IMG/VR virus record: IMGVR_UViG_3300043418_000114
Span: 186,001 to 250,000 of that record
Reading direction: 5' to 3' (one strand)
Length of the DNA stretch: 64,000 bases
Shown here: positions 1-64,000 of the stretch, in pieces
How the letters are laid out: every line of letters begins with the position of its first letter
How positions within the stretch are numbered: position 1 is the stretch's first letter
Made by a program: the position numbers and the translations under genes
The notes under the pieces: generated by a model
The model's database searches: none
Seen by the model: the letters and a program-made list of their open reading frames with translations, nothing else
What the model was told of the DNA's origin: nothing

Positions 1-1
1 T

Positions 2-403
2 ACACCAGAACAAGTCTACGATTTCTTCCGCAAGCTAAAACCACTACCAGGTGGACAACTAATTATCAATTGGTTGAAAGAAAACAAAATCCCCTTTACC
101 GTACTGAGTGCTCCTCTACGGGGCCCATACGCCGATGTTAGTAAGCAAGCCAAACGTGATTGGTTAGATGAACATAATCCAGGTACTAGCGAAGATGCTA
201 TCTTTACTAGCGGCAAGCAAAAGTACGCAGTGACAGATGGTGTTGCTAATGTACTAGTTGACGATTTTGGACCCTATATCCAAAAATGGACAGATGCTGG
301 CGGCATACCCGTCAAGCATGAGGATGAATCAGAAGTTGCAAGTGCCGCTGAGGACACTATTGAGAAACTAGAAAAGATTTATTCTCCTTATCTAAAACGA
401 TAA
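2..403 (+). CDS. HAD-family 5'(3')-nucleotidase-like protein (5' truncated by window)
   Basis: Open frame from window start; 'TVLSAP...K..WL...K.KYA...NVLVDD' HAD-like motifs. Confidence 0.6.
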   Translation, partial: TPEQVYDFFRKLKPLPGGQLIINWLKENKIPFTVLSAPLRGPYADVSKQAKRDWLDEHNPGTSEDAIFTSGKQKYAVTDGVANVLVDDFGPYIQKWTDAGGIPVKHEDESEVASAAEDTIEKLEKIYSPYLKR

Positions 404-410
404 GTAGTAG

Positions 411-596
411 ATGACTGCTCCAGGACAAAACCAAACACGTTACGAAGTTATAACACAAGAAGATCCAGAAACTGGTGATCTTCTTATGCCTATTCCACCT
501 GAACTATTGAAAAGTCTGGGATGGAAAGAAGGCGACGAAATAGAATTCGGCATCGACGACTCTGGTAATTATATTCTAAAACGAGTTGATAAATGA
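411..596 (+). CDS. AbrB/MazE-like swapped-hairpin DNA-binding protein
   Basis: 'LLMPIPPELLKSLGWKEGDEIEF' pattern. Confidence 0.65.
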   Translation: MTAPGQNQTRYEVITQEDPETGDLLMPIPPELLKSLGWKEGDEIEFGIDDSGNYILKRVDK

Positions 597-1000
597 GCGA
601 ATACGACATAGATTTATCGGACATGGCTTACACAACACTAACATCACCTAATTCAAGTTTAGTCCGGGGTGCAACTGGAACAACAGCAACAAACAACGTA
701 TACACAGTAGCAGGATCAAACGGGTCAAGTGCCATGTGGTCTGATACTGTTACTATATCTGCGGCACCCCACCCATCACTTGCAGTAAAAGGTGATGCCA
801 CGTTTGAAGGCGATGTTAAAATCAATGGCAAGTCAATCGGTGACTCACTTGAGCGTATTGAAGAACGACTAGCTATCTTACGTCCTAACGAAGAACTAGA
901 AGAAAAGTGGGAAAACTTACGTGGCTTACGTAAGATGTATATGGACCTCGAAGCTGAGATTATTGAGAAAGAAAAGATGTGGGGTATACTCAAAAAGTGA
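593..1000 (+). CDS. Hypothetical phage protein with C-terminal coiled coil
   Basis: ATGA overlap with previous gene; 135 aa. Confidence 0.6.
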   Translation: MSEYDIDLSDMAYTTLTSPNSSLVRGATGTTATNNVYTVAGSNGSSAMWSDTVTISAAPHPSLAVKGDATFEGDVKINGKSIGDSLERIEERLAILRPNEELEEKWENLRGLRKMYMDLEAEIIEKEKMWGILKK

Positions 1001-1061
1001 TACTTGACAATTAACTAAATTCCAATATAATAGCGCATATATCAACTATGTCCAAACAGCC

Positions 1062-1457
1062 ATGACAATGCATCTCGCACATCCCTCCCTTTCCATGGGT
1101 GGCAAGCGCAAAGGCAAAAAGAAATTTCGCAATGCAGACGAAGCACGTAAAGCACGTGAGCTTGATGCTGAGTGGGAACAAAAGCAAAAAGAGTGGGCTA
1201 AACTCAGTCCACTTGCTAACAAAAAAACAACATTCAAGCCTGCACCTTCCCTGAGTCCGCAGATTCCTGCAGGCCGTGATACAACTCGTCACATCAAGAG
1301 TCTAGACACTGGTCACACTGGTGCAATCGCTAGTAAACAAATCCCACAGTACACTGGCACTAAGATCATCGGCATTGGCACCCTGCACAAATCAAATGCT
1401 GTGCCTATTTTCAGTGATGAAGAAGCGGTTGAAATTTCAAGGATGCGCCGTGGCTAA
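1062..1457 (+). CDS. Hypothetical basic phage protein
   Basis: 131 aa ORF downstream of TTGACA-N17-TATAAT (1004-1032). Confidence 0.6.
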   Translation: MTMHLAHPSLSMGGKRKGKKKFRNADEARKARELDAEWEQKQKEWAKLSPLANKKTTFKPAPSLSPQIPAGRDTTRHIKSLDTGHTGAIASKQIPQYTGTKIIGIGTLHKSNAVPIFSDEEAVEISRMRRG

Positions 1458-1701
1458 TTTCTATTTTGAGATTGCTGACTGCATGATAGACAAAGTTGGC
1501 GGCAAGTATTACATGACCAGTAAGTCAATCACTAGTAATCTTGCCGGAAAATCTCAACGACTATTAGAGTATAGCGATAGGGCTTGGTGCGAAAAAGAAG
1601 GCGCAGTCTGGTTTATTAAACACCGCATGGATCCAACTGCCGAAGTTGACTTGAAGGAATTCATGTGGATCAAACTTAGTGCGGAGGATGTACGTGGTTA
1701 A
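1450..1701 (+). CDS. Hypothetical protein (paralog of 1694-1981)
   Basis: Probable GTG start; shared 'DRxW.E...LKEFMWIKL.A' motif. Confidence 0.55.
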   Translation: MANFYFEIADCMIDKVGGKYYMTSKSITSNLAGKSQRLLEYSDRAWCEKEGAVWFIKHRMDPTAEVDLKEFMWIKLSAEDVRG

Positions 1702-1981
1702 TCAAAAAACTCCAGCAATGGTCAATCAATACTATTGTGAGTTAGAGCATGGCTATCAGAGCATTGAAGCTGGCATCTATACTTTCAACAAAGGCCAAGG
1801 CACAAGACACCCTGCTAGTAAATTGCGATATATAGATATTGCTGATAGAGTTTGGAAAGAAAACGAAGTTGGCGTATTTGTAATAAAAAATACTCACAAG
1901 AGCGTAGGTATACCAAACAAACTCGCAGGTGACGAGTTGAAAGAGTTTATGTGGATTAAACTCAAAGCACAAGATATTTAA
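1694..1981 (+). CDS. Hypothetical protein (paralog of 1450-1701)
   Basis: GGAGG SD before GTG; shared C-terminal motif. Confidence 0.55.
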   Translation: MVNQKTPAMVNQYYCELEHGYQSIEAGIYTFNKGQGTRHPASKLRYIDIADRVWKENEVGVFVIKNTHKSVGIPNKLAGDELKEFMWIKLKAQDI

Positions 1982-2002
1982 GGAGCGTAAAGCAAAACAC
2001 AT

Positions 2003-2218
2003 ATGGCAAAAGAAGAAACTATCAATATGGAAGGTAGCGTCATTGAGGTACTACCCAATGCGACATTCCGTGTAACCCTAACATCTGGTCAGACCGTTAT
2101 GGGATTTATCTCAGGCAAGATGCGACAGCATAACATCAAGATTCTACTTGGCGACAGAGTAGAAATTGAGTTCAGTCCATACGACTTGAGTAAAGGACGC
2201 ATTACAAGGCGCAAGTAA
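2003..2218 (+). CDS. infA: Translation initiation factor IF-1
   Basis: [19 protein letters not shown]...ISGKMR...[17 protein letters not shown]. Confidence 0.95.
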
Positions 2219-2838
2219 TGCAATTCTATGACAAGTATATTGGTCATTCTCTCGGCAATGACTTTAACAGTCTTGGACATAGATGTAGAGAAATAGATGA
2301 CATAAATCATCGAAATTATATATTGTTTGTTGGTGACAATATAACGCTTGGGTTAGGTACCTCCATTGAGGAAACGTATCCGTATCTAGTCAGTAAACAA
2401 TTGAACATGGATTACTACAATCTTGCGGTGTTCAATGGTGGATTGGATGCATCCAAGTATAATATGATATCATGGCAAGCGAATCAACCTACGCCTAGAG
2501 CTATCGTAGTTGGACATGAGTTCTTAAATTCATTCCTTACAGCAGATCAGAATTTTCAAAACTGGAAAACATGTGATTTATCCGATGCTAGCGTTCAGGA
2601 TATTTTTGATGCTGGCAATACAAATGGCTTTTTTACCACGAGACAATTCTTAGCTGAAAAGATATTGAAGAATCTAATAAAGGTTCCTATCTATCAGATA
2701 GTGTTCAATGACAAAACACCACTGTTTACTAGTGGGATAGTCAATATAAAATATGATGGTGATCCATACAATCACACCGATATCACGACTGTGGTAGTGA
2801 ATGCAATGCGTACTAATACGAGAAAGATGCTACCATGA
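2218..2838 (+). CDS. SGNH-hydrolase-like hypothetical protein
   Basis: 'ILFVGDNITLG...YYNLAV.NG'; paralog of next ORF. Confidence 0.5.
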   Translation: MQFYDKYIGHSLGNDFNSLGHRCREIDDINHRNYILFVGDNITLGLGTSIEETYPYLVSKQLNMDYYNLAVFNGGLDASKYNMISWQANQPTPRAIVVGHEFLNSFLTADQNFQNWKTCDLSDASVQDIFDAGNTNGFFTTRQFLAEKILKNLIKVPIYQIVFNDKTPLFTSGIVNIKYDGDPYNHTDITTVVVNAMRTNTRKMLP

Positions 2839-3566
2839 AGTTTCATGGCGATTTCATAGGTTTAGACAATCAGAATCAAATAGAACAGTTCACTGGTGGT
2901 GATTCTAAGAATCAGTTCGAGCGTCATTTGATTACTCAGCCAGATGATTGGTATTATAGAAATACAGCTATCACATATCAATTTAACGACAATGGTCATC
3001 GTTGTAAGAACATAGAAGATGTAGACTTAGACAATTACATATTGTTCACTGGTTGCAGTCACACTATGGGAATTGGATTAGAGCTAGAAAAGACATATCC
3101 ATATCTTGTCAGTAAACGTTTAGGATATGATTACTACAATCTTGCAATTCCGGCAACTGGCATAGATGTAGTTGAATACAATTTGTTGACTTGGTGGGCA
3201 ACTATAGAGAAAAAGCCAAAATACGTATTCGTGCAGTTGCCAGATCATAGTAGATTTGTGTCATATTTTGCACAATATGATCACCTGGTAGAGCGGGGCA
3301 CGTGGTCGATTGACGATAGGGATTTACGTTTCATTGTGAATGGCGAAGACTCTGGATTCTTTCATGCCAGAAAGATTCTTCATCTAAATAACATTAAGAA
3401 TACAGTGAATGTGCCATTGTACACATTTAACTTTGGGGCACAAGTTTCATATGGATCAGAAGACTGGTGTATGAAACAGATAGATAAAGCAAGAGACTTA
3501 TCTCACAGTGGGATATTGTCCAATATTGAGTTTTCGAATCAAGTTTGTAATAGGATACCATTATGA
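2835..3566 (+). CDS. SGNH-hydrolase-like hypothetical protein
   Basis: 'GCSHTMG...YNLAIPATG...RDLSHSG' (GxS...DxxH). Confidence 0.55.
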   Translation: MKFHGDFIGLDNQNQIEQFTGGDSKNQFERHLITQPDDWYYRNTAITYQFNDNGHRCKNIEDVDLDNYILFTGCSHTMGIGLELEKTYPYLVSKRLGYDYYNLAIPATGIDVVEYNLLTWWATIEKKPKYVFVQLPDHSRFVSYFAQYDHLVERGTWSIDDRDLRFIVNGEDSGFFHARKILHLNNIKNTVNVPLYTFNFGAQVSYGSEDWCMKQIDKARDLSHSGILSNIEFSNQVCNRIPL

Positions 3567-3883
3567 TAACATTAACAGAATCGGCAATTGCCAAAATAGC
3601 AGAAGTATTAGAGGACGAGAGTCCAAGTTCCAGACTTAGAATGTATGTCCAGGGCGGTGGATGCGCTGGTTTCTCATATGGATTTACCATCGACGATCAA
3701 ACTAACGACGATGACTTTGAAATCCCAGCTGGCGCTACGACAGTTCTAGTTGATAGCATGAGCGCACAGTATTTGACTGGTAGCACAGTAGATTATGAGG
3801 AAAGTCTAATGGGTGCCAGCTTTAAAATCAAGAATCCACAAGCACAATCTACCTGCGGATGCGGAGCCAGTTTTAGCGCATAA
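3563..3883 (+). CDS. erpA: A-type Fe-S cluster carrier (ErpA/IscA)
   Basis: GGGCAGFSYGF and NPQAQSTCGCGASF motifs. Confidence 0.92.
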   Translation: MITLTESAIAKIAEVLEDESPSSRLRMYVQGGGCAGFSYGFTIDDQTNDDDFEIPAGATTVLVDSMSAQYLTGSTVDYEESLMGASFKIKNPQAQSTCGCGASFSA

Positions 3884-3937
3884 TCCAGAGTTGCCCGTTT
3901 CTCCTTTATTGATAAATACAATAATAAGGATGAAAAC

Positions 3938-5167
3938 ATGGCAATTCCAGGCATTCAAGTCATTAATGTTGGCTTACCTAATGAATCAGCAAACAGCGAT
4001 TCAATACGTAACGCATTTAACAAAACCGTAACTAATTTTAACACTCTATTCGATAACGCTAGTCCGTATAATACATACACTGGCAACACTGGCATTTCAG
4101 TAGCGGCAAATGCTACTAGCGGCACAGTAGACATAACGAATACAGGCGTCACTAACATCATAGCTGGTACTAACATTGTTGTTAGTCAAGCGAATGGTAA
4201 CGTAACAATCTCTGCTACTGGCGGAGGTGGTGGATCTGGAGGCACAGTCACCAGCGTTGGCATCGTGCCAGGAAGCACAAGTAGACTGACTGTTTCAAAC
4301 AGCCCAGTAGTGTCTGCTGGCAACATGACAATCGACTTGGCCACTAGTGGTGCGATTGCTGGCTCATATGTATATCCAGCAATCACAGTTGATAGCTATG
4401 GTCGTGTTACTAACATTGCAAATGGCGCTAGCGTTGGCACTGTCACTAGCGTTGGTATTACCCCTGGTGCAGGTATCCAAGTCACTGGAACTAACCCAAT
4501 AACGACTTCTGGCACACTTACAGTGGTGAACACTGGCGTAACTAGTTTGAGCGCTGGTACGGGCATTATGCTAAGTGGAAGTAACGGTAACGTCACTATC
4601 AGTACTAGCACATCAGGTGGTACCGTAACTAGTATTGTACTCAGTAGTTCAACATTAACAGTAACTGGTAGTCCAATTACCAGTGCTGGCACAATCACTG
4701 TAGATTTGCCAAGCACGATAACCTTGTCTGGTAACATCACAGGTGGTAACTTAAAGACTGCTGGTATAGTATCTGCTACTGGCAATATTAGTGGTGGCAA
4801 TCTATTGTCATCAGGCGGAATCCTCTCAAACAACAGTTCTGGCATTGGTTATGCAACAGGCTCAGGTGGCACAGTCACTCAACTAACATCACGCACAACT
4901 GGTGTAACAATCAACAAGATTTCTGGCGCAATCACTCTATTCTCTGCCGCTGGCACATCATCATATACAACGTTTACTGTCACGAACAGCACAGTAGCGG
5001 CAACTGACGTAATTATCGTCAATCAAAAATCTGGTACTGACAAGTATGAAGCATTCGTAACTAACGTTTCATCTGGTAGTTTTGACATTACTTTCTCAGA
5101 TACTTCAGGTACAACTACTGAGCAACCAGTATTCAATTTCGCTGTTATCAAGGCAGTGGCGGCATAA
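3938..5167 (+). CDS. Gly/Thr/Ser-rich virion fibre-like protein
   Basis: Repeated 'GTVTSV' and 'AGTGI' units; ATAAATA upstream. Confidence 0.6.
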   Translation: MAIPGIQVINVGLPNESANSDSIRNAFNKTVTNFNTLFDNASPYNTYTGNTGISVAANATSGTVDITNTGVTNIIAGTNIVVSQANGNVTISATGGGGGSGGTVTSVGIVPGSTSRLTVSNSPVVSAGNMTIDLATSGAIAGSYVYPAITVDSYGRVTNIANGASVGTVTSVGITPGAGIQVTGTNPITTSGTLTVVNTGVTSLSAGTGIMLSGSNGNVTISTSTSGGTVTSIVLSSSTLTVTGSPITSAGTITVDLPSTITLSGNITGGNLKTAGIVSATGNISGGNLLSSGGILSNNSSGIGYATGSGGTVTQLTSRTTGVTINKISGAITLFSAAGTSSYTTFTVTNSTVAATDVIIVNQKSGTDKYEAFVTNVSSGSFDITFSDTSGTTTEQPVFNFAVIKAVAA

Positions 5168-5176
5168 GGATAAGAA

Positions 5177-6856
5177 ATGATAATCGGATCAATAACAATA
5201 ACATCTTTAGACTCAATCGGCAACAATGTTGCTGGCGATACTCTAATACCGGTTGTAAACATGGATGGTGTCCCAACGACACAAAAGATGACAGTGGCCA
5301 ACTTAATGCAAGCTGGCATAGGAGCTAATCTAGGACCTGTTGCTAATGTGACAATCTCAGGTGGCACTAACGGATACGTACTACAAACAGATGGTACTGG
5401 TAATTTAAGTTGGACTGCTCAGACTGGTGGGGGCGGTAACGGATCAGTGGGCGGTGCGAACACACAAGTTCAATTCAATGATGCTGGTAATTTCGGCGGC
5501 GATACTGGATTTACATTTGATAAAACCACCGGTGCATTAGCAGTTACGAAACTAGATACAGCGACGGTGTATCACTTAAATGGTGTAGTTGTAGAAAACG
5601 CTGATTTAACACACGGTGCAACTTCTGCACTAATTATTCCAACAAATGGAAACACAACTAATCCAGCACAGTTAAACAACTTTTATGGAAACGTTATTGT
5701 CACTAGTGGTGTTGATGTTGACCATCTTAAGGTATGGACATTTAATGCTAATGGCGCAATCACTTTTCCTAATCAACCTACTAATCAGCGAACTGGTAGT
5801 GGCGAAGCACTAATGTTTGCCAAAACAGGCACTCAGAAAATAATTGGCACACAAACAGGAACAGCAAATATACCAGTCGTAGAACGATTAGTAGTTGCAG
5901 GTGGTGATGGATTTGATACTGGTGAAGGTGGTGATATCTATCTATGGGCCGGCTCAAGTGGAGCCAACGGTGGCGGCGGCGGTGATATCAAAGTAGATGG
6001 TGGCACTGGCTACAATGGTAGCGAGGGAGGTACTATTAAGATTCGCGGTGGACAGAGTAATGACACTGGTAATGGTGCTGGATATGGCGGTTTTGTTGAA
6101 ATCTATGCCGGTAGTGGCAAGTACGGTGCACCAGTTGACATTCGTTCCGGTCAAGGTGACAGTCAAGCTAATAGTGCTGATATCAGATTGAACACACCGT
6201 ACGGCGGACAGTGGACGTTTGATAATTATGGCAACTTAACACTACCAAGTGGCGGCAAACTAGGCTATGCTGGCATGGGATGGACAGGTCTGCATGGTGC
6301 TAATACTGGGACTCCGTTGGAAGTAACGGCATACACTAATACTGGAAATACTTCTTCACAACTATTCCTTAATAATAATGGAAGTCTAGCACTCTTTACT
6401 TCCGATGAAGCTAACGCAAACTCTTATTCATGGAATTATAACAGCAATGGTAGTTTGACATTACCTAATATTGGTGTAGGTGTCGGATTAGATGAACAAA
6501 CAGTAATTCAAAGTCAACGTAAGATTATACCACCAAATCGTTATAGCGCATTAATTGATGGTAATACACCAACTGTAGTTTATACTGCTAGTCAGGGTTC
6601 ATTATCACTAAAAACAACACTTGTTGTCCAACATGCTGGTTTTGGATTAGAGATGTTTGATGTGTCCGCAGTCAGTGCGGGCGCTAATGTTATCTATAGT
6701 GTAAGCAATAGATTGAATGCTACTGGTCAACCTGATACTACAGCAGTAGTTGATTGGGATAGTACTCAACTAGCAATAACATTGACTGTTAATTCAGGCG
6801 CAACTACAAGTTGGGTAACATACGATTCTACCGAATTCGGTATCGCAGTAGACTAA
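5177..6856 (+). CDS. Gly-rich tail-fibre-like protein
   Basis: 'VLQTDGTGNLSW', 'GANTQVQFND.G.FGG' and 'WTF...G.LTLP' fibre-type motifs. Confidence 0.6.
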   Translation: MIIGSITITSLDSIGNNVAGDTLIPVVNMDGVPTTQKMTVANLMQAGIGANLGPVANVTISGGTNGYVLQTDGTGNLSWTAQTGGGGNGSVGGANTQVQFNDAGNFGGDTGFTFDKTTGALAVTKLDTATVYHLNGVVVENADLTHGATSALIIPTNGNTTNPAQLNNFYGNVIVTSGVDVDHLKVWTFNANGAITFPNQPTNQRTGSGEALMFAKTGTQKIIGTQTGTANIPVVERLVVAGGDGFDTGEGGDIYLWAGSSGANGGGGGDIKVDGGTGYNGSEGGTIKIRGGQSNDTGNGAGYGGFVEIYAGSGKYGAPVDIRSGQGDSQANSADIRLNTPYGGQWTFDNYGNLTLPSGGKLGYAGMGWTGLHGANTGTPLEVTAYTNTGNTSSQLFLNNNGSLALFTSDEANANSYSWNYNSNGSLTLPNIGVGVGLDEQTVIQSQRKIIPPNRYSALIDGNTPTVVYTASQGSLSLKTTLVVQHAGFGLEMFDVSAVSAGANVIYSVSNRLNATGQPDTTAVVDWDSTQLAITLTVNSGATTSWVTYDSTEFGIAVD

Positions 6857-6909
6857 TAACAGTGGTACAACCCAAGTTGTAAATTGGGGCTATACAAAGC
6901 TATAAAATG

Positions 6910-6935
6910 AAAAAGCCCCTCACTTGGGGCTTTTT
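6910..6935. terminator. Bidirectional intrinsic terminator
   Basis: AAAAAGCCCC-tcactt-GGGGCTTTTT at the convergence of + and - gene blocks. Confidence 0.7.
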
Positions 6936-8458
6936 GCTTTCTTTGGGGTCTTCATCTGAGACAACATGTGTTCAGCGTACTTATGCATACACATCACTGG
7001 AATATTGTCCCAGTATTCTTCTAGATAAAATGGACAACTACCGATCCACTGATTTGTGTCAATGTAATGTTTCAGTTCACGTAAATCTTCATCCCGTGTA
7101 GGATCAAAAAGCCGACGATTACTGACCGCATTAAGTAGAGAATATCGCATGGTTAGCTATCCATTTCCATTGAGTTGTATTCTTTAACAACATCAAGTAC
7201 TTCTTCCTCTGTGTTACAGATAATTTTACAGTTCTTCCATTCACTGTCGTCATCGCGGCCGCCAACTTCGACCATCCAACCATTGTCGTAACGATTGATT
7301 GTAATTGATTCGTTTACTTTTGCTAGTTTGCCTAGTTTATTTGCCATTGTTACTTCTCCTTAAAACTTAATGATATCAAATAACTCAGAGTGAGTCAACT
7401 ATTTGTTTACCATTAACCTGGAATAGCACTCTCAGACATAAGAAGACGACCGTACTGTGCTTTTGCCATCTGCACAGCTTGATGGGGATTATCAGCACGA
7501 ATCATCACACGACCAAAGCCTGCACCAGGTTCGTCTTTGTATTTTACCATCACATAATATGTGTTCATTTTACAACTCCAGTTAAAGTGAATTTACCAAG
7601 TGCTTCTTTTGCGTCGAACAAGTTTTCAACATCATCTAAAATCTCGGCAGTCTGTTGAATGAGTTCAGTTCGTGCCATTCTGATCAATTCGATGGCATAC
7701 TGTGCATCATCATCGCTGATTGTAGCATACCAATTCTCAAATTGTTGAGGCGACAGTGACATGATAAACAAATAATTATCGCGGTCATGTTTGTTCATTA
7801 TACGACTCCAGCTTCCTTTGTGTAATCAAGATCGAGTTTGATGTGACCATATCCATTCTTTATCAGATTGGCAGTCACTCGTGAAGATGCCATTCGCTTC
7901 ATCCAAACAGTTGTATGGACACCTCATTTAGTTTCTCGACCAGTTACTCTAGTGCCGTTGATGTAAACAGCACCCAGATTGGTGACTTCTACGTTAACTC
8001 GTTTGGATCGCATTATGCAACCTCGTATGATTTGTTCCACTGGCCGATGTTCACATCAACATACCAGCCCACATCGAAGTAATCTGATTGAATGTCCGAG
8101 TTGTTGTGATTGCCGTTGTTCATAGCAGTCATGACTTCTTGCAAGAACGTCAATGCTTTGCCATCGAAGTGGTCGTGATACCAGTAAGGGTTAACTTGAA
8201 TAGAACCTTCTGCCTTACGGAAGTTTTGTGGCTCAGCCATGTAACGAGGAGTACGGCTTACAGTACTGTTAAAGTTATCGATAAAGTCGATAGAACCAGA
8301 CTTGATGTTCAACACCAGGGTAGAGTGATTACGAACAGCAAGAGTGCCTTTGACGTTGTACTTTTTCAAGATAGCCTTGACGACTGGTGCGATTTCTGCT
8401 TTGTGATCTTGAGACATGTAAGCCATTTTGTTTCTCCGGTTTGTTTGTTGATGAATGA

Positions 8459-8487
8459 ATTATATATCCAAATCCATTCGTCGTCAA
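8459..8487 (-). promoter_or_regulatory. sigma70-type early promoter (repeat family)
   Basis: TTGACG-N17-TATAAT, spacer containing AATGGATTTGG. Confidence 0.75.
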
Positions 8488-9365
8488 GTCAAAGTTAATT
8501 TAACTTCAACAACTTCCAGGTGGGCTGTTTTTTGAGTGTAAGTGTCACGAATGCCGTCAGCCATGTCAGGTCTGGTTGAATTAGCACATTGGTCAATATA
8601 TGCTTGAACATTGGGATGATATCGATCACCGTCAATAGTCCAAGCATTGTATTGCTGTCCGTTTTTCTCACCTTTGAACATGTTCTTGATAGCTTTTTCA
8701 GCATTGGCTCGTGAAACGAATTGTGCCGCACTTTGCATGTCCATGCTAAATGAACGGAAGTTTTGACCTGTACAAAATGCGCCAGTTTCTGTTTCACGAA
8801 TTACAAACATTTTTGTCCTTAGTTAAAAACTTGACCATCAGCACGAATTTGTGTGATGTTCTCAACATCGAACGTGCGAATCACAACTTTGTCAGACAAG
8901 CCACCTTGTTCGCCTTCGCTAGCTTCTTGGAGACCTTGAATGCTAGATGCAGGAACAACATTCCCGTCAAGAGTGAAGTAAGATGCGCCAGCTTTCAGGA
9001 AGATCACTTCAAGATAGTGCTTAGTATCGCCGTTCTTAGTATGTTCAACGATTGGCATGTTCTCAAGACGAGTACCCCATTGACGAGGACCCAGTGTGAA
9101 GTTTGCAGGGTCTTTGCCTTCTGCAATCAAGCGACGATTAACCATATTCTCGTAGCCGTTGGAGTTTTTGTTTTGAAACACCATGACGTTAGCACCAGTC
9201 ATGAACTTCTGAACACGACCTTGATGTGGGTTAGACTTACCGCCAGTAAGTTTAGGAACAGTAACAGTGTCGATAGTTACGAAAGAAGCGCCATTAACGT
9301 TTGCGATGGCGTTGAGAACTTGAGCGTATTTCATTTTTAACTCCGTTTTGTGTGTTGATGGATGA

Positions 9366-9394
9366 ATTATATGCCCAAACCCATTTAATGTCAA
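9366..9394 (-). promoter_or_regulatory. sigma70-type early promoter (repeat family)
   Basis: TTGACA-TTAAATGGGTTTGGGCA-TATAAT. Confidence 0.8.
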
Positions 9395-10478
9395 CCGTTT
9401 TTAGGAATTAATTGTATTAAATGGGTCAGTTTCGTCGTATTGTTGATCGTGAATACTTTCTACTACATCGTAGACAAAGGTAACAGGCACTCCCAATCTG
9501 ACCGCAATCATCTTGGGAGGCACATCCTCGTCCAGCAACATTTCGATTTCAAGTGCTAGTTCGGACATGTGGCTCATTTTGAGGAATTACTAGTAGTGTG
9601 AAACATAATGCCAGTCAGGATGTTCAAACCCCAGGCTTGCAACCAGGTAACTTCTTTGACACCAGTAACAGCGTCAACCAAGCAACCATTCCACAACATG
9701 TACACTGGCCAACTCAGCAAAAAACTGACGAAGACCAAGAGTGCGATGCCAAAAACTACAGTGATAAGTTTTGCTAGAAAATTCATGATGATTCCTTTAA
9801 TTGTATGGATTACTTACTATTGATTTCTTTAATCTTTTGCTCATACTCAAGTCGGTTGAGCGTGATTGCGTAGAACAAATAAATGAACCAAGCGACGAGG
9901 CCGCCCCCAATCGCATTGCCAATGATCTGAGCGGGCACATTTGCAACAATGAATGCAACGGCGAATGAACCTGCAATTACACTAACAATGATGCCTGCTG
10001 TAATAAGCATTGCTTTTTGTTTAAGGGAGAGAGTCATATTTTTCCTTTATAGAGGAGGGTTGAGAAATCTTACATTGTCTTTAACAAATGCATCGTTAGA
10101 TCAGGGCCGCCGATCAATACACATTGTTGTGTGTATTTTAAGTAGCCGGTATCTGAGCGATAACCTGTTAGCATGGGAACTACACGAACTTGTTTGGGCG
10201 TTACCTTAATTACTTTGCCCACATATAACATATTATGATGGCAGAATGCCACCGCGTCATCTTCTTTTACTTCACGACCTAACAGGTCTTTGTGCTGTTC
10301 TTCTGGTTGTTTAATAGTCATCTTTGTATCTATGTTTCGGGCGACGATTGTATTGCCCCTTCTTAGGCTTTTCAACCTTAGGCTGGAAGGGCAATTCATC
10401 ATCAAACAGTGCCTTGTGGACACGGCGTTTCATGGGCTCGATTCGGAAGGTGATAGTTTCTCGTTTCATAGTGAGAGT

Positions 10479-10507
10479 ATTATACTTCCAAATCGAGTTC
10501 TTGTCAA
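10479..10507 (-). promoter_or_regulatory. sigma70-type promoter
   Basis: TTGACA-N17-TATAAT. Confidence 0.7.
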
Positions 10508-11820
10508 ATCTCTTGTTTAATCTGGGTGATTACACTATCCCAGGTGGTATCTGTCTGTCTGAACAATTTTACACAAGAATAGAAGGGACTGTCACTTCTT
10601 TCGGTGAACCAGCGCCAATCGCATCCATATTGACTCAACATTACATACGTTGGTACTCCAAGAGCGCCAGCTAAATGAGCAGTCACGGTGTCAACTGTTA
10701 CGATCAAGTCACATTGAATCATCAACTTTGCAGTTTCATGAAAATTGCCTAGAGTGGGAACCAATACGTTGTATTCCTGCAACAAATGTTTTTCTTCATC
10801 TGTTAGATCGAAGTTCAAACATACAAGTTGAATATCATCACGTGAAATCTCAAGGAGCTTTGCAAGATCCATCTTTCTAAAGCGAGTGATAAATGCAACA
10901 CCATTACTTCCCCACTGAATACCAACACGTTTCTTTGTAGTTGGTTGCAAGAATCTCATGGAGTGTGGAGTTATCGTTGTAGATAGATACTGGTCTGGAT
11001 ATGGGATTGTGTCGATAGTAGTGCCGAAACATTTAGGCAATGAAAGCAAAGGCACATTATAATGATAAGAGGGAACTTCATCTATTTTTGAGGTTACAAT
11101 TACGTTTGGGAAATTTTCTTCGAACAAGCTAACTAGCGGCTGTCTTACAAGTAGCACAACTGTGGCATTAAGATTCGCTAGCATCTTTACATAGCGCACA
11201 AACTGAATACAATCACCAAAGCCTTGTTCTCCGTAAACAAGTACAGTTAAGCCATTGACATTTTGTGTGCCATCCCACTCTGGTCCATGGTACACTGGCT
11301 TAAAGCTAGTTGCACTTTCATAGTACCAACGTGCGTCATAGTTCTTCCAGCCTTCAATTAGATCACCCTTCATTAGGTGACACACACTTTCATTCAAGCG
11401 ATGCACTGGATCATTGCTGTAGGTTTGTGCTATCTTGCAGAAATTCGCACCAATCTCTGGCATGCCAAACTCGCGCAGGCTATTGCCATAGTTGCTGTAC
11501 GCCGATGCGTTCTTTGGATCAAGAATAAATGCTTGACCAAAGTCCATCATTGCTTGTTTGTAGTGTCCTAGAGTTCTGAGGACTGCACCTCTACTGATTA
11601 AACTTTCAGCATAGCCAGCGGCGATCGGTGCTTCGAAATACTTCAATGCCTGATCGAGTTGATTCAACTTTATACAGGTCAATCCACAATTATGTTGAAT
11701 AACGTAATTGTCAATGCCATCATTGAGAATTTTCTCATAGCATTCTTTTGCTAGTTCAAACTCTCCAATCGTGTAATGTGCATTACCTCGATTGAAAAGT
11801 TCAAGTTGTGCTTCATTCAA
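10504..11820 (-). CDS. TPR-repeat protein with C-terminal GT-B (GT9-like) glycosyltransferase domain
   Basis: TPRs; 'EQGFGDCIQF', 'DLIVTVDTVTAHLAGALG', 'DWRW'. Confidence 0.8.
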   Translation of the reverse strand: MNEAQLELFNRGNAHYTIGEFELAKECYEKILNDGIDNYVIQHNCGLTCIKLNQLDQALKYFEAPIAAGYAESLISRGAVLRTLGHYKQAMMDFGQAFILDPKNASAYSNYGNSLREFGMPEIGANFCKIAQTYSNDPVHRLNESVCHLMKGDLIEGWKNYDARWYYESATSFKPVYHGPEWDGTQNVNGLTVLVYGEQGFGDCIQFVRYVKMLANLNATVVLLVRQPLVSLFEENFPNVIVTSKIDEVPSYHYNVPLLSLPKCFGTTIDTIPYPDQYLSTTITPHSMRFLQPTTKKRVGIQWGSNGVAFITRFRKMDLAKLLEISRDDIQLVCLNFDLTDEEKHLLQEYNVLVPTLGNFHETAKLMIQCDLIVTVDTVTAHLAGALGVPTYVMLSQYGCDWRWFTERSDSPFYSCVKLFRQTDTTWDSVITQIKQEI

Positions 11821-12103
11821 TTGATATCTCCACGGACTTTACGCTTTTAACAGTAAAGCTACGCCACTCTTTTTTATCCGTGTCGAATACTCGCATGGAT
11901 TCAGTTGACTCTTTTCGAGGAGTTGCGCCCTCCTTGATTTCAACTTTAGGCAGTTGTGCTGGTTCAAGTGTGCAGTTCATGACACGCTCGGTGCCATCTT
12001 TTTTAGTAAAAGTTACCTTAGCAGGACCAGCTTGTAGCATACCATGAAGCCACTCACGAAACTTATTCCACTCTTGATCTGTAAATTCAGCTTTAATTTC
12101 CAT
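11813..12103 (-). CDS. SH3-fold/WYL_2-like phage protein
   Basis: 'VTFTKKDGTERVM.CTL...VFDTDKKEWRSF'. Confidence 0.65.
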   Translation of the reverse strand: MEIKAEFTDQEWNKFREWLHGMLQAGPAKVTFTKKDGTERVMNCTLEPAQLPKVEIKEGATPRKESTESMRVFDTDKKEWRSFTVKSVKSVEISIE

Positions 12104-12395
12104 CTGTTTCTTTCTCTGTTGGCAAACAACCAAATACGATGATAGGAATAATTGTTACAAACGTAACTAAACTAAACCATGGGTTAATTCCTGCGTCACG
12201 GCAACGTCTAGCTGATGTGGCAAACATCAAATAGAATGATAGTATCAACGATACAAATGCCACGATGCTACCGATTACTCCTAGCAACACCGATAGCAAA
12301 ACAATAAACGGCATTACAGCTAGGTAACAAATAAGCAACACACCCCAGAATTCACTGCGGGTTGATCGACCGCTAAAGCTAAAATATTTTTCCAT
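12093..12395 (-). CDS. DUF805-family membrane protein
   Basis: 'YFSFSGRSTRSEFW...ARRCRDAG'. Confidence 0.8.
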   Translation of the reverse strand: MEKYFSFSGRSTRSEFWGVLLICYLAVMPFIVLLSVLLGVIGSIVAFVSLILSFYLMFATSARRCRDAGINPWFSLVTFVTIIPIIVFGCLPTEKETDGN

Positions 12396-12685
12396 TACAG
12401 TACTGCCATTCTGAATAGTGCTACACTGTCGATAGATACCAGCAACAGGTAATTTGAAAGCATGCCTAGACTCTTACGTGTCCATGCGGCCCATGCAAAG
12501 ATCGCACATTGCGAGATAAAGATGGGATACAGAATAAGAAAAGGTGGTGTTGGCACAGTTAACATCATAGTGATTGAGCATCCAATGCTCATGAACCATG
12601 CCAAGATTTCTAAGAAACATCTAAGAGGATTGCTTTTCCAATCCTCTTTAATCCAGTTGATTACGCCGTAAAATAATTCATTCAT
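12395..12685 (-). CDS. Hypothetical membrane protein
   Basis: Three hydrophobic segments. Confidence 0.55.
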   Translation of the reverse strand: MNELFYGVINWIKEDWKSNPLRCFLEILAWFMSIGCSITMMLTVPTPPFLILYPIFISQCAIFAWAAWTRKSLGMLSNYLLLVSIDSVALFRMAVL

Positions 12686-12978
12686 TGAGTACATGTCCGT
12701 GTGCGAGTTACTGTACCATTGGGTTGCATTGTTTCTACCCAAGGTGTGCAGTTTTCTTTTGATTGATAGATGATTGGTGGTTGTTGCTGTTGCACAATCA
12801 CTGGCTGTTGTTCAACAATCACAGTTCGTGGATGACTGAGTTCGTAACCAATCACACCTCCAATGATTGCTGGACCTACCCAGCCTCCGCGATAACCACC
12901 ATAGTAATGATGATGGTAATGTTGAGCAAATGCTGGCGCTGATGCTAGTAATGCTACTGCTAATAGAACTTTTTTCAT
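12682..12978 (-). CDS. Hypothetical exported protein (glycine-zipper-like)
   Basis: Signal peptide MKKVLLAVALLASAPAFA. Confidence 0.55.
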   Translation of the reverse strand: MKKVLLAVALLASAPAFAQHYHHHYYGGYRGGWVGPAIIGGVIGYELSHPRTVIVEQQPVIVQQQQPPIIYQSKENCTPWVETMQPNGTVTRTRTCTQ

Positions 12979-13005
12979 GATAGTCTCCTATTCGTATTTA
13001 ACGTA

Positions 13006-14331
13006 TTAGGAGGTCACCTCGTTGACCTTAGTTTCATTGTGCTTGTCAATAGCCTCTTGCATGAGAATTTCGACCATCTTGTTTAATGTGATATCACGCT
13101 TGTGAGCTTCTAATGCCAGCTTCAATAACATATCATCTTCGAGTGTCAGTGGAACTTCAATACGCTCGTCGAATCCAGTACCAATAGAGATAGCTTCTGC
13201 TTTGTATAGCCAATCTTCCTCGGTCTCAAGATCGTACCACTTTACATCGTCCCATGCTTGATTAGGATCAACTTTACGTTCTTTGGCTTCTGTAATCATT
13301 GCTTCCTTGAATCGTGGATCTAACCAACGATATGGTTTGATTTCACTTGGAAACCATTCATCTGGTTTAACACTGACCTCTGCCTGATAGACTTCTTGCG
13401 TCTTGGAGTTGAATACGACACTAACGTGACAGTACTCAGTTTCATAATCTAAGTATCGTGCATTTGGCCAGCAATCCCATTGATACTCACTGCCATCAGT
13501 GATTTTATGAGCCATGATTTCATTTACTTGTGCTAGTTTCATTTGTTGTCCTCGAAATACATTTGTGCCAATCGCATCATTAGTGCGGCGTGTTCTTTGC
13601 TTTGTGGAACTTGAACACTACGTCCCTCTTTCAAATCGTTGAATTCTTTCAAGAGTGGTTCAATGTCGTTATTATATATTTGTTCCATCGTTTTGTAAAG
13701 CATAATGGCATCTTGTTCAGTCATGCCTGCTGTCCATGAAGGATCGCCTTGTTCTTTACGTAGACCATAGTCATGACGATAGGTCATGCACATGTTATAG
13801 ATGATTTCTTCTTTTGTCATTTTGGATATCCTTTATCATAATCCCAACCTTTACCACCGAGCTTTTCCCAGTTATCCCATTTCTGAGCTTCATCCTTACA
13901 ACGCTGTGGTTGACCCATGGAACCAATTACTGCATTGCATGTATCACATCTATGGGCGCATCCTGAACCAAAATCATAGTAAGCAGTACCACCACATGGC
14001 ATATAGATTGGATCTAACGCAGGATGCTTGTCATCAAAGTCGGTATAGTAGTTCATTTCATTATCAATTCTTTGAGTTTCTTGGCAGTGATAATTTCATG
14101 GACACCCTTGACTTCTTTGATGACCATCTCCAATTCAACTACTTCCCATTCACTCACACGATTGCGTCCACTGTCACTTCTGCTATCACTATTCATGACA
14201 CCAGTAACAAACGTTCTTAGTTGCCCCAGTGTCTGAAAGATTCTTCCAGATTTATCGTAACTCTGATAGTAAGGTGTACCCCTCACAAATAACTCAGGGT
14301 CATCCTTTTTTCTAATTTTATAGTATATCAT
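13006..14331 (-). other. Four coupled hypothetical genes (13006-13542, 13539-13820, 13817-14056, 14053-14331)
   Basis: ATGA-overlapping ORFs. Confidence 0.6.
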
Positions 14332-16607
14332 ATTATTCCCATCTTAATTTAAACCACATATACTCTTGCTCACACAAAAACTTAAATGTATATCGGCCAG
14401 AGTATATCCTGTTGCCATCGTCATTGTCGTAACCTTCACCCTCGGCACATATAAACTTATACCCACGCTCATCCTGCAACCATTTGTATGCCTGAACGTA
14501 TACCCGATAGTTGGGCACAGTATGTAACAACCAGTCATTACACTCACAATGATTCTCGTGGCGACAAATATCTGTCCACTCTAATTTAACTGTGTCTGTC
14601 ATAGCCATCTCAACACAAACCAGGTGCGTTGCTCCTCTGTTTTGAATCTAATGTAATCACCTGGTGGATTGATTGCGCCAAATTTAGCCAATTCTTGATT
14701 CGCAATTACTCGCAAATGCATTACCCGCCATGGATAAGTCAGCTTCTTTACATGATCGCAGAAGTTGTCCCACAGTGGTGTTACATTCATATCATCTGAA
14801 CATACCTGTAACTCATATGGATATGCCCTAAGTTGTTCCGTATCTTCTGTCATAGCCACCTCAATATAAACCAAGCATAATCTTTTTCATCACGAAATCT
14901 AATACGATCAATATGTATATCATACCAGCGTGTCCACGCATCCGGTCGTCTAGGGCGTGGACCAAAATGTTCAGTACACCATGCTATGACTTCATCATAA
15001 TCGTCATAATGATGGTCTGCATCGTACCATCGGGCACGGCTGAATTGATATTTTGGCTGTTGTTTGTAGCTGGCTTTCATAGTAAAGATTTCACCCACAG
15101 AATCTGTCATAGTTTGTACACCTAGAATAGATTGGGCTAACAGTTGAGGATATACTTGCCTAATCATGGGCATGAGTATCTGCTGGCCTGTGGCGGTCAC
15201 ACTGGCCGCTAGATTGGGATTATAGTGATGCGTCATGACCACCTCAACGTAAACCACTCGGCGTCTTTTTCATCACGAAATTCGAACCATTCGATATCCC
15301 ACGTGCCGTCAATCGTTTCACTGCCCAAGAATCCTGGATGATCTTTGCCATAAGTCCAACGCTTTTTATAATTATTGTGTGCTTCTGGGGGACCAAACAT
15401 ATCAGTCATCCATTTCCATATCTCGGTCATTTCCTGAATAGTGCGTTCAGTATTTCTAGTATAGACTTTCATGACCACCTCAACATAAACCACTCGTAGT
15501 CTTTGCTATCACGAAATCTAAATGTTCTGTTGACATTAAAGTACCAACGTGACCACGCATCAGGATACTTTGGGTCCGGACCAAACTGTTCAATGCACCA
15601 GTTATATGCGCCTGCACCGTCTTTAGGCAATTTAGCTTCATGCCACTTAGCACGGCTGAACTTGTATTTCGATTCACTCATAATAGTTGGAATATAGGGA
15701 GCATAGTATGCTCCATCAATCAATATTGAATCAAGTGTACTTTCTATTGTCTGTGCAGTAAGTAATATTTCCTTGCACAAGTTTGAATTATAAATTTGAG
15801 TTTTATTCATTGGAACTTCAAAATTAACATTGAATAGATTTTTTCAGGTACATCAAAGTATGAATCGAATGTCCATCCAGTGTTAGCCTCAACTGCACAA
15901 TCTTGTTCACGTAACCACTTGCCTGCATCGCTATCTCTGCGGGTTCTAATAGAATACCACTGTTCGCCATCAACAATAGCTTCATCAACTTTTTCAAATT
16001 GAAAATTCTTTGATGTTGGATAGTAGTATGAACTTTTGCCAGTTCGTCTAGCCTGCATAATCAGCATTTCTCCTGCTTTGAAACCACCTGATTCAATGTC
16101 GATAAATGTTTTCATGACCACCTCAATGTTATGTAAGTGTAAAGCGATTCGTGCACCAGATAGGGCATGCAATTCATTTGGCCCCAAGAAGGCGTTCCTT
16201 CACACCACATGTCGTCTGGTTGTTTCTCGATCCAACGTTGTAAGCTGGTAACGAATACATTGATTTCATACCACATCACACCGCTTGAATCAGGACTGGA
16301 CTCAACATACACAAATGGAGTTAAACCCGCTGTATTAACTACATGTGGGTACATTGAGTTTACATCTGAGTCTAAAAAGTTTATAGCCATTTTAATGCAA
16401 AGATGGTTGCATCTTTGTGTACTGCAAATTTAAATACTGCTTCATCCCATTCATCACTACAGACCCATGATCCTTTGCAATTCTTTTTGCACCATCTGGT
16501 AGCGGCACTAACTCGCTGGTCGTGTTCGTACCAGCGCTGATCTTCAATTGCACGTACAGTAATGACATGCGGATGTTCTCTTCGGGATTTCCTACGTTGT
16601 GCTGAGT

Positions 16608-17312
16608 TCATGATACTGAATATAGAATGTCAGAGGTTTGATATTGTGTGCCAGCGTTTTGATTATTTTCTACCCATTCCATGACTTTCTTATATCCGAA
16701 TGGTTCTATTAATTTGAAAGCATCGTGTTCGCAGTGCCCATAAAATTTATTAAGAAAATCATTTGATTCAATGACAATCACTGGTTTGTATTTCTCAATA
16801 GTAGCCAATGCGCCTTGAATGGCCGCTTGTTCATATCCTTCAATATCAAGATGAATTAAATCTGGACGTAGATTCAATGAATCTATCTTCAATTGAGGAA
16901 TATTTCCGCCACCGACTACTCGAATCGCACCAAGATTTTTGTTGCCGCCCCATGTGTCCGGTGGTGGTGAAATAGCTAGACCACCTGGGTCATTTCCCAA
17001 ACAGCATTGAAACTTGAAAATGTTATCAGCATTCGCATTATGAGTAAGACATTGGAACCATTTACTGTCTGGCTCAAACGTATACACATTTTCAAAATGA
17101 TTGGCATACAATTTAGCATATAGTCCAGAATTACCGCCAGCTTGAATAACTGTCGATCTACCATCAACATACTGCATGATCGTTTCTGGAAAAGTTGCGG
17201 CATCATGACGATTAAAGAAATCCCAACACATGGTATCCTGGGCCGGCCATAGCCAACCCGCACCAAATACGTCACTGTCTCTAATTTCTAACTCTTTGTT
17301 CATTCTTTCCAC
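16608..17312 (-). CDS. FkbM-family SAM methyltransferase
   Basis: 'IQAGGNSG...VYTFEP...IHLDIEGYE...GA..TI....PVIVIE'. Confidence 0.85.
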   Translation of the reverse strand: MERMNKELEIRDSDVFGAGWLWPAQDTMCWDFFNRHDAATFPETIMQYVDGRSTVIQAGGNSGLYAKLYANHFENVYTFEPDSKWFQCLTHNANADNIFKFQCCLGNDPGGLAISPPPDTWGGNKNLGAIRVVGGGNIPQLKIDSLNLRPDLIHLDIEGYEQAAIQGALATIEKYKPVIVIESNDFLNKFYGHCEHDAFKLIEPFGYKKVMEWVENNQNAGTQYQTSDILYSVS

Positions 17313-18535
17313 TTTTTCGATTCTACACTATTGCAATGAATGCAGTAGCGCACTTGTTTTGTAAATGACGAATAACTACTTGTAACAGGATCACTCCACT
17401 TAGTCCACGTGTGCCAATTGAATCGGCACCAGAAGCTAGTCACTGCCGGTGGCAAGTCTTGTAGTGAGCGCCATGTGTTGATCTTCTCGTTCATATCTTT
17501 AACAGAAACATCATTTGATCCTGTGTGTTATCAAACTTCAAGTAGTTACGACCTTCTTTCCAATTATACACCTGTTCAGCATTAAATTCTCTCTTTATAA
17601 AGCCCCATAAATCCATTGTATATCCATTAGGATCCATCAACATCATGTTAATGATGCTGTCTTTGTAGTCCGTAATTGGAACTAACTTTTTGCCTAACAG
17701 TTTATATAGAAAGAATTTCATTGCCACCTCAACATGAACCATAATTTATGGGATTCATCAGAGAATTCAAAATGCTCGTCAACATAATCCCAATCGTAAC
17801 CAATCGTATCATCTAACCAAGTTGATAACTGGTACCATTTCCCTTCATTATTATACCAATCACCAGTTCGTGGGAAATAAACACGATAGATATTTTTCTT
17901 CATGCAAACCTCAGTGAAAACATAAACGCATCTTGTTCACGTATGAACACAAAATTAGTGCAATTATTGAATCGTTCATATGTCCAACCACGTTTGTCAT
18001 ACAGACTATATCCATCATTGTCACATTCTACTACATTTAACTTGCACCATGCAAGTGCTTCTGCTACATCCTTTGATGCATATAGTTTTGTCATTACATG
18101 ATAGTCATCTGCCAGACTTCGTTTAATCATGTCCACCTCAAGCTAAACCACTCGGCTTGTTTTTCGTCGTCAAACTGAAAAGTATAATGAGTCTCAAGAT
18201 TGTAATAATCTGGTTTAAACCATCGCCATTCAACAAGATGCTTCCATCCCTGTTGTTGAATCCATTCAAACACATCAGGAAGAACTTCATCCTTTTTCAG
18301 ATTAACATGTATGTTATAACTCATGACATTAGAATTTTAAAAATCTCATGATACGTAGTTTGACATTGTTGCAAAGCCCAGTTCAACTGTTTCGCAGGCA
18401 TGTCATCAACAACGGTGTCAATGTCTTTATCTAAATCCAAATGACTGTACATACGCTTAAACACCATGCGATTCTTGTCCTCAAGCAAGTGCAAAATGCG
18501 TTTAATCTCAGTACGTTTTTGCTTCGGTGTCATGA

Positions 18536-18862
18536 TTAAATCTTGAATGTAGCCCAGAATGCAGTCTTCTCTAAGTCACTTTGAAACTCGGGATAGACTT
18601 CATCGAGTTGGTCTTTGTCAACTTCTTTATAGCCCTTGTTTGTTTTCTTTTCAAACATCAACATAGCGTCATAGCTTGATCCAGAAAACAATTTAGTTTG
18701 CAGTTTAGCACCACGACGGCCCCAAAACGAAACGTACTTGTTTGTGCGGAATGGCCATGCTGATGTATTTACTGGCACATCTTGTGCTAACAGAATGATG
18801 CCCCAAACTTTGTCTGCGTTTGTCTTTTCGTCTTTGCACCAACCGATATGCTCATATTTCAT
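18536..18862 (-). CDS. WGR-domain-like protein
   Basis: 'ADKVW...FWGRRG...K.NKGY'. Confidence 0.55.
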   Translation of the reverse strand: MKYEHIGWCKDEKTNADKVWGIILLAQDVPVNTSAWPFRTNKYVSFWGRRGAKLQTKLFSGSSYDAMLMFEKKTNKGYKEVDKDQLDEVYPEFQSDLEKTAFWATFKI

Positions 18863-19116
18863 ACTTTACTCCATTGACAATTGTTTTCGTTCAAACTGTT
18901 CTAACGTTAACACTTCTGGGAATTGTAGCACAAACCAGGTAGCAATTGCTTCGTTGTAGAAAACAAATTCAACAAAATCTTCTGTATCATCATGCCAATA
19001 CCATGTCCAAGTTGATTTGTCATATGAGCATTTGCCAAAGTTTTTCTCGACCCAGTTCCACTTTACCATCATGTCTTCAAAGTGTTTATGACCGTGTCGT
19101 GGGATAACAAACGTAG

Positions 19117-19506
19117 TCATACATTGAACCCTGCACTACGCAATTCAACGAGAGCCTTGTTTCGATTAGTAGGATCAACTTCGATTTTGATGACTTTGCC
19201 AGATGAAATCAAGTCACTCATGTCCTTGGCTTCTTTCAGCCCAGGGCCACGCCGGTCAACAGTACGAATAGCTTTAATCATCGCAACACGATTAGCATTC
19301 GGAGAATGACTAGCAATGGTGATGATATTGTTATATTCACCAGTCAGCATTGCAAAGAAAATCTGACCCTTAACGTCAGGGTCAAGAGTACTTGCAATAG
19401 TATCCCACAGTTTCATGCCTTCATCAGTACCGTAGGCTTCTGTGATACTACGCATGAAGTTCATGCCACTTTGGATAATGTCTTGTTTGTTTTCAGCAGG
19501 AATCAT
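19117..19506 (-). CDS. Protein with ribosomal L7/L12 C-terminal-like domain
   Basis: 'VAMIKAIRT....GLKEAKD'. Confidence 0.55.
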   Translation of the reverse strand: MIPAENKQDIIQSGMNFMRSITEAYGTDEGMKLWDTIASTLDPDVKGQIFFAMLTGEYNNIITIASHSPNANRVAMIKAIRTVDRRGPGLKEAKDMSDLISSGKVIKIEVDPTNRNKALVELRSAGFNV

Positions 19507-20829
19507 TTTTTAATACCAAGAACTTTCTTTTCTTCGGCAGTCAATTTAGACAATGCCTCTTTGCGAATACGTGCTTCGTGTGCTTTCTTTTCTTTTGCTT
19601 CACGTGCTTTACGGTCAGCTTCTTGGTGAAATTCCCACCACTCACGGACTTCATCATCACGTAGAATCAGGAAATCACCTTTGCCTTGTTCCATTAGTTC
19701 AGTTATTACTTTACAAGCAATACGAGCCAACTTGTCATTATTCGCTTTGAGTTCTTTGTACTGCCAACTTTCTGTTGGCGAACCGGTGCGATCATTGTCT
19801 TCATAACTCATGCATGGCATTTTATTGTCCCATCCTGTCAGGGTTGAGTTCCCAACCCATATCTGAATTTTCTTTTTTAAGTTTTTCAAATTGGTCAACG
19901 CACACTTCTACATCAACAAGGATACGCTTGAGTTCGTCAATGTTGATTTCAAGGAATTCCATTGTTACTGATAACGCTCTTGCTTCTCCTTGAGACAGAG
20001 TGTATTGTTTCTGCAACATTTCGGCCATCATCCGTTCCTTGCCGGCGATTGTGTTACGCAGATTCTCTGCTACGGTTTGGATGTTCATAGTTCAACCCAA
20101 AAATGTTCTGCCAATTTATTGCGAAGGGTAGCATTATACAGATTCCAATTGATTTTGGAGCCAGGTGTTTGAATGCTTTCATCTGCCTTTAGCTCATTAC
20201 AAGTTTCTTTGCTTATTTTATTACATTCTGCAACAATCAACTCGGCGAACTTTTCTTTGAACAATGTAGCCTGGCTTGGGTTATTTGCATTAGCCCAGTT
20301 CCAGGTTTTATCTACGAATTCCCAAGCCTGCTTCTCAAGTTCTTTAATTCGTTCGTTCATTTGACTTCTTTCAAAATTTTGTTGATAGCATCAGGCAGAA
20401 ACTTTTTCATTTCTTCTGCGTCAAGGAAGTCACCAAACGTTCCAGGCGCTTTACTGTATGTTTGTGCATCGAGCCATTTCTTCAATGCCTCAATTTGTGT
20501 CTCAGTCATTTTTCTTCCTCCGCTTTAAGTTCTGCCAGCATTTCAGCAATCAGTTTGTCAGCAAGTGCGTTGCGGCGCACGGATTCTTCACGGGTCCAAC
20601 CACGTGAAACAAAGTTTTTAAATGCACATGACCCATGACGATCCGAACCGTGAGTAGAACCAATTGGCATACATTCAGGAGCATCAAGGCATCCATCCAA
20701 GTCCAACCAGAAGCCAGTAGATGTGATTTCAGTTGTTTCACGATCTACCAAACAGTACAATGGAGTGCGACCGTATGTGTACTGGTAGCTAGGATGAATT
20801 CGGATGCTGTGTTCGTATGTCATGGTTGA

Positions 20830-20858
20830 ATTATACATCCAAATCCATTTAGTGTCAA
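20830..20858 (-). promoter_or_regulatory. sigma70-type early promoter (repeat family)
   Basis: TTGACA-CTAAATGGATTTGGATG-TATAAT; identical to 21634-21662. Confidence 0.85.
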
Positions 20859-21633
20859 CCGATTAACTGTAGAATCTTTTCTTTGCAGTCTTCTCGACTA
20901 CTCTTTGCATTAGGACTGTACTTGAGTCCCGGCTCAGGGTCGCACCTCGATGCACATTCATTGATAAGCAAATTGGCAAATGCCTTGATGAATTCAGCAG
21001 GAATCTCATACGTGATTTCGCCGTTGGAAGTTTGCAACATAAAATCCTGTGAATCGAATCCCATGTTGTATGTGGCTTCTTCTGCTAGTTTACTAATAAT
21101 ATCGTTCACTTCACCAACTCCATAACTTTAGTTGCATCAGCTTCGTCACCACGGATGCGAGTGAAAACATCACTGTTATCCATGCGATCATAATAAGTAC
21201 GATTTGCTTTGGCAGCCTCTACGATGACCAGTGGGTTTTGCAACCAACGACCATTATCACCAGCTGGCTTGAATTCAAAAGTACGATCAAACTCAAAGTC
21301 AAAGCCGCTGTCATCATAGATGTAGTTGCCAATAAAACTATTCATCTTTGAAACCCAACCTGGATTATAGTGATAGCTATTGCCAATGTTACTAAAATCC
21401 ATGCCAGAGATTTGCCAGATCATCTGAATAATCTCGCGGCCAATCTTAGCATCAGAGTCGCCGCCACAATAAGCCATCTGGTCACTGTATGCGAGAATGT
21501 AGCGCATCATTTCAGCAACGCCAGGGTCTCTATTGCATGTAGCTTTGAGTTCGTCAATTTGCAGTTGCAGATAGTCGTGTGATTTTTTAGATACGATATC
21601 AAACATTGTGGTCTTTCGTTAATGAATGACTGA

Positions 21634-21662
21634 ATTATACATCCAAATCCATTTAGTGTCAA
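21634..21662 (-). promoter_or_regulatory. sigma70-type early promoter (repeat family)
   Basis: Identical to 20830-20858. Confidence 0.85.
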
Positions 21663-22538
21663 CGACCTTCTGAATTCTTAATAAACTCGAACAAGTTTGC
21701 TTTATTGTATGCGTTCTTTACGATAGGAAGATTGTTTCGCCACGTTGCAAACTTTAATATTGAATTCTCAACAAAGTCCAATGTTCGTATGCGGAACATA
21801 GGAACAATAGAAATGATGCCAGCGATTATCAACATCAAAACAATAAACGGCACAATTGGCACCGTGATTGCCCAAAATATGATATTGAGCTTTGCGTCAG
21901 GACTGAGTTTCATTTGTATCGCTTCGCTTTCTTGTCGTAGCCGATCTTGTCGTAGAAGTCCCATACTCCCTTGCATACCGGCACAGTGTTGATATCAACT
22001 CCAAGATCATCAAGGTATTCTTTGATGGGGCGACCTGTAACTTGCTCACCACAGTACTTCACAGTGCGAGAATACTCCATCCAGTTCATACCCTTGTATA
22101 GTCCACCAGAGGTATCAGGATACGCACGTTTCAATTCACGGTCACGAAACCATTGAAACGAAATGCACTGAGGATAAAAGTTTGGTTCATTTGGTGTCGG
22201 CACTTCAACAATGAAGAATTTACCATAGTCACCAGAATGACGGTTAGGTTCGTGTAGTTCCATTAGATATTGTCGCATGATTATTTTCCTTCAGGCTTGT
22301 TGCATTCCCAGAACACTTCGTTGATGCCGCATTTAATGCAGTGTCCGCCTTCGTGTTCGTAGCCTTTGAGTGCAGATGCAAAGTCATGGTTACATTCAAA
22401 TCGATATGACTTGAGTTCCGCAATCATTGCATCTTGCTCCGCCAATCGTTTGGCAAGTTCGCGGCGCTGTTTTTCAGCGTGTTCGATTTGATCGAGTAGA
22501 GTCACAGACATTGCAGTTCCTTTTAAATGTATAGGCTT

Positions 22539-22567
22539 AGTATACATCCAAAATGGTTTAATGTCAA
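22539..22567 (-). promoter_or_regulatory. sigma70-type early promoter
   Basis: TTGACA-N17-TATACT. Confidence 0.7.
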
Positions 22568-22570
22568 CAA

Positions 22571-23005
22571 TTATGTGGCTAAAAATGCACGTAGATCTGG
22601 GAGAATTCTACGTTGTCGATTGATAACGTCTTGTTCCCAAGGTAGATTTTGATAGTATTGATAGTCGGCGTTCTTAGGAACAGGGTAGTTGTTACCGTTC
22701 CAGATATATTGGCCGTTTGATGTGTTAGACAGTTTGCCTGTCTTAATTTGACTTAAATGTAACAACTCATGTAAGAGAACTTGTGGTATCTCTCTGACTG
22801 TTAATTTAGAATTGACATTAACCCTATTCTTGAATCTAGGGTTAACAGGGGTGTTTCCGTATTCATGGTCTGCGAGTGCCGCAAATACAATTTCAATATC
22901 AACAGGCAGTTCAACTACTGTTGATAAGTATTCAACCACACGAGTTGCCAGTGCCTCTCGTTCTGCTATTTGCTCACCTGCTTGATAAATGAATCTGATT
23001 GCCAT
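22571..23005 (-). CDS. Putative zincin metallopeptidase-like protein
   Basis: HELLH motif plus downstream 'LPWE'. Confidence 0.6.
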   Translation of the reverse strand: MAIRFIYQAGEQIAEREALATRVVEYLSTVVELPVDIEIVFAALADHEYGNTPVNPRFKNRVNVNSKLTVREIPQVLLHELLHLSQIKTGKLSNTSNGQYIWNGNNYPVPKNADYQYYQNLPWEQDVINRQRRILPDLRAFLAT

Positions 23006-23298
23006 TAGTGGATTGTCTCGCCGAATGAACTATTGATCCAACGCTTTAGTTCTTTCTTTAGGTCTTTCTCGGTATAGCCCATTGCGCCTAAACGCATGAC
23101 CACCTCTGTAAATAGACCTAGTGTAGCTACGCCATATACGTATTCTGGATCTTCATTCTCGTGTTCGAATTCGTCTAGTTGTTCTAGTACGTTCTCGTTC
23201 AAGAATTCGCTTGCTATCTCGGCACTATGTTCAAATTGCCAGTCTTCGTATTCTTCTTCGGTTAATTCCCTTACTTCGATTCCTGACTTTTCGCTCAT
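23005..23298 (-). CDS. Acidic hypothetical protein
   Basis: Glu-rich, 97 aa. Confidence 0.55.
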   Translation of the reverse strand: MSEKSGIEVRELTEEEYEDWQFEHSAEIASEFLNENVLEQLDEFEHENEDPEYVYGVATLGLFTEVVMRLGAMGYTEKDLKKELKRWINSSFGETIH

Positions 23299-23302
23299 AG
23301 TG

Positions 23303-23761
23303 TTACTCCTGAATAGTATCTTTATTTATGACGTATTCGTAGTTGGTTGTCTCTAGATTTTCTCTAAAGATAATAGCACCATTTTTCAAATGAAAACGTC
23401 TTGCCATGTTAGTCTTAGGACTCAGAGTTACAAACCTAGTTACACTTGGGTATTTTTCTTGAATCCCTTTCACCGCCCTAAGCAATAATTCCTTGCCTTT
23501 GCCACTCTTATAAGACCAGATTGTGTAGAAGATTGCAGTCGTAGGGACTTGACTTGTGTTATTCAAGTCAGTTACATCTTCTGGTACAAAATCATGAAAA
23601 CTCACACAAACCATCGCCTCTGGATTCTGTTCCTCGTCTGTCAGGGCGGCAATTAAGCGACCGTTTGATACTCGGAAATCCGCAGGAATCTCAGGACGCA
23701 CTGGATCGTCCTTGATGAATTCCAATAATTTGTGTGTGAGGTCTTGAATGAAGTGAAGCAT
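23303..23761 (-). CDS. GNAT-like hypothetical protein
   Basis: 'FYTIWSY.SGKGKELL...VTLSP...ARRFHLKNGA'. Confidence 0.5.
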   Translation of the reverse strand: MLHFIQDLTHKLLEFIKDDPVRPEIPADFRVSNGRLIAALTDEEQNPEAMVCVSFHDFVPEDVTDLNNTSQVPTTAIFYTIWSYKSGKGKELLLRAVKGIQEKYPSVTRFVTLSPKTNMARRFHLKNGAIIFRENLETTNYEYVINKDTIQE

Positions 23762-25535
23762 AATGTTATTTATACGTATATTATAAAAATCCAAAAAATA
23801 GGGACTTTCGCCCCTAGTACTGGTTACGAGTTCCAGTGCCACTCAATCTTTGTGGTCGGTTACTATTATTTAATCAGATTTGTGTGACAGGCGTGTGACA
23901 ATCTCACGTAATCTTTCGATTTCAGTTGCCGCCTCGTCCAATAAGTTAGCAATTTTGTCCGGTTTGCCTTCTGTTACAGCGAGTCGTCCTGGAATCTGGC
24001 GTCTGATTTCAGCCCGTTTTCTCAGTCTGAATACTAGACTTTGCTCCGCAACTGGTAAATGTGATTCGTCTTTCATCGTTTGAGTTCCTCCCATACTTCC
24101 TGTCGCTCACTGTCGTAAATTCGGTGCAATACAACTAACCAGTTGTATAAGAAAAAGATTACAGGATTAGCAAGTAGGATGTAGAGCCAAAATTGATCCG
24201 GGCGTCCGCCTGATAGTCCAACTATTACTAATGCGCCGACAATAAACTGAGCAATGCCCAGTAAAAACGTGAGGACAATTGCCGCAAACATTTCATCTTC
24301 AATTATATCACGATAACCTTCAATCATGCCATAATTACTGTCGAATAATCGAAATTGAATTCTCTTTAAAATCCATACTATAAAATTCATATCAACTCCT
24401 TAAAATGGGATATCGTCATCCCAGCTAGCTGGATATTCAACTGGCTTAGGCTTAGGCGCTACGTAGTTTTCATCATGGAAGTTATCGAATACTTCTTGGT
24501 AACCACCACTCCAATCACTAACACTACGCAACCTGTCTTGATTATCACACAAGATTTCAACCTTGTCTAAGCTAGAGTAGTCACCGCTAGGGCAGTCATG
24601 AACCGTGACATACCCATCAATGTATGTACCGTTCCAACGACCATTGACCACATGAAAGTCAAAATGGGTGGGACTGTATTCTTGCTCGACATTAACAAGC
24701 AAACTTGGTTTATCTTTTGTACCTAACATTAGTCTCATTCTTCAACTCCGAAATGTTCTTTAATCCTGTGTTCAATCTTTACTGCTACATCGGCATTGAG
24801 TTCTGCCTTGTCCCACATGTCATACGGAACACGGATACATTCCCGAACAATCAACTCGGCGAACTTTTTAGAATTAAACCAAGGTGGACCATATTGTTTC
24901 GGCTCCCAGCATTGCGCTTCAAGTTCTTGAATTCGTTCGTTCATTCGTCATCCTCGTTATAGAAAACTTTGGTATGGTCAGTGATGTTGTAACCACTTAA
25001 ATTTAGTCGGCTTCTTGCAGGAATATCACCACGTACATATTCGTACTTGATAAACTTACCCAACTTGGCATCAATCTCAGCTACAGTACATCCATGCCAT
25101 CCTCTGCCAAGAATGTATTTTACTTTCACCCATTTGACATTGTTTTCAGGTGCACCGGTATAGCAACTTTGAAAACTGTAATAGTCACTATGTCCACCAT
25201 TCATGCTCATAAGAGACAGAGGACGACACCAATCTTCTGGATCAACTGTGTCATTGGCTTCAAGTAATTGCAGTGTTATCATTTAACTACCCTTAATGTT
25301 GTTGGGTCTTCCCTACGCTTGTGCATTTCACACATACCATGACCCTTTTCAAAGAACACGATTGCTGGCATATCTGGCACAGTACAGCCATATCCAATCA
25401 CAGTAGTGATGGATGATTTCGTAGCTAGACTTTTGTTCCAGGGATGACCTACGATGGCACGATGATACTTGCAGTTACAACAGCAACTGCCACTACTGTT
25501 GCCGTCTTCTTCTCGCCATCCCTCGAAGCATAATT

Positions 25536-26051
25536 CTAGCATACTTTACTTTCGTCAATCTTTTCGCACAACGATTCGTACTGTTTAAAACTTACTCCGA
25601 GTGCTTCTAGCCATTTGGTAAAATAACGATCCAGTTCATTGCTTCTGGCATGTTTTCCATAATGATATGTAGCGAAGTCCTTCAGGTTCTGTACCTTATC
25701 AGCAATCAGCATTTCATTGACTTCAAGAATAGGACTCAATTTCAATGGATAATCTGTATCAATCTTGTCGCTTAGATATGCATTGGCAATGTTACGATAT
25801 TCCATCGTTAGGAGCAATACATGTGGCTCAACAAAGGAAGCCATATAGTAGTTCTCTTGCAGGTCTTCATCTGCCTGAAACAATGGATGCAAACAGAATG
25901 CCTTCTTGGTTGTTTCTACTGCACCGATTTCTTTTAGAATAATCAAGCCTTCGTTGATGTGATTAATCAGAGGGACCTGACTGCGCTTGGCAACACGGTC
26001 GCCATAGTGCTTGGCAATCAACTTGTATTCGACAGAATTTTTGATACTCAT
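25536..26051 (-). CDS. HD-domain-like hypothetical protein
   Basis: 'PLINH...AFCLHP...LIADKVQN'. Confidence 0.4.
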   Translation of the reverse strand: MSIKNSVEYKLIAKHYGDRVAKRSQVPLINHINEGLIILKEIGAVETTKKAFCLHPLFQADEDLQENYYMASFVEPHVLLLTMEYRNIANAYLSDKIDTDYPLKLSPILEVNEMLIADKVQNLKDFATYHYGKHARSNELDRYFTKWLEALGVSFKQYESLCEKIDESKVC

Positions 26052-26200
26052 GTTACCACCCTATATCGTGAGTGCGGATACGTTTCAACAAGCCATTCTA
26101 ACAGGTCTTCGCTGTATGGCAATCTGATTGAATCATATTTGTTTGTGATGTACATAAAAGAAAAGGGCGAACAAGTCGCCCTCTCACATGGGAGCAACTG

Positions 26201-26626
26201 TTATGCAGTTTGTGTTTCGGCAGTGTCTGCTTCTTGAGTAGTGGCAGTAGCACGTGCTTTGATTGCGTCAAGAGAGAGTTCAACCTTGACTTCTTTTTGC
26301 TTTGCAGGCTTGGCGGTACGCTCAGAGAGAGCTTCTTGAATAGTTGCCTGATCTGCGGGAGATTGGAAATCTGCATGTTGAGCCAAGAAAGCAAGTGCTT
26401 GCTCTTTAGTCATTGCGTTAGGCAATTCGACCAGGTCAACACGTTTGCTGTCCAGGAAGCCATCACCACGACCACCCAGATCATAAGAGACACCGATCTT
26501 GCGATCAGAGGACAGAGTTTTCACAAGACGGATCATGTCGTTACCATAGCGAACTTTGGTAACAGTGACATTCTCGCGAGAGTGAGTAGTAATACCAGCA
26601 ACAGTAAAAAGTTTAGAAGTAGACAT
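26201..26626 (-). CDS. Hypothetical protein
   Basis: SD before MSTSKLF; promoter at 26707-26735. Confidence 0.6.
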   Translation of the reverse strand: MSTSKLFTVAGITTHSRENVTVTKVRYGNDMIRLVKTLSSDRKIGVSYDLGGRGDGFLDSKRVDLVELPNAMTKEQALAFLAQHADFQSPADQATIQEALSERTAKPAKQKEVKVELSLDAIKARATATTQEADTAETQTA

Positions 26627-26752
26627 ATATTTCTCTTTCAAGATAACACCTGAGATTAAAATATCGTAATTGCTGTCAGGCACCACAATCACGACTTGGA
26701 ATAATTAGTATAAGTGGAACGGTATCAAATGTCAACAGTATCTTACCAGAAA

Positions 26753-27823
26753 TTAAACCATTTTGTATCCAACGGAAAACTTCATTGCATTTTTGTAGCT
26801 TTCCAGCAACACAATGCGTTGATCTTCACTAGGAACTGTGTTAGATTTCAACGGAGACAAGTCAATATTAAAACTTTTGCTTACATCTTCGATATTGCAA
26901 TCTGGATGAATTAATGGCAAGCAATCATTATAGATTGATTCAATGAATCTGTAATTGGAGAAACAATGAGAATCGTAGCTAGGCAACATGAACGTAAACT
27001 TAGAACGTTTCACTTTGTCAAGGTACTCATTCCCTGGAATATGTGAGTTCTCGCCAGTGAATTCATTTTTGCAATACACGTTTGCGACCTTGAATTGACT
27101 AGCAATATTATTGACATATTCTGGATAATGTTCACGACCGCTATCATCTAGAATTGTATATCCAAACGTGAAGTCGTAGCACTTGTCTACTGCTTCCTCG
27201 AATAGTGGATTCTGCTTCGCTTCAAAATAATATTGCAGACTATCTAATCGATTCGCGTTGTACTTAGGAATGTCGTATCCGTGATACAGATAGAAGTTGT
27301 CGCCAACAGCAACGTCCGTATGAAATAAGTCACAACTCATTTCATTTGGATCATATGCCATTTCATGCAGAGGAATTCCATACTCACGATGTGCTTTCAA
27401 CATAGCAAGAATGTTGGTCAAGTGAGTGCCGAGAGATTCAAACTTGATCTGTCCACCATCATGTGGGAAAACACCCTTACGCTTTTGGTGACGACCGATA
27501 TTGCTATTGTGAAAATCTAGTCCACCAATGATATACAAGGCATCGTAGTCCTTCAAGAATGCTGGGTTAATATCGTTGTAGATATCAATCCACTTGTCAA
27601 ACTTTTTTGCCTCGTTATCGTAGTATAGACGATAGCTATCATTCATTTCATTGATGCGAATCATTGAATGCTGTTCGATCAACTTCTTTGATGCGGGTGA
27701 TTTCTTACTAGTGAGTAAATCGATTTGATCGTGGTGATGTTTCAGAATAGTGAAGTGGCGACAGATGTTCGGGCCTTCTCGACCATCAATCGCACGTGTT
27801 GTATAAAATAGACATTTTGACAT
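26753..27823 (-). CDS. Putative GT-B glycosyltransferase
   Basis: C-terminal 'YLDKVKRSKFT.MLPSY...SNYRFIESI...CLP'. Confidence 0.5.
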   Translation of the reverse strand: MSKCLFYTTRAIDGREGPNICRHFTILKHHHDQIDLLTSKKSPASKKLIEQHSMIRINEMNDSYRLYYDNEAKKFDKWIDIYNDINPAFLKDYDALYIIGGLDFHNSNIGRHQKRKGVFPHDGGQIKFESLGTHLTNILAMLKAHREYGIPLHEMAYDPNEMSCDLFHTDVAVGDNFYLYHGYDIPKYNANRLDSLQYYFEAKQNPLFEEAVDKCYDFTFGYTILDDSGREHYPEYVNNIASQFKVANVYCKNEFTGENSHIPGNEYLDKVKRSKFTFMLPSYDSHCFSNYRFIESIYNDCLPLIHPDCNIEDVSKSFNIDLSPLKSNTVPSEDQRIVLLESYKNAMKFSVGYKMV

Positions 27824-28157
27824 ACTGTTACTTATAGTGGTCGAACCACTGAAAACTAATTCTTCGCCAAGGCTGATACCATGTGAAATAGCCGCCAGTC
27901 AAGTGGACCATACGAACCCCAAACTTTCCAATCTGGAGTTCGTATGCAGTAGCGCCTTTAATACAGCCAATGTAAATCATGCCCACCTCAATTGATATAA
28001 GGTATATTGAATATCAGTTAGCCTCAACCCATACTTTCCAGTACTGGGTTGGTGGGTAGATTTATAGTCATCATTCCACACTGCCCTGCACCAAGCGTGT
28101 ATTTCTTGATATGCAGGTACACGAAGGTGTCTCAAATCAACATATGTTAGATGCACT

Positions 28158-29063
28158 TCAATTTCCTTCTACAAAGTTACGAACCCATGCTAAACGAGCT
28201 TGCTCGTCCATAGCAGTGTACTCAACAATGTTGGCACGAATAGCGTCAACAAGTGGATAATACTCCTCGTCTAGGTTTTGCTTGATATCTTTGTTCATAT
28301 CAACCAATTTATCTGTACGAGGATTACGTGCTACCCACTTAGAGGTCAAGTAGTAAGGACTCTTGATCTTGGAGCTAACTCCATCTTGTGTATAGAACAC
28401 ATAGCCTTCATGCTTACATTCCTTGACTAAGTTCTTTAGTTGAGCCAGATTAGTTGTTACACTTTCTGGTACAAAACAGTTGAACATTGCGCCAAGTTCT
28501 TTCAACATGAAAACATCATGACCTACCTTAGAACCCCATGCGTTCTCACGATGACCCAAGATGTACATACCTGGCTTTTCAATCACGATATGTGGATCGT
28601 TAGGATGTACGCACTCAAACATGAAAGTCATGTCACGGCAGTCGTCACCCATGAGTGCCATTTGCCAGTCTGTCCAAGGCATGTGCTTTAGCATCATTTC
28701 TTTTGCCATGGTAACAAAATCACTGTCAGTAGAACCAGTAGTAGATACCAATACATCGCCATTGTGCCAAGTCACTGAAACCATAAAGCCATTGACCTTA
28801 CGGAAAGCAGTCACTTGAGTATCATCGGACAACACAGGTGCTTCTTTTTCGATACCATAATTGTAGATTTTTGTGAATGGATATGCAACTAGGTTGAAAT
28901 CCTTGTCAACAATCGTACCACGGCATTCAGCAATGTAGTCGTTCCACAAGTTATCGTAGAACACTTTCTTCTTGTACTTTAACACATAGATGCCGTCGCC
29001 AGCCTCTTTCATGTTCACAAGGCCAGAAGTCTCTACGTAGTTTTTCAATTCATCTTTAAACAT
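28158..29063 (-). CDS. Rnl1-like RNA ligase
   Basis: 'ECRG.I.D...VAYPF.KIYN', motif I KVNG, 'TFMFE', 'HEGYV', 'KIKSPYY'. Confidence 0.8.
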   Translation of the reverse strand: MFKDELKNYVETSGLVNMKEAGDGIYVLKYKKKVFYDNLWNDYIAECRGTIVDKDFNLVAYPFTKIYNYGIEKEAPVLSDDTQVTAFRKVNGFMVSVTWHNGDVLVSTTGSTDSDFVTMAKEMMLKHMPWTDWQMALMGDDCRDMTFMFECVHPNDPHIVIEKPGMYILGHRENAWGSKVGHDVFMLKELGAMFNCFVPESVTTNLAQLKNLVKECKHEGYVFYTQDGVSSKIKSPYYLTSKWVARNPRTDKLVDMNKDIKQNLDEEYYPLVDAIRANIVEYTAMDEQARLAWVRNFVEGN

Positions 29064-31302
29064 CTTTAGTTCCATTTTGTTGAAGACTAGATACGTATTT
29101 TACATCATACCATCCAATTGAGCAATACTTTCTATCAAGTATTTCTGCTTGCAGACGTTTGCCGTTGTCATATTTGACAGAAAGCAACACATATCCATCT
29201 TCACCTTTTTTGCCATCAAGTAGCACAAATTCGCCAATGTCTTGTAGAGTAATTGCAGTCATTCCTCAACTCCGAAAATGTTCCTCTACACGATACGATA
29301 GTGTTCCAGTATCTTCTCCACGGTTGTTGCGAAGTATAGTCTGAAATTCTTCCACCATCAACTCGGCGAACTTTTCCAAGTACCACGCTGGAATATTCAT
29401 GGTATGAGTGGTTGAACCGTGATGTGTTGCCTGTTCAGCAAGTTGCTTAATTCGTTCGTTCATTTCACAATCTCCACTCGACCTTCGTCGATCATTTTAT
29501 CCCACGCTTGGCAACGATATCCGTTGCAAAAACTTTTGTACACTGTACCGTCTTTTTTGATTTTCTCAAAATTGTAGCTTTGACGGCGAGGGTCTTCTTT
29601 GTCTTTGCCGTAGCAGAATGGGGCCCAGATATGTTTCACACGATACAACCCAGTCTTCCAGTCATCACATTTGTGAATACCTGGAATAGTTTCATTCAGT
29701 TTTACAACATCACCGACTTTGAGTTTGAACATTACTTTGCTCCTAGTTTAGCTATCATACGTTGTTGTGCAATGAACAGTGCCTTGGCTTGGTCTTCGTT
29801 ATTGATTCTTTGTGCCTTGGCGGCATCACGATATTCAATAACTAGATCAGCACAGATTGTAACACATTCCCGAATAAGCAACTCGGCAAACTTCTCAAGA
29901 TGCGGCGCGATGCACAATTCAGTGCCGTATTCCAGATGATACTCTGGAATTTTAGCCTTTTCTGCAAGTTCTTTAAATTGTTTGTTCATTATTCAACTCC
30001 GAAATGTTCTTTGATTCTGTCTTTAACAACTTGGGAAATATTGCCATTTATACCATCTTCACGAGTATACCAAACCTGATCTATACATTCCCGAACAATC
30101 AGCTGGGCGTGTTTACCAGCGGCAATGGCATAGTAAATGTCATTGTATCTGCGTTCAGCAGGCACAACGCTGTCTGCATATTCAATAGCCTGCATGTACA
30201 GTTCTTGAATTCGTTCGCTCATAATATTACCGTTGAGTAAAAAGTCGGTCATCCACAAACAGCGTATACTCATGCTCTGCTATTCCGGGAATAGGATCGG
30301 AGACACTGATCATTACTTTGAGTTTCTTTCCTAGAAAGAAGTCAATCAATGTATGCAGGTCTTCTTCTACAACAGCATTATGCTGATATCCGTATTGCTC
30401 AAGTTTAACTGAGCCTGCCCAAGAGAAAATTAAAACTTTGTTCATTTTACAGTCCAAGTAGTTCACGTTCTTCGTCACTAAGCAGTTCATTTACCTTACG
30501 TTGAGCTTCACGCTTAACTTCTAGTCGGCGTTGTGCTTCTCGTTGTTCTTCTTCAAGTTGATCAAGTTTCCATTCCAGACTATCTAAAGTGTCTTGAGTG
30601 TCAACATTCCAACTATAGCTAAGTTCATATTCGGAGTCATATCGTTCACGACTATTCTTCACCACGAACAATCCATTTCGCACTTTAAGATCCATGTCGT
30701 ATTGATTGTTCAGGCGCTCGAATGCCGCCATCAATCGCGCAGGATACTCACGAGCCTGCTCTGCCAAACGATTTACTTCTGCTTGACGTTCACGCTCTTG
30801 GCGTTCAGCTTTTGTTTCTTTTGCCATATCTTTTGCCCAGTTACGTGCGTCACGTTGTTTTGTAGTTTCACGTACCATTTTAGGCTCCTAGTTACATATA
30901 TTTCAATTCGTCCAGTGCTTCTGCATATGCAGATGCTTCATATTGTTCCATCAGATTGGAAGTAGGACTAGTGCTTTGTGCAGGATAACGTGCTTTGCTC
31001 ATAACACGATCAAGCAATGTTTCACGTGCCTGTTCGATTGTGCAAACTTCTTCGCCTTCGCGTGGAGTAAATGAATACACCAACATGGTAGCTACTTTCA
31101 ATCGTGCCGCATTGTGAAATGCATCGAGGCCCCAGCTAAGTGCGTGTGCAGGATCTTTATCCAAGGCTTCTTTGAATTTGTCGATTTTTGCTTGAGCTTG
31201 CTCGGCGATTGCGGTGAACTTCTTGAGTGCTTTGGCTGACATTTTGGGCTCCAGTGTGTTAAACAATGACTGTATTATATGCCCAAAATGTTTTGTTGTC
31301 AA
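29056..31302 (-). other. Block of small hypothetical genes, including three MNERI/EKFAEL paralogs
   Basis: Tandem ORFs; promoter at 31274-31302. Confidence 0.55.
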
Positions 31303-31307
31303 CCGTT

Positions 31308-31772
31308 TTACTGAGCGTACCAGATTTCTTTGAAGCCTTCGTCTTCGGTAGGAGGATCGTAACTCTCAATCATGTTTTTCATCACATGCTCAGGAATGTT
31401 TTTGCCAACTCGTGAGTTCAATCGACGATCATGTTCTTCCTTCTCAGGAGTCTTAAAGACCACCGCGATAAACTCATAACCAGGCAACATATTGAACTTG
31501 CGTTCACGACTGCGAATGGTAGTAGAAGTCTGGTCCCAGATCACATCCAAGTTGTTTGCATGACAGACTGCCGCCTGATTAGCCATCAACTTAACAGCAA
31601 TAGGCATGTAGTCTTTGAACACTTCATTGTAAGTCTTGCCTTGGCGAACTGCCTCAGCTTCAACGAAATTGTCAGTAGAAACAACAGGCATGTCCTTGGT
31701 CCAATCTTGGTTCTTAATCCAAGTAGACTTGCCTGCGGCAGGCACACCAATCAACATATAACACTTAGGCAT
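31308..31772 (-). CDS. P-loop kinase, polynucleotide-kinase-like (AAA_33)
   Basis: GVPAAGKST, 'VSTD', 'VIWDQT', 'RR..SR...IPE'. Confidence 0.8.
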   Translation of the reverse strand: MPKCYMLIGVPAAGKSTWIKNQDWTKDMPVVSTDNFVEAEAVRQGKTYNEVFKDYMPIAVKLMANQAAVCHANNLDVIWDQTSTTIRSRERKFNMLPGYEFIAVVFKTPEKEEHDRRLNSRVGKNIPEHVMKNMIESYDPPTEDEGFKEIWYAQ

Positions 31773-31781
31773 ATTTTCTCC

Positions 31782-32189
31782 TTACTGAAACACTGTCTTT
31801 GCTACGGTTGATGCCAACTTGCCGTCATACTGACCGGCATATGCTTCTTTCAAATGTTTCATGAATGAAGGCATGCTCTCGTGATGGAGGGCAATTTCAC
31901 GAAGGGCGCCTTCTCCAAGTTGCTGAGGCAAAAACTGTTCCAAAACTTCGCGTTCGACCACGAATTCAACGAATAGTTGATTACGAGCTTGAAGGGCGGC
32001 AATGGTTTCATCGATATTCTTGATGAATTTCTTTACCACAGCAACAACTTCTTGGTCAGTAGTTTCTCGATTGGCATTCTTACCAACCATGCTAGCTTCG
32101 CCCAACAGCGTAGTCAACAGACTCGCTTGTGGATCACCGGACTTACGTGCGGCAACTTGTCTTGTTTTGATTTGTTCCATCAATGTCAT
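31782..32189 (-). CDS. GatB/YqeY-domain protein
   Basis: 'L.EQIK....AARK...DQEVVAVVKK.IK...LE.FLPQQL...YAGQYDGK'. Confidence 0.75.
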   Translation of the reverse strand: MTLMEQIKTRQVAARKSGDPQASLLTTLLGEASMVGKNANRETTDQEVVAVVKKFIKNIDETIAALQARNQLFVEFVVEREVLEQFLPQQLGEGALREIALHHESMPSFMKHLKEAYAGQYDGKLASTVAKTVFQ

Positions 32190-32199
32190 TTTGTTTTCC

Positions 32200-32742
32200 T
32201 TAGTGATGGGCGCGAATTTCGCCCTTTAATGCATCAGCAATCATATCATCTAAATTGCTAACTACTCGACCAGTTGCGTCAAATGCAACATCACGGGCAC
32301 GATATTTCTCCATGCCAGTTTTGTTACCATGAACATGTCCATAGAAATGAACACTGCCACGATGCATTTGGTCCCATTCCCAGATAGGGTAGTGCAACAT
32401 AATCACGATTTGTCCATTGTGATTATAACGCAAATATTGATGAACTTCTTTAAACTGAAGGCGAAACAATTCATCCTGCAACAATTTGCGGTCATGATTG
32501 CCTTCAATCAAAATCTTTTCACCATTTAATCTGCATAAGATATCAACTGCATCTTTTGCAGGCAAGAAAGCAAAGTCACCCAAGATGAATGTTTCATCTT
32601 CTGGAGCTACCTTACTGTTCCACTCTGCAATCATCTTCTCTCGCATATCTTCTACATCCTTAAAGCCTGCCCGAGTTACTGGACAGAACTTCATGATGTT
32701 TGCGTGACCGAAATGCAGGTCACTTGTAATCCATTTTGTCAT
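32200..32742 (-). CDS. Calcineurin-like metallophosphoesterase
   Basis: SDLHFGH, LGDF, GNHD, HYP and GHVH motifs. Confidence 0.9.
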   Translation of the reverse strand: MTKWITSDLHFGHANIMKFCPVTRAGFKDVEDMREKMIAEWNSKVAPEDETFILGDFAFLPAKDAVDILCRLNGEKILIEGNHDRKLLQDELFRLQFKEVHQYLRYNHNGQIVIMLHYPIWEWDQMHRGSVHFYGHVHGNKTGMEKYRARDVAFDATGRVVSNLDDMIADALKGEIRAHH

Positions 32743-33421
32743 TTTGTTGTCTTTCTTAAACTTTTCTCAAACCATTCAGTTAGGTATGAGTTTTGACTAG
32801 TAACATTGTCCTCGTAGAACTCTTGTTCTGCGGCAACACGAATCATAGTGTATAACTCAGTGATGCGTTGTGGATGATCGAATCCTTGACGCACTTGCTT
32901 ACGAAATACGCGAGTCAAGAACCAACGTTCAAATTTTGTCATACGTATTCCTTATTCAAACGTTCACGTGCGGCACTTGCGAATTCGCTGATGTTACCAC
33001 ACTTATCTTCCCAACGCAACAGATTTCGACAAGTGTAACCAATGTCACGCTTATTGTAGCAAACTGCTTCCTGATTTACTTCACCATTAACCAACACACG
33101 GCAGTGATAGTTGCCATTGATATTGCGAACAGTTACTTCATGTTCTACTGCACCAACGAGACAACGCTGGATGCGAATGAGTTGTTTATATCGTTCCATG
33201 TTATTCTCCAATGTACTCACGAACCCATTCAAACTTAGCTTCGCTAGCTTTGACCCATTTGAATTGTTCACGGCGTCTGTTAATCTTGTCAAAGTCGAAA
33301 CATATAAAGATCCAACCTTTGTCCTCTGAGAACATGACGGTATCTTGGACTTTGACAATCTGTACGATTTTGTCTTTCATCTTTGCTACAATCATCATTA
33401 TGTTCTCCGGTTAATGCATGT

Positions 33422-33450
33422 ATTATATAACCAATTCCATTTAATGTCAA
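33422..33450 (-). promoter_or_regulatory. sigma70-type early promoter (repeat family)
   Basis: TTGACA-TTAAATGGAATTGGTTA-TATAAT. Confidence 0.8.
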
Positions 33451-34224
33451 CCGAATCTTGCTTTGTCAGGAAAGAGTCGTCTTGCATCAATTCTAGCCTG
33501 TAGATAAGTTTCTACCACTTGAGTATCCATTTTCTTAAATCCAGATTTAAGCAAAAAGAATAATTCATCCTTCTCAGACTCTACAGTAACTGCGTGTACA
33601 TCACCTTCGCTGATTTTGGCAACTGAGTTGCAAATAAATGTTATCTGCACTCCCAGTTCTCGTGTTAACACATCAGGTCCAGTCATGTCACCTGGGACAT
33701 AATCATACTGATAGGTATTAGGAACGTCAACGTAGAATACGTAGCTCATGTGCGTTCTCGTTGTACTCGGCCTATACGTGCTGACTTGTTCCAGTCATAC
33801 TTTACACCGTCAGGAGTCTTACCGTCTACAACAGAGTCAACTCCAAACATACCCACGATTTCAAAGTCCGGACCTGTGATAGTCACAAACTCGTTCATCT
33901 TCTTTGCGTACTTCATAGCTTCGTCCAACGACAAAACTTCATGTTCTACACTCTTACCTTTTACTTTATACATTAAAGTCATTTAAACTTATCCTTTTCA
34001 ATCCATACTTGTTTGATATTTCTATGTGATCGGCAATTGCCTCTTTCTTTGTTTTATATCGTCCTAACACCGCACTCTCACCATTACCATAAAAGATACA
34101 ACTTTCATATGGGGCATACTTATACAAGTCGCCATCTAATTCAACTGTGCTTAGTGAGATATCAGCTGGGAACATCCAAACATGATCATCGCTTACAATT
34201 TGCCAACGCTTGCTATGCATACTA

Positions 34225-34731
34225 TTAAGTGTCACCAAGTTGTTGCGGACTACGCTTAGGGATGATAAGTCCGGATTCAAGTTCGATTCCATTAATTGTA
34301 TGAGGCTCGTTTTCGTCATAAGTCCATCCCAATGCTTTCATCATCTTGTGCTTTACTAGCAAGTTAGGACTGCGAAACACTTCTGTGTCTTGAAATCCCA
34401 TCATTACGCCAATCTCACAAACTGCGCCACTACGACACACACCGGCATGACAATGAACAATCACGTTCATGTGATTTTCTTGTGCATGTTGTAGCAATCG
34501 AACTAGTTCATCGGCTTGCTCTTGACTGCATCTCCATGCTTCGTCAAGTGAGTAATCATTTGCTTCAATATCAAGAAACTCAAACTGATGAACTTCTTTG
34601 AATTTGTACAAGGGAGTAGGAAATTCATAAGCAGGATCAACAATTTGAATCAGCATTGCATTGTCGCCAGGGTTGATATGAAACCCTTTCTTGATATCAC
34701 TGAGTGATACGTTTTGAATCCACATTGTCAA
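34225..34731 (-). CDS. Cys-based (PTP/DSP-type) phosphatase
   Basis: VHCHAGVCRS (CX5R). Confidence 0.85.
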   Translation of the reverse strand: MTMWIQNVSLSDIKKGFHINPGDNAMLIQIVDPAYEFPTPLYKFKEVHQFEFLDIEANDYSLDEAWRCSQEQADELVRLLQHAQENHMNVIVHCHAGVCRSGAVCEIGVMMGFQDTEVFRSPNLLVKHKMMKALGWTYDENEPHTINGIELESGLIIPKRSPQQLGDT

Positions 34732-35135
34732 TCCTCTCGAAACATTTTAATCATGGGTCCGTCAAGATAATCTCGACCTGGATCCATGTCACTGTAAACA
34801 GTCTTACTACCAAACTTCTTTTTCAATCGTTCATATTCAGCTAGTTCTTTGGCTTCTTTCGCCGCCTTGTCGGCTTTGTTTTTTGCTTTAGTTTTAGCTT
34901 CAACTGCGAGTCGTGCGTTATATTCTTTGTCAGTTTCTTCACGGCGTTCACGCAACTTTAATTCTTTGCCACCATCATAGCCGTAGTGTTCGATATCGAA
35001 ATACACATCACGATTGCCCATTTCTTCTCGGAGTGCCTTCATGCGTTCGATGATTTCCTCAGGAGTTCTACCGTCAAACTCACAGAAGTCAACATACTCA
35101 TTTGCTTCAACATCTAAAATTTTACGTTTGCTCAT
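34728..35135 (-). CDS. Hypothetical protein
   Basis: SD GGAG before MSKRK. Confidence 0.55.
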   Translation of the reverse strand: MSKRKILDVEANEYVDFCEFDGRTPEEIIERMKALREEMGNRDVYFDIEHYGYDGGKELKLRERREETDKEYNARLAVEAKTKAKNKADKAAKEAKELAEYERLKKKFGSKTVYSDMDPGRDYLDGPMIKMFRED

Positions 35136-35136
35136 A

Positions 35137-35808
35137 TTATCTCCAAAGTAAATCAAAGTTGCCAGCTAGTACTTTAGTAGCATTAGCAACTTTACCTGTT
35201 AAGTGATCTTGAACTTTATCATCTTGGAAACGATATGTGCGAATCTTGTCACCGCGCATGCCAGAACCAACCTGAGTCTTTCTATCACTAGCTATTTCGT
35301 TATTGTACATCATTTGGTTATTGCTGTCAACACGTTCTTGTATTGCACTCAATGCTTCGTTATAGCTATTCTCACGGCTACGACATTGAGCCGTTGCAAC
35401 TACGCCGCTTGGGATGTGCGTGATTCTGCAACTGTTTTGATGCTTGTTACGATGTTGACCACCTGCACCAGTGCCACTATACCATTCGATTCGTAAATCT
35501 TTTTGTTGTATAGTTGTTGTGATTTTAGCAGGATCGATAACGGCAACTGTCACTGTGCTTGTATGCACTCGACCTTTGCGTTCTGTTGGCGGTACACGTT
35601 GTATTCTGTGTCCACCTGGCTCGTTGTATAAGCCGGATAAATCAGTACCCTCTATCTCTAGATGGATCTCGCCTTGATGCTCATTTATCAGGCGGGTAGT
35701 TCAGCCGAGCTTGGAAGCCATGCGAATATAAGACTTCGCTAAATCTTTTACAAACAACTTACTGTCATCGCCACCTTCTGCGGCTCTAATCTCAATTACA
35801 CGTTTCAT
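35137..35808 (-). CDS. Class I release factor, RF1-type, lacking domain 1, with an in-frame UGA at codon 36
   Basis: AAGGAG SD; 'IEIRAAEGG', 'GGHRIQRVPPTE.KGRVHTST', GAGGQ and 'IRTY' all in one frame across TGA at 35701-35703. Confidence 0.85.
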
Positions 35809-36273
35809 GATATTCTCCTTTAATTGTGTTGAGTATTTATTATACACTATAAATCCGTATCTGGAAATAAGAATGGCCGGACACTTCCACCACAGAAGCC
35901 CCGGCCTTAGTTGTTTACACTGTCTCACGTTATAGTTTCTGGAAACTACTATTCGTCAACCTAGGGCTTTGTCCGTATCCTGAAATTGGATCGTGTAGTA
36001 GTCCCTATGCACTAAACTACGTTGTGGTTGTAGTCAATACCTCACACATCATAACGACTGTGTGACGCCGGGTTTTAGGTTTGATATGTCACTAAATGCT
36101 CAATCCTGAGAAAGATTTTACGGCATGCCAGCATTTTTTACTGTGAACAGAAGGTGTCTCGGATACTATTTTAAACTTCTTCATATCAAATTAGGGGTTG
36201 AATGATTAGGCTGACTCCTGGGCGTCCCCTGGCTTTATTTAAAGTGACTCACACTCACCTAATCAATCAGTAG

Positions 36274-37695
36274 TTACGACAAGTCGTAACGTGTCTTCAT
36301 CACTGTCTTCAACATGACGGCTTCTGGTGTGAAGTCTTCCAAGTCGTTAGACAATACAGAAGTTGCTAGTGCTGGGCTAAAGCCTGACACTAGTGCAGTA
36401 CCACTCTTATCGAATGACACTGGTGTGTTACCGTAACTTGCGTTCAAGTTCCAGAAGACAACTTTTGGAAGTGCGTAGCCTGCGGCTTCGTACTTACGTG
36501 CGATCATTTGCATCGCGGTGTCGTCATGCTTAACACATTGGTTAAATTGCATGTCTGAGAAGATAACAAGAGTTTCAGGCATTTCTGCTTGTGGAACACT
36601 GTTTTCTGTCGCAGTCTTCAGGATCTTTTCAAACGCCTTGTGAAGGTCTGTACTCATATCCCAGTTAGACTTGACCATTTGGTCAATCTTTTGGTTGATG
36701 TTACCCTTTAGGTGCATCAATTCTGGCTTGCTTGAGAAGGTCAAGAAGGTATCTTTGAACTTACCCTTGTTCTTATCAGCAAAGTACAAACCTAGGCTAA
36801 CAGCAACTTCCATGCAAGACAGGTTGCTCTTAGAGCCATGACCACCTGCTGGACAAGACATTGAACCAGAAACGTCAACCAGAGGAAGAACGTTTGCATC
36901 GCCAACGTAGTTAGGCATTGCTTCCCATTGCTTTTGGATCAAGTCAGTTTCAGTCTTGTTAAACTGCATCCAACCACCAATACGACCCTTCAGTACGTCA
37001 TATGGGAACACTGCGCCTGCGTTAACCTTAACACCAGCTTCGCCCTTAACGAGCTTAGTTACATATTCAGCGTATGTAGTACCATGACGGCCAAACGCTT
37101 TCTTGTAACGTGCATGTGCCACTGAAGGAACATGTGAGTAGTTGATGTTATCCCAATTTTGGGCACACATTTGTGTTTCAACAACATTAGTAAGGCCGAC
37201 TAGGCTCTTACGATATTGTTTAGGGGTCATTCCGAAGAATTGACGGATTTCACGTGCTACTTCACCTTTACGTGGAGTCCACTTAGCCGCAAGACCGTTA
37301 CCTGCACGTAGTGCATCGCCGAGCATAGTGTATGCCTTGGCCTTCACAGGCTGAGTCTTAAACACTAGCAAGTCGTCGTAACGACCCAATTCTGGAATCT
37401 TAGCCATCAAACGCATTGCGTCTTCTGGGTTAGTCTTTTCCAAGTGAACGAGGATGTCTCGGAAGACTTGACGTTCACCTGAACCACCACGTGCATCACG
37501 TGCCCATTGAGCGATACGCAATGCAAGATCAGAGTTCTCTACATAAGCCGCTGTGAAAGCCGGCACGATGTTTTTACCACGGCTTGCACCGATGTTGTAA
37601 AACAAATCAACACATGCGTTAGCACTTGATTTGCGAGCCTTCATACCATTGGTGGTACGAGTTGATTGATTCTTAACTGCTTCTGCGAATTGCAT
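36274..37695 (-). CDS. DUF2828-like TROVE/Ro-related protein with C-terminal vWA (MIDAS) domain
   Basis: 'ARD.RGG.GER', 'G.YDDL', 'AAKW.PR', DVSGS MIDAS, 'SDMQF', 'VFWNL', 'VSGFS'. Confidence 0.8.
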   Translation of the reverse strand: MQFAEAVKNQSTRTTNGMKARKSSANACVDLFYNIGASRGKNIVPAFTAAYVENSDLALRIAQWARDARGGSGERQVFRDILVHLEKTNPEDAMRLMAKIPELGRYDDLLVFKTQPVKAKAYTMLGDALRAGNGLAAKWTPRKGEVAREIRQFFGMTPKQYRKSLVGLTNVVETQMCAQNWDNINYSHVPSVAHARYKKAFGRHGTTYAEYVTKLVKGEAGVKVNAGAVFPYDVLKGRIGGWMQFNKTETDLIQKQWEAMPNYVGDANVLPLVDVSGSMSCPAGGHGSKSNLSCMEVAVSLGLYFADKNKGKFKDTFLTFSSKPELMHLKGNINQKIDQMVKSNWDMSTDLHKAFEKILKTATENSVPQAEMPETLVIFSDMQFNQCVKHDDTAMQMIARKYEAAGYALPKVVFWNLNASYGNTPVSFDKSGTALVSGFSPALATSVLSNDLEDFTPEAVMLKTVMKTRYDLS

Positions 37696-37722
37696 AGTAA
37701 CTCCTTTCTATGTGTGTTATGC

Positions 37723-37786
37723 AACAGGATGCGCTTTTAGTTTCATCTATGAATTGAAATTTTAAAGTTTGCTGAATGCATCCTAA
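37723..37786 (-). ncRNA. CAGCA-scaffold RNA copy 1
   Basis: TAGGATGC-ATT-CAGCA...hairpin...GCATCCTG; promoter at 37793-37821. Confidence 0.8.
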
Positions 37787-37792
37787 AACTTG

Positions 37793-37821
37793 ATTGTACT
37801 ACAGTAGTCATTGTATGTCAA
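37793..37821 (-). promoter_or_regulatory. sigma70 promoter for scaffold copy 1 and the TROVE-like gene
   Basis: TTGACA-N17-TACAAT. Confidence 0.7.
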
Positions 37822-37838
37822 CTGTAGTTCGAAAAATA

Positions 37839-37992
37839 AAACAGGATCGTTGTTGACTGCTTTTTGAATAGGGCCATCACTCCTATTGCGATAGATGCAT
37901 TTCAATAACTACCTTCAAAGTCCGTAGACTCCAGTAGTTACCATGCGATCCATCAGTTCCAATAAAGTAAATTATTGCTGTACCGATCCTAA
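37839..37992 (-). ncRNA. CAGCA-scaffold RNA copy 2 (multi-stem insert)
   Basis: TAGGATCG-GTA-CAGCA...CGATCCTG. Confidence 0.75.
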
Positions 37993-37997
37993 AAATA

Positions 37998-38250
37998 AAC
38001 GGGATGTTTGAACGTAGTTTATTTTATTGTCTGGTTGAGTCTAACTCACCTTTGCAGGACTTACGTTCCTCAACCATATCAACAATTCATGTTGACTATC
38101 TAGTAATTGAGTCTGCTACTAGCAACATAGAATGTCTTTCCATTCTGTCGTCTATTCCCTGAATGCTTAGTTGCCTAAGAGTATTGCTACTGTCTCCCGA
38201 CCACCTTCTATAGCTGATAGTTTGATTTTTAAATGCTGAACACATCCCAG
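37998..38250 (-). ncRNA. CAGCA-scaffold RNA copy 3 (about 250 nt)
   Basis: TGGGATGT-GTT-CAGCA...ACATCCCG. Confidence 0.7.
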
Positions 38251-38307
38251 TCATTCAATACAAGTATTGTATCATCAATACATGTGATTTTAAACTGTTT
38301 TGGGTAA

Positions 38308-39441
38308 CTATCGTAAATTAATTTTTACGTTAGGGTCTAATGTGATGCTAGACCAATTCTTGTTGAAATTGCCCCATATATCTTTCTCATTCTTGTAATC
38401 AGAAAGCAATGATAGCAATTGTGGATTGAATCGCTCAACTATCTTACGTTGAATAAGACCTGTTGTGGAATTCAGGGTGATATCCTCTACTGACATTCTA
38501 TGAATCGTTTGAGGGATTCGTATGTCTGCGAAAGGACTAAAAGTCATGTTGTTGTCAATGTGCCAATACTGATGATCATAAAAAATTGTTGAGTATAAAA
38601 ACTTCATCAACTGTTCTTGGTCGTAGTATTCTTCCATTGAATCTTTGTACTTGGCTACAACATTGGGACGCTTCAAAAACCAATAAAGATAATCAGTTTC
38701 TTTAGCTAGTTCGTCAATGTGTTTGCCTTGATAGTTTGCCAATGCGTTGATTGCTTCGCCGTCACGGTACTGATATGTCTCTGCATAGAAGCCAGTTGCA
38801 TACCAATTTAATTCCGTAAATGCACTTGATACATCATATCCCCAGTGTTTACTGGATACAAAGTCTACCAAGTCACTATCGTACTCTCTAACTCTGCCCA
38901 AAAACTTATGTAACGTATCGTCACCTTGTTTAGGCACATATGCTGTTAGAGTATAGTCTTTTGTGTAGCTGTCTAGTACAGCCCATGTTGTTAGGGTATC
39001 CAGTCCTGCTGAATACAACACATTCATGCGTTCAATATTATTGTACTTGTAGAAGTTTCGTGTGTTTTCTAACAATATATCGCCGATGATAATCGACGAC
39101 TCTTCCAATGACAGTAGGGTATCATTGGGAATTTTAGGTTCATTGTATGTAACAATGCCGTAGCCTTCAGTGGCTAGGTTTGTTTGTTCACCATTGCGTT
39201 CATATAATGGAAAACCTCTGAGAACTGGGTGATACACTTTTTCGTCATGTATCACGCACCATTTCCCAGCTGGCTGATAGCCATCAAGTATTTCTAGTAG
39301 CGTATCTGCTAGAGTACAATCTACGCTATAACCCTTATACCAGATGTTATCTTTTTGTTTCCAGCCGCCATCTAAAAACAGGCGATCTGAAACTTTGTTC
39401 ATCGCCTGTATTGGACAATTGGATCCGATGTAGAAAAACAT
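38308..39441 (-). CDS. Asparagine-synthase-like (PP-loop) protein
   Basis: 'VLYSAGLD' PP-loop-like motif and 'SPF.D'. Confidence 0.5.
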   Translation of the reverse strand: MFFYIGSNCPIQAMNKVSDRLFLDGGWKQKDNIWYKGYSVDCTLADTLLEILDGYQPAGKWCVIHDEKVYHPVLRGFPLYERNGEQTNLATEGYGIVTYNEPKIPNDTLLSLEESSIIIGDILLENTRNFYKYNNIERMNVLYSAGLDTLTTWAVLDSYTKDYTLTAYVPKQGDDTLHKFLGRVREYDSDLVDFVSSKHWGYDVSSAFTELNWYATGFYAETYQYRDGEAINALANYQGKHIDELAKETDYLYWFLKRPNVVAKYKDSMEEYYDQEQLMKFLYSTIFYDHQYWHIDNNMTFSPFADIRIPQTIHRMSVEDITLNSTTGLIQRKIVERFNPQLLSLLSDYKNEKDIWGNFNKNWSSITLDPNVKINLR

Positions 39442-39665
39442 TATCGCTTGTTGCCGATGCGCTTTAGATAATCACGGCCGACTAGGCCCTTTTCGATTTC
39501 TTGCAATGCAGTAACAAGATGGCCTGCTTTTGTTGCTAGTTTTGGTCGATGACCACGGGATAATTCACGAGTACGTTGACTTGCGATTAGAATCAAATCA
39601 TATCGATTGCCAACTGCATTAACTGCATCTTCGCTAGTATAGCGAACTCTACTTTCTGTCGTCAT
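39441..39665 (-). CDS. rpoZ: RNA polymerase omega subunit
   Basis: 'T.EDAV..VGNRYDLILIASQR.REL..G..P.......VTALQEI..G'. Confidence 0.88.
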   Translation of the reverse strand: MTTESRVRYTSEDAVNAVGNRYDLILIASQRTRELSRGHRPKLATKAGHLVTALQEIEKGLVGRDYLKRIGNKR

Positions 39666-39694
39666 TTTTTACCTTTTAAGGTTGTTAATAAACA

Positions 39695-39770
39695 TGGAGC
39701 GGGAAAAGGGGCTCGAACCCTCGACCTATACCTTGGCAAGGTATCGCTCTACCAACTGAGCTATTCCCGC
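39695..39770 (-). tRNA. tRNA-Gly(GCC)
   Basis: Cloverleaf; loop TTGCCAA; CCA. Confidence 0.92.
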
Positions 39771-39776
39771 ATGTTC

Positions 39777-39851
39777 TGGTACATCGACACGGTTTCGAAC
39801 CGCGGACCCTCTCCGTGTAAAGGAGACGCTCTACCCCTGAGCTATCGATGC
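39777..39851 (-). tRNA. tRNA-Val(TAC)
   Basis: Loop TTTACAC; CCA. Confidence 0.9.
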
Positions 39852-39862
39852 ATATATTCTAT

Positions 39863-40218
39863 TTAGCCACCCTGTTGGCTATCTTTAATTTCTGTTCCCC
39901 AGTCAATTTCCTTCTTGTCATCAGACATATCAGGTAATGGAGGTGGAACGTAACGTTCACGCTTTGGCTTTTCACCAAAGATTTTGTCCATGTTCTCACC
40001 GAATTCTGTAGGACTAATACTAAATGGACGAGGACGAGAACCCTTGCTCATTACTTAGATTCCTTACGTGAACCCTTCTGACGGGCATCGCTCTCTGCGA
40101 TTTGTGTAAAGCTACGCAAGAATGCGCCACGCTTGTGTGAATCTAGAATTGTTGCAGATGCTATCTTAACTAGCTTGCCTAGCTTCACTGCTTTTGGATC
40201 ATAACCTCTACATGTCAT
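39863..40218 (-). other. Two small hypothetical CDS (39863-40051; 40051-40218)
   Basis: SD sites; TAATG coupling. Confidence 0.55.
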
Positions 40219-40241
40219 ACTATTTTCCTTTTATGTTAAAT

Positions 40242-40319
40242 TGGTCTCGGTAGTAGGATTCGAACCTACGACCCTCTGCTCCCAAAGCAGATGCGCTAAC
40301 CAGACTGCGCTACACCGAG
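40242..40319 (-). tRNA. tRNA-Pro(TGG)
   Basis: Loop TTTGGGA; CCA. Confidence 0.92.
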
Positions 40320-40325
40320 ATTGTT

Positions 40326-40398
40326 TGGATGCGGGTGACAGATTCGAACTGCCGATGCTCCGAGCTTATGAGACTGGAGTGGTGACCACCCTACCCGC
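40326..40398 (-). tRNA. Atypical initiator-like tRNA-Met(CAT)
   Basis: C1:A72 mismatch; loop CTCATAA; shrunken D arm; CCA. Confidence 0.7.
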
Positions 40399-40410
40399 GT
40401 AAATCGTTTT

Positions 40411-40485
40411 TGGTGCGTGATAGAGGGATCGAACCTCTGACCTTCTCAATGTCACTGAGATATTCTACCGCTGAAATAATCACGC
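40411..40485 (-). tRNA. tRNA-Val(GAC)
   Basis: Loop GTGACAT; CCA. Confidence 0.85.
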
Positions 40486-40490
40486 ATTTT

Positions 40491-40610
40491 AACAGGTTCT
40501 CTTTTTTCGTGCTACCACTACACCAACGCGAAGACCAACTCGCGCCTGGGATTCGAACCCAGCCCCTCTTTTTTACAGAAAGATTATTAAGATTGCTGAA
40601 AAGAACCTAA
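40491..40610 (-). ncRNA. CAGCA-scaffold RNA copy 4, enclosing a circularly permuted tRNA-Tyr(GTA)-like domain
   Basis: TAGGTTCT-TTT-CAGCA, anticodon arm TCTTT-CTGTAAA-AAAGA, T arm, closed acceptor, D arm, AGAACCTG. Confidence 0.85.
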
Positions 40611-40620
40611 TGGTCAAACT

Positions 40621-40696
40621 TGGTGGAGGTGACAGGACTCGAACCCGCTACCTATTGCTTGCAAAGCAACCGCTCTCCCAGGTGAGCTACACCCCC
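40621..40696 (-). tRNA. tRNA-Ala(TGC)
   Basis: G3:U70; loop TTTGCAA; CCA. Confidence 0.92.
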
Positions 40697-40771
40697 GAAA
40701 TTTGTTACACACTACTTATCTCATTATACGCCATGTGTAAGGGCGAGGCTTCTAACTCTTTCGAGTTTTGT

Positions 40772-40848
40772 TGGTGCGGATGGTGGGACTCGAACCCACA
40801 AAATTTGGCTTCTAAGACCAACACGTATACCAATTCCATCACATCCGC
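40772..40848 (-). tRNA. tRNA-Leu(TAG), short variable loop
   Basis: Loop CTTAGAA; CCA. Confidence 0.88.
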
Positions 40849-40859
40849 GTAATTCTATT

Positions 40860-40937
40860 TATACTGAAACACACTAACCAAGTCTCCTAACCTGTATCAA
40901 CTGCCCCACTTGTGCAGTTATCAATGCGTTTTAGTAT
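40860..40937 (-). repeat. Long-stem element (family 2)
   Basis: TATACTAAAACGCATTG...TAGTGTGTTTCAGTATA. Confidence 0.65.
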
Positions 40938-41118
40938 AAAGGCTATCAGAGGCTTGCCATCGCCCTTAGGTTATACTGATATTACTCGTTGAAATATACC
41001 GAAGTATAGAGTTGGATTCAACAAGACCCTACTACTCACCTAAACTCATGTAGTCTGTAACGCATCATCATGAAGGGTCCAGCGACCTCTATCGTTACAG
41101 CATCTGGTTACATTCTTT

Positions 41119-41200
41119 CTATACTGAAACACACTGACTCTCCAGTATTTCTACTTTCGCCGAGTTTGACCGCGTAGTCGTGCAATGTGTTTTAGTATAG
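41119..41200 (-). repeat. Long-stem element (family 2)
   Basis: CTATACTAAAACACATTG...CAGTGTGTTTCAGTATAG. Confidence 0.65.
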
Positions 41201-42079
41201 TGGAGCACTGAGAATACATGCTTACCGAGTAACACCTCAGACATTATTACAATCCTTGCGAGACTGCTTTCTTCTGACTTCCACTGCAACCTCTTGCGAG
41301 TATCACAGTCTGTTACCAACATCGCCGTTTTAAGTCAGGCATTAGACTTGACGCTGTATGCTATTCTACGCTTTCTATCCCGTTGACCTTTAGAGCCATT
41401 CACTACCGCTAAGTAGTTACGAAACTTCCTGCATAAACAGATTTCACCTTGCGAGTTACGTCTGACTGGATTATCTTGCGACTCCAGTATTAGATGCTTT
41501 TCACATACAACCGAGACAGACTTTGCTTTTTTAATCGATAGAAGGGATCGAACCTTCAGCCGACTGCTTGAAAATGCAGTTGATCTACCATTGATCTATA
41601 TCAACCTACTGTGATGTGCTGTCTCAGTTGCTTCATAATCTTTTGGACTACAAAATACAACACGCCACGTACCTTTTGTCTCGCGGACTACTCAGTCGTC
41701 TTTCACGATTAATGTCGGGTCTCGGCTTTCGCGTACCTCCATCAACCATTCAAACTGCATTACAACTCTTAGATGCGACTCCTCGAATCATAACACTACC
41801 CTTTCTCATACCAATTAACTGGACTGGTTTTGTCGTGAGGTCAGCACCACCTGTTACTCTCTAATGACTTGCGTTACCCTCGATATTATCTCAGGCGCTT
41901 AAGCCACTAATTCTTTCCACAACTTCCAGCGTCATTGTTATCACCACCGGTCTTATCAGTGATGAAACCCTCGCGGGTTTGAGCAGGCTTGCTTAGATGA
42001 ACTATTTCTAGCGCGGGTCTGTAGGAGACTACCGCTTTGGGCCGATCACTCGGCTTATTCTAATGAGGCTAAGCCCCCA
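41201..42079 (-). ncRNA. GOLLD-like giant structured RNA with an embedded tRNA-Glu-like domain
   Basis: About 880 nt without a credible ORF; many GCAA/GNRA-capped stems; ends GCATGTATTCTCAGTGCTCCA; tRNA-cluster context; cloverleaf at 41533-41605. Confidence 0.65.
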
Positions 42080-42083
42080 TAAA

Positions 42084-42200
42084 TTCTTATACTCGCATAC
42101 ACTTGCAATATTGAAATTGCCTACCGGAAGGATATCTCACATCCAGCTGTGTCCGCTCACATCCGTATGGCCTATACGTTTATGTATGCGAGTATAAGAA
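42084..42200 (-). repeat. Long-stem element (family 2-like)
   Basis: 17-bp perfect stem TTCTTATACTCGCATAC / GTATGCGAGTATAAGAA. Confidence 0.6.
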
Positions 42201-42204
42201 CTAC

Positions 42205-42309
42205 TTTCTTAACATTGTTGAACATACTAGTGCATTTCCAAATTATGCTACTCCTCATCAGGGATGGAATCGAACCAACATCCCTAATACATTCAACAAT
42301 GCTAAGAAA
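42205..42309 (-). ncRNA. YrlA-topology tRNA-mimic RNA
   Basis: About 25-bp stem enclosing T loop TTCGATT, a short closed acceptor hairpin, then D arm TAGCATAATTTGGAAATGC. Confidence 0.6.
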
Positions 42310-42326
42310 ATTCTTAGCAATAATTT

Positions 42327-42394
42327 TTTAAAGAACATCACTGATTTCTCAGTGTCAATACAAGTATTGTATAAGGTTTTTAATTCACTGTCAA
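42327..42394 (-). promoter_or_regulatory. sigma70 promoter with boxB-like hairpin and boxA-like element
   Basis: TTGACA-N17-TACAAT; CACTGA-GAAA-TCAGTG; TGTTCTTTAAAA. Confidence 0.7.
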
Positions 42395-42424
42395 CAACTT
42401 TTTTAAGATTGTTAACCATTTTAT

Positions 42425-42500
42425 TGGAGCGGGAGGCGGGAGTCGAACCCGTCTATTTCAGTTTGGAAGACTAACGTGTAACCACAAACACTTCACCCGC
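42425..42500 (-). tRNA. tRNA-Gly(TCC)
   Basis: Loop CTTCCAA; U73; CCA. Confidence 0.88.
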
Positions 42501-42512
42501 ATAAATAACTTT

Positions 42513-42865
42513 ATGCATATCTATGACGCTATCACAAACTCTGGATTACACATCCACTTGTCCATGAGCGCCGATAATACATTTTACATTCTAGTATACG
42601 ACATTGATAACTTCATGTTAACTATGAAATTTTTCAACAATGTAGATACTGCAATGCAATTTATCCATTCACTATGAGTAGCCCAACAGATTACGAAATC
42701 TTATATAGATTAAACACTAGTCCATATGCAGAGACTAAGAGTTGGGTACTGCCTAATACATTCAAAGCAATGTTCTCAAATGAGAACTTACCTGAATTTG
42801 TTATTGATGAACTATTAAAGAAACAGACGTTTAAATTAGACGATCAGTTTCCTCAATACAAATAA
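42513..42865 (+). other. Two small coupled CDS (42513-42677, 42674-42865) antisense to the tRNA array
   Basis: ATAAATA upstream; ATGA overlap. Confidence 0.5.
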
Positions 42866-42867
42866 TC

Positions 42868-42943
42868 TGGCATCCCGGGAGGGATTTGAACCCCCAACTT
42901 ACGGTTTTGGAGACCGTTGCTCTGCCAATTGAACTACCGAGAT
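42868..42943 (-). tRNA. tRNA-Trp(CCA)
   Basis: Loop CTCCAAA; G73; CCA. Confidence 0.9.
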
Positions 42944-42949
42944 ATATAA

Positions 42950-43010
42950 AACAGGATGCTTATTTTTCAATTAAAAGTTGAATTATAAGATGTTGCTGGA
43001 CGCATCCTAA
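42950..43010 (-). ncRNA. CAGCA-scaffold RNA copy 5, with a bare Lys(TTT) anticodon stem-loop
   Basis: TAGGATGC-GTC-CAGCA...TTCAA-CTTTTAA-TTGAA...GCATCCTG. Confidence 0.85.
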
Positions 43011-43014
43011 AACT

Positions 43015-43104
43015 TGGCGGAAACGGTGAGATTCGAACTCACGGACCCTTTGAAAGATCGCCGGTTTTCAAGACCGGAGCCATAGACCACTCGACCACGT
43101 TTCC
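43015..43104 (-). tRNA. tRNA-Ser(TGA)
   Basis: Loop CTTGAAA; long V arm; G73; CCA. Confidence 0.92.
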
Positions 43105-43117
43105 ATTAAAATATTTA

Positions 43118-43202
43118 TACCATATGTAAACACACTAGCGTTTTTCACTAAACTACAACTTGACTGGACTTGACCAGTGACTCTATTGTGCTTGCATATG
43201 GT
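43118..43202 (-). repeat. Long-stem element (family 2)
   Basis: ACCATATGCAAGCACAATAG...CTAGTGTGTTTACATATGGT. Confidence 0.65.
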
Positions 43203-43315
43203 GACAGTTTAGTCCGATAACTGCCAAGAGTTGTGGTGATCCGGCACACCTTTTATGTATAAGTTGACTACAAGAGGCTTATACACTAGGGCCTTCACGT
43301 TGCCCTATTTTTTAA

Positions 43316-43442
43316 TACCATATAGAAACACACTGTCGTTTCTCTTTCCAGTCTAGACAACCTCGCTTACGAAGCACGATTATATCACAGGATTACGCAT
43401 CCTGCTCGTCACTGTACTCAAGCAATGTGTTTTTATATGGTA
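43316..43442 (-). repeat. Long-stem element (family 2)
   Basis: TACCATATAAAAACACATTG...CAGTGTGTTTCTATATGGTA; overlaps the CCA of tRNA-Lys. Confidence 0.65.
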
Positions 43443-43512
43443 GGGGCACAGGGAATCGAACCCTGATAGACCGGTTAAAAGCCGGATATTCTAGCCGTTG
43501 AATTATACCCCC
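43438..43512 (-). tRNA. tRNA-Lys(TTT)
   Basis: Loop CTTTTAA; CCA. Confidence 0.9.
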
Positions 43513-43515
43513 ATA

Positions 43516-43590
43516 TGGTCCCAGTGCTGAGATTCGAACTCAGTTCTCTCGGCTTAAGAGGCCGGACTTCACCTTCAAAGTTTCTCTGGG
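43516..43590 (-). tRNA. tRNA-Lys(CTT)
   Basis: Loop CTCTTAA; CCA; imperfect acceptor stem. Confidence 0.75.
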
Positions 43591-43689
43591 ATGGATCGTA
43601 AGAAATTTTCTTTTACGTGCCATCTGAGACCATACGGGGGTCAAAGATGACACTATCGTTTACCTGAACGTTTCATGTCATTTACCTTT

Positions 43690-44046
43690 TTAAGATTTAA
43701 GTGCTTTTAAAATATTATCCCAAGATTCAGTTGGATTATGACCTTGATCTAGCAAGGCAACATAAGTCTTAACTGCATCTTCTGGAATCTTGAAATAGAT
43801 GTTTGCGTAGGTGCAGTCGAATGAATCATCTTCATCACGAACGTACCATGGATGACTTGACATTTCATCAAATACATCTTCATAGTCTTCACGATTGCCA
43901 CCACCATTACGTGTGTGAACAACAATGTGACCATCTTCTACATAAACATCACGAAAGCGACCGAAGTCACCTTTTGTTTTATCTAACAGACTCAGGAGTT
44001 GATCCGAGTTAGGGTTAGTGCCAAACATCATGTTATACAAACTCAT
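43690..44046 (-). CDS. Hypothetical phage protein
   Basis: AAGGAG SD; 'GRFRD...HTRNGGGNREDY...DD.FDCTYA'. Confidence 0.65.
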   Translation of the reverse strand: MSLYNMMFGTNPNSDQLLSLLDKTKGDFGRFRDVYVEDGHIVVHTRNGGGNREDYEDVFDEMSSHPWYVRDEDDSFDCTYANIYFKIPEDAVKTYVALLDQGHNPTESWDNILKALKS

Positions 44047-44144
44047 TTCATTCTCCTTTGTTAATTTGTGGAAGTTCCGATAGCACCCATCGTCACTTAC
44101 AACCGTTGAGTAGCCTTGCATCAAAACAGTGCTACTATTTGCTC

Positions 44145-44219
44145 TGGAGGACAGGATAGGAATCAAACCTACCTAGAACGGATTTGCAATCCGCCACATA
44201 ATCGCTCTGTCACCTGTCC
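44145..44219 (-). tRNA. tRNA-Cys(GCA)
   Basis: Loop TTGCAAA; U73; CCA. Confidence 0.82.
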
Positions 44220-44228
44220 ATATTTTGT

Positions 44229-44316
44229 TGGCGGAGCATGTAGGAATCGAACCTACTCACCTCTTTCGAAATGATGGATTAGCAATCCATTGCCTTAACC
44301 GGTCGGCCAATGCTCC
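44229..44316 (-). tRNA. tRNA-Ser(GCT)
   Basis: Loop TTGCTAA; long V arm; CCA. Confidence 0.9.
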
Positions 44317-44331
44317 GTAAAATATCTGATT

Positions 44332-44500
44332 AAAAATCATAAAATAGTGTATTCAGCTGGCAGACTGCAACAAGATACTATCCTCTAATATATTAGTATC
44401 ACAGTGATATTAAGTTCCGGACCCTAATATCACCAAAGTCTGGCAAATAAGATATATAAATTCAAAGTTTATTAAATGAATACACTAATTTATGATTTTT
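44332..44500 (-). repeat. Long inverted-repeat-bounded element
   Basis: AAAAATCATAAATTAGTGTATTCA...TGAATACACTATTTTATGATTTTT. Confidence 0.6.
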
Positions 44501-44576
44501 GGTGGGCCCAACAGGACTCGAACCTGTGGCCAAGGAATTATGAGTTCCCTGCTCTAACCAACTGAGCTATAGGCCC
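44500..44576 (-). tRNA. tRNA(CAT), Ile2-like or Met
   Basis: GGGCCTA acceptor; loop CTCATAA; CCA. Confidence 0.85.
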
Positions 44577-44586
44577 ATAATCTAAA

Positions 44587-44766
44587 ACCATATTATAATA
44601 CACTCCCAATGCATGTCAAGCACTGTAACTTCATGGTACATCTTGAACCACAGTTTCGAACCTGTGAAATGTAGCACTATCTAGTATCAACTCTTTCGAA
44701 TTCAAAACATACTAGACCCGGCAAGCTGGGGCCTCTATATATGACAAGAGTATACTATAATATGGT
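44587..44766 (-). repeat. Long-stem element (family 2)
   Basis: ACCATATTATAGTATACTC...GAGTGTATTATAATATGGT; overlaps the CCA of tRNA-Leu. Confidence 0.6.
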
Positions 44767-44849
44767 GCGGGTGGCCGGAATCGAACCGGCACGGTGTCTC
44801 CACCGACGGATTTTAAGTCCGTTACGTCTACCTATTTCATCACACCCGC
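44763..44849 (-). tRNA. tRNA-Leu(TAA)
   Basis: Loop CTTAAAA; long V arm; CCA. Confidence 0.92.
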
Positions 44850-44856
44850 ATATTAC

Positions 44857-44933
44857 TGGCGCCTCGTAGGGGACTCGAACCCCTGGCCTCTTGCGTGACA
44901 GGCAAGCGATCTAACCAACTGAGCTAACGAAGC
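44857..44933 (-). tRNA. tRNA-Asp(GTC)
   Basis: Loop CTGTCAC; G73; CCA. Confidence 0.9.
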
Positions 44934-44938
44934 GTAAA

Positions 44939-45090
44939 TGGTGGGCTATCGCGGATTCAAACCACGCAACAACTCTATGTTGTAGAGTTAGGATTTCCAA
45001 TCACTCTAAAGCCTATAAATTCATCACCGTTGACGTTTTACCATTGAAAGACACGGTGCCATCTGTCTCAGTCGCATTACCTATCACCCC
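44939..45090 (-). ncRNA. About 150-nt RNA with a tRNA-like 3' end
   Basis: T-like arm CGTGG-TTTGAAT-CCGCG, then ATAGCCC-A-CCA; probable 5' partner GGGTGAT. Confidence 0.45.
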
Positions 45091-45139
45091 ATGCTCGGAT
45101 TCATAGATAGGCATTCTACTGATAATTCAATGTTTATCT

Positions 45140-45226
45140 TGGTGGATGCGGCTGGAGTTGAACCAGCAGTGCCTTTCGGGCGGCGGGTTTACAGCCCGCT
45201 GGGGTTACCAATTTTCCTACACATCC
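45140..45226 (-). tRNA. tRNA-Tyr(GTA)
   Basis: Loop CTGTAAA; V arm; CCA. Confidence 0.9.
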
Positions 45227-45227
45227 A

Positions 45228-45656
45228 TTATTTGTTTTTGCCACACCAAGTGTCAGTCTGTGAATGACAATTGGGACAGAGTAATCTTAAGTTTTTAAAC
45301 TTGTGATTGTGATTATCGCCGTCTATGTGATCTAAATGTAGAGAAATTTCTTTTCCCATCCATTCTTCTAATCCACACGACGAGCATTTGTTATCTAATA
45401 TTTTTTCTTTTAACAAACGCTTTTTCAGTTTTAGTGTTTGATATGTAGGATGCAATCCTTCTAGAATTTCATTCAACTCTATCTTCTTTGCACCACCACC
45501 TATCTTAAAATCTAAACCTAATCTTTTTGCTCTACGCCAAACTGTAACATCTGGCACATTAAAATAATGTGCTAACTTGCTCAAGACTGGCGTAATGTTA
45601 TACTGTTCTATCAATTCAGTATCTGTAAACTTTTCTGTACTATGTTTTTGTTTCAT
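45228..45656 (-). CDS. HNH endonuclease
   Basis: CxxC...LHLDHIDGD..N....NLRLLCPNCH. Confidence 0.88.
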   Translation of the reverse strand: MKQKHSTEKFTDTELIEQYNITPVLSKLAHYFNVPDVTVWRRAKRLGLDFKIGGGAKKIELNEILEGLHPTYQTLKLKKRLLKEKILDNKCSSCGLEEWMGKEISLHLDHIDGDNHNHKFKNLRLLCPNCHSQTDTWCGKNK

Positions 45657-45699
45657 ACAGTATTTATGAAAAGTTAGATATGAAATCTAAAAATAAACT

Positions 45700-45776
45700 T
45701 GGTGCCCCCAGCGGGACTCGAACCCGCAGAATCTTGATTTTGAGTCAAGCACGTATACCAATTCCATCACAAGGGC
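45700..45776 (-). tRNA. tRNA-Leu(CAA), short variable loop
   Basis: Loop CTCAAAA; CCA. Confidence 0.85.
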
Positions 45777-45904
45777 AAAAAGAAACATACTAGCGATCTA
45801 CTGTTGTTGTGATTGAACACAGGACTTAGTATAAGTCGTCCCAACTCCGCATCTTTTTAACACAAGTCCTGCGGTTGCTTGTGAGCTAATATATTTCAAA
45901 AACT

Positions 45905-45980
45905 TGGTACTCCGTATGGGAATCGAACCCATCTTACCAACGTGAAAGGCTGGTGTCCTAAACCGATAGACGAACGGAGC
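45905..45980 (-). tRNA. tRNA-Glu(TTC)
   Basis: Loop CTTTCAC; CCA. Confidence 0.9.
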
Positions 45981-45988
45981 ATAGTTAT

Positions 45989-46091
45989 TCACTATATGTA
46001 AACACAAAAGCAATACTAACCGGGCGGTCGATATCGGCGTTAGCCAAGTCACTTACCCAGACTTTCAAACTAATGTGCTTACATATAGTGA
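45989..46091 (-). repeat. Long-stem element (family 2)
   Basis: TCACTATATGTAAGCACA...TGTGTTTACATATAGTGA. Confidence 0.65.
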
Positions 46092-46123
46092 CTGCTTCAC
46101 AGCAGTGTATATGTTGGTTGTTT

Positions 46124-46192
46124 TTTTAAAGAACAGTGCTGATTTCTCAGCGTCAATACATGTATTGTATAACATGTTTGAATCATTGTCAA
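46124..46192 (-). promoter_or_regulatory. sigma70 promoter with boxB-like and boxA-like element
   Basis: TTGACA-N17-TACAAT; GCTGA-GAAA-TCAGC; TGTTCTTTAAAA. Confidence 0.7.
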
Positions 46193-46331
46193 ACTATTTT
46201 TAAGTATTTTAGATGGATTCGAACCATCGTTTCACTGGCGATTCCCACCATACAGTTACTATGACTTCACTGTGTGGGCCCTTGCGTCCTAAGCCCCTAG
46301 ACGATAAGACACTTAGAAATAGTCTGACAAA
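46185..46331 (-). ncRNA. tRNA-like RNA with extended acceptor stem and expanded anticodon domain
   Basis: About 25-bp terminal stem, D arm, T arm GATGG-TTCGAAT-CCATC; no CCA. Confidence 0.55.
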
Positions 46332-46400
46332 TTGTTAAAGAACAGTGATTGATTTCTCAATCGATACACGTATTGTATGCGAGTTTTTATTTAGTGTCAA
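46332..46400 (-). promoter_or_regulatory. sigma70 promoter with boxB-like and boxA-like element
   Basis: TTGACA-N17-TACAAT; GATTGA-GAAA-TCAATC; TGTTCTTTAACAA. Confidence 0.72.
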
Positions 46401-46445
46401 GCGTTTCCTAAAATATTTTGATAAATAGTTAAAAGGAACCCCAAA

Positions 46446-46943
46446 ATGAAAAAGTACGCAACATTAAGCATTGATAGCTCAACTCTAGCAACTGAAATCA
46501 TGACATATTTGAAATCTTCAATCGATGTTGAGGATAACGATCATCATATCCATGCATTTCACGTGTTAAATTTGACTGATCTTGCCAACACTACACTCAA
46601 CACTACGTTTACCGGATTAACCGCAAAATTCGTGGGGCATTTGACAATCAATGGCAGTCAAATGTTTAATCATTGCTATGATTCTGCATTTATGCTTATT
46701 CCATTGGAAGATTGTGAATCAACAGTGGTTAAGATTTTTGACGTTGCTCCTGGCGCAGTATTTAATCCAACTGACTCTTGCTACATGGACCAAGACTGCA
46801 CACTAGCAAATGCATTGCCACTTACATCACCTATTGTGATTAGTGCGAATACAACTCACACCATTGAAACAACCAACTTCACAAAACTAGCAGATGTGTT
46901 AATGATCATCTTCAATGAAGATGTATCAACGTTACTAGCTTAA
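46446..46943 (+). CDS. Hypothetical (possibly cupin-fold) protein
   Basis: ATAAATA and AAGGA upstream. Confidence 0.6.
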   Translation: MKKYATLSIDSSTLATEIMTYLKSSIDVEDNDHHIHAFHVLNLTDLANTTLNTTFTGLTAKFVGHLTINGSQMFNHCYDSAFMLIPLEDCESTVVKIFDVAPGAVFNPTDSCYMDQDCTLANALPLTSPIVISANTTHTIETTNFTKLADVLMIIFNEDVSTLLA

Positions 46944-46944
46944 G

Positions 46945-47019
46945 TGGTCCGGCGTAGTGGAATCGAACCACTATAATCACTTTAGAAGAATGATGTCCTA
47001 TCCGTTGAACGAACGCCAG
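46945..47019 (-). tRNA. tRNA-Arg(TCT)
   Basis: Loop CTTCTAA; CCA. Confidence 0.88.
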
Positions 47020-47086
47020 ATAACTGATAGCATATCACAATAAAAAGAAAAAGTCAAGAGATTTTTAGTTTCTTGACTTTTTTGTT

Positions 47087-47162
47087 TGGCTCCCCTACGT
47101 GGGCTCGAACCACGGACATTTTGATTAACAGTCAAACGCTCTACCAACTGAGCTATAGGAGA
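47087..47162 (-). tRNA. tRNA-Asn(GTT)
   Basis: Loop CTGTTAA; G73; CCA. Confidence 0.92.
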
Positions 47163-47169
47163 ATAAATG

Positions 47170-47244
47170 TGGTGCCCTCGAGGTGAATCGAACACCTGAT
47201 CCTCCGCTTACAAGGCGGATGCATTACCACTCTGCTACAAGGGC
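47170..47244 (-). tRNA. tRNA-Thr(TGT)
   Basis: Loop CTTGTAA; CCA. Confidence 0.9.
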
Positions 47245-47310
47245 ATAATTTTATTTATAGTGAGTATATCACAGCAAAACTTTTTTGTCAAGTCTTGCCA
47301 TGATATCTTC

Positions 47311-47871
47311 CTACGAAAGCAAGATTCTAGAATGCTTTGGCACACCTGCCATCAAGTATTCCATTTGGTCTGCAAGAATTGTTCGTTGTTGCAGAATCAT
47401 GTTTTCATAGTGGTTAGGTTCATAAGGAACATAAAGTAGTTCCATACGTGCTTCTTTCAAAGACTTATGACCCTTCTTAGAGTTACATTCCTTACATGCA
47501 GTAACTACGTTCATCCAAGTGTTGTCGCCGCCATGGTACCGAGGTACAATGTGGTCACGGCTTAGATTGTGATAGTTAGGGAAATGTCCACCACAGTATG
47601 CACAAACATACCGGTCACGACCAAACAATGTCTTGTTAGTCAATGCAACATGTGCGTGACGATGTGGGTTATAACCATGACCCTTGATAGCAATAATAGA
47701 AGGAGATTCTAGGTAGCTTAGTGATCCGTCACGTTGTACGCCACCACGATACTTCGCAACAATTTCACCCATAGACCATGCTACGGAGTCAGTTGCGTGA
47801 TATGCAATTGCGTCATCGTTTGAGATCCATTGCCGGGGAACTCCTGAAATATCTAGTGCTAGAACAGCCAT
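47311..47871 (-). CDS. HNH endonuclease (McrA-like)
   Basis: RD..VCAYCG...DHIVP...GG..TW.NVVTACKECN. Confidence 0.88.
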   Translation of the reverse strand: MAVLALDISGVPRQWISNDDAIAYHATDSVAWSMGEIVAKYRGGVQRDGSLSYLESPSIIAIKGHGYNPHRHAHVALTNKTLFGRDRYVCAYCGGHFPNYHNLSRDHIVPRYHGGDNTWMNVVTACKECNSKKGHKSLKEARMELLYVPYEPNHYENMILQQRTILADQMEYLMAGVPKHSRILLS

Positions 47872-47916
47872 GCTTTTCTCCTTTGTGTTACTGTCTACAT
47901 TTATTTAATGTTCCTT

Positions 47917-47991
47917 TGGAGGGTCGTACAAGATTCGAACTTGTGACTGCTGGTTTCGAAGACCAGAACTCTTCCACTGAGCTAACGACCC
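47917..47991 (-). tRNA. tRNA-Arg(TCG)
   Basis: Loop CTTCGAA; CCA. Confidence 0.88.
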
Positions 47992-48032
47992 ATGTTAATG
48001 ATTATATGACAAACACCATTATTTGTCAAACT

Positions 48033-48108
48033 TGGTGGCCTCGGGCGGGATCGAACCACCGACACATGGATTTTCAATCCACTGCTCTACCATCTGAGCT
48101 ACGAGGCC
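48033..48108 (-). tRNA. tRNA-Phe(GAA)
   Basis: Loop TTGAAAA; CCA. Confidence 0.92.
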
Positions 48109-48109
48109 A

Positions 48110-48283
48110 TTATTTTTGTTCTGGTATCTTACGCAAGCTATCTAGCTTCACTAGACAATCACGTTGAGTACCCATTCTGAATACGCGCAGATAATCTACG
48201 CCATCAATCTTTTGAATGTCCTTCATGTTTTTACAGAAGAACTTTTCCTTGTTTCTGACATTTTCGAAATAAGTTGTTTTCAT
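48110..48283 (-). CDS. Small hypothetical protein
   Basis: AAGGAG SD; 57 aa. Confidence 0.55.
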   Translation of the reverse strand: MKTTYFENVRNKEKFFCKNMKDIQKIDGVDYLRVFRMGTQRDCLVKLDSLRKIPEQK

Positions 48284-48297
48284 ATCATTCTCCTTCT

Positions 48298-48374
48298 TGG
48301 TACCCCAGATGGGACTCGAACCCACAGATACAACGACCTCAACGTTGCGTGTCTACCAATTCCACCACCGGGGC
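48298..48374 (-). tRNA. tRNA-Leu(GAG), short variable loop
   Basis: Loop TTGAGGT; CCA. Confidence 0.85.
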
Positions 48375-48482
48375 ATATATTAGTGCCAGGTTGTCCTTGT
48401 CCCTAGCGTTGCGGCAAGTTGTTTTAGGTTTTGCTTTTACTATGGATCCGCTTTACCTTAAACCACAAAAGGATTTAAACAC

Positions 48483-48572
48483 TGGCAGAGAGTAAGGGAT
48501 TCGAACCCTTGTGCCGCGCTAGCGACCATCACCTTTCCAAGATGCGCCCTTAAGCCTCTCGGGCAACTCTCT
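48483..48572 (-). tRNA. tRNA-Ser(GGA)
   Basis: Loop TTGGAAA; long V arm; CCA. Confidence 0.85.
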
Positions 48573-48577
48573 ATATT

Positions 48578-48676
48578 TGGTGCCTCTGGCAGGACTCGAA
48601 CCTGCACACTGTGGCTTATCTAGCCACTGCTTTGGGGAGGTATAAGCTCCCTTCTTTACCATTAAGCTACAGAGGC
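48578..48676 (-). tRNA. tRNA with TAT anticodon (Ile AUA) and about 29-nt variable region
   Basis: GGGAG-CTTATAC-CTCCC; V hairpin GTGGCT-AGATA-AGCCAC; A73; CCA. Confidence 0.75.
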
Positions 48677-48683
48677 ATTATCT

Positions 48684-48775
48684 TGGCGGAAAGCAGAGGA
48701 GTCGAACCCCATCCCCGTTAGGAGAACCCAGTTTTCAAGGCTGGTCGGCACACCAACGCGCCTGCATTACTTTCC
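48684..48775 (-). tRNA. 8/4-type tRNA-Ser(TGA)
   Basis: 8-bp acceptor GGAAAGTA/TGCTTTCC; 4-bp T stem; long V arm; G73; CCA. Confidence 0.7.
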
Positions 48776-48776
48776 T

Positions 48777-49781
48777 TTATTTTTTGACGCCACGGGATGG
48801 ATTGAGCAATTCATGTAGATGCTCAATATATCGGTGGACTTCTTGATACACTAATTTTAGGTATCGTCTACGAACCTGCACTTCTTGTGGGTTGCGCGGT
48901 TCGGCGAATCTATTGCTGATTCTATTGTTTATGTAAGAAATGATATCTTCACTTTCAATGCGAGGAATATCTTGTAGTCTTTCAACTTTATCTAAGCCAT
49001 TTGCTTTAATAACGTCTAATGCCATTTGATGTGCAAATGCGGCAATTTCTTGTGGACTAGCATAATACAAGTCGTAGTAACGATCTTTGTTCTTAGACTT
49101 TACAGCCTTTTGTGCGGCGCTGTAGAACTCACCCTTAGTTTTATCTAAGTAGCTACGATATTCAGTCTTGCCTAGTGGTCTATGTGCCTGTTGCTTGTGT
49201 TGAACTAAGTGTACTGCCTCGTGAACTACAATTGATACAATCTTGTCGATTGCACTGTCCATGTCTTTCAAAAGTACATTAAGAATTTCTCTGTCATTAG
49301 ATTTCAACATCTTGAACAAGAAACTCATGCCCTTTGTTCTATCGCCTGCCTCATAATTGTCATACAAATAAATGCTAAAACGATTCATGATTGTACGAGC
49401 AATTGCTGGCAAGTAAGCACGATTAATAACCATGTTAGAACCCTGTGCGTAACCGCCCATGCCCTTCATGGTACCAAATCTGAACTTAGATATTGCGTCT
49501 TTACCAAGGATCTTTTCCAAGGTAAGTTTCATTTGTTTGGTAATACCTTTTTCAATCTTTTCATTACCTTCACGTTGCATGAACTCACGTACATAACGAT
49601 CACTTAGGTTATCGTCGTTTAAGATTTCTTGCAAGTTTGGATTGTTCATGAATGACTTTTCCAATGCAGACACGCCATTAATAATGCCGTCTTTAACAGC
49701 CCTTGACAAGTCTTCTTCATACTTGGTCATACTTATGGCTTCATCGACCACTTCTTCATTAACAAATTCAAATATACGCAT
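48777..49781 (-). CDS. Hypothetical protein with HExxH motif
   Basis: HEAVH..Q...Y.ASPQEIAAFA; ATAAATA upstream. Confidence 0.65.
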   Translation of the reverse strand: MRIFEFVNEEVVDEAISMTKYEEDLSRAVKDGIINGVSALEKSFMNNPNLQEILNDDNLSDRYVREFMQREGNEKIEKGITKQMKLTLEKILGKDAISKFRFGTMKGMGGYAQGSNMVINRAYLPAIARTIMNRFSIYLYDNYEAGDRTKGMSFLFKMLKSNDREILNVLLKDMDSAIDKIVSIVVHEAVHLVQHKQQAHRPLGKTEYRSYLDKTKGEFYSAAQKAVKSKNKDRYYDLYYASPQEIAAFAHQMALDVIKANGLDKVERLQDIPRIESEDIISYINNRISNRFAEPRNPQEVQVRRRYLKLVYQEVHRYIEHLHELLNPSRGVKK

Positions 49782-49802
49782 AGTACATATATTTATCTTA
49801 TT

Positions 49803-49880
49803 TGGTGTGTCCTGTTGGAATCGAACCAACTTCTCCGATTTTTCAGACCGGCGCTGAATGACCACACTAGCTCAGGACAC
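49803..49880 (-). tRNA. tRNA-Phe(GAA), second copy
   Basis: Loop CTGAAAA; CCA. Confidence 0.85.
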
Positions 49881-49881
49881 A

Positions 49882-50244
49882 TTAAATTGTTTTATATCTT
49901 TTATCTTTTTGCTTGTGTTCTACGTCCCACTTGATTGCGGCGCCAGAACAAAACTTTTCATCTTTCCAGAATCTTGCTCCATTCAATATGAATGGCTTCA
50001 ATACTCTATCACCGTTCCACCAACCACGTTGGCATTTAATGAAGCCTTTTGCTTCTAATTCGTTTCGTAGTTCTTTGAACTCTGGATGATCATCATGTGA
50101 CAATGACTTACATCGATCCTCGCCCTTGATAATCTTAATCAATTGATCTGGTGTTAGTTCGTTTACTGGAATGTGATCATACATTCCCCACTCTTTTTCA
50201 ATCTTAACATCACATAATGAATTCATGTCGATTTCAAACTTCAT
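49882..50244 (-). CDS. Hypothetical protein
   Basis: GGAGG SD before MKFEID. Confidence 0.6.
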   Translation of the reverse strand: MKFEIDMNSLCDVKIEKEWGMYDHIPVNELTPDQLIKIIKGEDRCKSLSHDDHPEFKELRNELEAKGFIKCQRGWWNGDRVLKPFILNGARFWKDEKFCSGAAIKWDVEHKQKDKRYKTI

Positions 50245-50410
50245 GCTTCCTCCATTGTAGGTTTTTGAGCGCCCAACTATCTTTCTCAAGGACTCACTGG
50301 ATTGTCTCGTATGAAGGAGTTTAGCAACCTTGTACTGCTACTGGCGTGTCAGTCACAAGAATAGGGACCTAGCGCACAAGGGACTCTACTTCTACGTCTA
50401 TCTCAAAAAT

Positions 50411-50464
50411 TGGTGGTAGGCTTTCCTGGCACATGTAACCAGTAAGGCCCGGGCGCCGCCTACC
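50411..50464 (-). ncRNA. 54-nt T-armless mini-tRNA-like RNA
   Basis: GGTAGGC/GCCTACC-A-CCA acceptor; two small hairpins. Confidence 0.55.
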
Positions 50465-50474
50465 ATAACTCGAA

Positions 50475-50557
50475 TGTGTGTTGTAGGATTCGAACCTACA
50501 TCAGGAGGTTTTTAGGCCTCTTGTAATGATGCCCTAAACATTTATACGAAACACACA
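50475..50557 (-). pseudogene. Degenerate tRNA-like element
   Basis: T arm GTAGG-TTCGAAT-CCTAC; 8-nt loop CCTAAAAA; no CCA. Confidence 0.5.
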
Positions 50558-50561
50558 AAAC

Positions 50562-50819
50562 TGGCTTCGTTAGCAAGACTCGAACTTGCGATAGTGGCTT
50601 CAAATCGCGTATGCTGGGTGCCACCGTGTTTCCCAAAGTTACCCTCGTATCCCCTCTGCTAGTTTATCTCACTTTTCTCACATTTCGACCTGTTCCGCAC
50701 TTCCCGGACTCACAGTGTTTGGTTTTAAAGCCTACGCGATTGTTATCTACTTTGTTTTACTAGTTGCCTTATTAATAGCATACTCAATACTACTCTACCT
50801 TCCTCTACACTATAACGAA
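50562..50819 (-). ncRNA. About 258-nt RNA with tRNA acceptor, T arm and a large internal domain
   Basis: TTCGTTA/TAACGAA-G-CCA; T arm GCAAG-TTCGAGT-CTTGC; internal AATCGCGTA/TACGCGATT. Confidence 0.6.
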
Positions 50820-50826
50820 ATAAAAT

Positions 50827-50902
50827 TGGCACCGTAGACGGGAATCGAACCCGCCGCGTCTTCATAGACAGTGAAGTATCACCCCTAGGTGAACTCTACG
50901 GT
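50827..50902 (-). tRNA. tRNA-Asp(GTC), unusual U37
   Basis: Loop CTGTCTA; G73; CCA. Confidence 0.8.
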
Positions 50903-50907
50903 ATAAA

Positions 50908-51447
50908 TCATTTTACAACATCTTGCCAACGAATGACTAGTGATTTGTCGTAATTTTGAGTTTTGTTCTTTCTGCGATTTTCCAATGCAGGAAGATACTG
51001 AAAGTTATCAGGATGATGTAGACCTCCGCATGCCAATGGCACAATATGGTCGACTTCGTATCCAGTTGGACAACTCTCGTAAATTTTTCGAATTAACTGA
51101 CTATCAACGTAATCAGGTGTTGCGTTGTACTTTCTCGCTCTATAGTTTTGTACATTCAACACATTTAATTTTGCAGATTCGTCTTTCGTTTTTCTTCCAA
51201 CTTTATCCCAATAAGCTATTCTAGCCTCTGATATTTTGGCAGAATGTTCTGCTGTTCTCGGCTTAAGTTTCTTTCCTTTGGTACTGGTTTGCTTAATTGA
51301 ACCAGAAGCAATTCCTTCTTTAACCGAGTTGGCTATTTTTCGTTTCGTTTCATCGGATCTAACTCTAGAGTTAGCACACGGTCTACAACAATACTTTCCT
51401 GATCCATATGATCCATCATGTTCACTATTACATTTGAGGCAAAACAT
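50908..51447 (-). CDS. HNH homing-endonuclease-like protein
   Basis: N-terminal Cys motifs; NUMOD-like basic helices; 'EVDHIVPL..GGLH...N.QYL...ENRRK'. Confidence 0.82.
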   Translation of the reverse strand: MFCLKCNSEHDGSYGSGKYCCRPCANSRVRSDETKRKIANSVKEGIASGSIKQTSTKGKKLKPRTAEHSAKISEARIAYWDKVGRKTKDESAKLNVLNVQNYRARKYNATPDYVDSQLIRKIYESCPTGYEVDHIVPLACGGLHHPDNFQYLPALENRRKNKTQNYDKSLVIRWQDVVK

Positions 51448-51496
51448 ATTAAATTCCTTTAATATATTTATCGAACCTCGCTCATTCTTTAGTTTT

Positions 51497-51572
51497 TGGC
51501 TCCCCAGGATGGGATCGAACCACCGACATCCTGATTAACAGTCAGGCGCAACTACCGCTGTGCTACTGGGGA
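51497..51572 (-). tRNA. tRNA-Asn(GTT), second copy
   Basis: Loop CTGTTAA; CCA. Confidence 0.92.
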
Positions 51573-51580
51573 ATAATTCT

Positions 51581-51655
51581 TGGTGCCTCCACCTGGGCTC
51601 GAACCAGGGACTCCCACCTTATCAAGATGATACTCTACCACTGAGTTATAGAGGC
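51581..51655 (-). tRNA. tRNA-Ile(GAT)
   Basis: Loop TTGATAA; CCA. Confidence 0.88.
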
Positions 51656-51665
51656 AATTAATTGT

Positions 51666-51739
51666 TGGTACCCAGTGCAAGAATTGAACTTGCGTCTATC
51701 GATTATCAGTCGATTGCTCTTCCGTTGAGCTAACCGGGC
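51666..51739 (-). tRNA. tRNA-Ile(GAT), second copy
   Basis: Loop CTGATAA; CCA. Confidence 0.88.
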
Positions 51740-51745
51740 ATTGTT

Positions 51746-51821
51746 TGGTAGATGTGAGTGGATTCGAACCACCGACCTGCTCCGTATGAAGGAGATGCAC
51801 TAGCCGCTGTGCTACACATCC
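51746..51821 (-). tRNA. tRNA-Met(CAT)
   Basis: Loop TTCATAC; CCA. Confidence 0.85.
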
Positions 51822-51827
51822 ATTGTA

Positions 51828-51902
51828 TGGTGCTCCTTGACAGAATCGAACTGCCACCCCTAGATTACAAAACTAGTCCACTACCATTATGATTAAAAGA
51901 GC
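51828..51902 (-). tRNA. tRNA-Thr(TGT), second copy
   Basis: Loop TTTGTAA; CCA. Confidence 0.85.
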
Positions 51903-51908
51903 AAATAA

Positions 51909-52022
51909 AACAGGATACATTCTTGACGAATGCTCTACCAATTGAGCTAATCTCGCATGAAGCGAAATGTTGGAATCGAACCAACGACACATCGTTTGAT
52001 GTAGTTTGCTGTATGTATCCTA
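51909..52022 (-). ncRNA. CAGCA-scaffold RNA copy 6, with a permuted T-acceptor-D tRNA mimic
   Basis: TAGGATAC-ATA-CAGCA, tetraloop hairpin, GTTGG-TTCGATT-CCAAC, closed acceptor, TAGCTCAATTGGTAGAGC, GTATCCTG. Confidence 0.85.
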
Positions 52023-52026
52023 AAAT

Positions 52027-52146
52027 TGGCGCCGCCGGAGGGATTCGAACCCCCATCTCTTCCTTGACATGGAATTTTTATATGCTGAACGTACTCTGTA
52101 CAGAGTCACTTTTTATAAGTGTCCTGATCCATTAGACGACAGCGGC
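52027..52146 (-). tRNA. tRNA-Asp(GTC)-like gene with a permuted CAGCA scaffold inserted between the D and anticodon arms
   Basis: GCCGCTG/CGGCGGC-G-CCA; insert ...ACTCTGT-AC-AGAGTAC-GTT-CAGCA-TATAAAAA; TTCC-ATGTCAA-GGAA. Confidence 0.75.
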
Positions 52147-52153
52147 GATAAAT

Positions 52154-52227
52154 TGGTGCGGGGTAAGGGAGTTGAACCCTTGACTAAACGTTGGCAACGT
52201 TTGATTTTACCGTTAAACTAACCACGC
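52154..52227 (-). tRNA. tRNA-Gly(GCC), second copy (A73)
   Basis: Loop TTGCCAA; CCA. Confidence 0.82.
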
Positions 52228-52235
52228 ATAAAAAC

Positions 52236-52312
52236 TGGAATACGGAGTGAGATTTGAACTCACGAATAACTGGTTTGCAATCAGTCCCCTTAGGCCGCTC
52301 GGGCATCCGTAC
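52236..52312 (-). tRNA. tRNA-Cys(GCA), second copy
   Basis: Loop TTGCAAA; U73; CCA. Confidence 0.85.
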
Positions 52313-52322
52313 ATAAATTGAT

Positions 52323-52398
<76 letters not shown>

Positions 52399-52409
52399 AA
52401 ATTCACTTA

Positions 52410-52486
52410 GGGGTGACCGGTGGGACTTGAACCCACAAAAACCTGAGTCACAGTCAGGGTCGTCTACCAATTCCGACACGGCCACA
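52410..52486 (-). tRNA. tRNA-His(GTG), no encoded CCA, extended flanking stem
   Basis: Loop CTGTGAC; C73; flanks TTTACTTAGG/CCTAAGTGAA pair. Confidence 0.8.
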
Positions 52487-52510
52487 CCTAAGTAAACTTA
52501 GGAGAAATAA

Positions 52511-52571
52511 AACAGGATGCGTTTTTGCTTTTTACCAATAAAAGTTTTTTTAATTGCTGAATGCATCCTAA
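52511..52571 (-). ncRNA. CAGCA-scaffold RNA copy 7
   Basis: TAGGATGC-ATT-CAGCA...CTTTT-ATTGGTA-AAAAG...GCATCCTG. Confidence 0.8.
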
Positions 52572-52575
52572 AAAC

Positions 52576-52601
52576 AAAAAACCCTGAGAGGATCAGGGTT
52601 T
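52576..52601 (-). terminator. Intrinsic terminator
   Basis: AAACCCTGA-TCCTC-TCAGGGTTT followed by T-run. Confidence 0.7.
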
Positions 52602-52621
52602 GTAATGTGTTGCAAGTATGT

Positions 52622-53275
52622 TTACTTTTTAGGATAAACATACAGTTTTTGCAAGTCTGGTCTTTCAGGTTCTAACCACTCGCCTTTCTTGCACATAGCA
52701 ATGATGCTTTTTGGGCATCCTGCTAACTCTAATTGTGTATAAGAACTAAGTCCTCTACCTTGAATTTTAGGTTGCATATGACATGGCTGAGGAACTTCTC
52801 TCCAATAACCGGTGCCATTGTCTACACCTGATGCAATGTAGTTAGTGTATTCTGCTTTGATACCAGGACGAAAATAAATTGTCAAGCCACGATCAGGTGT
52901 TTCATACACTCTAGGACCATCAACAAATATTTCTGCCATGTCTAAGCATGTCATTACAGCAGTAGGTCGCTGTAGATGATCTAACCTTGTGCCATCAGGG
53001 CATGCACCGTTGTCTAACTCAGTTTTATCGCCGTTAGGCAACTCCATGAACTCGCCATGCTGAGTTTTGAATTCACCGAACAAGTCTTGGTAATTCTCAC
53101 TGATCCAGTATTTCTCGCGTGTCCAATCTTCATCCCTATCGATGGTAGTAGTCACACCTTTAAACACTTTAATATAGCCACTATCGCCGCCATCAAGTGC
53201 TTCATAAGATAATTCTTTATTGACTGTTAATGTCAATTTCTTTGTATTGTAATCATAAATCCATGGTAAAATCAT
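52622..53275 (-). CDS. Hypothetical protein
   Basis: 217 aa; ATAAATA and GGAG upstream. Confidence 0.65.
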   Translation of the reverse strand: MILPWIYDYNTKKLTLTVNKELSYEALDGGDSGYIKVFKGVTTTIDRDEDWTREKYWISENYQDLFGEFKTQHGEFMELPNGDKTELDNGACPDGTRLDHLQRPTAVMTCLDMAEIFVDGPRVYETPDRGLTIYFRPGIKAEYTNYIASGVDNGTGYWREVPQPCHMQPKIQGRGLSSYTQLELAGCPKSIIAMCKKGEWLEPERPDLQKLYVYPKK

Positions 53276-53315
53276 AGTTCGTCTCCGATACTAGTATTTA
53301 TAGATTAATGAATAA

Positions 53316-53392
53316 TGGCGCCACCGAAGAGATTCGAACTCCTGACTCCTTCGTTCGTAGCGAAGTACTCTAATCCACTGAGTTACGGCGGC
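53316..53392 (-). tRNA. tRNA-Arg(ACG)
   Basis: Loop CTACGAA; CCA. Confidence 0.9.
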
Positions 53393-53399
53393 ATAATAT

Positions 53400-53501
53400 A
53401 ACAGGATAGTTGTTTTGCAGGGGGAATTGAACCCCCAAGGTTTGATTAGAAGTCAAATTGTGAACCGTTCACATGCGTATTGTTTGCTGTAACTATCCTA
53501 A
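53400..53501 (-). ncRNA. CAGCA-scaffold RNA copy 8, enclosing D-like, Arg(TCT) anticodon and T arms
   Basis: TAGGATAG-TTA-CAGCA...TTTGA-CTTCTAA-TCAAA, GGGGG-TTCAATT-CCCCC...CTATCCTG. Confidence 0.85.
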
Positions 53502-53504
53502 AAC

Positions 53505-53579
53505 TGGCATCCTGTACGGGAATCGAACCCGTCTTTATGACTTGAAAGGCCATCGTTCTTACCGATAAACTAACAGGAT
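53505..53579 (-). tRNA. tRNA-Glu(TTC), second copy
   Basis: Loop CTTTCAA; G73; CCA. Confidence 0.88.
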
Positions 53580-53689
53580 ATTAATTCGTTCCCGTGCTAC
53601 GACTTTTACGCAACGACCGTAGTGCCCGATCTCGCAAGTTGCTCCGGACGGGAGTAGAGCAACGTTGTCTTCTTTCTGGCCAGAAATAC

Positions 53690-53765
53690 TGGCACCCCGT
53701 GATGGACTCGAACCACCGCATGTCGGAATCAAAATCCGATGCCTTACCAACTTGGCGAACAGGGT
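53690..53765 (-). tRNA. tRNA-Gln(TTG)
   Basis: Loop TTTTGAT; CCA. Confidence 0.9.
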
Positions 53766-53771
53766 ATAATT

Positions 53772-53846
53772 TGGTGGAAGCCGAGGGAGTTGAACCCTTC
53801 TAGACAGCGATCTTGCAAGGATCACCCGTAGCCCGCTACTGCCCCC
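53772..53846 (-). tRNA. Atypical tRNA-Ala(TGC)
   Basis: G3:U70; loop CTTGCAA; short D arm; CCA. Confidence 0.7.
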
Positions 53847-53853
53847 AATTGTA

Positions 53854-53931
53854 TGGCGTCCACCGTCGGTATCACACCGCACTCCAAGTCAGCTGGTAAG
53901 TGCTGACCTACGTATCTCACGTTGAGTGGAC
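53854..53931 (-). ncRNA. Aberrant cloverleaf RNA ending in CCA
   Basis: GTCCACT/GGTGGAC-G-CCA; 8-bp central arm with 8-nt loop; non-canonical T loop. Confidence 0.5.
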
Positions 53932-54050
53932 TGTCTTATACTTCCATCGTTGCCACCACAGCATTGACTACTCATATAAGCACTAACTTGAATAGACGCT
54001 ACCGGGCATTAATATCCGCCCGTATCACAGTTAGTTGGTCTACATAAACT

Positions 54051-54137
54051 TGGTGGAACCCTAAGGAATCGAACCTCTTGCCACCACCCACCTTATTATG
54101 GCTACGATTTTACAGACCGCAAGCGGGAAAGGGCTCC
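54051..54137 (-). tRNA. D-armless tRNA-Tyr(GTA)-like RNA
   Basis: GGAGCCC/GGGTTCC-A-CCA; loop CTGTAAA; T arm; D arm replaced by TTTCCCGCTT. Confidence 0.65.
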
Positions 54138-54148
54138 ATTAAATTGTT

Positions 54149-54222
54149 TGGTCTGGGTGGCAAGAATCGAACTTGCTCCTCGAGTATCCAAGACTCGCCG
54201 ACTTCCATTATCCTACACCCAG
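54149..54222 (-). tRNA. tRNA-Pro(TGG), second copy (A37)
   Basis: Loop CTTGGAT; CCA. Confidence 0.82.
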
Positions 54223-54238
54223 ATTGATAAATACTATT

Positions 54239-54802
54239 ATGAATACACAAAAACTACGCCAACTAATGAATCTATGCGAGGGTCGTAACCCTGATCTAGA
54301 ATATCAAGACGCAGAAGATAAAGTCATTGCTAGACTTCAAAGTTATAAGAGTCAATCTTATACTAAACTTGCTCAAAAAGTCAACCGCATCAAAGAATTA
54401 AAAGATGAGGTCAAGGCCTTAGAGGAAGAAGTCAAACAAGAAACTCGTGAAAACATCAATGATTTGTTTGATGCCGAAGATGCTGTAAAAACACGCATCG
54501 TTGAAACTATGAGTTTTATTCTTACTCTAAGCAAGAATCCAAAAGCTACAGAAACTCCTAAGTACAAGGACATTCTGAATGAACTTACTAATCACTTGAC
54601 TCCAGAGTTGATTAACGTCCTAGAAGGTCTTAAGAAACAAATGGTTACTGTTACTCAGAAAGAACCATCATTGAAAATTGAACCACTTAAGGAAGGTTTC
54701 TTAGGCTCATACTTTGCACGTTTGAAAAACGCTGTTATGAGTTGGGGTCAACGTTATGACCAGAAACTCGATAACTTAAAGCGTTTAGCTTACTCAAAAT
54801 AA
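54239..54802 (+). CDS. Hypothetical coiled-coil protein
   Basis: ATAAATA immediately upstream; 187 aa. Confidence 0.65.
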   Translation: MNTQKLRQLMNLCEGRNPDLEYQDAEDKVIARLQSYKSQSYTKLAQKVNRIKELKDEVKALEEEVKQETRENINDLFDAEDAVKTRIVETMSFILTLSKNPKATETPKYKDILNELTNHLTPELINVLEGLKKQMVTVTQKEPSLKIEPLKEGFLGSYFARLKNAVMSWGQRYDQKLDNLKRLAYSK

Positions 54803-54804
54803 GT

Positions 54805-54882
54805 TGGCAGAGGTAACTGGATTCGAACCAGTGTTCACGATTTCAAAGACCGTAGCTTTAGGCCAGACTAAGCTATACCCCA
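54805..54882 (-). tRNA. tRNA-Gln(TTG), second copy
   Basis: U1; loop CTTTGAA; G73; CCA. Confidence 0.85.
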
Positions 54883-55342
54883 ACAAAAAACGCTATTCAT
54901 TAGTATACAGGACATAAGGCCGTCAGGAGGCGAAATGCAGTGTTCATCCTATGATACTAGTGAATAGCATCTTGCGATGCTATGCTAGAGTCAATGCTCT
55001 AGCCAGTTATTTGTACTCCCGGGTTCTCGCCCACGGTTTCATCCAACTGTCCGCCCGTTCAAAGTTTATTATAGTGTTCTTTCAGGACCTCGTTTCCTGG
55101 GCTTACGCTCTTATTCAACACTGTTAATCAGCATAGTTTACTAGCTTTTTCAAACTAGCTAACTTTTCCTGATCCTTTTTCGCTCTCTCATACTTGTTTC
55201 GCATGAGAATTCTAACTTGTTCTTTTGACAGAGTATGGTTCTTTAACCAGTTATCTTTGTCAGAAGAACTTAATCTTATTTCATCCTTCAATTTTTATCA
55301 ATCTTTCTTTTTGTTCTGTTGTATTTTTGCTACATTCAAAAC

Positions 55343-55378
55343 AAAAAACCTCTGGGTTTTTAATCCAGAGGTTTCATA
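55343..55378 (-). terminator. Intrinsic terminator of the putative attenuator
   Basis: AAACCTCTGG-ATTAAAAAC-CCAGAGGTTT followed by TTTG. Confidence 0.8.
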
Positions 55379-55397
55379 ATCTTTTTGGAGTGTTACT

Positions 55398-55571
55398 TTA
55401 AGCGTAACCGTCTCCTTCTATGAAACTCTCTGGTGTTCTCGCATCATAATTGCTCTCTGATCCGCGAATACTAGATAAGCCTGATGTACCAAACGTAGCC
55501 CATACCGGCTGTTGCAATGCGAAAGCATTTAGCCCTGTATGTTTAGCGGTTTGACACATTATGTTTTTCAT
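55398..55571 (-). CDS. Putative 57-aa leader peptide containing an antiterminator strand
   Basis: MKNIMCQTAKHTGLNAFALQQPVWATFGTSGLSSIRGSESNYDARTPESFIEGDGYA; CCAGAGAGTTTCATA (55419-55433) complements the terminator 5' arm. Confidence 0.6.
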   Translation of the reverse strand: MKNIMCQTAKHTGLNAFALQQPVWATFGTSGLSSIRGSESNYDARTPESFIEGDGYA

Positions 55572-55648
55572 AGTAAGTTTATTTATCTCTGATTAAAAAT
55601 TTAGTCATTTAAGACTGGTTTTTTGTTGTTTTTGCAACGTATGAGTGA

Positions 55649-55775
55649 AGTATAACTTGTTTTCGATTAGTTGTCAACAACTTTTTTCGTTAACTTGTCC
55701 AAAACTTCAAAATTCTTTTTTGCTCGATTTCTCAAGCAATGTGTGTAGTATATATCTGTTTTGAGTTGTTGTCAA
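55649..55775 (-). promoter_or_regulatory. Tandem sigma70 promoters heading the tRNA array
   Basis: TTGACA-N17-TATACT at 55747-55775 and 55649-55677. Confidence 0.7.
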
Positions 55776-55791
55776 ACTTTTTTGGACATCT

Positions 55792-56820
55792 TCACAACAA
55801 CCATCGTTGATTCTTCATTGTCCACTCTACAACATCACGAAGTTTATCTTGAAATGTGTACTTTGGTTTCCAACCCAACGATGCCAGATACTCTCCTGAC
55901 AAACTGTAGCGAAAATCATGACCAGGTCGTTGACTATCATTTCCAGTGATTTGATATTGTAGCGTCTTGTTCATCACTGTAGCAATCATTTTGGCAACTG
56001 CTAGATTACTAAATTCCTCATTTGCTGTGATGTTGAATTTAGGACAGGTGATGCCTTCTGTGTTGGATGGCAATGAAAACTGCTTGTGTGGCAGATTCAT
56101 AATGAACAATGTGGCTAGAGCCACGTCTTCTACATAGATCCAATGACGTAGTCCACTCACTGTGCCAGTACTATCGCCATGAATTGTAACAACTTCATCG
56201 TTCGATAACTTATTCATCACTAAACCAATGAACTTTTCTGGATTCTGTCTCTCGCCGAACGTGTTCATAACGTGTAGGCAGTATATTGGCATGCCATACG
56301 TATTCTCATATGCTACGCACAGTTCTTCTGCCGCGGCCTTACTTGCACTATATGGACTACGACTGTTATATCTGTCGTATTCGTTGAAATTTACACCAGC
56401 TGGAGCACTTCCAAAAATCTCATCCGTCCCAAAATAGATGAACTTTTCTAGATTAGGAAGATGATGCCTTGCATATTCCAATAGGTTACATGTGCCTACC
56501 ACGTTGTCTTGAATGAATTGAACTGGATTTTGTATGCTTCTGTCAACGTGACTACCCGCGGCTAGGTGAATAATATAGTCAACGTTGCCTAGTTGTTTGG
56601 CTAGCTGAGGATTAATTTCTGCACGAAGATCATGGTAGATTACTCTAAGATTATGATTTACTGGATCTAACTCATCGCGTATTTCGACTAATCTATTCAG
56701 ATTGCCAGAAAAATCCAGTCTATCCAGACTAGTCACCTGGTAGCCTCTCGACAATAGTTGTTTTATTAGATGATGACCAATGAATCCTGCTCCACCTGTC
56801 ACTAGTACATTTTTACCCAT
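55792..56820 (-). CDS. NDP-sugar 4,6-dehydratase (RmlB/RfbB-like)
   Basis: GGAGFIG, HLAAGSHVDRSI, TDE, YSASK, RPGHD.RY. Confidence 0.9.
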   Translation of the reverse strand: MGKNVLVTGGAGFIGHHLIKQLLSRGYQVTSLDRLDFSGNLNRLVEIRDELDPVNHNLRVIYHDLRAEINPQLAKQLGNVDYIIHLAAGSHVDRSIQNPVQFIQDNVVGTCNLLEYARHHLPNLEKFIYFGTDEIFGSAPAGVNFNEYDRYNSRSPYSASKAAAEELCVAYENTYGMPIYCLHVMNTFGERQNPEKFIGLVMNKLSNDEVVTIHGDSTGTVSGLRHWIYVEDVALATLFIMNLPHKQFSLPSNTEGITCPKFNITANEEFSNLAVAKMIATVMNKTLQYQITGNDSQRPGHDFRYSLSGEYLASLGWKPKYTFQDKLRDVVEWTMKNQRWLL

Positions 56821-56861
56821 CCAGTATTTATAGACAAGGTTCCTTCAGAATAAATATCAAC

Positions 56862-57764
56862 ATGGACATACTGACTATTACATGCGACCGCGACTTCGAT
56901 ATCATGGAGTCTCACGCCAAAAGCATTCAACGTTTTTTGGCACCATGTAAGCATTGGGTTTTCGTAAATCAGTCAAAACGCTCACGCCAAGACTGGATGG
57001 AAATGCTAGAGCCATATTACACAAGGCATGAACTAGAAATTGTCTTCACCGATGACATAGAATCATTTGGTGACTTGAATGGTTGGATCGTTCAACAGAT
57101 ATGGAAGATACGTGCAGTAGATTGGATCAAAAAGGATTACGTTGTTTTTGATTCTAAAAACATATTTGTGCGTGACACTGACGTTGGCACATGGACTCAT
57201 GAAGGACCTGGTGTGTTTGGATACTTACCCGACACTGAGCAGAAGCCAGATGATCCTGACTTTGATTTAACTATCAACTACATTCTGTCTGCCAGAGATT
57301 GCTATGTAAAGTACTATAATTTACCAGCAATTAAAAAGACTATGAACATTATCACGCCATTCGTAGTGCGTGAAAAAGTAATGTCTGAGTTGTCAGCTAT
57401 GATCAAAAAGAATAACGTGTTTGTAGACGTACCAATCGACGACAAGGTTATATGGCATGGTGACTTTTTGCTATACAGTATGGTAGCAGAAAAATATGGA
57501 CTACTAGACACTGAACCTGACTTCCATCTTCCAGGCGATGTTACTAGTAAATCTGTATTCTATCATCATTCAGAATGGGAACAAGATGCATACAAGAGTG
57601 GGTTTGATAGATTACGCAACAATGAAAACTATGCGTGTTTGAGTCTACATCATACCTGGTTAGCGAATGCTTCAATGAATGAGCGTGTGGAAATGGCAGA
57701 GTTCTTAGAGCAATTGGATGTGCTACCAGAACGATTAAAAAAACAAATATTGAGAATAAAATGA
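56862..57764 (+). CDS. Glycosyltransferase-like protein (DUF6492-like)
   Basis: 'GW..QQ.WK...Y.V.DSKN.F'. Confidence 0.55.
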   Translation: MDILTITCDRDFDIMESHAKSIQRFLAPCKHWVFVNQSKRSRQDWMEMLEPYYTRHELEIVFTDDIESFGDLNGWIVQQIWKIRAVDWIKKDYVVFDSKNIFVRDTDVGTWTHEGPGVFGYLPDTEQKPDDPDFDLTINYILSARDCYVKYYNLPAIKKTMNIITPFVVREKVMSELSAMIKKNNVFVDVPIDDKVIWHGDFLLYSMVAEKYGLLDTEPDFHLPGDVTSKSVFYHHSEWEQDAYKSGFDRLRNNENYACLSLHHTWLANASMNERVEMAEFLEQLDVLPERLKKQILRIK

Positions 57765-58537
57765 GACATGAACAAACTAAATTAGACAATCATATTCTTT
57801 TTGCAATTCAGTTACTGAGTTATGCCTCCATTCCATTGATGTTCATGTATGCTACTATTGGACAATGGATTATTGCCAGTATCATGTGTTTCTTGTTATA
57901 TCACGTTGGTGTTGCAGTTACATTCCATCGTTTGTTAACTCATAATTCGTTCAGCACAGGTCCAATCACTAAAGTGGTGATGACAATCTTAGGCACATTA
58001 GCTACTAATGGCAGTTCATTGTACTGGGTTGCACTGCACACAACACATCACAAGTATTCAGATAGTGATAAAGACGTTCACAGTCCACGCTTTGGCTTCT
58101 GGAAGACTTGGTTCATGCCTATGTATCCACATAGCCCAGTTGACTCTACTAAGCTAGCTATCCGTTTAGCTAAAGAGCCATTGCAATTGTTCTTACACAA
58201 GTACTATTGGTTCGTTATTGCCGCATATGTTCTAATGTTGTATGTCATTAGTCCATTCGCTATCGTATATGCTTACTTGTTCCCTGTAATGTTCTCATGG
58301 GCAATGTCAGCAGGCATCGTCAACACACTATGCCATGTTCGTGGATATCGCAATCACGAGACTAAAGACAATTCAACAAACATTCGTTGGTTCTCTTGGA
58401 TCACAAACGGTGAAAGCTATCATAACAATCATCACGCTAGACCAAGCAGTGCTAATTTTGGTAGCGATACCGAGTACGACCCAGGCTACTCGTTTATCAA
58501 GTTGTTAGCAAAGTTGAAACTGGCAACCTTAAAATGA
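57761..58537 (+). CDS. Delta-9-type membrane fatty acid desaturase
   Basis: His boxes HRLLTH, HTTHH and HNNHH; TM segments. Confidence 0.92.
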   Translation: MRHEQTKLDNHILFAIQLLSYASIPLMFMYATIGQWIIASIMCFLLYHVGVAVTFHRLLTHNSFSTGPITKVVMTILGTLATNGSSLYWVALHTTHHKYSDSDKDVHSPRFGFWKTWFMPMYPHSPVDSTKLAIRLAKEPLQLFLHKYYWFVIAAYVLMLYVISPFAIVYAYLFPVMFSWAMSAGIVNTLCHVRGYRNHETKDNSTNIRWFSWITNGESYHNNHHARPSSANFGSDTEYDPGYSFIKLLAKLKLATLK

Positions 58538-58851
58538 TAATTGGCAAACCTAAAGGCAAAGACCACTATACTTGTTCCTTGAGTGATAAGTATTATGAGA
58601 ATCAATGTAAGAATCCACCAGATTATTACAGTTTGTTTGACTTCCATCAAGTGCCAGATAGCTATACCTTCGTTCCTGACATAAAGAACTATGATAAATT
58701 AGAGAAAGTATGTTATCTATTTCATCACAGGCTAGTTCAGTATTATATTGATCACAATTTAGATCCTGATACCCCGTGGTGGTGGTATGATGACAAAGAG
58801 TTACATGCATTAGCAGATAGGCTAGCACAAAGAATAAAGGACACACTATGA
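58534..58851 (+). CDS. Hypothetical protein
   Basis: Coupled ORF in operon. Confidence 0.55.
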   Translation: MIIGKPKGKDHYTCSLSDKYYENQCKNPPDYYSLFDFHQVPDSYTFVPDIKNYDKLEKVCYLFHHRLVQYYIDHNLDPDTPWWWYDDKELHALADRLAQRIKDTL

Positions 58852-59672
58852 GTACTAAACGAATTTCACACAAAAACACGCCAATGGTCATGCGTATTCC
58901 ATTGCCAGCATCACTAGCACAATTGCAAAAAGAAACACTAGATTTGATTGCTAAACCAAAAGAAGAACGCCGTAGAGTTGACAATGATTCAACATTCGCC
59001 GCACTTGACGCAGGCGAAGAAGGCAAGTACTCAGTCTATTCGAATGATGGCATCGATATGCAAGGCACGACTGGTGAAAAGTTTGAGTACAACGTTGCAT
59101 CGTTCTTTGAAATGAATGACAAAGCCAAGCAATGGGTAGCTGACAATGGCGGCCATCGTCGTGTTATCAGTCCACTAAATCGCTATCGTGGCTACATGAA
59201 TCCTTGGGTCAGTGAGTACTGGGATCCAGGACTAGACGAGCGTGTGTTTGACAAGCCAACTGAGTTGAACGTTGGTATCTTTAAAGAACTAAACGATTGG
59301 TTCAGTAACAAAGGCTATAGTGTTCGTCGTAGTGCTTTAGTCAGAGTTATGCCGCACCAATTCTTGAGTCCCCACGTTGACACTGGTCCTGATTTTATCG
59401 TTCGATTCCAAATCCCAGTTATTCACAATGACAAAGCGGTAATGGGTTTCAGAAAGTCTAAGACTGATCCATGGACAGTATTCAACTTCGAACCAGGTTA
59501 CATCTATGCTGTTAACTCAGGACTAGAACATTTTGCACGTAACGATGGCGACGATGACCGAGTTCAATTCCGTATCTGTGTTGAAGAATACAATGTATTA
59601 GAAGAACTAGGTTTCGAAGAATGGAATCAAGCCATGACTTGGGAAGATTGGGAAACACCCAAGTATGACTGA
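58848..59672 (+). CDS. 2OG-Fe(II) oxygenase (Asp/Asn beta-hydroxylase-like)
   Basis: 'PHVD...RFQIP...N.GLEH.A.N.G..DR'. Confidence 0.7.
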   Translation: MSTKRISHKNTPMVMRIPLPASLAQLQKETLDLIAKPKEERRRVDNDSTFAALDAGEEGKYSVYSNDGIDMQGTTGEKFEYNVASFFEMNDKAKQWVADNGGHRRVISPLNRYRGYMNPWVSEYWDPGLDERVFDKPTELNVGIFKELNDWFSNKGYSVRRSALVRVMPHQFLSPHVDTGPDFIVRFQIPVIHNDKAVMGFRKSKTDPWTVFNFEPGYIYAVNSGLEHFARNDGDDDRVQFRICVEEYNVLEELGFEEWNQAMTWEDWETPKYD

Positions 59673-60303
59673 TTGCTATCAAAGTCATGGTAGCGTTGAC
59701 GAACAAATTGTACTTGAGTTGCACAAATATCTAGACAGTATTTTTCCTCAAGAGATTCGTAATAGTTATCCATTGTCTGAGAATGTGTATTACACATTCC
59801 ACATGAAATACTTGTTTGACAAAAGCGTACCATTGGACATGGACGCATTGTCGTGGTATGGCGATGGTGAACGCACAGTTGACTTGATATATGATATGCA
59901 TCCCTTGAAGATTTACAAGGTCATTGAATCAGTTAGACGAGGGGTAATTGATATCATCGCTGTGGTAGATGATGCGCCTGGTAATGAGACCTTCAAAGAA
60001 TTCATCGGGGCCATGGAAGAAAAAATGGGTCGCAAAGTCCTGAAGGTTGCATTCAGTGTGTGTGGCGAAGGCCATAGAATTAAAATACACAAAGACTTTT
60101 CTGTTAAATACGACAACAAACTTCACTTAGTTATTAAGAACGGTGGAGTTAGTTCGCTTGTATGGTACGACGACAATTTCAAAGAACTTGCTAGATGTAA
60201 TGGGCAAAGTGGTGAATTGTTCTATTTTGAGGGTGACAAATACTTTCACCGTTTTGATAGACCAAAGAGCGAACGCATACATCTAATTATGTGCTTTGAA
60301 TGA
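59665..60303 (+). CDS. Putative 2OG-Fe(II) oxygenase
   Basis: 'IHKD...LHL...FH...RIHLI'. Confidence 0.55.
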   Translation: MTDCYQSHGSVDEQIVLELHKYLDSIFPQEIRNSYPLSENVYYTFHMKYLFDKSVPLDMDALSWYGDGERTVDLIYDMHPLKIYKVIESVRRGVIDIIAVVDDAPGNETFKEFIGAMEEKMGRKVLKVAFSVCGEGHRIKIHKDFSVKYDNKLHLVIKNGGVSSLVWYDDNFKELARCNGQSGELFYFEGDKYFHRFDRPKSERIHLIMCFE

Positions 60304-61718
60304 AACAGGTTGACTTTCTAATAATTGGCGCAGGCCTTGCTGGAATTGGTGCGGCAGTTCACTTCCAAAAACAATACCCAAACAAAACTTTTGCTATCGT
60401 AGAGAAACGTGGTAGTATTGGTGGCACATGGGATGTGTTCAAGTACCCAGGTGTTCGTTCAGATAGCGACATGTTTACACTGGGTTACAGTTTCAAACCG
60501 TGGACTGGTAGTTACTATGCCACAGGACAAGAGATTAACAACTACATCAAAGAAACTGCCCAAGAATACAACATTACACAACACATCCATTTCAACACTA
60601 CAGCTAGTGGCTTAGAATGGCAAGACAATCAATGGACTCTATATACTAACAACGATATGTTCGTTGCCAAATTCGTATTGTTTGCTACCGGTTACATCAA
60701 CCACGAACGTTCACACTTCCCATTCATCAAGAACCACAATAGTTTTAAAGGCAAAATCATTCATACTCAGTACTGGGATAGTGACATAGACTATACAGAC
60801 AAGAAAATAGTCGTGATTGGCAGTGGGGCTACTGCATACACATTAGTGCCAGAACTTGCAAAGACAGCAAAACACGTGACTATGATACAGCGTAGTCCTA
60901 GCTATGTACGCAGTGAAGAACGTAACCCTGAATGGTTAAAAGACATTCGTAAAGAACTATCAGACCCACAAGAGATTCATGACAAGGTTAGATTGTACAG
61001 CACTCATATACAGCACAATCAATTTCACAATAGCAGACAAAGACCTGAAGTAATGAAACGGTTGCTTATTAACGATGTTAAGAAACAACTGGATCCAACT
61101 GTTGATATTAAACACTTCACTCCAAACTACATGCCATGGGACCAGCGTATCTGCAAGATTATTGACAATGATTTCATTCAGACTGTCAATAGTGGCACAG
61201 TTTCAATCGAGACTGACACGATTGAATCGTTTACGGTGAACACCGTTGTATTATCATCTGGCAAAGAAGTTGAAGCTGACATTATTGTTATGGCAACTGG
61301 ATTCAAGACTCGCATGATGGGAGATATCTCTATCAAAGTCGATGACGTTGACAAAGATTATACCAAACTAAAAGCATACAAAGGAACAATGATTGAAGAC
61401 TTGCCTAACTTAGGCTATATATTTGGGTATGCCAGCATGTCATGGACGTTGAAGTTAGAACTAGCACTGTCATTCTATTCACGTGTATTTGATTACATGG
61501 ATAAAAACAACTATTCAGTGTTTGTACCATTTGATGAAAACACAGTTGAGTCTGGCACAGGCTTTATTGATTTGAGTGCAAACTTCTATACACGCAGTGA
61601 AGATAAATTCCCTAGACAAGGTGTTGAGTTACCTTGGCAAAACACAAACAATATCGTAGTCGATAAGACTATGTTATTAGAAGACCCAATAGATGATGGA
61701 GTATTGAAATTCAAATGA
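60300..61718 (+). CDS. Flavin monooxygenase (Baeyer-Villiger/EthA-like)
   Basis: GAGLAG, GGTWD.FKYPG.RSD, FKGKIIHTQYW, GSGATA, ATG. Confidence 0.92.
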   Translation: MKQVDFLIIGAGLAGIGAAVHFQKQYPNKTFAIVEKRGSIGGTWDVFKYPGVRSDSDMFTLGYSFKPWTGSYYATGQEINNYIKETAQEYNITQHIHFNTTASGLEWQDNQWTLYTNNDMFVAKFVLFATGYINHERSHFPFIKNHNSFKGKIIHTQYWDSDIDYTDKKIVVIGSGATAYTLVPELAKTAKHVTMIQRSPSYVRSEERNPEWLKDIRKELSDPQEIHDKVRLYSTHIQHNQFHNSRQRPEVMKRLLINDVKKQLDPTVDIKHFTPNYMPWDQRICKIIDNDFIQTVNSGTVSIETDTIESFTVNTVVLSSGKEVEADIIVMATGFKTRMMGDISIKVDDVDKDYTKLKAYKGTMIEDLPNLGYIFGYASMSWTLKLELALSFYSRVFDYMDKNNYSVFVPFDENTVESGTGFIDLSANFYTRSEDKFPRQGVELPWQNTNNIVVDKTMLLEDPIDDGVLKFK

Positions 61719-62362
61719 GAGCTTGGACTAAATTCGAACACGGTAATGAAGTACACGAACACATGCTAGATGAGTTTTTAAAGACTCCTGGCATGCCTGA
61801 ACACATGTCAAGTAGAGAAGGCATTAAGATTGCAAAGTTCCAAGAGCATCCTGCTAGTGAGTTCTATATGCTAGTTGTTAGTGGCAAGATGGTAGGATGC
61901 TGTGGCTTCTATGTGTTGCATGATGACAATGGCATATTGTACTGCAAGAGCCCATATCGTTTATACATTTTACCTGAAGGCAATGGTGCATACACTGCTA
62001 ATCGTACCAGTTGGGAAAACATCAGTAGAGATTGGCTAAGTCGTTGGCCTGATATTCCATTCTTGGCAACAGTAAATGTAGGCAATGAAAAGATATTGTA
62101 TTATGAGATTCTTGGCATGCAACGATATACTGACAGATTGCCACTAGATGATCCATTCAGACAAAATCAAAAGTCATTCTACTTGCATCCCAAATTAGTC
62201 AAAGAAATGTACACGTGGCAATATGCATGGTATACCACTAACTATGTTGGATTTCAACGTGAAGAAATGGACATGGATGTTGAAGTCAAGAAACAAATTG
62301 AAGACTACTGGGCTAAAGGATATTGGCTTGGCAAGGGCAACACTGACAGGACAACAGTATGA
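61715..62362 (+). CDS. Hypothetical protein (possibly GNAT-like)
   Basis: Coupled ORF; 'G.MVGC.G...RLYILPE'. Confidence 0.45.
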   Translation: MRAWTKFEHGNEVHEHMLDEFLKTPGMPEHMSSREGIKIAKFQEHPASEFYMLVVSGKMVGCCGFYVLHDDNGILYCKSPYRLYILPEGNGAYTANRTSWENISRDWLSRWPDIPFLATVNVGNEKILYYEILGMQRYTDRLPLDDPFRQNQKSFYLHPKLVKEMYTWQYAWYTTNYVGFQREEMDMDVEVKKQIEDYWAKGYWLGKGNTDRTTV

Positions 62363-63561
62363 CAGACATAGCCATTATTGGAGTAGGTATTGTTGACAGT
62401 TTAGGTTTCAACAAAGACGAATGCTGGAACAACATGCTCAACGGTGTTGTTGGACTAAGCCCTAATGTTCTATTCAATAGAGAACAATATCCTATATCAA
62501 AAATCAATAGTGTTCATAGCGTAGACTTGAACAAGATAACACTTGCCGAGTTCACTGACAAAGAAAGACAGAATATGGATCGCATCTTTTTGCTTTCCAT
62601 GCATTCAATATTAGACTGTATCAAAGACAGTAATGTTACATCCACTGATGTTTCAATGATTGTAGGCATGACTAGTTCTATGAAGAATTTAGAACTAGAA
62701 TCTTGGAACAGATTACTCAATAATAAACGCACTGCGCCTAGACAAATGTACTTTGCAATGCGTGATACTATCACATCGACAATCACTCGAATGTTTGGGT
62801 ATACGGGTGCAACAAGTACCATGAGTAACATGTGTACTACATCTATAAGTTCGTTAGATTATGCTGTGCGTTTGTTAAACGACAACGACTGTGCATATTC
62901 ATTAGTCACTGGAGTAGATTCGTTCGTACACCCTCTTGACATGTATGTTATGCAATCAATGGGTGCAACATGCATTGACGAAAATCCATTAACCAAACCA
63001 TTTGACGAGAATCGTAATGGTATCACATTAGGTGAAGGCAGTTGTTCATTCATGCTAACCACCTTAGCTAATGCTAAAAATAACAATCATAAAATCTATG
63101 GCATTATTAAGGGAATAGGTCACGGTACTGAATCTGTGCATGAAACTGACATGAGTACAGATGGTATTGGTTCACGCAATGCTATCAACATGGCACTAAG
63201 AAAAGCAAACTTGTCCAGTGCCGATATTGGATACGTTAATTGTCATGCAACAGGAACACCTCAAGGAGATACTGTCGAATATGATATTGTCAGTAGCATG
63301 TTCCCAAACGTAACAGTAGGTGCAAACAAATCAAATATCGGACACACCATGGGTGCGTGTGGTATGCTTGAGTTGTTCTACACGATCATGGCGTTGAATC
63401 GTCAGGTAGCACCACCTATCGCTAATTTAATTACCCCTATAGGTCATTCAATAAATATCCCAATGACCATGCAAACAATTGACACTATGTATGCCCTAAA
63501 GAATTCTTTTGGCTTTGGTGGCAAAAGTAGTTGCGTTGTCATTGAACGGGGAACATTATGA
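62359..63561 (+). CDS. Beta-ketoacyl-ACP synthase (FabF/FabB-like)
   Basis: Active-site Cys 'NMCTT', KPFDE.R.G..LGEG, HATGT..GD, KSNIGHT.GA, NSFGFGG. Confidence 0.9.
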   Translation: MTDIAIIGVGIVDSLGFNKDECWNNMLNGVVGLSPNVLFNREQYPISKINSVHSVDLNKITLAEFTDKERQNMDRIFLLSMHSILDCIKDSNVTSTDVSMIVGMTSSMKNLELESWNRLLNNKRTAPRQMYFAMRDTITSTITRMFGYTGATSTMSNMCTTSISSLDYAVRLLNDNDCAYSLVTGVDSFVHPLDMYVMQSMGATCIDENPLTKPFDENRNGITLGEGSCSFMLTTLANAKNNNHKIYGIIKGIGHGTESVHETDMSTDGIGSRNAINMALRKANLSSADIGYVNCHATGTPQGDTVEYDIVSSMFPNVTVGANKSNIGHTMGACGMLELFYTIMALNRQVAPPIANLITPIGHSINIPMTMQTIDTMYALKNSFGFGGKSSCVVIERGTL

Positions 63562-64000
63562 AGTTAGCAATGGTTTCAGCACATACAGTTGACTTTTACC
63601 ATTTTTTCAAAATTCAATATGCAATGATGCAGATGTATGACCCATTGGTTAAAATCACTGTAGCAAAGAGTGATACATTCGAGCAGTTCAATGAGAAGGT
63701 TGATTGGGTAGATTTAGGATATCCTGATTTCTTGCATCCAATGCATCGTAACTATACAACCAAATTCAACTTTGCACGTGCTCCGTTGGCACAATCAGTA
63801 GATGCAGACCGAGTAGCATGGGTAGATGCAGATATATTGCCTCTAGTTCCAACCGCTATTAGCAACTTCATGACTGTAAGTGACAAGCCCACAGTAGCAC
63901 ACAATGTATACATGAGCGATGAACAATATGATGGGTGGAATAGTCTTACTGAATGGTATGGAGTTGGTAAGTTACCATGTTATAATTGCGGATTGGTTGC
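63558..64000 (+). CDS. GT-A glycosyltransferase-like protein (3' truncated by window)
   Basis: 'K......VAWVDAD' DxD motif and 'YNCG'. Confidence 0.55.
   Translation, partial: MKLAMVSAHTVDFYHFFKIQYAMMQMYDPLVKITVAKSDTFEQFNEKVDWVDLGYPDFLHPMHRNYTTKFNFARAPLAQSVDADRVAWVDADILPLVPTAISNFMTVSDKPTVAHNVYMSDEQYDGWNSLTEWYGVGKLPCYNCGLV

What the first reader, a model, noticed from the sequence alone, without database searches (positions are those of the whole stretch)
53400..53501. Scaffold replacing the acceptor stem of a tRNA-Arg(UCU)-like body
A third fusion geometry. A D-like hairpin, TTTGA-CTTCTAA-TCAAA and a T arm occur in normal order, but they are closed by the CAGCA scaffold rather than an acceptor/CCA end. 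This suggests tRNA modules were joined to the scaffold more than once.
Basis: seen in the sequence. Interest (0 to 1): 0.6.

Follow-up and report, generated by a model that had tools for sequence, protein, structure and literature searches.

The report
Phage Y-like RNA carrying tRNA body
This 97-nt element is a conserved small RNA, not a dead tRNA gene: a tRNA-Arg-like body without an acceptor end sits on a scaffold shared by seven neighbouring RNAs, which most likely binds a Ro60-like ring protein encoded nearby, a pairing found in many phages and not described in the sources searched.

Summary
On the minus strand, 53403-53499 is a 97-nt element. A 9-bp terminal stem and an internal loop carrying UUACAGCAA close a tRNA-like body. 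The body has a 3-bp stub, a D-like hairpin with GG, a 5-bp/7-nt anticodon arm (CUUCUAA, UCU), a 4-nt variable region and a canonical T arm. There is no acceptor end or CCA.

It is not a decayed tRNA. Twenty-two homologues in phage contigs keep all five helices through compensatory changes (97.6% of cells paired; 18 of 23 pairs changed on both sides).

The same scaffold closes seven other elements in this window: mini hairpins, YrlA-type permuted tRNA-like modules and large modules. Three lie directly upstream of a 473-aa gene (Pfam DUF2828 + DUF7788). Its AlphaFold model (pLDDT 92.9) matches full-length only Ro60/TROVE rings.

The pairing of Ro-like gene with stem-NNN-CAGCAA RNAs recurs in 45 of 47 related contigs. 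It also occurs in cultured phages of E. coli, Mycobacterium, Listeria, Campylobacter, Vibrio and Synechococcus.

Best reading: a Y-RNA-like RNA. The scaffold is the handle for the Ro-like protein and the tRNA-like body is a bait or tether. Binding and expression are inferred. No Rfam family reaches its threshold. The scaffold strikingly resembles Dictyostelium Class I RNAs.

The parts
53403..53499 (-). The element itself (D): scaffold plus a tRNA-Arg(UCU)-like body, 97 nt
   Evidence: CM R1 112.5 bits
53491..53499 (-). 5' strand of the terminal scaffold stem (AGGAUAGUU)
   Evidence: 7 stem pairs, 4 with changes on both sides, 100% paired
53403..53411 (-). 3' strand of the terminal scaffold stem (AACUAUCCU), followed by conserved GUU at 53400-53402
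53484..53489 (-). CAGCAA motif in the internal loop, preceded by UUA; proposed protein-recognition motif
   Evidence: found next to DUF2828 genes in distant phages
53474..53476 (-). 5' strand of the 3-bp stub (GCA), pairing with UGC at 53417-53419; remnant of the acceptor stem stacked on the T stem
   Evidence: GC/AU and CG/UA/AU exchanges
53459..53473 (-). D-like hairpin with the invariant GG of the D loop
   Evidence: 4 of 4 pairs change on both sides; not used to select the homologues
53441..53457 (-). Anticodon-arm mimic UUUGA-CUUCUAA-UCAAA (U33, UCU at 53448-53450, A37)
53420..53436 (-). T arm GGGGG-UUCAAUU-CCCCC
36274..37695 (-). Gene of the Ro60-like protein (473 aa; Pfam DUF2828 + DUF7788; MIDAS DxSxS at D274/S276/S278)
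37726..37784 (-). Scaffold element A (59 nt), between a sigma70-like promoter (TTGACA 37821-37816, TACAAT 37798-37793) and the ribosome-binding site of the Ro-like gene
37843..37990 (-). Scaffold element E (148 nt) with a structured module of unknown kind
38001..38248 (-). Scaffold element H (248 nt; stem GGGAUGU/ACAUCCC)
40494..40608 (-). Scaffold element G: anticodon arm, T arm, closed acceptor hairpin, D arm (permuted, YrlA-type)
42953..43008 (-). Scaffold element F (56 nt) displaying a Lys-like anticodon stem-loop (CUUUUAA)
51912..52021 (-). Scaffold element C: permuted tRNA-like module, below-threshold Rfam YrlA hit (31.3 bits)
52514..52569 (-). Scaffold element B (56 nt); best Rfam match is Dictyostelium Class I RNA, 34.5 bits (threshold 41.5)
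53505..53579 (-). tRNA-Glu(UUC) directly upstream; its encoded CCA is followed by GUUUU and then the element
53316..53392 (-). tRNA-Arg(ACG) 10 nt downstream; RNase P cleavage at its 5' end would define the element's 3' tail (inferred)

Best explanation
The element is one of at least eight paralogous Y-RNA-like noncoding RNAs of a 364-kb jumbo phage.

Scaffold. The shared scaffold is a terminal stem with a fixed AGG/CCU end, a 3' GUU, and an internal loop with U(A)CAGCAA opposite an A-rich strand. It is the binding site for the phage's own Ro60-like ring protein (DUF2828/DUF7788, 36274-37695).

Variable insert. The insert is the effector module. Here it is a tRNA-Arg(UCU)-like L-shaped body with a D/T elbow and an intact anticodon arm. 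It has no acceptor end, so it cannot be charged or used in translation.

Release. The RNA would be released from the tRNA-array precursor by the enzymes that mature the flanking tRNAs.

Proposed action. It would present a tRNA look-alike on the Ro-like particle as a bait or tether for factors that recognise the anticodon arm or elbow. My preferred version is a decoy or trap for host anticodon-loop nucleases, or recruitment of tRNA repair and quality-control enzymes.

Shown: the anatomy, the covariation, the recurrence of the scaffold, the Ro60 fold of the neighbouring protein, and the gene-RNA linkage across distant phages.
Inferred: protein-RNA binding, processing, expression and the bait function.
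For: 1. Structure is conserved by covariation in 21-22 homologues. On the MAFFT alignment, 95.9% of cells are paired, 15 of 21 pairs change on both sides, and the score is 0.531 against 0.118 in shuffles (0 of 500) and 0.05-0.08 when slid. On the CM alignment, 97.6% are paired and 18 of 23 pairs change on both sides, the stub included.
2. The same scaffold closes eight elements on one strand within 16 kb, and none is convincing elsewhere in the genome.
3. Three scaffold RNAs lie in tandem directly upstream of the DUF2828/DUF7788 gene.
4. The AlphaFold model (pLDDT 92.9, pTM 0.91) matches Ro60/TROVE structures in its 13 best PDB hits. These include the Thermus phage phiLo Ro60 (E 5e-9) and Xenopus Ro60 (TM 0.63) over the full length. 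A profile search of PDB sequences also puts Ro60 first. The MIDAS DxSxS motif is invariant.
5. In 45 of 47 related contigs with enough upstream DNA, a scaffold RNA lies within 400 nt upstream of the gene on the same strand. 136 of 141 scaffold hits are on the gene strand.
6. The linkage holds at 33-50% protein identity:
   - metagenomic T4-like contig L178
   - E. coli phage HY02, mycobacteriophage JoeDirt and Vibrio phage nt-1
   - Listeria, Campylobacter and Synechococcus phages
   In nt-1 the scaffold stem contains the gene's own start codon, as expected of an autoregulatory operator.
7. Established Ro60 systems have the same layout. Y RNAs lie next to the gene, and a terminal stem plus internal loop binds Ro60 beside a tRNA-like module (PMC4201824; PMC12135203).
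8. Half of the mini elements carry canonical 5-bp/7-nt anticodon-like hairpins with U33 and R37.
9. In the Listeria phage the gene lies near RtcB and an HD phosphohydrolase. In mycobacteriophage LeBron the Ro-like gene co-occurs with an RNA ligase and a polynucleotide kinase (PMC13148394).
Against: - There is no binding or expression evidence.
- This copy lies 15.7 kb from the protein gene.
- The phage has no detectable RtcB, Rnl1/Rnl2 or CCA-adding enzyme, so a repair partner would have to come from the host.
- No high-scoring D-type copy was found in five cultured phages. The unpermuted geometry may be limited to this jumbo-phage lineage.
- Homologues were collected with patterns that demanded CAGCA, a closed stem and paired AC and T arms, which inflates pairing in those helices. 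The D hairpin and the stub were not selected for.
- The bait or decoy role rests on analogy only.
Confidence: 0.62

Rival explanations
1. A decayed tRNA-Arg(UCU) gene: a pseudogene that lost its acceptor stem and has no function of its own.
For: It sits in a 45-gene tRNA array. The Rfam tRNA model scores 35.8 bits locally. No expression data are available.
Against: - Twenty-two homologues keep every helix through compensatory changes, including the stem that replaces the acceptor.
- The closing stem and CAGCAA loop are shared with seven non-tRNA elements.
- The body is not a recent copy of any of the 45 tRNAs in the window.
- Anticodon-like triplets differ among homologues while the architecture is kept.
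Confidence: 0.03
2. The scaffold is only punctuation of the tRNA-array transcript, either a processing site for RNase III/E/P or a weak terminator. The enclosed tRNA-like parts are incidental.
For: - The elements lie between tRNAs.
- Conserved U-rich flanks: UUUU on the 5' side and GUU(UUAU) on the 3' side.
- Element B starts right after an intrinsic terminator.
Against: - A terminator or cleavage hairpin does not explain an invariant CAGCAA in an asymmetric internal loop, nor inserts of 30-260 nt with their own covarying structure.
- It does not explain tight linkage to the DUF2828 gene in phages where only a few (CPX, LMLPA3) or no tRNA genes are annotated near the gene.
- The tails are often not U-rich.
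Confidence: 0.1
3. The scaffold is bound by a host factor (host Ro60/Rsr, Hfq, ProQ or another RNA chaperone) and not by the phage DUF2828 protein.
For: Binding has not been tested. The motif differs from the GNCGAA motif of TROVE-type Y RNAs, so nothing ties it biochemically to a Ro fold.
Against: Gene-RNA adjacency is kept across phages of six bacterial groups with very different host proteins. In Vibrio phage nt-1 the scaffold overlaps the gene's own start codon.
Confidence: 0.1
4. The scaffold is mainly an autoregulatory operator of the Ro-like gene. The dispersed copies, this one included, merely titrate the protein, and their inserts have no function of their own.
For: Element A lies between the promoter and the ribosome-binding site. 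In nt-1 the stem holds the start codon.
Against: The inserts are conserved with covariation and tRNA-specific features (GG of the D loop, T loop, U33/R37) over many phages. That argues for selection on the insert itself. This reading is compatible with the main one for element A only.
Confidence: 0.08
5. An unusual but working tRNA or tRNA precursor. The long stem would be trimmed to give an aminoacylatable end, or the RNA would act on the ribosome.
For: It has a canonical anticodon loop, variable region and T arm.
Against: - Only 3 bp adjoin the T stem, with no linker nucleotides 8-9.
- There is no discriminator or CCA, and the phage has no CCA-adding enzyme.
- A normal tRNA-Arg(UCU) is already encoded at 46945-47019.
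Confidence: 0.02

Closest known systems
Deinococcus radiodurans Yrn1 (Y RNA of the TROVE-type Ro60 orthologue Rsr)
   Same: The terminal stem formed by the 5' and 3' ends is the Ro60 handle. The effector part can be drawn as D-like arm, anticodon-like arm and T arm in normal order, so the handle stands where the acceptor stem would be (PMC4201824).
   Different: - Yrn1 has a 6-nt 'anticodon' loop, no variable region and a doubtful D arm. This element has a canonical 7-nt loop (U33, UCU, A37), a 4-nt variable region, a D-loop GG and a 3-bp acceptor stub.
- The protein partner is TROVE there and DUF2828/DUF7788 here.
- The handle motif is related to GGUCCGA/GNCGAA there and is CAGCAA here.
YrlA RNAs (Rfam RF02553) of bacteria and some phages
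   Same: They are tRNA-mimicking Y RNAs encoded next to a Ro60 gene. Elements C and G of this window have the same permuted order (T arm, closed acceptor hairpin, D arm) and give below-threshold YrlA hits of 31-36 bits.
   Different: - This element is not permuted and has no closed acceptor hairpin.
- No hit reaches the YrlA threshold of 69 bits.
- The GNCGAA motif is absent.
- No TROVE (PF05731) gene is in the genome.
Thermus phage phiLo Ro60 with Yrl1/Yrl2 (PDB 9KOP, 9L5Y; PMC12135203)
   Same: A phage-encoded Ro60 ring with Y-like RNAs just upstream of its gene. It is the best structural match of the protein modelled here.
   Different: The phiLo RNAs carry the CGAA motif and no tRNA-like body is reported. 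Its protein is a TROVE family member at about 17% identity.
Dictyostelium Class I RNAs (Rfam RF01414; PMC7919456)
   Same: - A short terminal stem joins the 5' and 3' ends, with a fixed G:C closing pair.
- A conserved motif lies right after the 5' stem strand: CCUUACAGCAA there, (N)UUACAGCAA here.
- The remainder is variable and A-rich.
- The 3' end is CUGU there and CCUGUU here.
- Length is 42-65 nt, like the mini elements.
- RF01414 is the best Rfam match of elements B, A and L045:1818-1871 (34.5, 26.1 and 35.1 bits).
   Different: - All hits are below the 41.5-bit threshold.
- Class I RNAs are eukaryotic, have their own DUSE promoters, and are said to be confined to Dictyostelia.
- The only protein shown to bind them directly is the RRM protein Rnp1A.
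- No tRNA-like inserts are reported.
- Whether Dictyostelia have a DUF2828 protein could not be tested here.
GOLLD RNA with an embedded tRNA (Rfam RF02032)
   Same: A phage noncoding RNA in the same array (41205-41668) that holds a tRNA-like unit inside a larger closing helix.
   Different: It is unrelated in sequence and size (about 460 nt), has no CAGCAA scaffold and has no known protein partner.

Membership tests
tRNA (Rfam RF00005) | 7-bp acceptor stem with discriminator and CCA end | tested here: not met
   Only a 3-bp stub adjoins the T stem, and there is no CCA. ARAGORN does not call it.
tRNA (Rfam RF00005) | D arm, anticodon arm (7-nt loop, U33, R37), variable region and T arm in order | tested here: met
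   35.8 bits against a threshold of 29 in the local search. The helices covary.
YrlA (Rfam RF02553) | Permuted module: T arm, closed acceptor-like hairpin, then D arm, inside the handle stem | tested here: not met
   The order here is D, anticodon arm, T. There is no YrlA hit on 53385-53510 even at E <= 10. Elements C and G do have that order.
YrlA (Rfam RF02553) | GNCGAA(N)G motif near the 5' end; TROVE-type Ro60 gene within about 4 kb | tested here: not met
   There is no CGAA in the element. No PF05731 match in the 364-kb genome.
Y RNA in the broad sense (RNA partner of a Ro60-fold ring protein) | Terminal stem of the 5' and 3' ends, an internal loop with a conserved motif, and a variable effector module | tested here: met
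Y RNA in the broad sense (RNA partner of a Ro60-fold ring protein) | Encoded next to, and on the strand of, the gene of the ring protein | tested here: met
   Met for the family: 45 of 47 contigs and cultured phages. This copy is 15.7 kb from the gene, whereas its homologue in L046 is 332 nt upstream.
Y RNA in the broad sense (RNA partner of a Ro60-fold ring protein) | Physical binding to the ring protein | not testable with these tools
   Needs RIP/CLIP or gel shift.
Ro60/TROVE proteins (for the partner protein) | HEAT-repeat ring plus a vWA domain with a MIDAS motif | tested here: met
   Foldseek: the 13 best PDB hits are all Ro60/TROVE, TM up to 0.63 over the full length. DxSxS is invariant.
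Ro60/TROVE proteins (for the partner protein) | Match to the Pfam TROVE model PF05731 | tested here: not met
   Pfam gives DUF2828 + DUF7788 and only a weak vWA_Ro60 match. phmmer against PDB finds nothing.
Dictyostelium Class I RNA (Rfam RF01414) | Score at or above the curated threshold (41.5 bits); 42-65 nt; stem, 11-nt motif and CUGU end | tested here: inconclusive
   Mini elements score 26-35 bits, below threshold, yet share the stem, the motif and the 3' end. This element shares the stem, UUACAGCAA and CCUGUU but is 97 nt long with a tRNA body.
Dictyostelium Class I RNA (Rfam RF01414) | Dictyostelid origin with a DUSE promoter | tested here: not met
   Phage genome with bacterial-type tRNAs and a sigma70-like promoter.

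The most novel reading that the evidence does not exclude
The stem-UUACAGCAA scaffold is the universal RNA handle of the DUF2828/DUF7788 branch of Ro60-like proteins. That branch also occurs in eukaryotes. The Class I RNAs of Dictyostelium, whose function has been open since 2004 and which were thought unique to Dictyostelia, would then be the eukaryotic members of the same RNA class, bound by a DUF2828-type protein. The candidate is the uncharacterised pull-down protein DDB_G0281243. In phages the handle has repeatedly captured anticodon stem-loops and whole tRNA bodies, to display tRNA look-alikes against host tRNA-targeting defences.
Probability: 0.3. Interest if true: 0.9.

Novelty: new variant of a known kind. 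Interest (0 to 1): 0.72.

Why it matters
If right, it defines an RNA-protein particle that I found described in neither Rfam nor the papers searched, in hundreds of cultured phages. tblastn finds the protein in 709 phage records. These include Felix O1-like coliphages and Salmonella phages, P100-like Listeria phages and cluster L mycobacteriophages, where it is annotated only as 'hypothetical', 'RNA-binding' or 'Ro-like'.

It gives that protein a partner RNA with a simple searchable signature.

It shows that tRNA parts have been grafted onto one protein handle in at least three geometries. That makes modular tRNA mimicry testable as a phage answer to anticodon nucleases or tRNA damage.

It extends the Ro60/Y RNA principle to a second protein family.

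It offers a concrete, testable lead on what Dictyostelium Class I RNAs bind.

It also flags probable mis-annotation. In phage HY02 a 'hypothetical protein' CDS overlaps one of these RNAs.

Tried and rejected
- Megablast of 50000-56000 against cultured phages found only tRNA matches.
- A first generic stem-plus-CAGCAA scan was too noisy to use.
- The viral-contig pattern was loose. Only 59 of the 119 fetched loci had any pattern hit, several of them chance matches.
- Single-sequence AlphaFold gave pLDDT 37 and was discarded.
- phmmer of the protein against PDB found nothing. NCBIfam found nothing.
- TROVE, RtcB, CCA-adding enzyme and Rnl2 were not found in the genome. The Rnl1 search is uninformative because no control genome matched.
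I tried it by no other tool and did not use read laying, so there is no expression evidence.
- The element's body is not a recent copy of any tRNA in the window.
- The 110-nt gap at 53580-53689 folds no better than shuffles (z = 0.19).
- CM R1 found no strong D-type copy in five cultured phage genomes.
- Contig L176 (protein 42% identical) showed no clear scaffold upstream.
- Avesson et al. 2011 and the supplements of Chen et al. 2014 are not held.
- I could not determine whether Dictyostelium has a DUF2828 protein. The evidence reaches only fungi and plants (titles).

Full report
**Setting.** The window is part of a 364,247-bp phage genome with direct terminal repeats (window = bases 186001-250000). 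Its minus strand between about 39.7 and 54.9 kb carries 45 ARAGORN tRNA genes and a GOLLD RNA. The finding lies between tRNA-Glu(UUC) (53505-53579) and tRNA-Arg(ACG) (53316-53392).

**The observation.** Read on the minus strand, 53403-53499 contains these parts in order:
- a 9-nt stem strand
- ACAGCAAAC
- five further unpaired bases
- GCA
- a hairpin with a GG-containing loop
- UUUGA-CUUCUAA-UCAAA
- CCUU
- GGGGG-UUCAAUU-CCCCC
- UGC
- AAAAC
- the complementary 9-nt stem strand, followed by GUU

The minimum-free-energy fold gives exactly this multiloop: -27.2 kcal/mol, z = -2.98 against 200 shuffles. Searched alone, the region scores 35.8 bits against the Rfam tRNA model, with the acceptor stem reduced to 3 bp. 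ARAGORN and the whole-window Rfam search do not report it. The description is correct: a D/anticodon/T body in normal order, closed by something other than an acceptor stem.

**The scaffold is recurrent.**
- A pattern search of the whole genome found eight elements with the same closure, all on the minus strand between window positions 37.7 and 53.5 kb. The closure is UUUU, AGGnnnn, three bases, CAGCAA, an insert, an A-rich stretch, nnnnCCU and GUU.
- The loose pattern has 19 hits genome-wide against 3.5 +/- 1.5 in block shuffles. The eight clustered ones also share flanks the pattern did not ask for.
- The inserts differ:
  - Small AU-rich inserts in A, B and F. F holds a 5-bp/7-nt hairpin with loop CUUUUAA.
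  - Larger structured modules of unknown kind in E (148 nt) and H (248 nt).
  - A permuted tRNA-like module in C and G: anticodon-like arm, T arm, closed acceptor hairpin, D arm. It gives a below-threshold Rfam YrlA hit (31.3 bits).
  - The unpermuted body of this finding.

**It is conserved, not decayed.**
- Contigs related through the neighbouring protein and a pattern scan of viral contigs yielded 23 candidate sequences with the same D/AC/T-in-scaffold design, one of them a false positive.
- On a plain MAFFT alignment of 21 of them, RNAalifold recovers four helices. With my structure string, 95.9% of cells pair and 15 of 21 pairs change on both sides. The covariation score is 0.531 against 0.118 in shuffles (0 of 500) and 0.05-0.08 when partners are slid.
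- A covariance model built from this alignment finds 22 members at 70-116 bits, two of them new (L057, L041). On its alignment 97.6% of cells pair and 18 of 23 pairs change on both sides.
- Caveat: my collection demanded a closed scaffold stem and paired AC and T arms, so those helices are partly selected.
- The D hairpin and the 3-bp stub were not selected. They covary all the same. The stub occurs as GCA/UGC, GUA/UAC, GCU/AGC, ACA/UGU, UGG/CCA and GAU/AUC.
- The anticodon-like triplet varies among homologues while the frame is kept: UCU in 8, GAA in 4, UUU in 2, GUA in 2, and UAU, CAU, UUC and UCA once each.
- The body is not a recent copy of any tRNA of the window.

**The partner protein.**
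- Elements H, E and A lie in tandem directly upstream of ORF 36274-37695. A sits between a sigma70-like promoter and the ribosome-binding site.
- The 473-aa product matches Pfam DUF2828 (2.9e-24) and DUF7788 (1.2e-48), and faintly vWA_Ro60. It also matches PHROG 850, 'RNA-binding protein'.
- With an alignment of 86 diverse relatives, AlphaFold gives pLDDT 92.9 and pTM 0.91.
- Foldseek against the PDB returns only Ro60/TROVE proteins as its 13 best hits, aligned over the full length. They are Thermus phage phiLo Ro60, Xenopus Ro60 (TM 0.63), Deinococcus Rsr and human Ro60. Ordinary vWA domains follow far behind.
- A profile search of PDB sequences also ranks Ro60 first, at the MIDAS region. The DxSxS motif is invariant.
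- The genome has no TROVE-model match and a single DUF2828 gene.

**Gene-RNA linkage.**
- In 45 of 47 related contigs (61-84% protein identity) with at least 400 nt upstream, a scaffold RNA lies within 400 nt upstream on the gene's strand, usually two or three in tandem.
- The linkage persists far beyond this lineage:

| Phage or contig | Protein identity | Scaffold RNAs by the gene |
|---|---|---|
| T4-like metagenomic contig L178 | 45% | three |
| E. coli phage HY02 (Felixounavirus) | 39% | four, interleaved with its tRNA array, one of YrlA type |
| Mycobacteriophage JoeDirt | 33% | three, one of YrlA type |
| Vibrio phage nt-1 | 42% | one whose stem holds the gene's start codon |
| Listeria phage LMLPA3 | 34% | three |
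| Campylobacter phage CPX | 35% | two |
| Synechococcus phage BUCT-ZZ01 | 50% | three |

- The three of these proteins that were scanned (JoeDirt gp52, HY02 gp045, nt-1 ORF169) are DUF2828 + DUF7788, not TROVE.
- Across these phages the stem sequence changes freely. Even the AGG/CCU end becomes AGA/UCU or other pairs. U(A)CAGCAA three bases after the stem stays.
- The protein is found in 709 cultured phage records.

**Mechanism.**
- Known Ro60 systems work through Y RNAs. Their terminal stem and internal loop bind the ring, and their other module gates or tethers it to partners such as PNPase. Many bacterial Y RNAs carry tRNA-like modules of unknown purpose (PMC4201824; PMC12135203).
- By anatomy and context I assign the same logic here. 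The scaffold is the handle and the tRNA-Arg-like body is the effector. This step is inferred.
- The body keeps what anticodon-arm and elbow readers need and lacks what charging and EF-Tu need.
- Half of the mini elements display canonical anticodon-like hairpins. The most frequent triplets are UUU, UGU, UGA/GGA and GUU, and nearly all have U or A at position 36 followed by AA.
- Relatives of the gene sit near RtcB and an HD phosphohydrolase in Listeria phage. In LeBron the gene accompanies an RNA ligase and a polynucleotide kinase.
- I therefore favour a bait or tether for tRNA-recognising factors in the conflict over tRNA integrity. A decoy for anticodon nucleases is the most specific testable version.
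- Release from the array transcript by maturation of the flanking tRNAs is inferred from the 5-nt and 10-nt spacers.

**Comparison with what is known.**
- The geometry, with the handle in place of the acceptor stem, has a precedent in Deinococcus Yrn1, which is much less tRNA-like.
- C and G resemble YrlA but stay far below its threshold.
- No Rfam family reaches its threshold on any scaffold element.
- Searches of the paper library for DUF2828, Ro-like, YrlA with phage, and GOLLD with Y RNA found no description of these RNAs.
- Annotators already call the protein 'Ro-like' in mycobacteriophages.

**Dictyostelium Class I RNAs.**
- The best Rfam match of three mini elements is the Dictyostelium Class I RNA model, at 34.5, 35.1 and 26.1 bits against a threshold of 41.5.
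- The shared traits are those that define Class I RNAs. These are a short terminal stem with a fixed G:C pair, an 11-nt motif CCUUACAGCAA right after the 5' stem strand, a variable remainder and a CUGU 3' end (PMC7919456).
- In L178 and the Listeria phage the match to the motif reaches 9-10 of 11 bases.
- DUF2828/DUF7788 proteins also occur in eukaryotes (fungi; plant papers).
- One of four proteins pulled down with a Class I RNA, DDB_G0281243, is uncharacterised.
- Whether it is a DUF2828 protein could not be checked here, so this remains a lead.

**Verdict.** The element is a member of a large family of phage Y-like RNAs tied to a Ro60-fold protein of the DUF2828 family, not described in the sources searched. 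It is a new variant of a known kind. Binding, expression and the bait function remain to be shown.

Noticed in passing
window 52514-52569(-), 37726-37784(-); L045:1818-1871: The mini scaffold elements best match the Rfam Dictyostelium Class I RNA model (34.5, 26.1 and 35.1 bits; threshold 41.5). They share its terminal stem, its UUACAGCAA motif and its CUGU-type 3' end.
   Followed up: partly
window 41205-41668(-): GOLLD RNA (203.5 bits) inside the tRNA array. It embeds a tRNA-like unit (41532-41606) that ARAGORN reads with a four-base anticodon 'tttc'.
   Followed up: no
window 42206-42305(-): A further YrlA-like tRNA mimic (Rfam YrlA 32.3 bits, below threshold). It is closed by a different 10-bp stem and has no CAGCAA motif.
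   Followed up: no
window 37843-37990(-) and 38001-38248(-): Two large scaffold elements (148 and 248 nt) hold structured inserts that match no Rfam family. Their counterparts (about 150-165 nt and 195-285 nt) are conserved in the same order upstream of the Ro-like gene in many related contigs.
   Followed up: partly
L181 (Vibrio phage nt-1) 2456-2496; window 37726-37784: The gene-proximal scaffold copy overlaps the ribosome-binding site and start codon (nt-1) or lies 29-32 nt before the start codon (this phage and its relatives). This suggests autoregulation of the Ro-like gene.
   Followed up: partly
all scaffold elements (226 distinct): Anticodon-like loops in the inserts almost always have U or A at position 36 followed by A37 A38. 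These are the t6A- and i6A-type contexts. Anticodons ending in C or G are nearly absent.
   Followed up: partly
L187 (E. coli phage HY02, NC_028872 25514-26197): Four unannotated scaffold RNAs sit among the 25 tRNAs found by ARAGORN, which the RefSeq feature table for this stretch does not list. The annotated 'hypothetical protein' gp046 (25420-25635, opposite strand) overlaps one of them and may be spurious.
   Followed up: partly
L182 (Listeria phage LMLPA3) 3609-4491: An HD phosphohydrolase and an RtcB-type RNA ligase lie just downstream of the Ro-like gene, echoing the bacterial rsr-yrlA-rtcB arrangement.
   Followed up: no
window 47311-47871(-) and 45228-45656(-): HNH endonuclease ORFs are interspersed in the tRNA array.
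   Followed up: no
window 48578-48676(-), 48483-48572(-), 51831-51902(-), 50475-50556(-): Unusually long tRNA calls (Glu-CUC 99 nt, Pro-UGG 90 nt), and two Rfam tRNA hits that ARAGORN does not report.
   Followed up: no
L043:17820-18170: A related phage contig carries a permuted tmRNA (Rfam 111.6 bits) downstream of its tRNA array.
   Followed up: no

What the first reader, a model, noticed from the sequence alone, without database searches (positions are those of the whole stretch)
55343..55775. Leader-peptide attenuator sampling all 20 amino acids at the head of the tRNA array
Tandem promoters lead into a 57-codon ORF that is below the ORF-track cutoff. It contains every amino acid and, by hand count, about 41 distinct codons, including all four Gly codons, ATA, AGA and CTA. 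Its codons 47-51 (CCAGAGAGTTTCATA) are complementary to TATGAAAC-CTCTGG, the 5' arm of a strong terminator about 20 nt after the stop. By trp/his attenuator logic, smooth translation masks the antiterminator and transcription stops. Stalling from loss of almost any host tRNA would allow read-through into the tRNA genes. This would be a general tRNA-depletion sensor (inference).
Basis: partly seen in the sequence, partly recalled or inferred. Interest (0 to 1): 0.85.

Follow-up and report, generated by a model that had tools for sequence, protein, structure and literature searches.

The report
Phage leader ORF gating a tRNA array
A short translated reading frame in front of a giant phage's tRNA genes carries every amino acid and can pair with its own terminator, so it looks like a switch that reads how well the infected cell can translate; this would be a new kind of sensor, but it has not been tested at the bench.

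Summary
Two consensus promoters lead into a 57-codon ORF (55398-55571) with all 20 amino acids and 41 distinct codons. Codons 47-52 pair with the 5' arm of a strong terminator.

About 40 relatives exist, all in uncultivated phage contigs. Wherever enough DNA is present, the ORF heads a same-strand tRNA array.
- The ORF stays open and is under purifying selection (body dN/dS 0.39).
- The codon 47-52 encoding ranks in the top 0.1-4% of synonymous encodings for pairing with the terminator arm in 28/28 relatives, with compensatory changes.
- Antiterminator and terminator energies differ by at most 4.7 kcal/mol.
- The start-codon region's best partner is the same codon 47-52 segment in 28/28, a possible anti-antiterminator.
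- All 20 amino acids are kept in 37/38 proteins, and in 28/30 within the 42-46 codons upstream of the pairing segment (2.7% of windows in real genes). Rare Cys, His and Trp move position rather than disappear.
- Decoding diversity exceeds every window of the phage's real genes.

Best reading: a ribosome-dependent attenuator that reports overall decoding capacity. Caveats: no experiments, no canonical Shine-Dalgarno, and a further promoter, a small gene and a structured RNA between terminator and tRNAs.

The parts
55747..55775 (-). Distal promoter P1 (TTGACA-17-TATACT, 11/12), preceded by an A-tract
   Evidence: a distal promoter about 200 nt upstream of the ATG is present in most relatives
55720..55739 (-). 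Hairpin with a GAAA tetraloop just downstream of P1; part of a repeated promoter-hairpin module
   Evidence: read from the sequence; the same module is seen in L004. Function not tested.
55649..55677 (-). Proximal promoter P2 (TTGACA-17-TATACT, 11/12)
   Evidence: 26 of the 27 relatives with enough upstream DNA have a promoter with 10-12/12 matches 104-107 nt upstream of the ATG, and one (L053) has it at -93
55572..55642 (-). 5' leader of about 70 nt. It has a conserved A/U-rich stretch (TAAATAAAC) and only a distant purine-rich (AGAGA/AGGAC) element about 15 nt before the ATG, so there is no canonical Shine-Dalgarno.
   Evidence: conserved even in the most distant relatives
55566..55573 (-). 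Segment A: translation-initiation region CUAUGAAA (start codon 55569-55571). It can form 8 bp with UUUCAUAG of segment B and is a candidate anti-antiterminator.
   Evidence: RNAalifold chose this helix. Segment B is its best partner in the transcript in 28/28 relatives. It is in the MFE of the naked transcript in 9/28. All pairs are invariant, so there is no covariation test.
55398..55571 (-). Leader ORF, 57 codons plus stop; all 20 amino acids, 41 distinct codons, 35 of 45 NNY/NNA/NNG decoding classes
   Evidence: The ORF is open in about 40 relatives at 52-59 aa. dN/dS is 0.39 in the body. AlphaFold pLDDT is 57 with no secondary structure.
55434..55568 (-). Sensing zone: elongation codons 2-46, upstream of segment B, which by themselves encode all 20 amino acids
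   Evidence: 28/30 relatives have all 20 in these 42-46 codons, against 2.7% of 45-aa windows of real genes. There is no excess RNA structure here.
55418..55433 (-). Segment B: codons 47-51 plus the first base of codon 52 (CCAGAGAGUUUCAUAG), the 5' strand of the antiterminator
   Evidence: (native encoding in the top 0.1-4% of synonymous encodings in 28/28)
55387..55415 (-). Inner hairpin (GGAG..GUUAC-loop-GUAAC..CUCC) whose apical loop holds the stop codon (55398-55400)
   Evidence: U-A to A-U compensatory change in L026, L042/L048 and L053 (UA:16, AU:4).
55365..55378 (-). Segment C: UAUGAAACCUCUGG. It pairs either with segment B (antiterminator) or with segment D (terminator).
55343..55355 (-). 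Segment D: the 3' arm of the terminator (CCAGAGG) and the U-tract
   Evidence: terminator hairpin of -15 to -23 kcal/mol in all 28 relatives
55273..55301 (-). Promoter-like site P3 (TTGATA-17-TAAGAT, 9/12 here; 9-11/12 in 24/27 relatives), 21-43 nt after the terminator
55124..55291 (-). 55-aa gene. Its TTG/ATG start sits 4 nt after the P3 -35 hexamer, so the full-length product can only come from transcripts that read through the terminator (inference).
   Evidence: AlphaFold pLDDT 83, helix-turn-helix-like hairpin. No Pfam, PHROG or PDB match.
54885..55110 (-). Conserved structured RNA of unknown family between the 55-aa gene and the first tRNA
   Evidence: 25 of 36 predicted pairs with compensatory changes; no Rfam match
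54805..54882 (-). First tRNA of the array (tRNA-Gln). The array of 45 tRNAs runs to 39695.

Best explanation
This is a ribosome-dependent transcription attenuator placed between strong early promoters and the first block of a phage tRNA array. Host RNA polymerase starts at P1/P2 and transcribes a 57-codon leader ORF. The last part of the ORF (segment B, codons 47-52) can pair with segment C, the 5' arm of an intrinsic terminator. If it does, the terminator (C:D) cannot form and transcription runs on into the 55-aa gene, a structured RNA and the first tRNAs. If the leading ribosome keeps pace with the polymerase, it sits on segment B or the stop-codon hairpin when segment D is made. C then pairs with D and transcription stops. 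If the ribosome is held up anywhere in codons 2-46, segment B is free and read-through follows. That zone contains at least one codon for each of the 20 amino acids and an unusually wide set of decoding classes. Shortage of almost any charged tRNA, or any general slowing of elongation, would therefore raise read-through, and recovery would restore termination. The start-codon region (segment A) can also pair with B. It may act as an anti-antiterminator that favours termination when no ribosome has loaded, as in the trp leader. Shown by computation: the anatomy, its conservation, selection on the B:C pairing, coding-type evolution and the conserved all-20 composition. Inferred: translation in vivo, the direction of the switch, the role of A:B, and what is sensed.
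For: Anatomy.

Relatives: about 40, all in uncultivated phage contigs and metagenomes. A same-strand tRNA array starts 450-1000 nt downstream wherever enough DNA is present.

Coding: the ORF is always open at 52-59 aa. Body dN/dS is 0.39 with dS 1.24. In the tail dS is only 0.42, which indicates RNA-level constraint.

B:C pairing:
- The native encoding is in the top 0.1-4% of synonymous encodings in 28/28, and the duplex is -17.8 to -29.0 kcal/mol.
- 95.2% of cells pair, against 36-51% when the partner is slid, and 0/500 shuffles reach the covariation score.
- Compensatory changes occur at two pairs, plus an A-U, G.U, G-C series across L047/L049, L040/L041 and L006.

Balanced switch: the constrained AT and T energies differ by at most 4.7 kcal/mol in all 28 (its column labels are swapped).

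A:B: segment B is the best partner of the initiation region in 28/28.

Composition:
- All 20 amino acids in 37/38 unique proteins.
- 28/30 have all 20 within the 42-46 codons upstream of B, against 2.7% of windows in real genes.
- A null that keeps each alignment column's residue frequencies but draws columns independently gives 49% of sequences with all 20. Observed is 15/16 clade representatives, P = 2e-4.
- Cys, His and Trp relocate rather than vanish. In L006 all three have moved.
- Decoding classes number 32-37 (mean 34.9), against 26.5 +/- 2.9 (maximum 34, n = 2210) in the phage's own genes and 31.1 +/- 2.2 for uniform random codons.

Peptide: no predicted fold (pLDDT 57, 31-row alignment), whereas the neighbouring 55-aa protein reaches pLDDT 83 with 13 rows.
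Against: - There is no experiment of any kind, and the host is unknown.
- There is no canonical Shine-Dalgarno. The nearest purine-rich element is about 15 nt from the ATG.
- A consensus-like promoter follows the terminator in 24/27 relatives, and the array has at least six internal promoters with 11-12/12 matches. The tRNAs therefore do not depend on read-through.
- The leader is much longer than classical leader peptides.
- Its amino-acid sequence is moderately conserved (dN/dS 0.39), and RNA structure in the body does not explain this.
- Given the amino-acid sequence, codon diversity exceeds genome codon usage (P 0.003-0.05 in 10 of 14 lineages tested, up to 0.30 in the rest) but only marginally exceeds uniform synonymous usage.
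- Two relatives lack one amino acid: L024 has no Val and L042 has no internal Met. L042 also carries an uncompensated mismatch.
- In naked-RNA folds made before segment D exists, the full B:C pairing (at least 5 of 6 core bases) is in the MFE in only 10 of 28.
Confidence: 0.55

Rival explanations
1. The ORF is an ordinary, highly expressed early gene for a small protein or peptide with its own terminator. The pairing of its 3' end with the terminator arm, and of its start region with the same segment, serves mRNA stability or autoregulation of its own translation. It does not regulate read-through.
For: Purifying selection on the peptide in the ORF body, without RNA structure to explain it. 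Strong dedicated promoters and a strong terminator, followed by a fresh promoter, which makes it look like a self-contained unit. Gene callers annotated it as a gene in several assemblies.
Against: No predicted fold (pLDDT 57, pTM 0.12) despite a 31-row alignment, and no family match. A stability hairpin does not need to share a strand with the terminator, nor to be balanced in energy with it in 28/28 relatives. This view does not explain why Cys, His and Trp move about the sequence yet never disappear, nor why all 20 amino acids sit upstream of segment B. It also does not explain why the ORF is always at the head of a tRNA array while its upstream neighbours vary.
Confidence: 0.2
2. The same antiterminator/terminator switch is driven by a conserved nascent peptide that arrests or slows the ribosome at a defined place (TnaC/SecM/SpeFL style) in response to a specific signal, not by general tRNA supply.
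For: The conserved block PSIRGSE.NYDAR.PGSFIEG would fill the exit tunnel when the ribosome is on codons 47-58. dN/dS is below 1. Regulatory leader peptides with conserved sequences are typically arrest peptides (established knowledge).
Against: No known arrest motif, and no Pfam or PDB-type match was found. The resemblance of PVW...IRG to SecM is weak, and W24 is not conserved. An arrest peptide gives no reason for all-20 composition or for relocation of rare residues.
Confidence: 0.15
3. The transcript is mainly a structured non-coding or dual-function small RNA released by termination, and the ORF is incidental.
For: The 316-nt region folds well below shuffles (z = -5.65). Released attenuator RNAs can act in trans, for example rnTrpL in S. 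meliloti (PMC6614838).
Against: The frame is open in all of about 40 relatives despite near-saturated synonymous change (dS 1.24), and dN/dS is 0.39. Apart from the 3' switch, the ORF body has no more structure than synonymous recodings. There is no Rfam match.
Confidence: 0.07

Closest known systems
Leader-peptide transcription attenuators of amino-acid operons (trp, his, leu, thr, ilv, pheA)
   Same: A translated leader ORF sits upstream of an intrinsic terminator. Mutually exclusive antiterminator and terminator hairpins share one strand. One antiterminator strand lies inside or next to the ORF, so ribosome position chooses the fold. There may also be a third, upstream pairing that favours termination when nothing is translated.
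   Different: There is no run of codons for one amino acid. Instead every amino acid appears once or a few times and codon diversity is maximal. The leader is 52-59 codons, against 14-32. The element is in a phage, and the downstream genes are tRNAs, a small protein and an unknown RNA, not biosynthetic enzymes. The candidate anti-antiterminator uses the start codon itself. It is not a sequence member of any Rfam leader family (best match His_leader, 19.4 bits against a threshold of 49, E = 1.5).
Translation-stress attenuators upstream of ABC-F and other resistance genes (e.g. B. subtilis vmlR; PMC9226507)
   Same: Ribosome stalling on an upstream ORF shifts an anti-antiterminator / antiterminator / terminator set towards read-through. 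The signal is impaired translation, not one metabolite.
   Different: Those uORFs are only a few codons long and respond to particular antibiotics bound to the ribosome. Here the ORF is long and compositionally complete, and the proposed stress is lack of any charged tRNA.
T-box riboswitches
   Same: In function they are the nearest analogue. They sense tRNA status and switch between antiterminator and terminator to control genes of the translation apparatus.
   Different: T-boxes bind one uncharged tRNA directly through a specifier codon and a T-box sequence, without translation. No such elements were found here (Rfam scans), and this element needs a ribosome.
tnaC and other arrest-peptide leaders
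   Same: A conserved leader peptide whose translating ribosome, near the stop codon, decides transcription of downstream genes.
   Different: tnaC works through Rho and free tryptophan. There is no evidence of arrest or of a ligand here, and the terminator is intrinsic.

Membership tests
Leader-peptide (ribosome-mediated) transcription attenuators, trp/his class | A short ORF in the leader that is translated | tested here: inconclusive
   The ORF is conserved and open in about 40 relatives, with dN/dS 0.16-0.57. There is no canonical Shine-Dalgarno and no expression data.
Leader-peptide (ribosome-mediated) transcription attenuators, trp/his class | An intrinsic terminator between the leader ORF and the downstream genes | tested here: met
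   A hairpin of -15 to -23 kcal/mol plus a U-tract in the window and all 27 relatives analysed.
Leader-peptide (ribosome-mediated) transcription attenuators, trp/his class | An antiterminator that shares a strand with the terminator and is under selection | tested here: met
   Synonymous-recoding ranks of 0.1-4% in 28/28. 95.2% of cells paired, with compensatory pairs. Energies within 4.7 kcal/mol of the terminator state.
Leader-peptide (ribosome-mediated) transcription attenuators, trp/his class | The ORF overlaps a switch strand, so that ribosome position selects the fold | tested here: met
   Segment B is codons 47-52. The stop codon lies in the loop of the inner hairpin. Segment C starts 19 nt after the stop.
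Leader-peptide (ribosome-mediated) transcription attenuators, trp/his class | Clustered regulatory codons for the amino acid that is sensed | tested here: not met
   No amino acid exceeds 6 of 57 codons. Composition is instead maximally diverse.
Leader-peptide (ribosome-mediated) transcription attenuators, trp/his class | An upstream pairing (1:2 or anti-antiterminator) that gives termination without translation | tested here: inconclusive
   The start region pairs with segment B over 8 bp and is its best partner in 28/28. All these pairs are invariant, and only 6 bp remain in L051, L054 and L042.
Leader-peptide (ribosome-mediated) transcription attenuators, trp/his class | Read-through changes with translation or aminoacyl-tRNA supply | not testable with these tools
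   Needs reporter, Term-seq or in vitro coupled assays.
Rfam leader families (His_leader, Trp_leader, etc.) and T-box | Score above the family's gathering threshold | tested here: not met
   The best match is His_leader at 19.4 bits against 49, E = 1.5. There is no T-box match.
Ribosome arrest peptides (SecM, TnaC, MifM, SpeFL) | A known arrest motif or family match | tested here: not met
   No Pfam match. The PVW...IRG similarity to SecM is not conserved in the family. Arrest itself cannot be tested here.
RiPP precursor peptide | Conserved linkage to a modifying enzyme | tested here: not met
   Radical-SAM genes lie upstream in L019-L022 and L028 only. Other relatives have a sugar dehydratase or unrelated genes there. 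The downstream tRNA context is constant.

The most novel reading that the evidence does not exclude
Giant phages carry a universal translation speedometer. This is a leader ORF shaped by selection to contain at least one codon for every amino acid, and about 35 of 45 decoding classes, upstream of an antiterminator strand. Loss of any host tRNA would slow the leading ribosome and switch on read-through into phage tRNA genes and a small regulator. Such loss could come from anticodon-nuclease defence systems or from host shut-off. The result would be a feedback loop that keeps decoding capacity topped up.
Probability: 0.4. Interest if true: 0.95.

Novelty: new variant of a known kind. Interest (0 to 1): 0.85.

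Why it matters
Phage tRNA genes have been explained by codon compensation and, more recently, as a way round host defences that cut or deplete tRNAs (PMC10264068, PMC11555353, PMC12409363). How phages regulate these genes is essentially unknown. A leader ORF that samples every amino acid would be the first attenuator built to read overall decoding capacity, not the supply of a single amino acid. It would also be the first described for tRNA genes in a virus. The prediction is easy to test in vitro: omitting any one amino acid should raise read-through. The element could also serve as a compact genetic reporter of translation stress.

Tried and rejected
- DNA and protein searches of cultured phages found nothing, as did a scan of 185,579 bacterial and archaeal genomes.
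- Rfam gave no family. The His_leader match at E = 1.5 is chance level.
- Pfam, PHROGs and the ESM Atlas gave nothing for the peptide.
- RiPP precursor idea, prompted by radical-SAM neighbours in L019 and L028: rejected because upstream neighbours vary.
- A purine-rich 5'-UTR element (CAGAGA/CCAGGAC) as a further partner of segment C: rejected. It follows phylogeny and does not track segment C (L016 and L024-L031 combine CAGAGA with CCCCUGG).
- Two hairpins that RNAalifold placed inside the ORF body: rejected. The body is no more structured than synonymous recodings (z about 0 in five of six lineages tested; the exception is L054, z = -2.7).
- A 5-codon mini-ORF starting at the AUG inside segment C: its frame and length are not conserved.
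- SecM-like motif: W24 is not conserved.
- Codon diversity beyond uniform synonymous usage is only marginal.
- The first metagenome query with a gappy alignment failed and was repeated with a cleaner one.
- In one search my column labels for the two constrained folds were swapped. The unconstrained fold shows which is which.

Full report
**What is there.** The window is part of a 364-kb uncultivated phage contig (IMG/VR 3300043418_000114). Everything relevant is on the minus strand. ARAGORN finds 45 tRNA genes between 39695 and 54882, covering all 20 amino acids. Upstream of them, reading 5' to 3' on the minus strand, lie:
- two TTGACA-17-TATACT promoters (55775-55747 and 55677-55649);
- a leader of about 70 nt;
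- a 57-codon ORF (55571-55398);
- a terminator (stem 55374-55346 plus a U-tract).

The ORF has all 20 amino acids and 41 distinct codons, including the four Gly codons, ATA, AGA and CTA. Codons 47-51 plus the first base of codon 52 (segment B, 55433-55418) are complementary, with one bulged A, to 55378-55365 (segment C). Segment C is the 5' arm of the terminator and begins 19 nt after the stop. RNAfold places B:C, enclosing a small hairpin whose loop holds the stop codon, in the minimum-energy structure (z = -5.85).

**Is it more than chance?** For this single sequence the composition is only mildly unusual. All 20 amino acids occur in 5-10% of same-length ORFs or windows. Forty-one or more codons occur in 3.5% of random ORFs, though in none of 1141 windows of long ORFs. 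The 14-bp pairing is far beyond chance. The decisive evidence comes from relatives.

**Relatives.** Word-indexed and profile protein searches, plus scans of viral and metagenome contigs, gave about 40 homologues of 52-59 aa, down to 37% identity.
- None is in cultured phages or in 185,579 bacterial and archaeal genomes.
- There is no Pfam, PHROG or Rfam match.
- Wherever the contig extends far enough, a same-strand tRNA array begins 450-1000 nt downstream.
- Upstream neighbours differ between relatives: a sugar dehydratase, radical-SAM genes, or others.
- Of the 27 relatives with enough upstream DNA, 26 have a promoter 104-107 nt before the ATG and one has it at -93. Most have a second promoter about 200 nt upstream.

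**The ORF evolves as a coding sequence.** It is open in all relatives.
- In codons 5-46 synonymous change is near saturation (dS 1.24) while dN is 0.48, giving dN/dS 0.39.
- In codons 47-57 dS falls to 0.42, as expected if the RNA sequence itself is constrained there.
- The body is no more structured than synonymous recodings (z about 0 in five of six lineages; the exception is L054). The constraint in the body therefore appears to act mainly on the encoded amino acids.
- AlphaFold with a 31-row alignment predicts no fold (pLDDT 57, pTM 0.12, no secondary structure). As a control, the neighbouring 55-aa protein reaches pLDDT 83 with 13 rows.

**The B:C pairing is selected.**
- In all 28 distinct loci analysed, the native encoding of the six codons ranks in the top 0.1-4% of all synonymous encodings for duplex stability with segment C. 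Native values are -17.8 to -29.0 kcal/mol, against means of -8 to -17.
- On an alignment of 20 sequences, 95.2% of cells pair, against 36-51% when partners are slid by 1-3 columns. None of 500 shuffles reaches the covariation score.
- Compensatory changes occur in the outer helix (G-C/A-U) and in the inner hairpin. The inner-hairpin change (U-A to A-U) is seen in L026, in L042/L048 and in L053.
- Variants with a different C-terminus show an A-U, G.U, G-C series: L047/L049, then L040/L041, then L006.
- Distant members keep the helix by other means. L051 has 15 contiguous pairs, L053 has 18 with different amino acids, and L054 uses a shifted register.
- Every locus has a strong terminator hairpin.
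- The best structures with segment C forced to pair upstream or downstream differ by no more than 4.7 kcal/mol in all 28 (its labels are swapped). A switch would be expected to show this balance.

**A possible fourth strand.** RNAalifold on the whole transcript paired the start region CUAUGAAA with UUUCAUAG of segment B.
- Segment B is the best partner of the initiation region in 28/28 loci, at -6.5 to -10.4 kcal/mol against -3 to -7 for the runner-up.
- In folds of the naked transcript made before segment D exists, the full B:C pairing (at least 5 of 6 core bases) is in the MFE in 10 of 28, a further 7 show partial B:C pairing, and A:B forms in 9.
- All A:B pairs are invariant, and only 6 bp remain in the three members where the helix is shortened (L051, L054, L042). 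This helix is therefore a candidate anti-antiterminator and no more.

If it is real, the element has the full trp-type logic. With no ribosome, A:B and C:D form and transcription terminates. With a ribosome stalled in the body, B:C forms and transcription reads through. With a ribosome at the end of the ORF, C:D forms and transcription terminates.

**The all-20 property is conserved and positioned.**
- Of 38 unique proteins, 37 contain all 20 amino acids, with nearly always exactly one Cys, one His and one Trp.
- These rare residues move rather than vanish:
  - Trp15 to Trp24 in the window's clade;
  - His11 to His7 (P0011) or His19 (P0017);
  - Cys6 to Cys21 (P0018, P0020, P0023, while the sister P0022 keeps Cys6);
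  - in L006 all three have moved (His6, Cys15, Trp25).
- Sampling each alignment column independently gives all 20 in only 49% of sequences. The observed value is 36/37, or 15/16 for one representative per clade (P = 2e-4).
- An internal Met codon, which is needed to sample elongator tRNA-Met, is present in 27/28.
- In 28 of 30 loci all 20 amino acids are encoded within the 42-46 elongation codons upstream of segment B. This is the zone where a stalled ribosome would leave B free. Only 2.7% of 45-aa windows of the phage's own genes have all 20.
- The last single-copy residue (Asp43) is followed by three codons before segment B. That is about the reach of a ribosome's 3' edge from the A site (established footprint and toeprint geometry; inference).

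**Decoding diversity.**
- Family members use 37-42 distinct codons. Same-length windows of 29 bona fide genes use 32.1 +/- 3.0, with a maximum of 40.
- They use 32-37 of the 45 NNY/NNA/NNG classes (mean 34.9). Real genes use 26.5 +/- 2.9 (maximum 34, n = 2210). Uniform random codons give 31.1 +/- 2.2.
- Given the amino-acid sequences, codon diversity exceeds genome codon usage (P 0.003-0.05 in 10 of 14 lineages tested, up to 0.30 in the rest). It exceeds uniform synonymous usage only slightly. The codon-level signal is therefore weaker than the amino-acid-level one.

**What lies downstream.**
- A promoter-like site (P3, 9-11/12 matches) lies 21-43 nt after the terminator in 24 of 27 relatives.
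- A conserved 55-aa gene follows. Its start codon sits 4 nt after the P3 -35 hexamer. The full protein can therefore be made only from transcripts that pass the terminator (inference).
- Next comes a structured RNA of about 220 nt with no Rfam match, in which 25 of 36 predicted pairs show compensatory change.
- tRNA-Gln follows. The next strong minus-strand terminator is at 52601-52579, and the array has at least six internal promoters with 11-12/12 matches.

Read-through would thus add transcription from two strong promoters to the first block (six tRNAs, the unknown RNA and a 217-aa ORF), and may be the only source of the 55-aa protein. It is not the sole gate of the array.

**Mechanism proposed.** The element is a ribosome-dependent attenuator in which the race between the leading ribosome and RNA polymerase is read out at segment B. 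Fast translation leads to termination. Any delay in a zone that samples all amino acids leads to read-through. Phage tRNAs are thought to compensate for tRNA loss caused by host defences or shut-off (PMC10264068, PMC11555353, PMC12409363), so such a sensor would make biological sense.

The nearest characterised systems are the amino-acid-operon leaders and the translation-stress attenuators of resistance genes such as vmlR, which use anti-antiterminator, antiterminator and terminator hairpins (PMC9226507). This element differs from both in several ways: it lacks cognate codon runs, it is long, its composition is complete, it is viral, and its targets differ.

**Weak points.** There are no experimental data and the host is unknown. 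The ribosome-binding signal is atypical. P3 and the internal promoters weaken the gating argument. The peptide is moderately conserved, so a functional peptide or a nascent-chain effect cannot be excluded. Released attenuator RNAs and leader peptides can also act in trans (PMC6614838, PMC7298713).

I put 0.55 on the attenuator-sensor model as a whole. I put about 0.85 on the narrower statement that a translated ORF is coupled to a selected antiterminator/terminator switch.

Noticed in passing
window 54885-55110 (-): A conserved structured RNA of about 220 nt lies between the 55-aa gene and the first tRNA and is present in all relatives with enough DNA. 25 of 36 predicted pairs show compensatory changes and there is no Rfam match. 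It may be a new RNA family linked to phage tRNA arrays.
   Followed up: partly
window 41205-41668 (-): A GOLLD RNA (203.5 bits, E = 1.7e-56) sits inside the tRNA array. It contains a tRNA-like element (41532-41606) that ARAGORN reports with an odd 4-base anticodon.
   Followed up: no
window 55124-55291 (-) and 55273-55301 (-): A conserved 55-aa helical protein (pLDDT 83) has its TTG/ATG start always 4 nt after the -35 hexamer of a conserved promoter-like site. The gene and the promoter therefore overlap in a fixed register. No Pfam, PHROG or PDB match.
   Followed up: partly
window 36274-37695 (-); 42206-42305 (-); 51909-52021 (-): A DUF2828/DUF7788 protein, annotated 'RNA-binding protein' in some Vibrio phages and widespread in large phages, lies near two weak Y-RNA-like (YrlA) matches (E about 0.001-0.003, below threshold). 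This could be a Ro/Y-RNA-like pair.
   Followed up: no
window 55720-55739 (-); L004 4730-4880: Each upstream tandem promoter is followed by a short hairpin with a GAAA tetraloop. The promoter-hairpin module of about 98 nt is repeated two or three times.
   Followed up: no
window 48483-48676 (-), 50908-51447 (-): Two unusually long tRNA predictions (Pro, 90 nt; Glu-CUC, 99 nt) and an HNH/endonuclease VII-like gene lie inside the array. Together they hint at insertions or mobile elements among the tRNAs.
   Followed up: no
L008 7039-7111; L037 5343-5415: A relative's array carries a tRNA with anticodon UUA, which reads the UAA stop codon. This is a possible suppressor tRNA.
   Followed up: no
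window 52609-52619 (-), 56822-56832 (-), 56847-56857 (+): TATAAATA-like motifs, resembling T4 late promoters, lie just upstream of several genes, while the tRNA region uses sigma-70-type consensus promoters.
   Followed up: no
L019, L021, L022, L028 (3' ends): Several short-read assemblies of relatives break inside or just after the leader's terminator hairpin. This is probably an assembly effect of the hairpin or of strain variation.
   Followed up: no
window 54173-54802 (+): A 183-209-aa coiled-coil-like ORF lies on the opposite strand, between two minus-strand tRNAs of the array.
   Followed up: no

Follow-up and report, generated by a model that had tools for sequence, protein, structure and literature searches.

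A translationally coupled 12-gene phage operon with ketosynthase, desaturase, oxygenase and glycosyltransferase-like genes in a freshwater jumbo myovirus

Genomic context and organization of the operon

The window, i.e., the whole stretch of 64,000 nucleotides analyzed here, corresponds to bases 186001-250000 of a 364,247-bp virus record (IMGVR_UViG_3300043418_000114), and the sequence beyond it was taken from the flank L002 (genome 241001-261000; L002 position equals window position minus 55000). Twelve plus-strand genes (g1-g12) form an operon that begins at 56862, covers 7.1 kb of the window (56862-64000) and ends at the window-equivalent position 66562, 2.56 kb beyond it. All gene junctions (11/11) overlap by 4 or 8 nt, and a dTDP-glucose 4,6-dehydratase-like gene (g0, 55792-56820, minus strand) diverges from g1 across a spacer of 41 bp (56821-56861). 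Two minus-strand genes are convergent to the operon, namely a rubredoxin ORF with CxxCG...CPxCG motifs (66555-66683) and a rubrerythrin gene (66685-67137, match 6.7e-18), both of which also adjoin it in the related locus L008. A sequence-only reading of the window had described a tightly coupled operon that lies divergent from an NDP-sugar dehydratase and continues past the window; all of this holds, the continuation comprising the rest of g9 and then g10-g12. The functions it had named (a GT-like protein, a desaturase, two 2OG oxygenases, a BVMO, a FabF-like ketosynthase (KS) and a GT-A protein) are each supported.

The carrier of the operon is a complete, 364-kb freshwater jumbo myovirus of the RaK2/Atu_ph07 type. 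Its genome encodes a tail sheath, an SbcC-like protein and a PolB with 44-48% identity to those of Phosso, Atu_ph07, XaC1, and RaK2, and the record shows a 127-bp terminal overlap and 46 tRNAs. The GC content of the operon is 39.6% compared with 41.0% for the genome, and its tetranucleotide distance is ordinary (rank 27th of 37 windows). We conclude that g1-g12 are a genuine, translationally coupled phage operon accompanied by the divergent sugar dehydratase gene g0.

Divergent spacer and expression

The spacer carries TATAAATA on the minus strand (56825-56832) and AATAAATA on the plus strand (56849-56856, with ATAAATA at 56850-56856), in agreement with the earlier observation that ATAAATA precedes both divergent starts. 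The two copies start 11-12 nt ahead of the respective ATG, leaving no space for a Shine-Dalgarno site. Across the genome, ATAAATA is not enriched (65 + 27 copies versus about 70 expected per strand); when its placement was scored against 428 rough gene calls, 43 of the 92 copies fell no more than 40 nt ahead of a gene start, against an expectation of about two. Many copies stand ahead of large genes, and for two of these genes the match is to a virion or tail-fibre PHROG. In the related loci L004 and L008, GATAAATA or TATAAATA precedes the g1 orthologs at an unchanged distance, the spacers themselves having diverged, and no sigma70-type promoter, the early class of this phage, was detected in the spacer. 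Transcription in both directions is therefore predicted from sequence to start within the 41-bp spacer at T4-late-like GATAAATA/TATAAATA motifs, and the operon seemingly stands under a late promoter, judging from the analogy to T4 and the identity of the genes sharing the motif.

Co-expression had been put forward as a test of the operon. In one freshwater metatranscriptome (run X3), assembled contigs with 100% identity tile positions 56878-62162, a range with seven gene junctions of which six are spanned, with DNA carry-over as a possible contribution.

Fatty-acyl genes

The g8 product (62359-63561, 400 aa) matches Pfam ketoacyl-synt and Ketoacyl-synt_C, reaches 222 bits against TIGR03150 (fabF; cut-off 494) and can be aligned from end to end with FabF of B. 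subtilis (4ls5, 2e-44), the Cys, His, Lys, His, and GFGG elements being kept; among 26 clade members, C159, H296, K324, and H329 never vary. It is about 25% identical both to the nearest cellular-type FabF matches and to FabF-like genes in phage databases, several of the latter apparently being host DNA, and a graded series of phage homologs exists. By its sequence, g8 is an elongating FabF-like beta-ketoacyl synthase of a phage-wide clade with an intact Cys-His-Lys-His set, and on phage contigs this clade often adjoins desaturase arrays. Two genes downstream, g10 (64330-65094, 254 aa) encodes a classical FabG-like SDR (adh_short_C2, 3e-49; FabG-like PHROG, 6e-35) with YxxxK.

The product of g2 (57761-58537, 258 aa) matches Pfam FA_desaturase (4.4e-17) and, below the cut-off, the DesA family NF049918 (6.5e-30). 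It contains three hydrophobic segments and aligns to SCD1 (4ymk, 4.4e-11), with HRLLTH, HTTHH, and HNNHH coinciding with the three His boxes; its sequence thus identifies it as a membrane di-iron desaturase of the stearoyl-CoA desaturase (first-desaturase) type.

The product of g7 (61715-62362, 215 aa) has, by its AF2 model (pLDDT 83), the GNAT fold of an acyl-CoA/ACP N-acyltransferase and belongs to a very small, apparently phage-restricted family. The best Foldseek PDB matches are the acyl-CoA N-acyltransferase 1xeb, ElaA, and SpeG (about 1e-5), VIA Z scores to GNATs reach 10.0, the BFVD matches are viral GNATs, and the family counts only seven representatives among 1.8 billion proteins. Structure comparison revealed likeness to generic GNATs only, with none specific to sugar N-acyltransferases, OlsB, or LuxI. 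The sequence-only reading had pointed downstream for an ACP or an acyltransferase. No ACP is present there or elsewhere, as the whole-genome search returned no PP-binding domain; the acyltransferase candidate is g7, inside the operon.

Oxygenases and a small conserved protein

The Fe(II)/2-oxoglutarate cupin hydroxylase g4 (58848-59672, 274 aa) is AspH/LpxO-like and the most conserved gene of the operon (94-95% identity in L004 and L008). Its Pfam match to Asp_Arg_Hydrox is sub-threshold (E 0.02), while its family profile hits the beta-hydroxylase 7v4f (4e-4) and the proline cis-4-hydroxylase 4p7w (6e-4) in the PDB, and H176-x-D178...H228 together with R238 is invariant in seven homologs, down to 29% identity. 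The overlapping g5 (59665-60303, 212 aa) probably encodes a second double-stranded-beta-helix Fe/2OG oxygenase: Asp_Arg_Hydrox is again matched sub-threshold (E 0.15), its neighbours in the Atlas, by features and by structure, are clusters of viral Asp_Arg_Hydrox and 2OG-FeII_Oxy_3 proteins (TM 0.58-0.81), and HKD...H...R is kept in three orthologs. No relationship between g5 and g4 is detectable by profile. A type I Baeyer-Villiger flavin monooxygenase is encoded by g6 (60300-61718, 472 aa), which matches Pyr_redox_3 (8e-19) and FMO-like (6e-14) in Pfam and, as its best NCBIfam model, the BVMO PtlE. The PDB matches to phenylacetone, cyclohexanone, and steroid monooxygenases (1e-33 to 1e-27) cover residues 2-225 only; the sequence also shows the fingerprint FKGKIIHTQYWD (FxGxxxHxxxWD) and a pair of GxGxxG/A motifs.

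A small protein of 105 aa is encoded by g3 (58534-58851), which, like g7, had gone unlisted in the earlier reading. It gave no match in family searches and is 87-90% identical in L004 and L008. A distant homolog precedes the g4 homolog in locus L032, and g3-type genes always lie immediately upstream of a g4-type hydroxylase gene.

Sugar-type and remaining genes

The g0 product (342 aa) matches GDP_Man_Dehyd (5.6e-58) and Epimerase (2.5e-53), carries GxxGxxG, TDE, and YxxxK, and scores 242 bits against TIGR01181, below the cut-off of 365. Its ortholog in L004 (78% identity) occupies the same divergent position. Modeling of the DUF6492 protein g1 (56862-57764, 300 aa; Pfam E 6.9e-10) gave a pLDDT of 86, with CpsY (Stealth) and glycogenin as best Foldseek matches and VIA Z scores of 14.9 to GlcNAc-1-phosphotransferase, 14.8 to WbbM, and about 13 to the GT8 enzymes LgtC and GlyE. 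The invariant motif is FDSKN, with no canonical DxD; the model suggests a GT-A-fold protein that is glycosyl- or hexose-1-phosphate transferase-like. The GT8-like GT-A protein g9 (259 aa, 63558 to the window-equivalent position 64337, with the window ending at 64000) possesses a DAD motif and has LPS glycosyltransferase and GT8 clusters as Atlas structure neighbours (TM 0.78-0.81). The last two genes encode a PP-loop ATPase with SGGMDS (g11, 65091-66032, 313 aa), matching QueC (1.4e-3) over the PP-loop portion only, and a small Rossmann/methyltransferase-like protein (g12, 66029-66562, 177 aa), a possible methyltransferase whose sole, weak sequence match is Methyltransf_25 (E 0.04).

Related loci

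Two or three related metagenomic lineages carry this operon as well. In the independent assemblies L004 and L008, the order of all 12 genes is kept (47-97% identity per gene) between the same flanking phage genes, with radical SAM genes replacing the dehydratase gene in L008; one of the related phage stretches, P0007, is also reported on a 361,147-bp contig. A g8-type KS is found alone in four T4-like phages (L009, L010, L033, and L034), and with desaturases only in 13 of 30 IMG/VR loci. In both L031 and L032, g7 homologs are grouped with genes of the g3 and g4 types. L032 has an acyl-AMP-ligase-like enzyme in place of the KS and combines the g7-g3-g4 triad with a PP-loop protein and desaturases; L041 unites the KS with desaturase, cupin, GNAT-like, PP-loop, and g12-like genes. 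Among the relatives, desaturase paralogs number up to eight or more, and an acyl-AMP ligase, a Rieske oxygenase, and a rubredoxin also occur; related islands hold rSAM/SPASM enzymes, and in one related contig a KS-desaturase cluster adjoins tail-fibre-like genes.

Comparison with known systems

The KS shares with FabF/FabB of type II fatty acid elongation the two-domain thiolase fold with Cys-His-Lys-His and GFGG, and the SDR two genes downstream resembles FabG. Unlike the bacterial enzymes, the phage KS scores below the NCBIfam equivalog cut-off, and its clade is one that occurs on phage contigs. An ACP is absent from the phage, and neither a dehydratase, an enoyl reductase, nor a malonyl transferase is seen in the operon or its flanks. 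LpxO, OlsB, OlsC, and OlsE, which tailor lipid A and ornithine lipids, comprise AspH-family hydroxylases, a di-iron enzyme with His boxes, and a GNAT N-acyltransferase whose acyl donor is 3-hydroxyacyl-ACP. The enzyme classes of the operon match these, yet the LpxO, OlsB, and OlsC models gave no significant sequence match among its proteins, and to our knowledge these systems include no GT, KS, or BVMO. Viral glycan clusters are likewise established, as in mycobacteriophage virion glycosylation and the deoxy-amino-sugar pathways of giant viruses, and share with this phage virus-encoded NDP-hexose 4,6-dehydratase, aminotransferase, methyltransferase, acyltransferase, and GT-A proteins; we know of none that includes a ketosynthase, a desaturase, or a BVMO. 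Bacterial polyyne clusters combine acyl activation, several membrane desaturases, and a rubredoxin. Such features are present in L032, L041, and L006 and partly in this operon, which differs in having one desaturase, a KS in place of the acyl-AMP ligase, and no ACP or thioesterase.

Desaturase genes in viruses have precedents in Arctic brines (PMC7300359), and fabF together with a stearoyl-CoA desaturase gene was noted in freshwater pelagimyophages (PMC7029224). What these aquatic myoviruses have in common with our phage is the SCD-type desaturase and FabF-like pair, which in our phage forms part of a coupled 12-gene operon that also encodes two cupin hydroxylases, a BVMO, a GNAT, a PP-loop ATPase, and two GT-A proteins. 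This combination of KS, reductase, desaturase, oxygenases, acyltransferase, and sugar transferases was found in none of the cultured phages, and our literature search yielded no paper describing a coupled 12-gene operon of this make-up.

Proposed product and alternative explanations

The sequence-only reading had likened the genes to a small biosynthetic cluster, possibly for an acylated or glycosylated modification of the virion or host surface. We tentatively favor a more specific version, at slightly below an even chance, in which an oxidised acyl group would be built on host ACP and joined to a sugar-bearing envelope or virion acceptor. The chemical steps beyond the domain assignments are what we infer from the protein sequences. 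Late in infection, g8 would extend a host acyl-ACP with host malonyl-ACP by one C2 unit, and g10 would reduce the product to a 3-hydroxyacyl thioester; dependence on a host acyl carrier is suggested by the lack of a PP-binding domain in the genome and by g8 being its single ketosynthase. The desaturase, possibly with the adjacent rubredoxin as electron source, the hydroxylases, and the BVMO would oxidise the acyl chain, and g7 would transfer it to an amine. The g7-g3-g4 triad in L032 and the co-occurrence in L041 link the lipid genes to the GNAT and hydroxylase genes. The most economical acceptor would be an amino-6-deoxy sugar derived from the 4-keto-6-deoxyhexose of g0, since a DegT aminotransferase, an epimerase/reductase, and a methyltransferase encoded at genome 11.7-19 kb point to amino-sugar capacity. 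Transfer of this sugar by the GT-A enzymes to an acceptor in the envelope or virion would finally yield an acylated glycoconjugate. Counted against this reading are the aminotransferase lying about 230 kb from the operon, the lack of a sugar nucleotidyltransferase in the phage, of an ACP in the genome, and of a thioesterase, flippase, exporter, or acyltransferase of known lipid class, the generic GNAT likeness of g7, and the occurrence of KS elsewhere without sugar genes.

It is also conceivable, though rather unlikely, that the operon bundles separate auxiliary metabolic genes: KS, reductase, and desaturase would tune chain length and unsaturation of host bulk membrane fatty acids, LpxO-like hydroxylases would act on lipid A, and the GT-A enzymes and dehydratase would separately alter LPS or O-antigen. 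FabF and Des adjust membrane fatty acids in homeoviscous adaptation, and such a bundle would fit the KS found alone or with desaturases only, the LPS glycosyltransferases neighbouring g9, the other genes in the dehydratase's place in L008, and the pelagimyophage gene pair (PMC7029224). However, overlaps at 11/11 junctions and a 12-gene order kept over 47-97% identity are hard to explain without a functional link; a BVMO, a GNAT, and a PP-loop enzyme would serve no purpose in adapting the bulk membrane, and the g7-g3-g4 triad elsewhere accompanies acyl-activating enzymes and desaturases.

A protein or peptide acceptor in place of lipid or LPS appears improbable. The AspH-like hydroxylases would then act on residues of either a small precursor (g3, for instance) or a protein of the virion or host; its glycosylation by the GT8-like enzymes would resemble the Skp1 and glycogenin pathways, and the GNAT would add a KS-derived acyl group as in lipidated RiPPs. 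Matches of g4 to the AspH family and a proline hydroxylase, the protein glycosyltransferases glycogenin, UGGT, and Skp1 GalT among the structural neighbours of g1, the late-type motif shared with large genes (two of them with virion or tail-fibre PHROG matches), the rSAM/SPASM enzymes of related islands, and the tail-fibre-like neighbours of one KS-desaturase cluster are consistent with this, but neither a precursor-like peptide nor a recognisable acceptor emerged, collagen-like repeats are absent from the genome, and g3 is highly conserved along its full length, unlike a typical leader-core peptide. AspH-like enzymes such as LpxO and OlsC act on lipids too. The chance is slimmer still that a free oxidised fatty-acid derivative (signal, toxin, or antibiotic) is released from the infected cell: the mix of KS, KR, BVMO, desaturase, PP-loop enzyme, and possible MTase recalls small-molecule gene clusters, as do the polyyne-like, desaturase-rich relatives, whereas the single desaturase, the absence of thioesterase, carrier protein, and exporter, and the little time that late expression leaves a signal to act speak against it, and two glycosyltransferase-fold proteins plus a sugar dehydratase favor a bound glycoconjugate. 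Host DNA joined by misassembly or captured very recently, which the bacterial character of the enzyme families could suggest, has next to no probability, being already contradicted by the same 12 genes between the same phage genes in independent assemblies, ordinary composition, the phage's own promoter motif upstream, and a KS only distantly related to cellular-type FabF within a graded phage series; the segment is phage-encoded, as the sequence-only reading had claimed.

In the acylated-glycoconjugate reading that we favor, the lipid and glycan parts may nevertheless be separable modules, since related phages carry the KS alone or with desaturases and without sugar genes, and the exchange of the dehydratase gene for radical SAM genes in L008 suggests that the two parts may be independent. 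The operon is an elaborate member of modular phage islands built on a viral KS clade and SCD-like desaturases.

Operon layout and phage context

The virus record, of which the window covers bases 186001-250000, is 364,247 bp long and has termini that overlap by 127 bp, a G+C content of 41.0% and 46 tRNA genes. The phage is a myovirus: it encodes a tail sheath, an SbcC-like nuclease, a Clp-like ATPase and a T4-type PolB that shares 44-48% identity with the PolB proteins of Sinorhizobium phage Phosso, Agrobacterium phage Atu_ph07, Xanthomonas phage XaC1 and Klebsiella phage RaK2. DNA of the phage is contained in freshwater metagenomes of about 14 studies. ORFs were found where the sequence-only reading had placed its genes, and the operon indeed runs past the window as that reading claimed: 12 plus-strand genes (g1-g12) extend from window position 56862 to window-equivalent position 66562 (the same numbering continued), 2.56 kb beyond the window end, with overlaps of 4 or 8 nt at all 11 junctions. 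The gene g0 (window 55792-56820, minus strand) is divergent from the operon, across a spacer of 41 bp. A 42-aa rubredoxin (CxxCG...CPxCG), whose gene falls below the size limit of default ORF lists, is encoded on the minus strand at genome 252555-252683 (window-equivalent 66555-66683; 11555-11683 of the flanking stretch L002, which is genome 241001-261000) and converges on g12, whose final 8 nt it overlaps; beside it on the same strand lies a rubrerythrin gene.

Two metagenomic contigs, L008 and the 30-kb L004, carry the 12 genes in identical order, with per-gene identities ranging from 47-55% (g1) to 94-95% (g4). The rubredoxin and rubrerythrin pair likewise follows the operon in L008, whereas AhpC/AhpD-like genes take this place in L004. 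The ketosynthase (KS) protein of L004 has also been reported on a 361-kb contig. The related contigs also have flanking phage genes in common with this phage, among them those for RNR, rubrerythrin, SAM synthetase and a cell-wall hydrolase, and the composition of the operon is ordinary for the phage genome.

In one freshwater metatranscriptome, eight contigs tile window positions 56878-62162 at 100% identity. They span the g1/g2, g2/g3, g3/g4, g4/g5 and g6/g7 junctions and, by a narrower margin, g5/g6, and the depth of the library is lower toward g0. Because the contigs are assembled and come from one library without a silent control stretch, they place the operon in an RNA library, which is short of proven co-transcription.

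Ketosynthase, reductase and carrier protein

The g8 protein matches the N- and C-terminal ketoacyl-synthase domains, PF00109 (88.3 bits) and PF02801 (97.7 bits), far above the Pfam cut-off of 20.8 that applies to each. When aligned to FabF 4ls5, the Cys, His, Lys and His positions as well as GFGG are kept, and C159, H296, K324 and H329 are invariant across 26 members of its clade, so that g8 is predicted from its sequence to be an elongating ketosynthase with an intact active site. Since it scores 222 bits against the curated FabF equivalog cut-off of 494 (TIGR03150), we file it as FabF-like rather than as FabF. A second KS was not found in the genome. The g10 protein is a classical SDR near FabG-type reductases. 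As for the acyl carrier protein (ACP) that the sequence-only reading had proposed to look for, it was absent: PF00550 gave no match at E <= 1 in the 364-kb genome, and the control genomes were matched.

Desaturase and oxygenases

All functions named by the sequence-only reading hold; for the two 2OG oxygenases, which belong to the AspH/cupin type, the support lies below the family thresholds. The g2 protein is an SCD-type membrane desaturase with three hydrophobic segments, in which HRLLTH, HTTHH and HNNHH align to the His boxes of SCD1; it reaches 63.1 bits with PF00487 (cut-off 29.7) and 104 bits against the DesA equivalog cut-off of 400.

Both g4 (15.2 bits) and g5 (12.4 bits) stay below the Pfam cut-off of 22.6 for PF05118, the AspH/LpxO family, which scores higher in some homologs, namely 24.2 bits for a 174-aa protein of the related contig L032 and 32.8 bits for a 178-aa protein encoded elsewhere in the phage genome. 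Down to 29% identity, residues H176, D178, H228 and R238 of g4 are invariant, and they line up with motif residues in 7v4f and 4p7w. Solved structures of a beta-hydroxylase and a proline hydroxylase are matched by the g4 family profile. On these residues and profiles, g4 is assigned as an AspH-like Fe/2OG cupin. In g5, the HKD...H...R pattern is kept in three close orthologs, and DSBH neighbours are found in the Atlas at TM 0.58-0.81; g5 is probably a second Fe/2OG oxygenase, and a weaker case than g4 because it is based on this pattern and these neighbours. Profile comparison did not support a kinship of g5 with g4, nor did it give a clear one with a 212-aa protein of the related contig L031.

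The type I BVMO fingerprint FxGxxxHxxxWD is present in g6 as FKGKIIHTQYWD, together with the dinucleotide motifs GAGLAG and GSGATA. The best PDB matches are PAMO (phenylacetone), CHMO (cyclohexanone) and steroid monooxygenases, at about 1e-33 for the phenylacetone and cyclohexanone enzymes; these alignments span residues 2-225 only, and g6 has 472 aa in comparison with about 540 aa in characterised BVMOs.

The acyltransferase and the small proteins

The g7 protein, which had been missing from the initial list of functions, adopts a GNAT fold in its predicted model (pLDDT 83, Z up to 10), its Pfam match to Acetyltransf_1 being only at E 0.12. We consider it from this model to be a GNAT-fold acyltransferase whose donor and acceptor are putative. 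Generic GNAT matches only were obtained, and assignments as LuxI, OlsB or a sugar-N-acyltransferase were thus unsupported. An exhaustive search of 1.8 billion proteins returned only seven representatives of the g7 family, and only three clusters of g4 were present among 5.8 billion proteins. Deep alignments were therefore impossible, and the structure-based calls were built on shallow alignments of 8-9 sequences. For the 105-aa g3 protein, no family match was obtained in any library searched, and single-sequence PDB searches with g4, g11 and g12 gave nothing usable. The assignment of g11 comes solely from a PP-loop (SGGMDS) and weak QueC/Asn-synthase matches, and that of g12 solely from a weak methyltransferase hint.

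Sugar genes

The g0 protein is an extended SDR with TDE and YxxxK motifs, and its best model, TIGR01181 (dTDP-glucose 4,6-dehydratase), gives 242 bits against a cut-off of 365. A GT-A domain was recognized in g1 (DUF6492) from a predicted model of pLDDT 86, with VIA Z of 13-15 and Foldseek values of 1e-7 to 1e-5; among solved structures, it comes nearest to Stealth hexose-1-phosphate transferases, which are the best matches, and to WbbM and GT8 enzymes. An invariant D-S-K stands in place of DxD in g1, and g9, a GT8-like GT-A protein with Atlas TM of 0.78-0.81 to GT8 and LPS glycosyltransferase clusters, has a conserved DAD. No sugar nucleotidyltransferase was found in the genome.

A second sugar-type cluster follows a thymidylate synthase gene at genome 11.7-19 kb (3777-10895 of the stretch L039 of this phage). 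It encodes an AspH-like cupin (178 aa), an epimerase/reductase (323 aa), a 115-aa protein with a Gp23 N-terminal match, a DegT aminotransferase (362 aa), an rSAM/SPASM enzyme (404 aa) and a methyltransferase (229 aa).

Elsewhere in the genome, the stretch L040 (genome 335686-343164 and 348931-351722) holds a run of five ORFs of 417-469 aa, and for at least three of these tblastn gave matches to radical SAM proteins. After them come a 753-aa ORF, whose radical SAM match is weaker, and a DegT-like stretch, whose match falls into two parts and extends across a TAA stop. At genome 311335-329538, the plus strand holds one ORF of 6,067 codons, preceded by three ORFs of 954-1,124 aa.

Putative promoter motifs and neighbouring RNA genes

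ATAAATA was confirmed upstream of both divergent starts, 11-12 nt before the start codons, where it reads TATAAATA on the g0 side and AATAAATA on the g1 side. The genome-wide frequency of ATAAATA is no higher than chance; of the 92 copies, however, 43 are in the sense orientation and no more than 40 nt upstream of a gene start, as against about two expected. These form two classes by position. Copies of the first class begin at -25 to -29, ahead of a GGA-type ribosome site, and those of the second begin at -11 to -14, too close to the gene for a ribosome site to fit; the second class suggests leaderless late mRNAs. GATAAATA/TATAAATA stands before 43 genes, for example at genome 19596, 69556, 275974-276000 and 307907. 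Many of the genes preceded by ATAAATA are large, and two match virion-structural or tail-fibre PHROGs. Moreover, a motif of this type is found at equal distance before the g1 orthologs in two other lineages, in which the spacers have diverged. The late promoters of phage T4 are TATAAATA. As the motif resembles them, g0 and the operon may be late genes whose leaders would be very short or absent, and the sequence and positional enrichment of the motif fit a candidate T4-type late promoter.

A further class of sites, TTGACA-N16-18-TAYAMT of the sigma70 type, counts 41 members with a long shared consensus, all of which are oriented with the local genes, and none lies in genome 242-364 kb. Given this strand match and this absence, they are probably phage early promoters. 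The last copies of the class are two near-perfect promoters (TTGACA-17-TATACT) on the minus strand at window 55649-55677 and 55747-55775, just past the stop of g0 and facing a tRNA array.

This array comprises 45 tRNA genes on the minus strand (window 39695-54882, genome 225695-240882), directly upstream of the g0 and operon region. It includes one four-base anticodon called by ARAGORN (genome 227532-227606) and two unusually long tRNAs of 90 and 99 nt (genome 234483-234676), which may contain introns. A lone plus-strand tRNA with anticodon CTA, which reads TAG, is located near the genome end, far from the main array (genome 363408-363482). A few kb from the array, also on the minus strand, window 28164-34722 (genome 214164-220722) encodes a T4 Rnl1-type RNA ligase (88% identity), an AAA_33 kinase and a dual-specificity phosphatase-like protein, all homologs of genes on L009, a related jumbo phage; they belong to a single early-promoter region and could form an RNA or tRNA repair set.

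Related islands and novelty

Homologs of the KS are graded from 98% to about 26% identity and lie on phage or phage-like contigs wherever the context is readable. Backbone genes of this phage recur in two related jumbo phages (RNR 90%, RNA ligase 88%): L009, which has the KS alone and at another site, and L006, which has a different island that combines the KS with three desaturases and a B12-type radical SAM enzyme. In T4-like marine contigs, the KS adjoins replication genes. Members of the KS clade are present in many metagenomic contigs. In IMG/VR, where a single-protein KS scan yielded no match, an alignment-based scan detected them in at least 30 viral contigs. At least two SCD-like desaturase genes are present beside the KS in 13 of these 30 contigs, and a single copy in one more. 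The richest island seen is that of L041 (IMGVR_UViG_3300023179_000086, 1291-19522), where at least eight SCD-like desaturase paralogs surround the KS, together with a Rieske oxygenase, a cupin, a GNAT-like protein, two PP-loop proteins, a g12-like protein and a B12-type radical SAM enzyme.

The g7-g3-g4 triad is found again in L031 and also in L032, where the place of the KS is taken by an acyl-AMP-ligase-like enzyme, next to two desaturases, a PP-loop protein and rSAM/SPASM enzymes. The operon is thus an elaborate representative of a modular class of phage islands for fatty-acyl tailoring. The two GT-A genes were added in this lineage only, and the dehydratase occurs in only part of the lineage.

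No match to the operon was obtained by megablast among 50,697 phage records, and tblastn of the KS gave matches at about 25% identity only, several of them in host-DNA-like records; none of these records is a cultured phage with the operon, the KS clade or g4 at useful identity. A literature search returned nothing on DUF6492 or on an operon of this kind. Viral desaturases are reported in the literature as auxiliary genes, and fabF together with a stearoyl-CoA desaturase has been noted in passing in freshwater pelagimyophages (PMC7029224). Although the parts of the operon are like FabF/FabG, SCD, LpxO/OlsC, GT8 and RmlB, they fall short of several curated family cut-offs. The operon falls among virus-encoded auxiliary biosynthetic clusters.

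Proposed function and alternatives

We tentatively favour, at slightly short of an even chance, a reading in which the phage builds an oxidised acyl group and joins it to a sugar-bearing envelope or virion acceptor. The KS would extend host acyl-ACP using host malonyl-ACP, and g10 would reduce the 3-oxo group; the desaturase, the hydroxylases and the BVMO could oxidise the acyl chain, with rubredoxin as a possible electron donor. The g7 protein might move the acyl group to an amine, for which an amino-6-deoxy sugar derived from the g0 product would be the simplest acceptor, and g1 and g9 may place sugars on the envelope or virion acceptor. Beyond the domain assignments, the intact KS site and the gene inventory of the genome, we infer these steps.

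Phage lipid genes reported so far are single auxiliary genes, chiefly desaturases; what we find here is a conserved operon of 12 genes that seems to be transcribed in nature and includes a catalytically intact KS. The present genes could instead be separate auxiliary functions for membrane and LPS remodelling, which we regard as unlikely. It is improbable that a protein or peptide is the molecule modified, and a search of the genome for a collagen-type acceptor found zero Gly-X-Y repeats. Release of a small molecule is more improbable still. A host fragment or a misassembly is ruled out by the shared gene order, the shared phage flanks and the ordinary composition, and we give it practically no weight.

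Coming back to a phage-made acyl group on a sugar-bearing acceptor, a wider proposal would be that aquatic myoviruses carry undescribed modular islands for fatty-acyl biosynthesis and oxidation, in which a virus-specific KS clade and SCD-like desaturases work with host ACP, and that such an island is fused here to sugar-transfer genes, so as to make, late in infection, a lipidated glycan of the phage's own design for the virion or the host envelope; this we hold to be doubtful. The operon is a concrete gene set for heterologous expression. If a defined acylated glycoconjugate or oxidised lipid is indeed the product, phages would run multi-step lipid chemistry via the ACP of their hosts, which would bear on virocell membrane biology, on receptor masking or virion decoration, and on enzyme discovery through the short BVMO, the new AspH-like hydroxylases and the tiny GNAT family.
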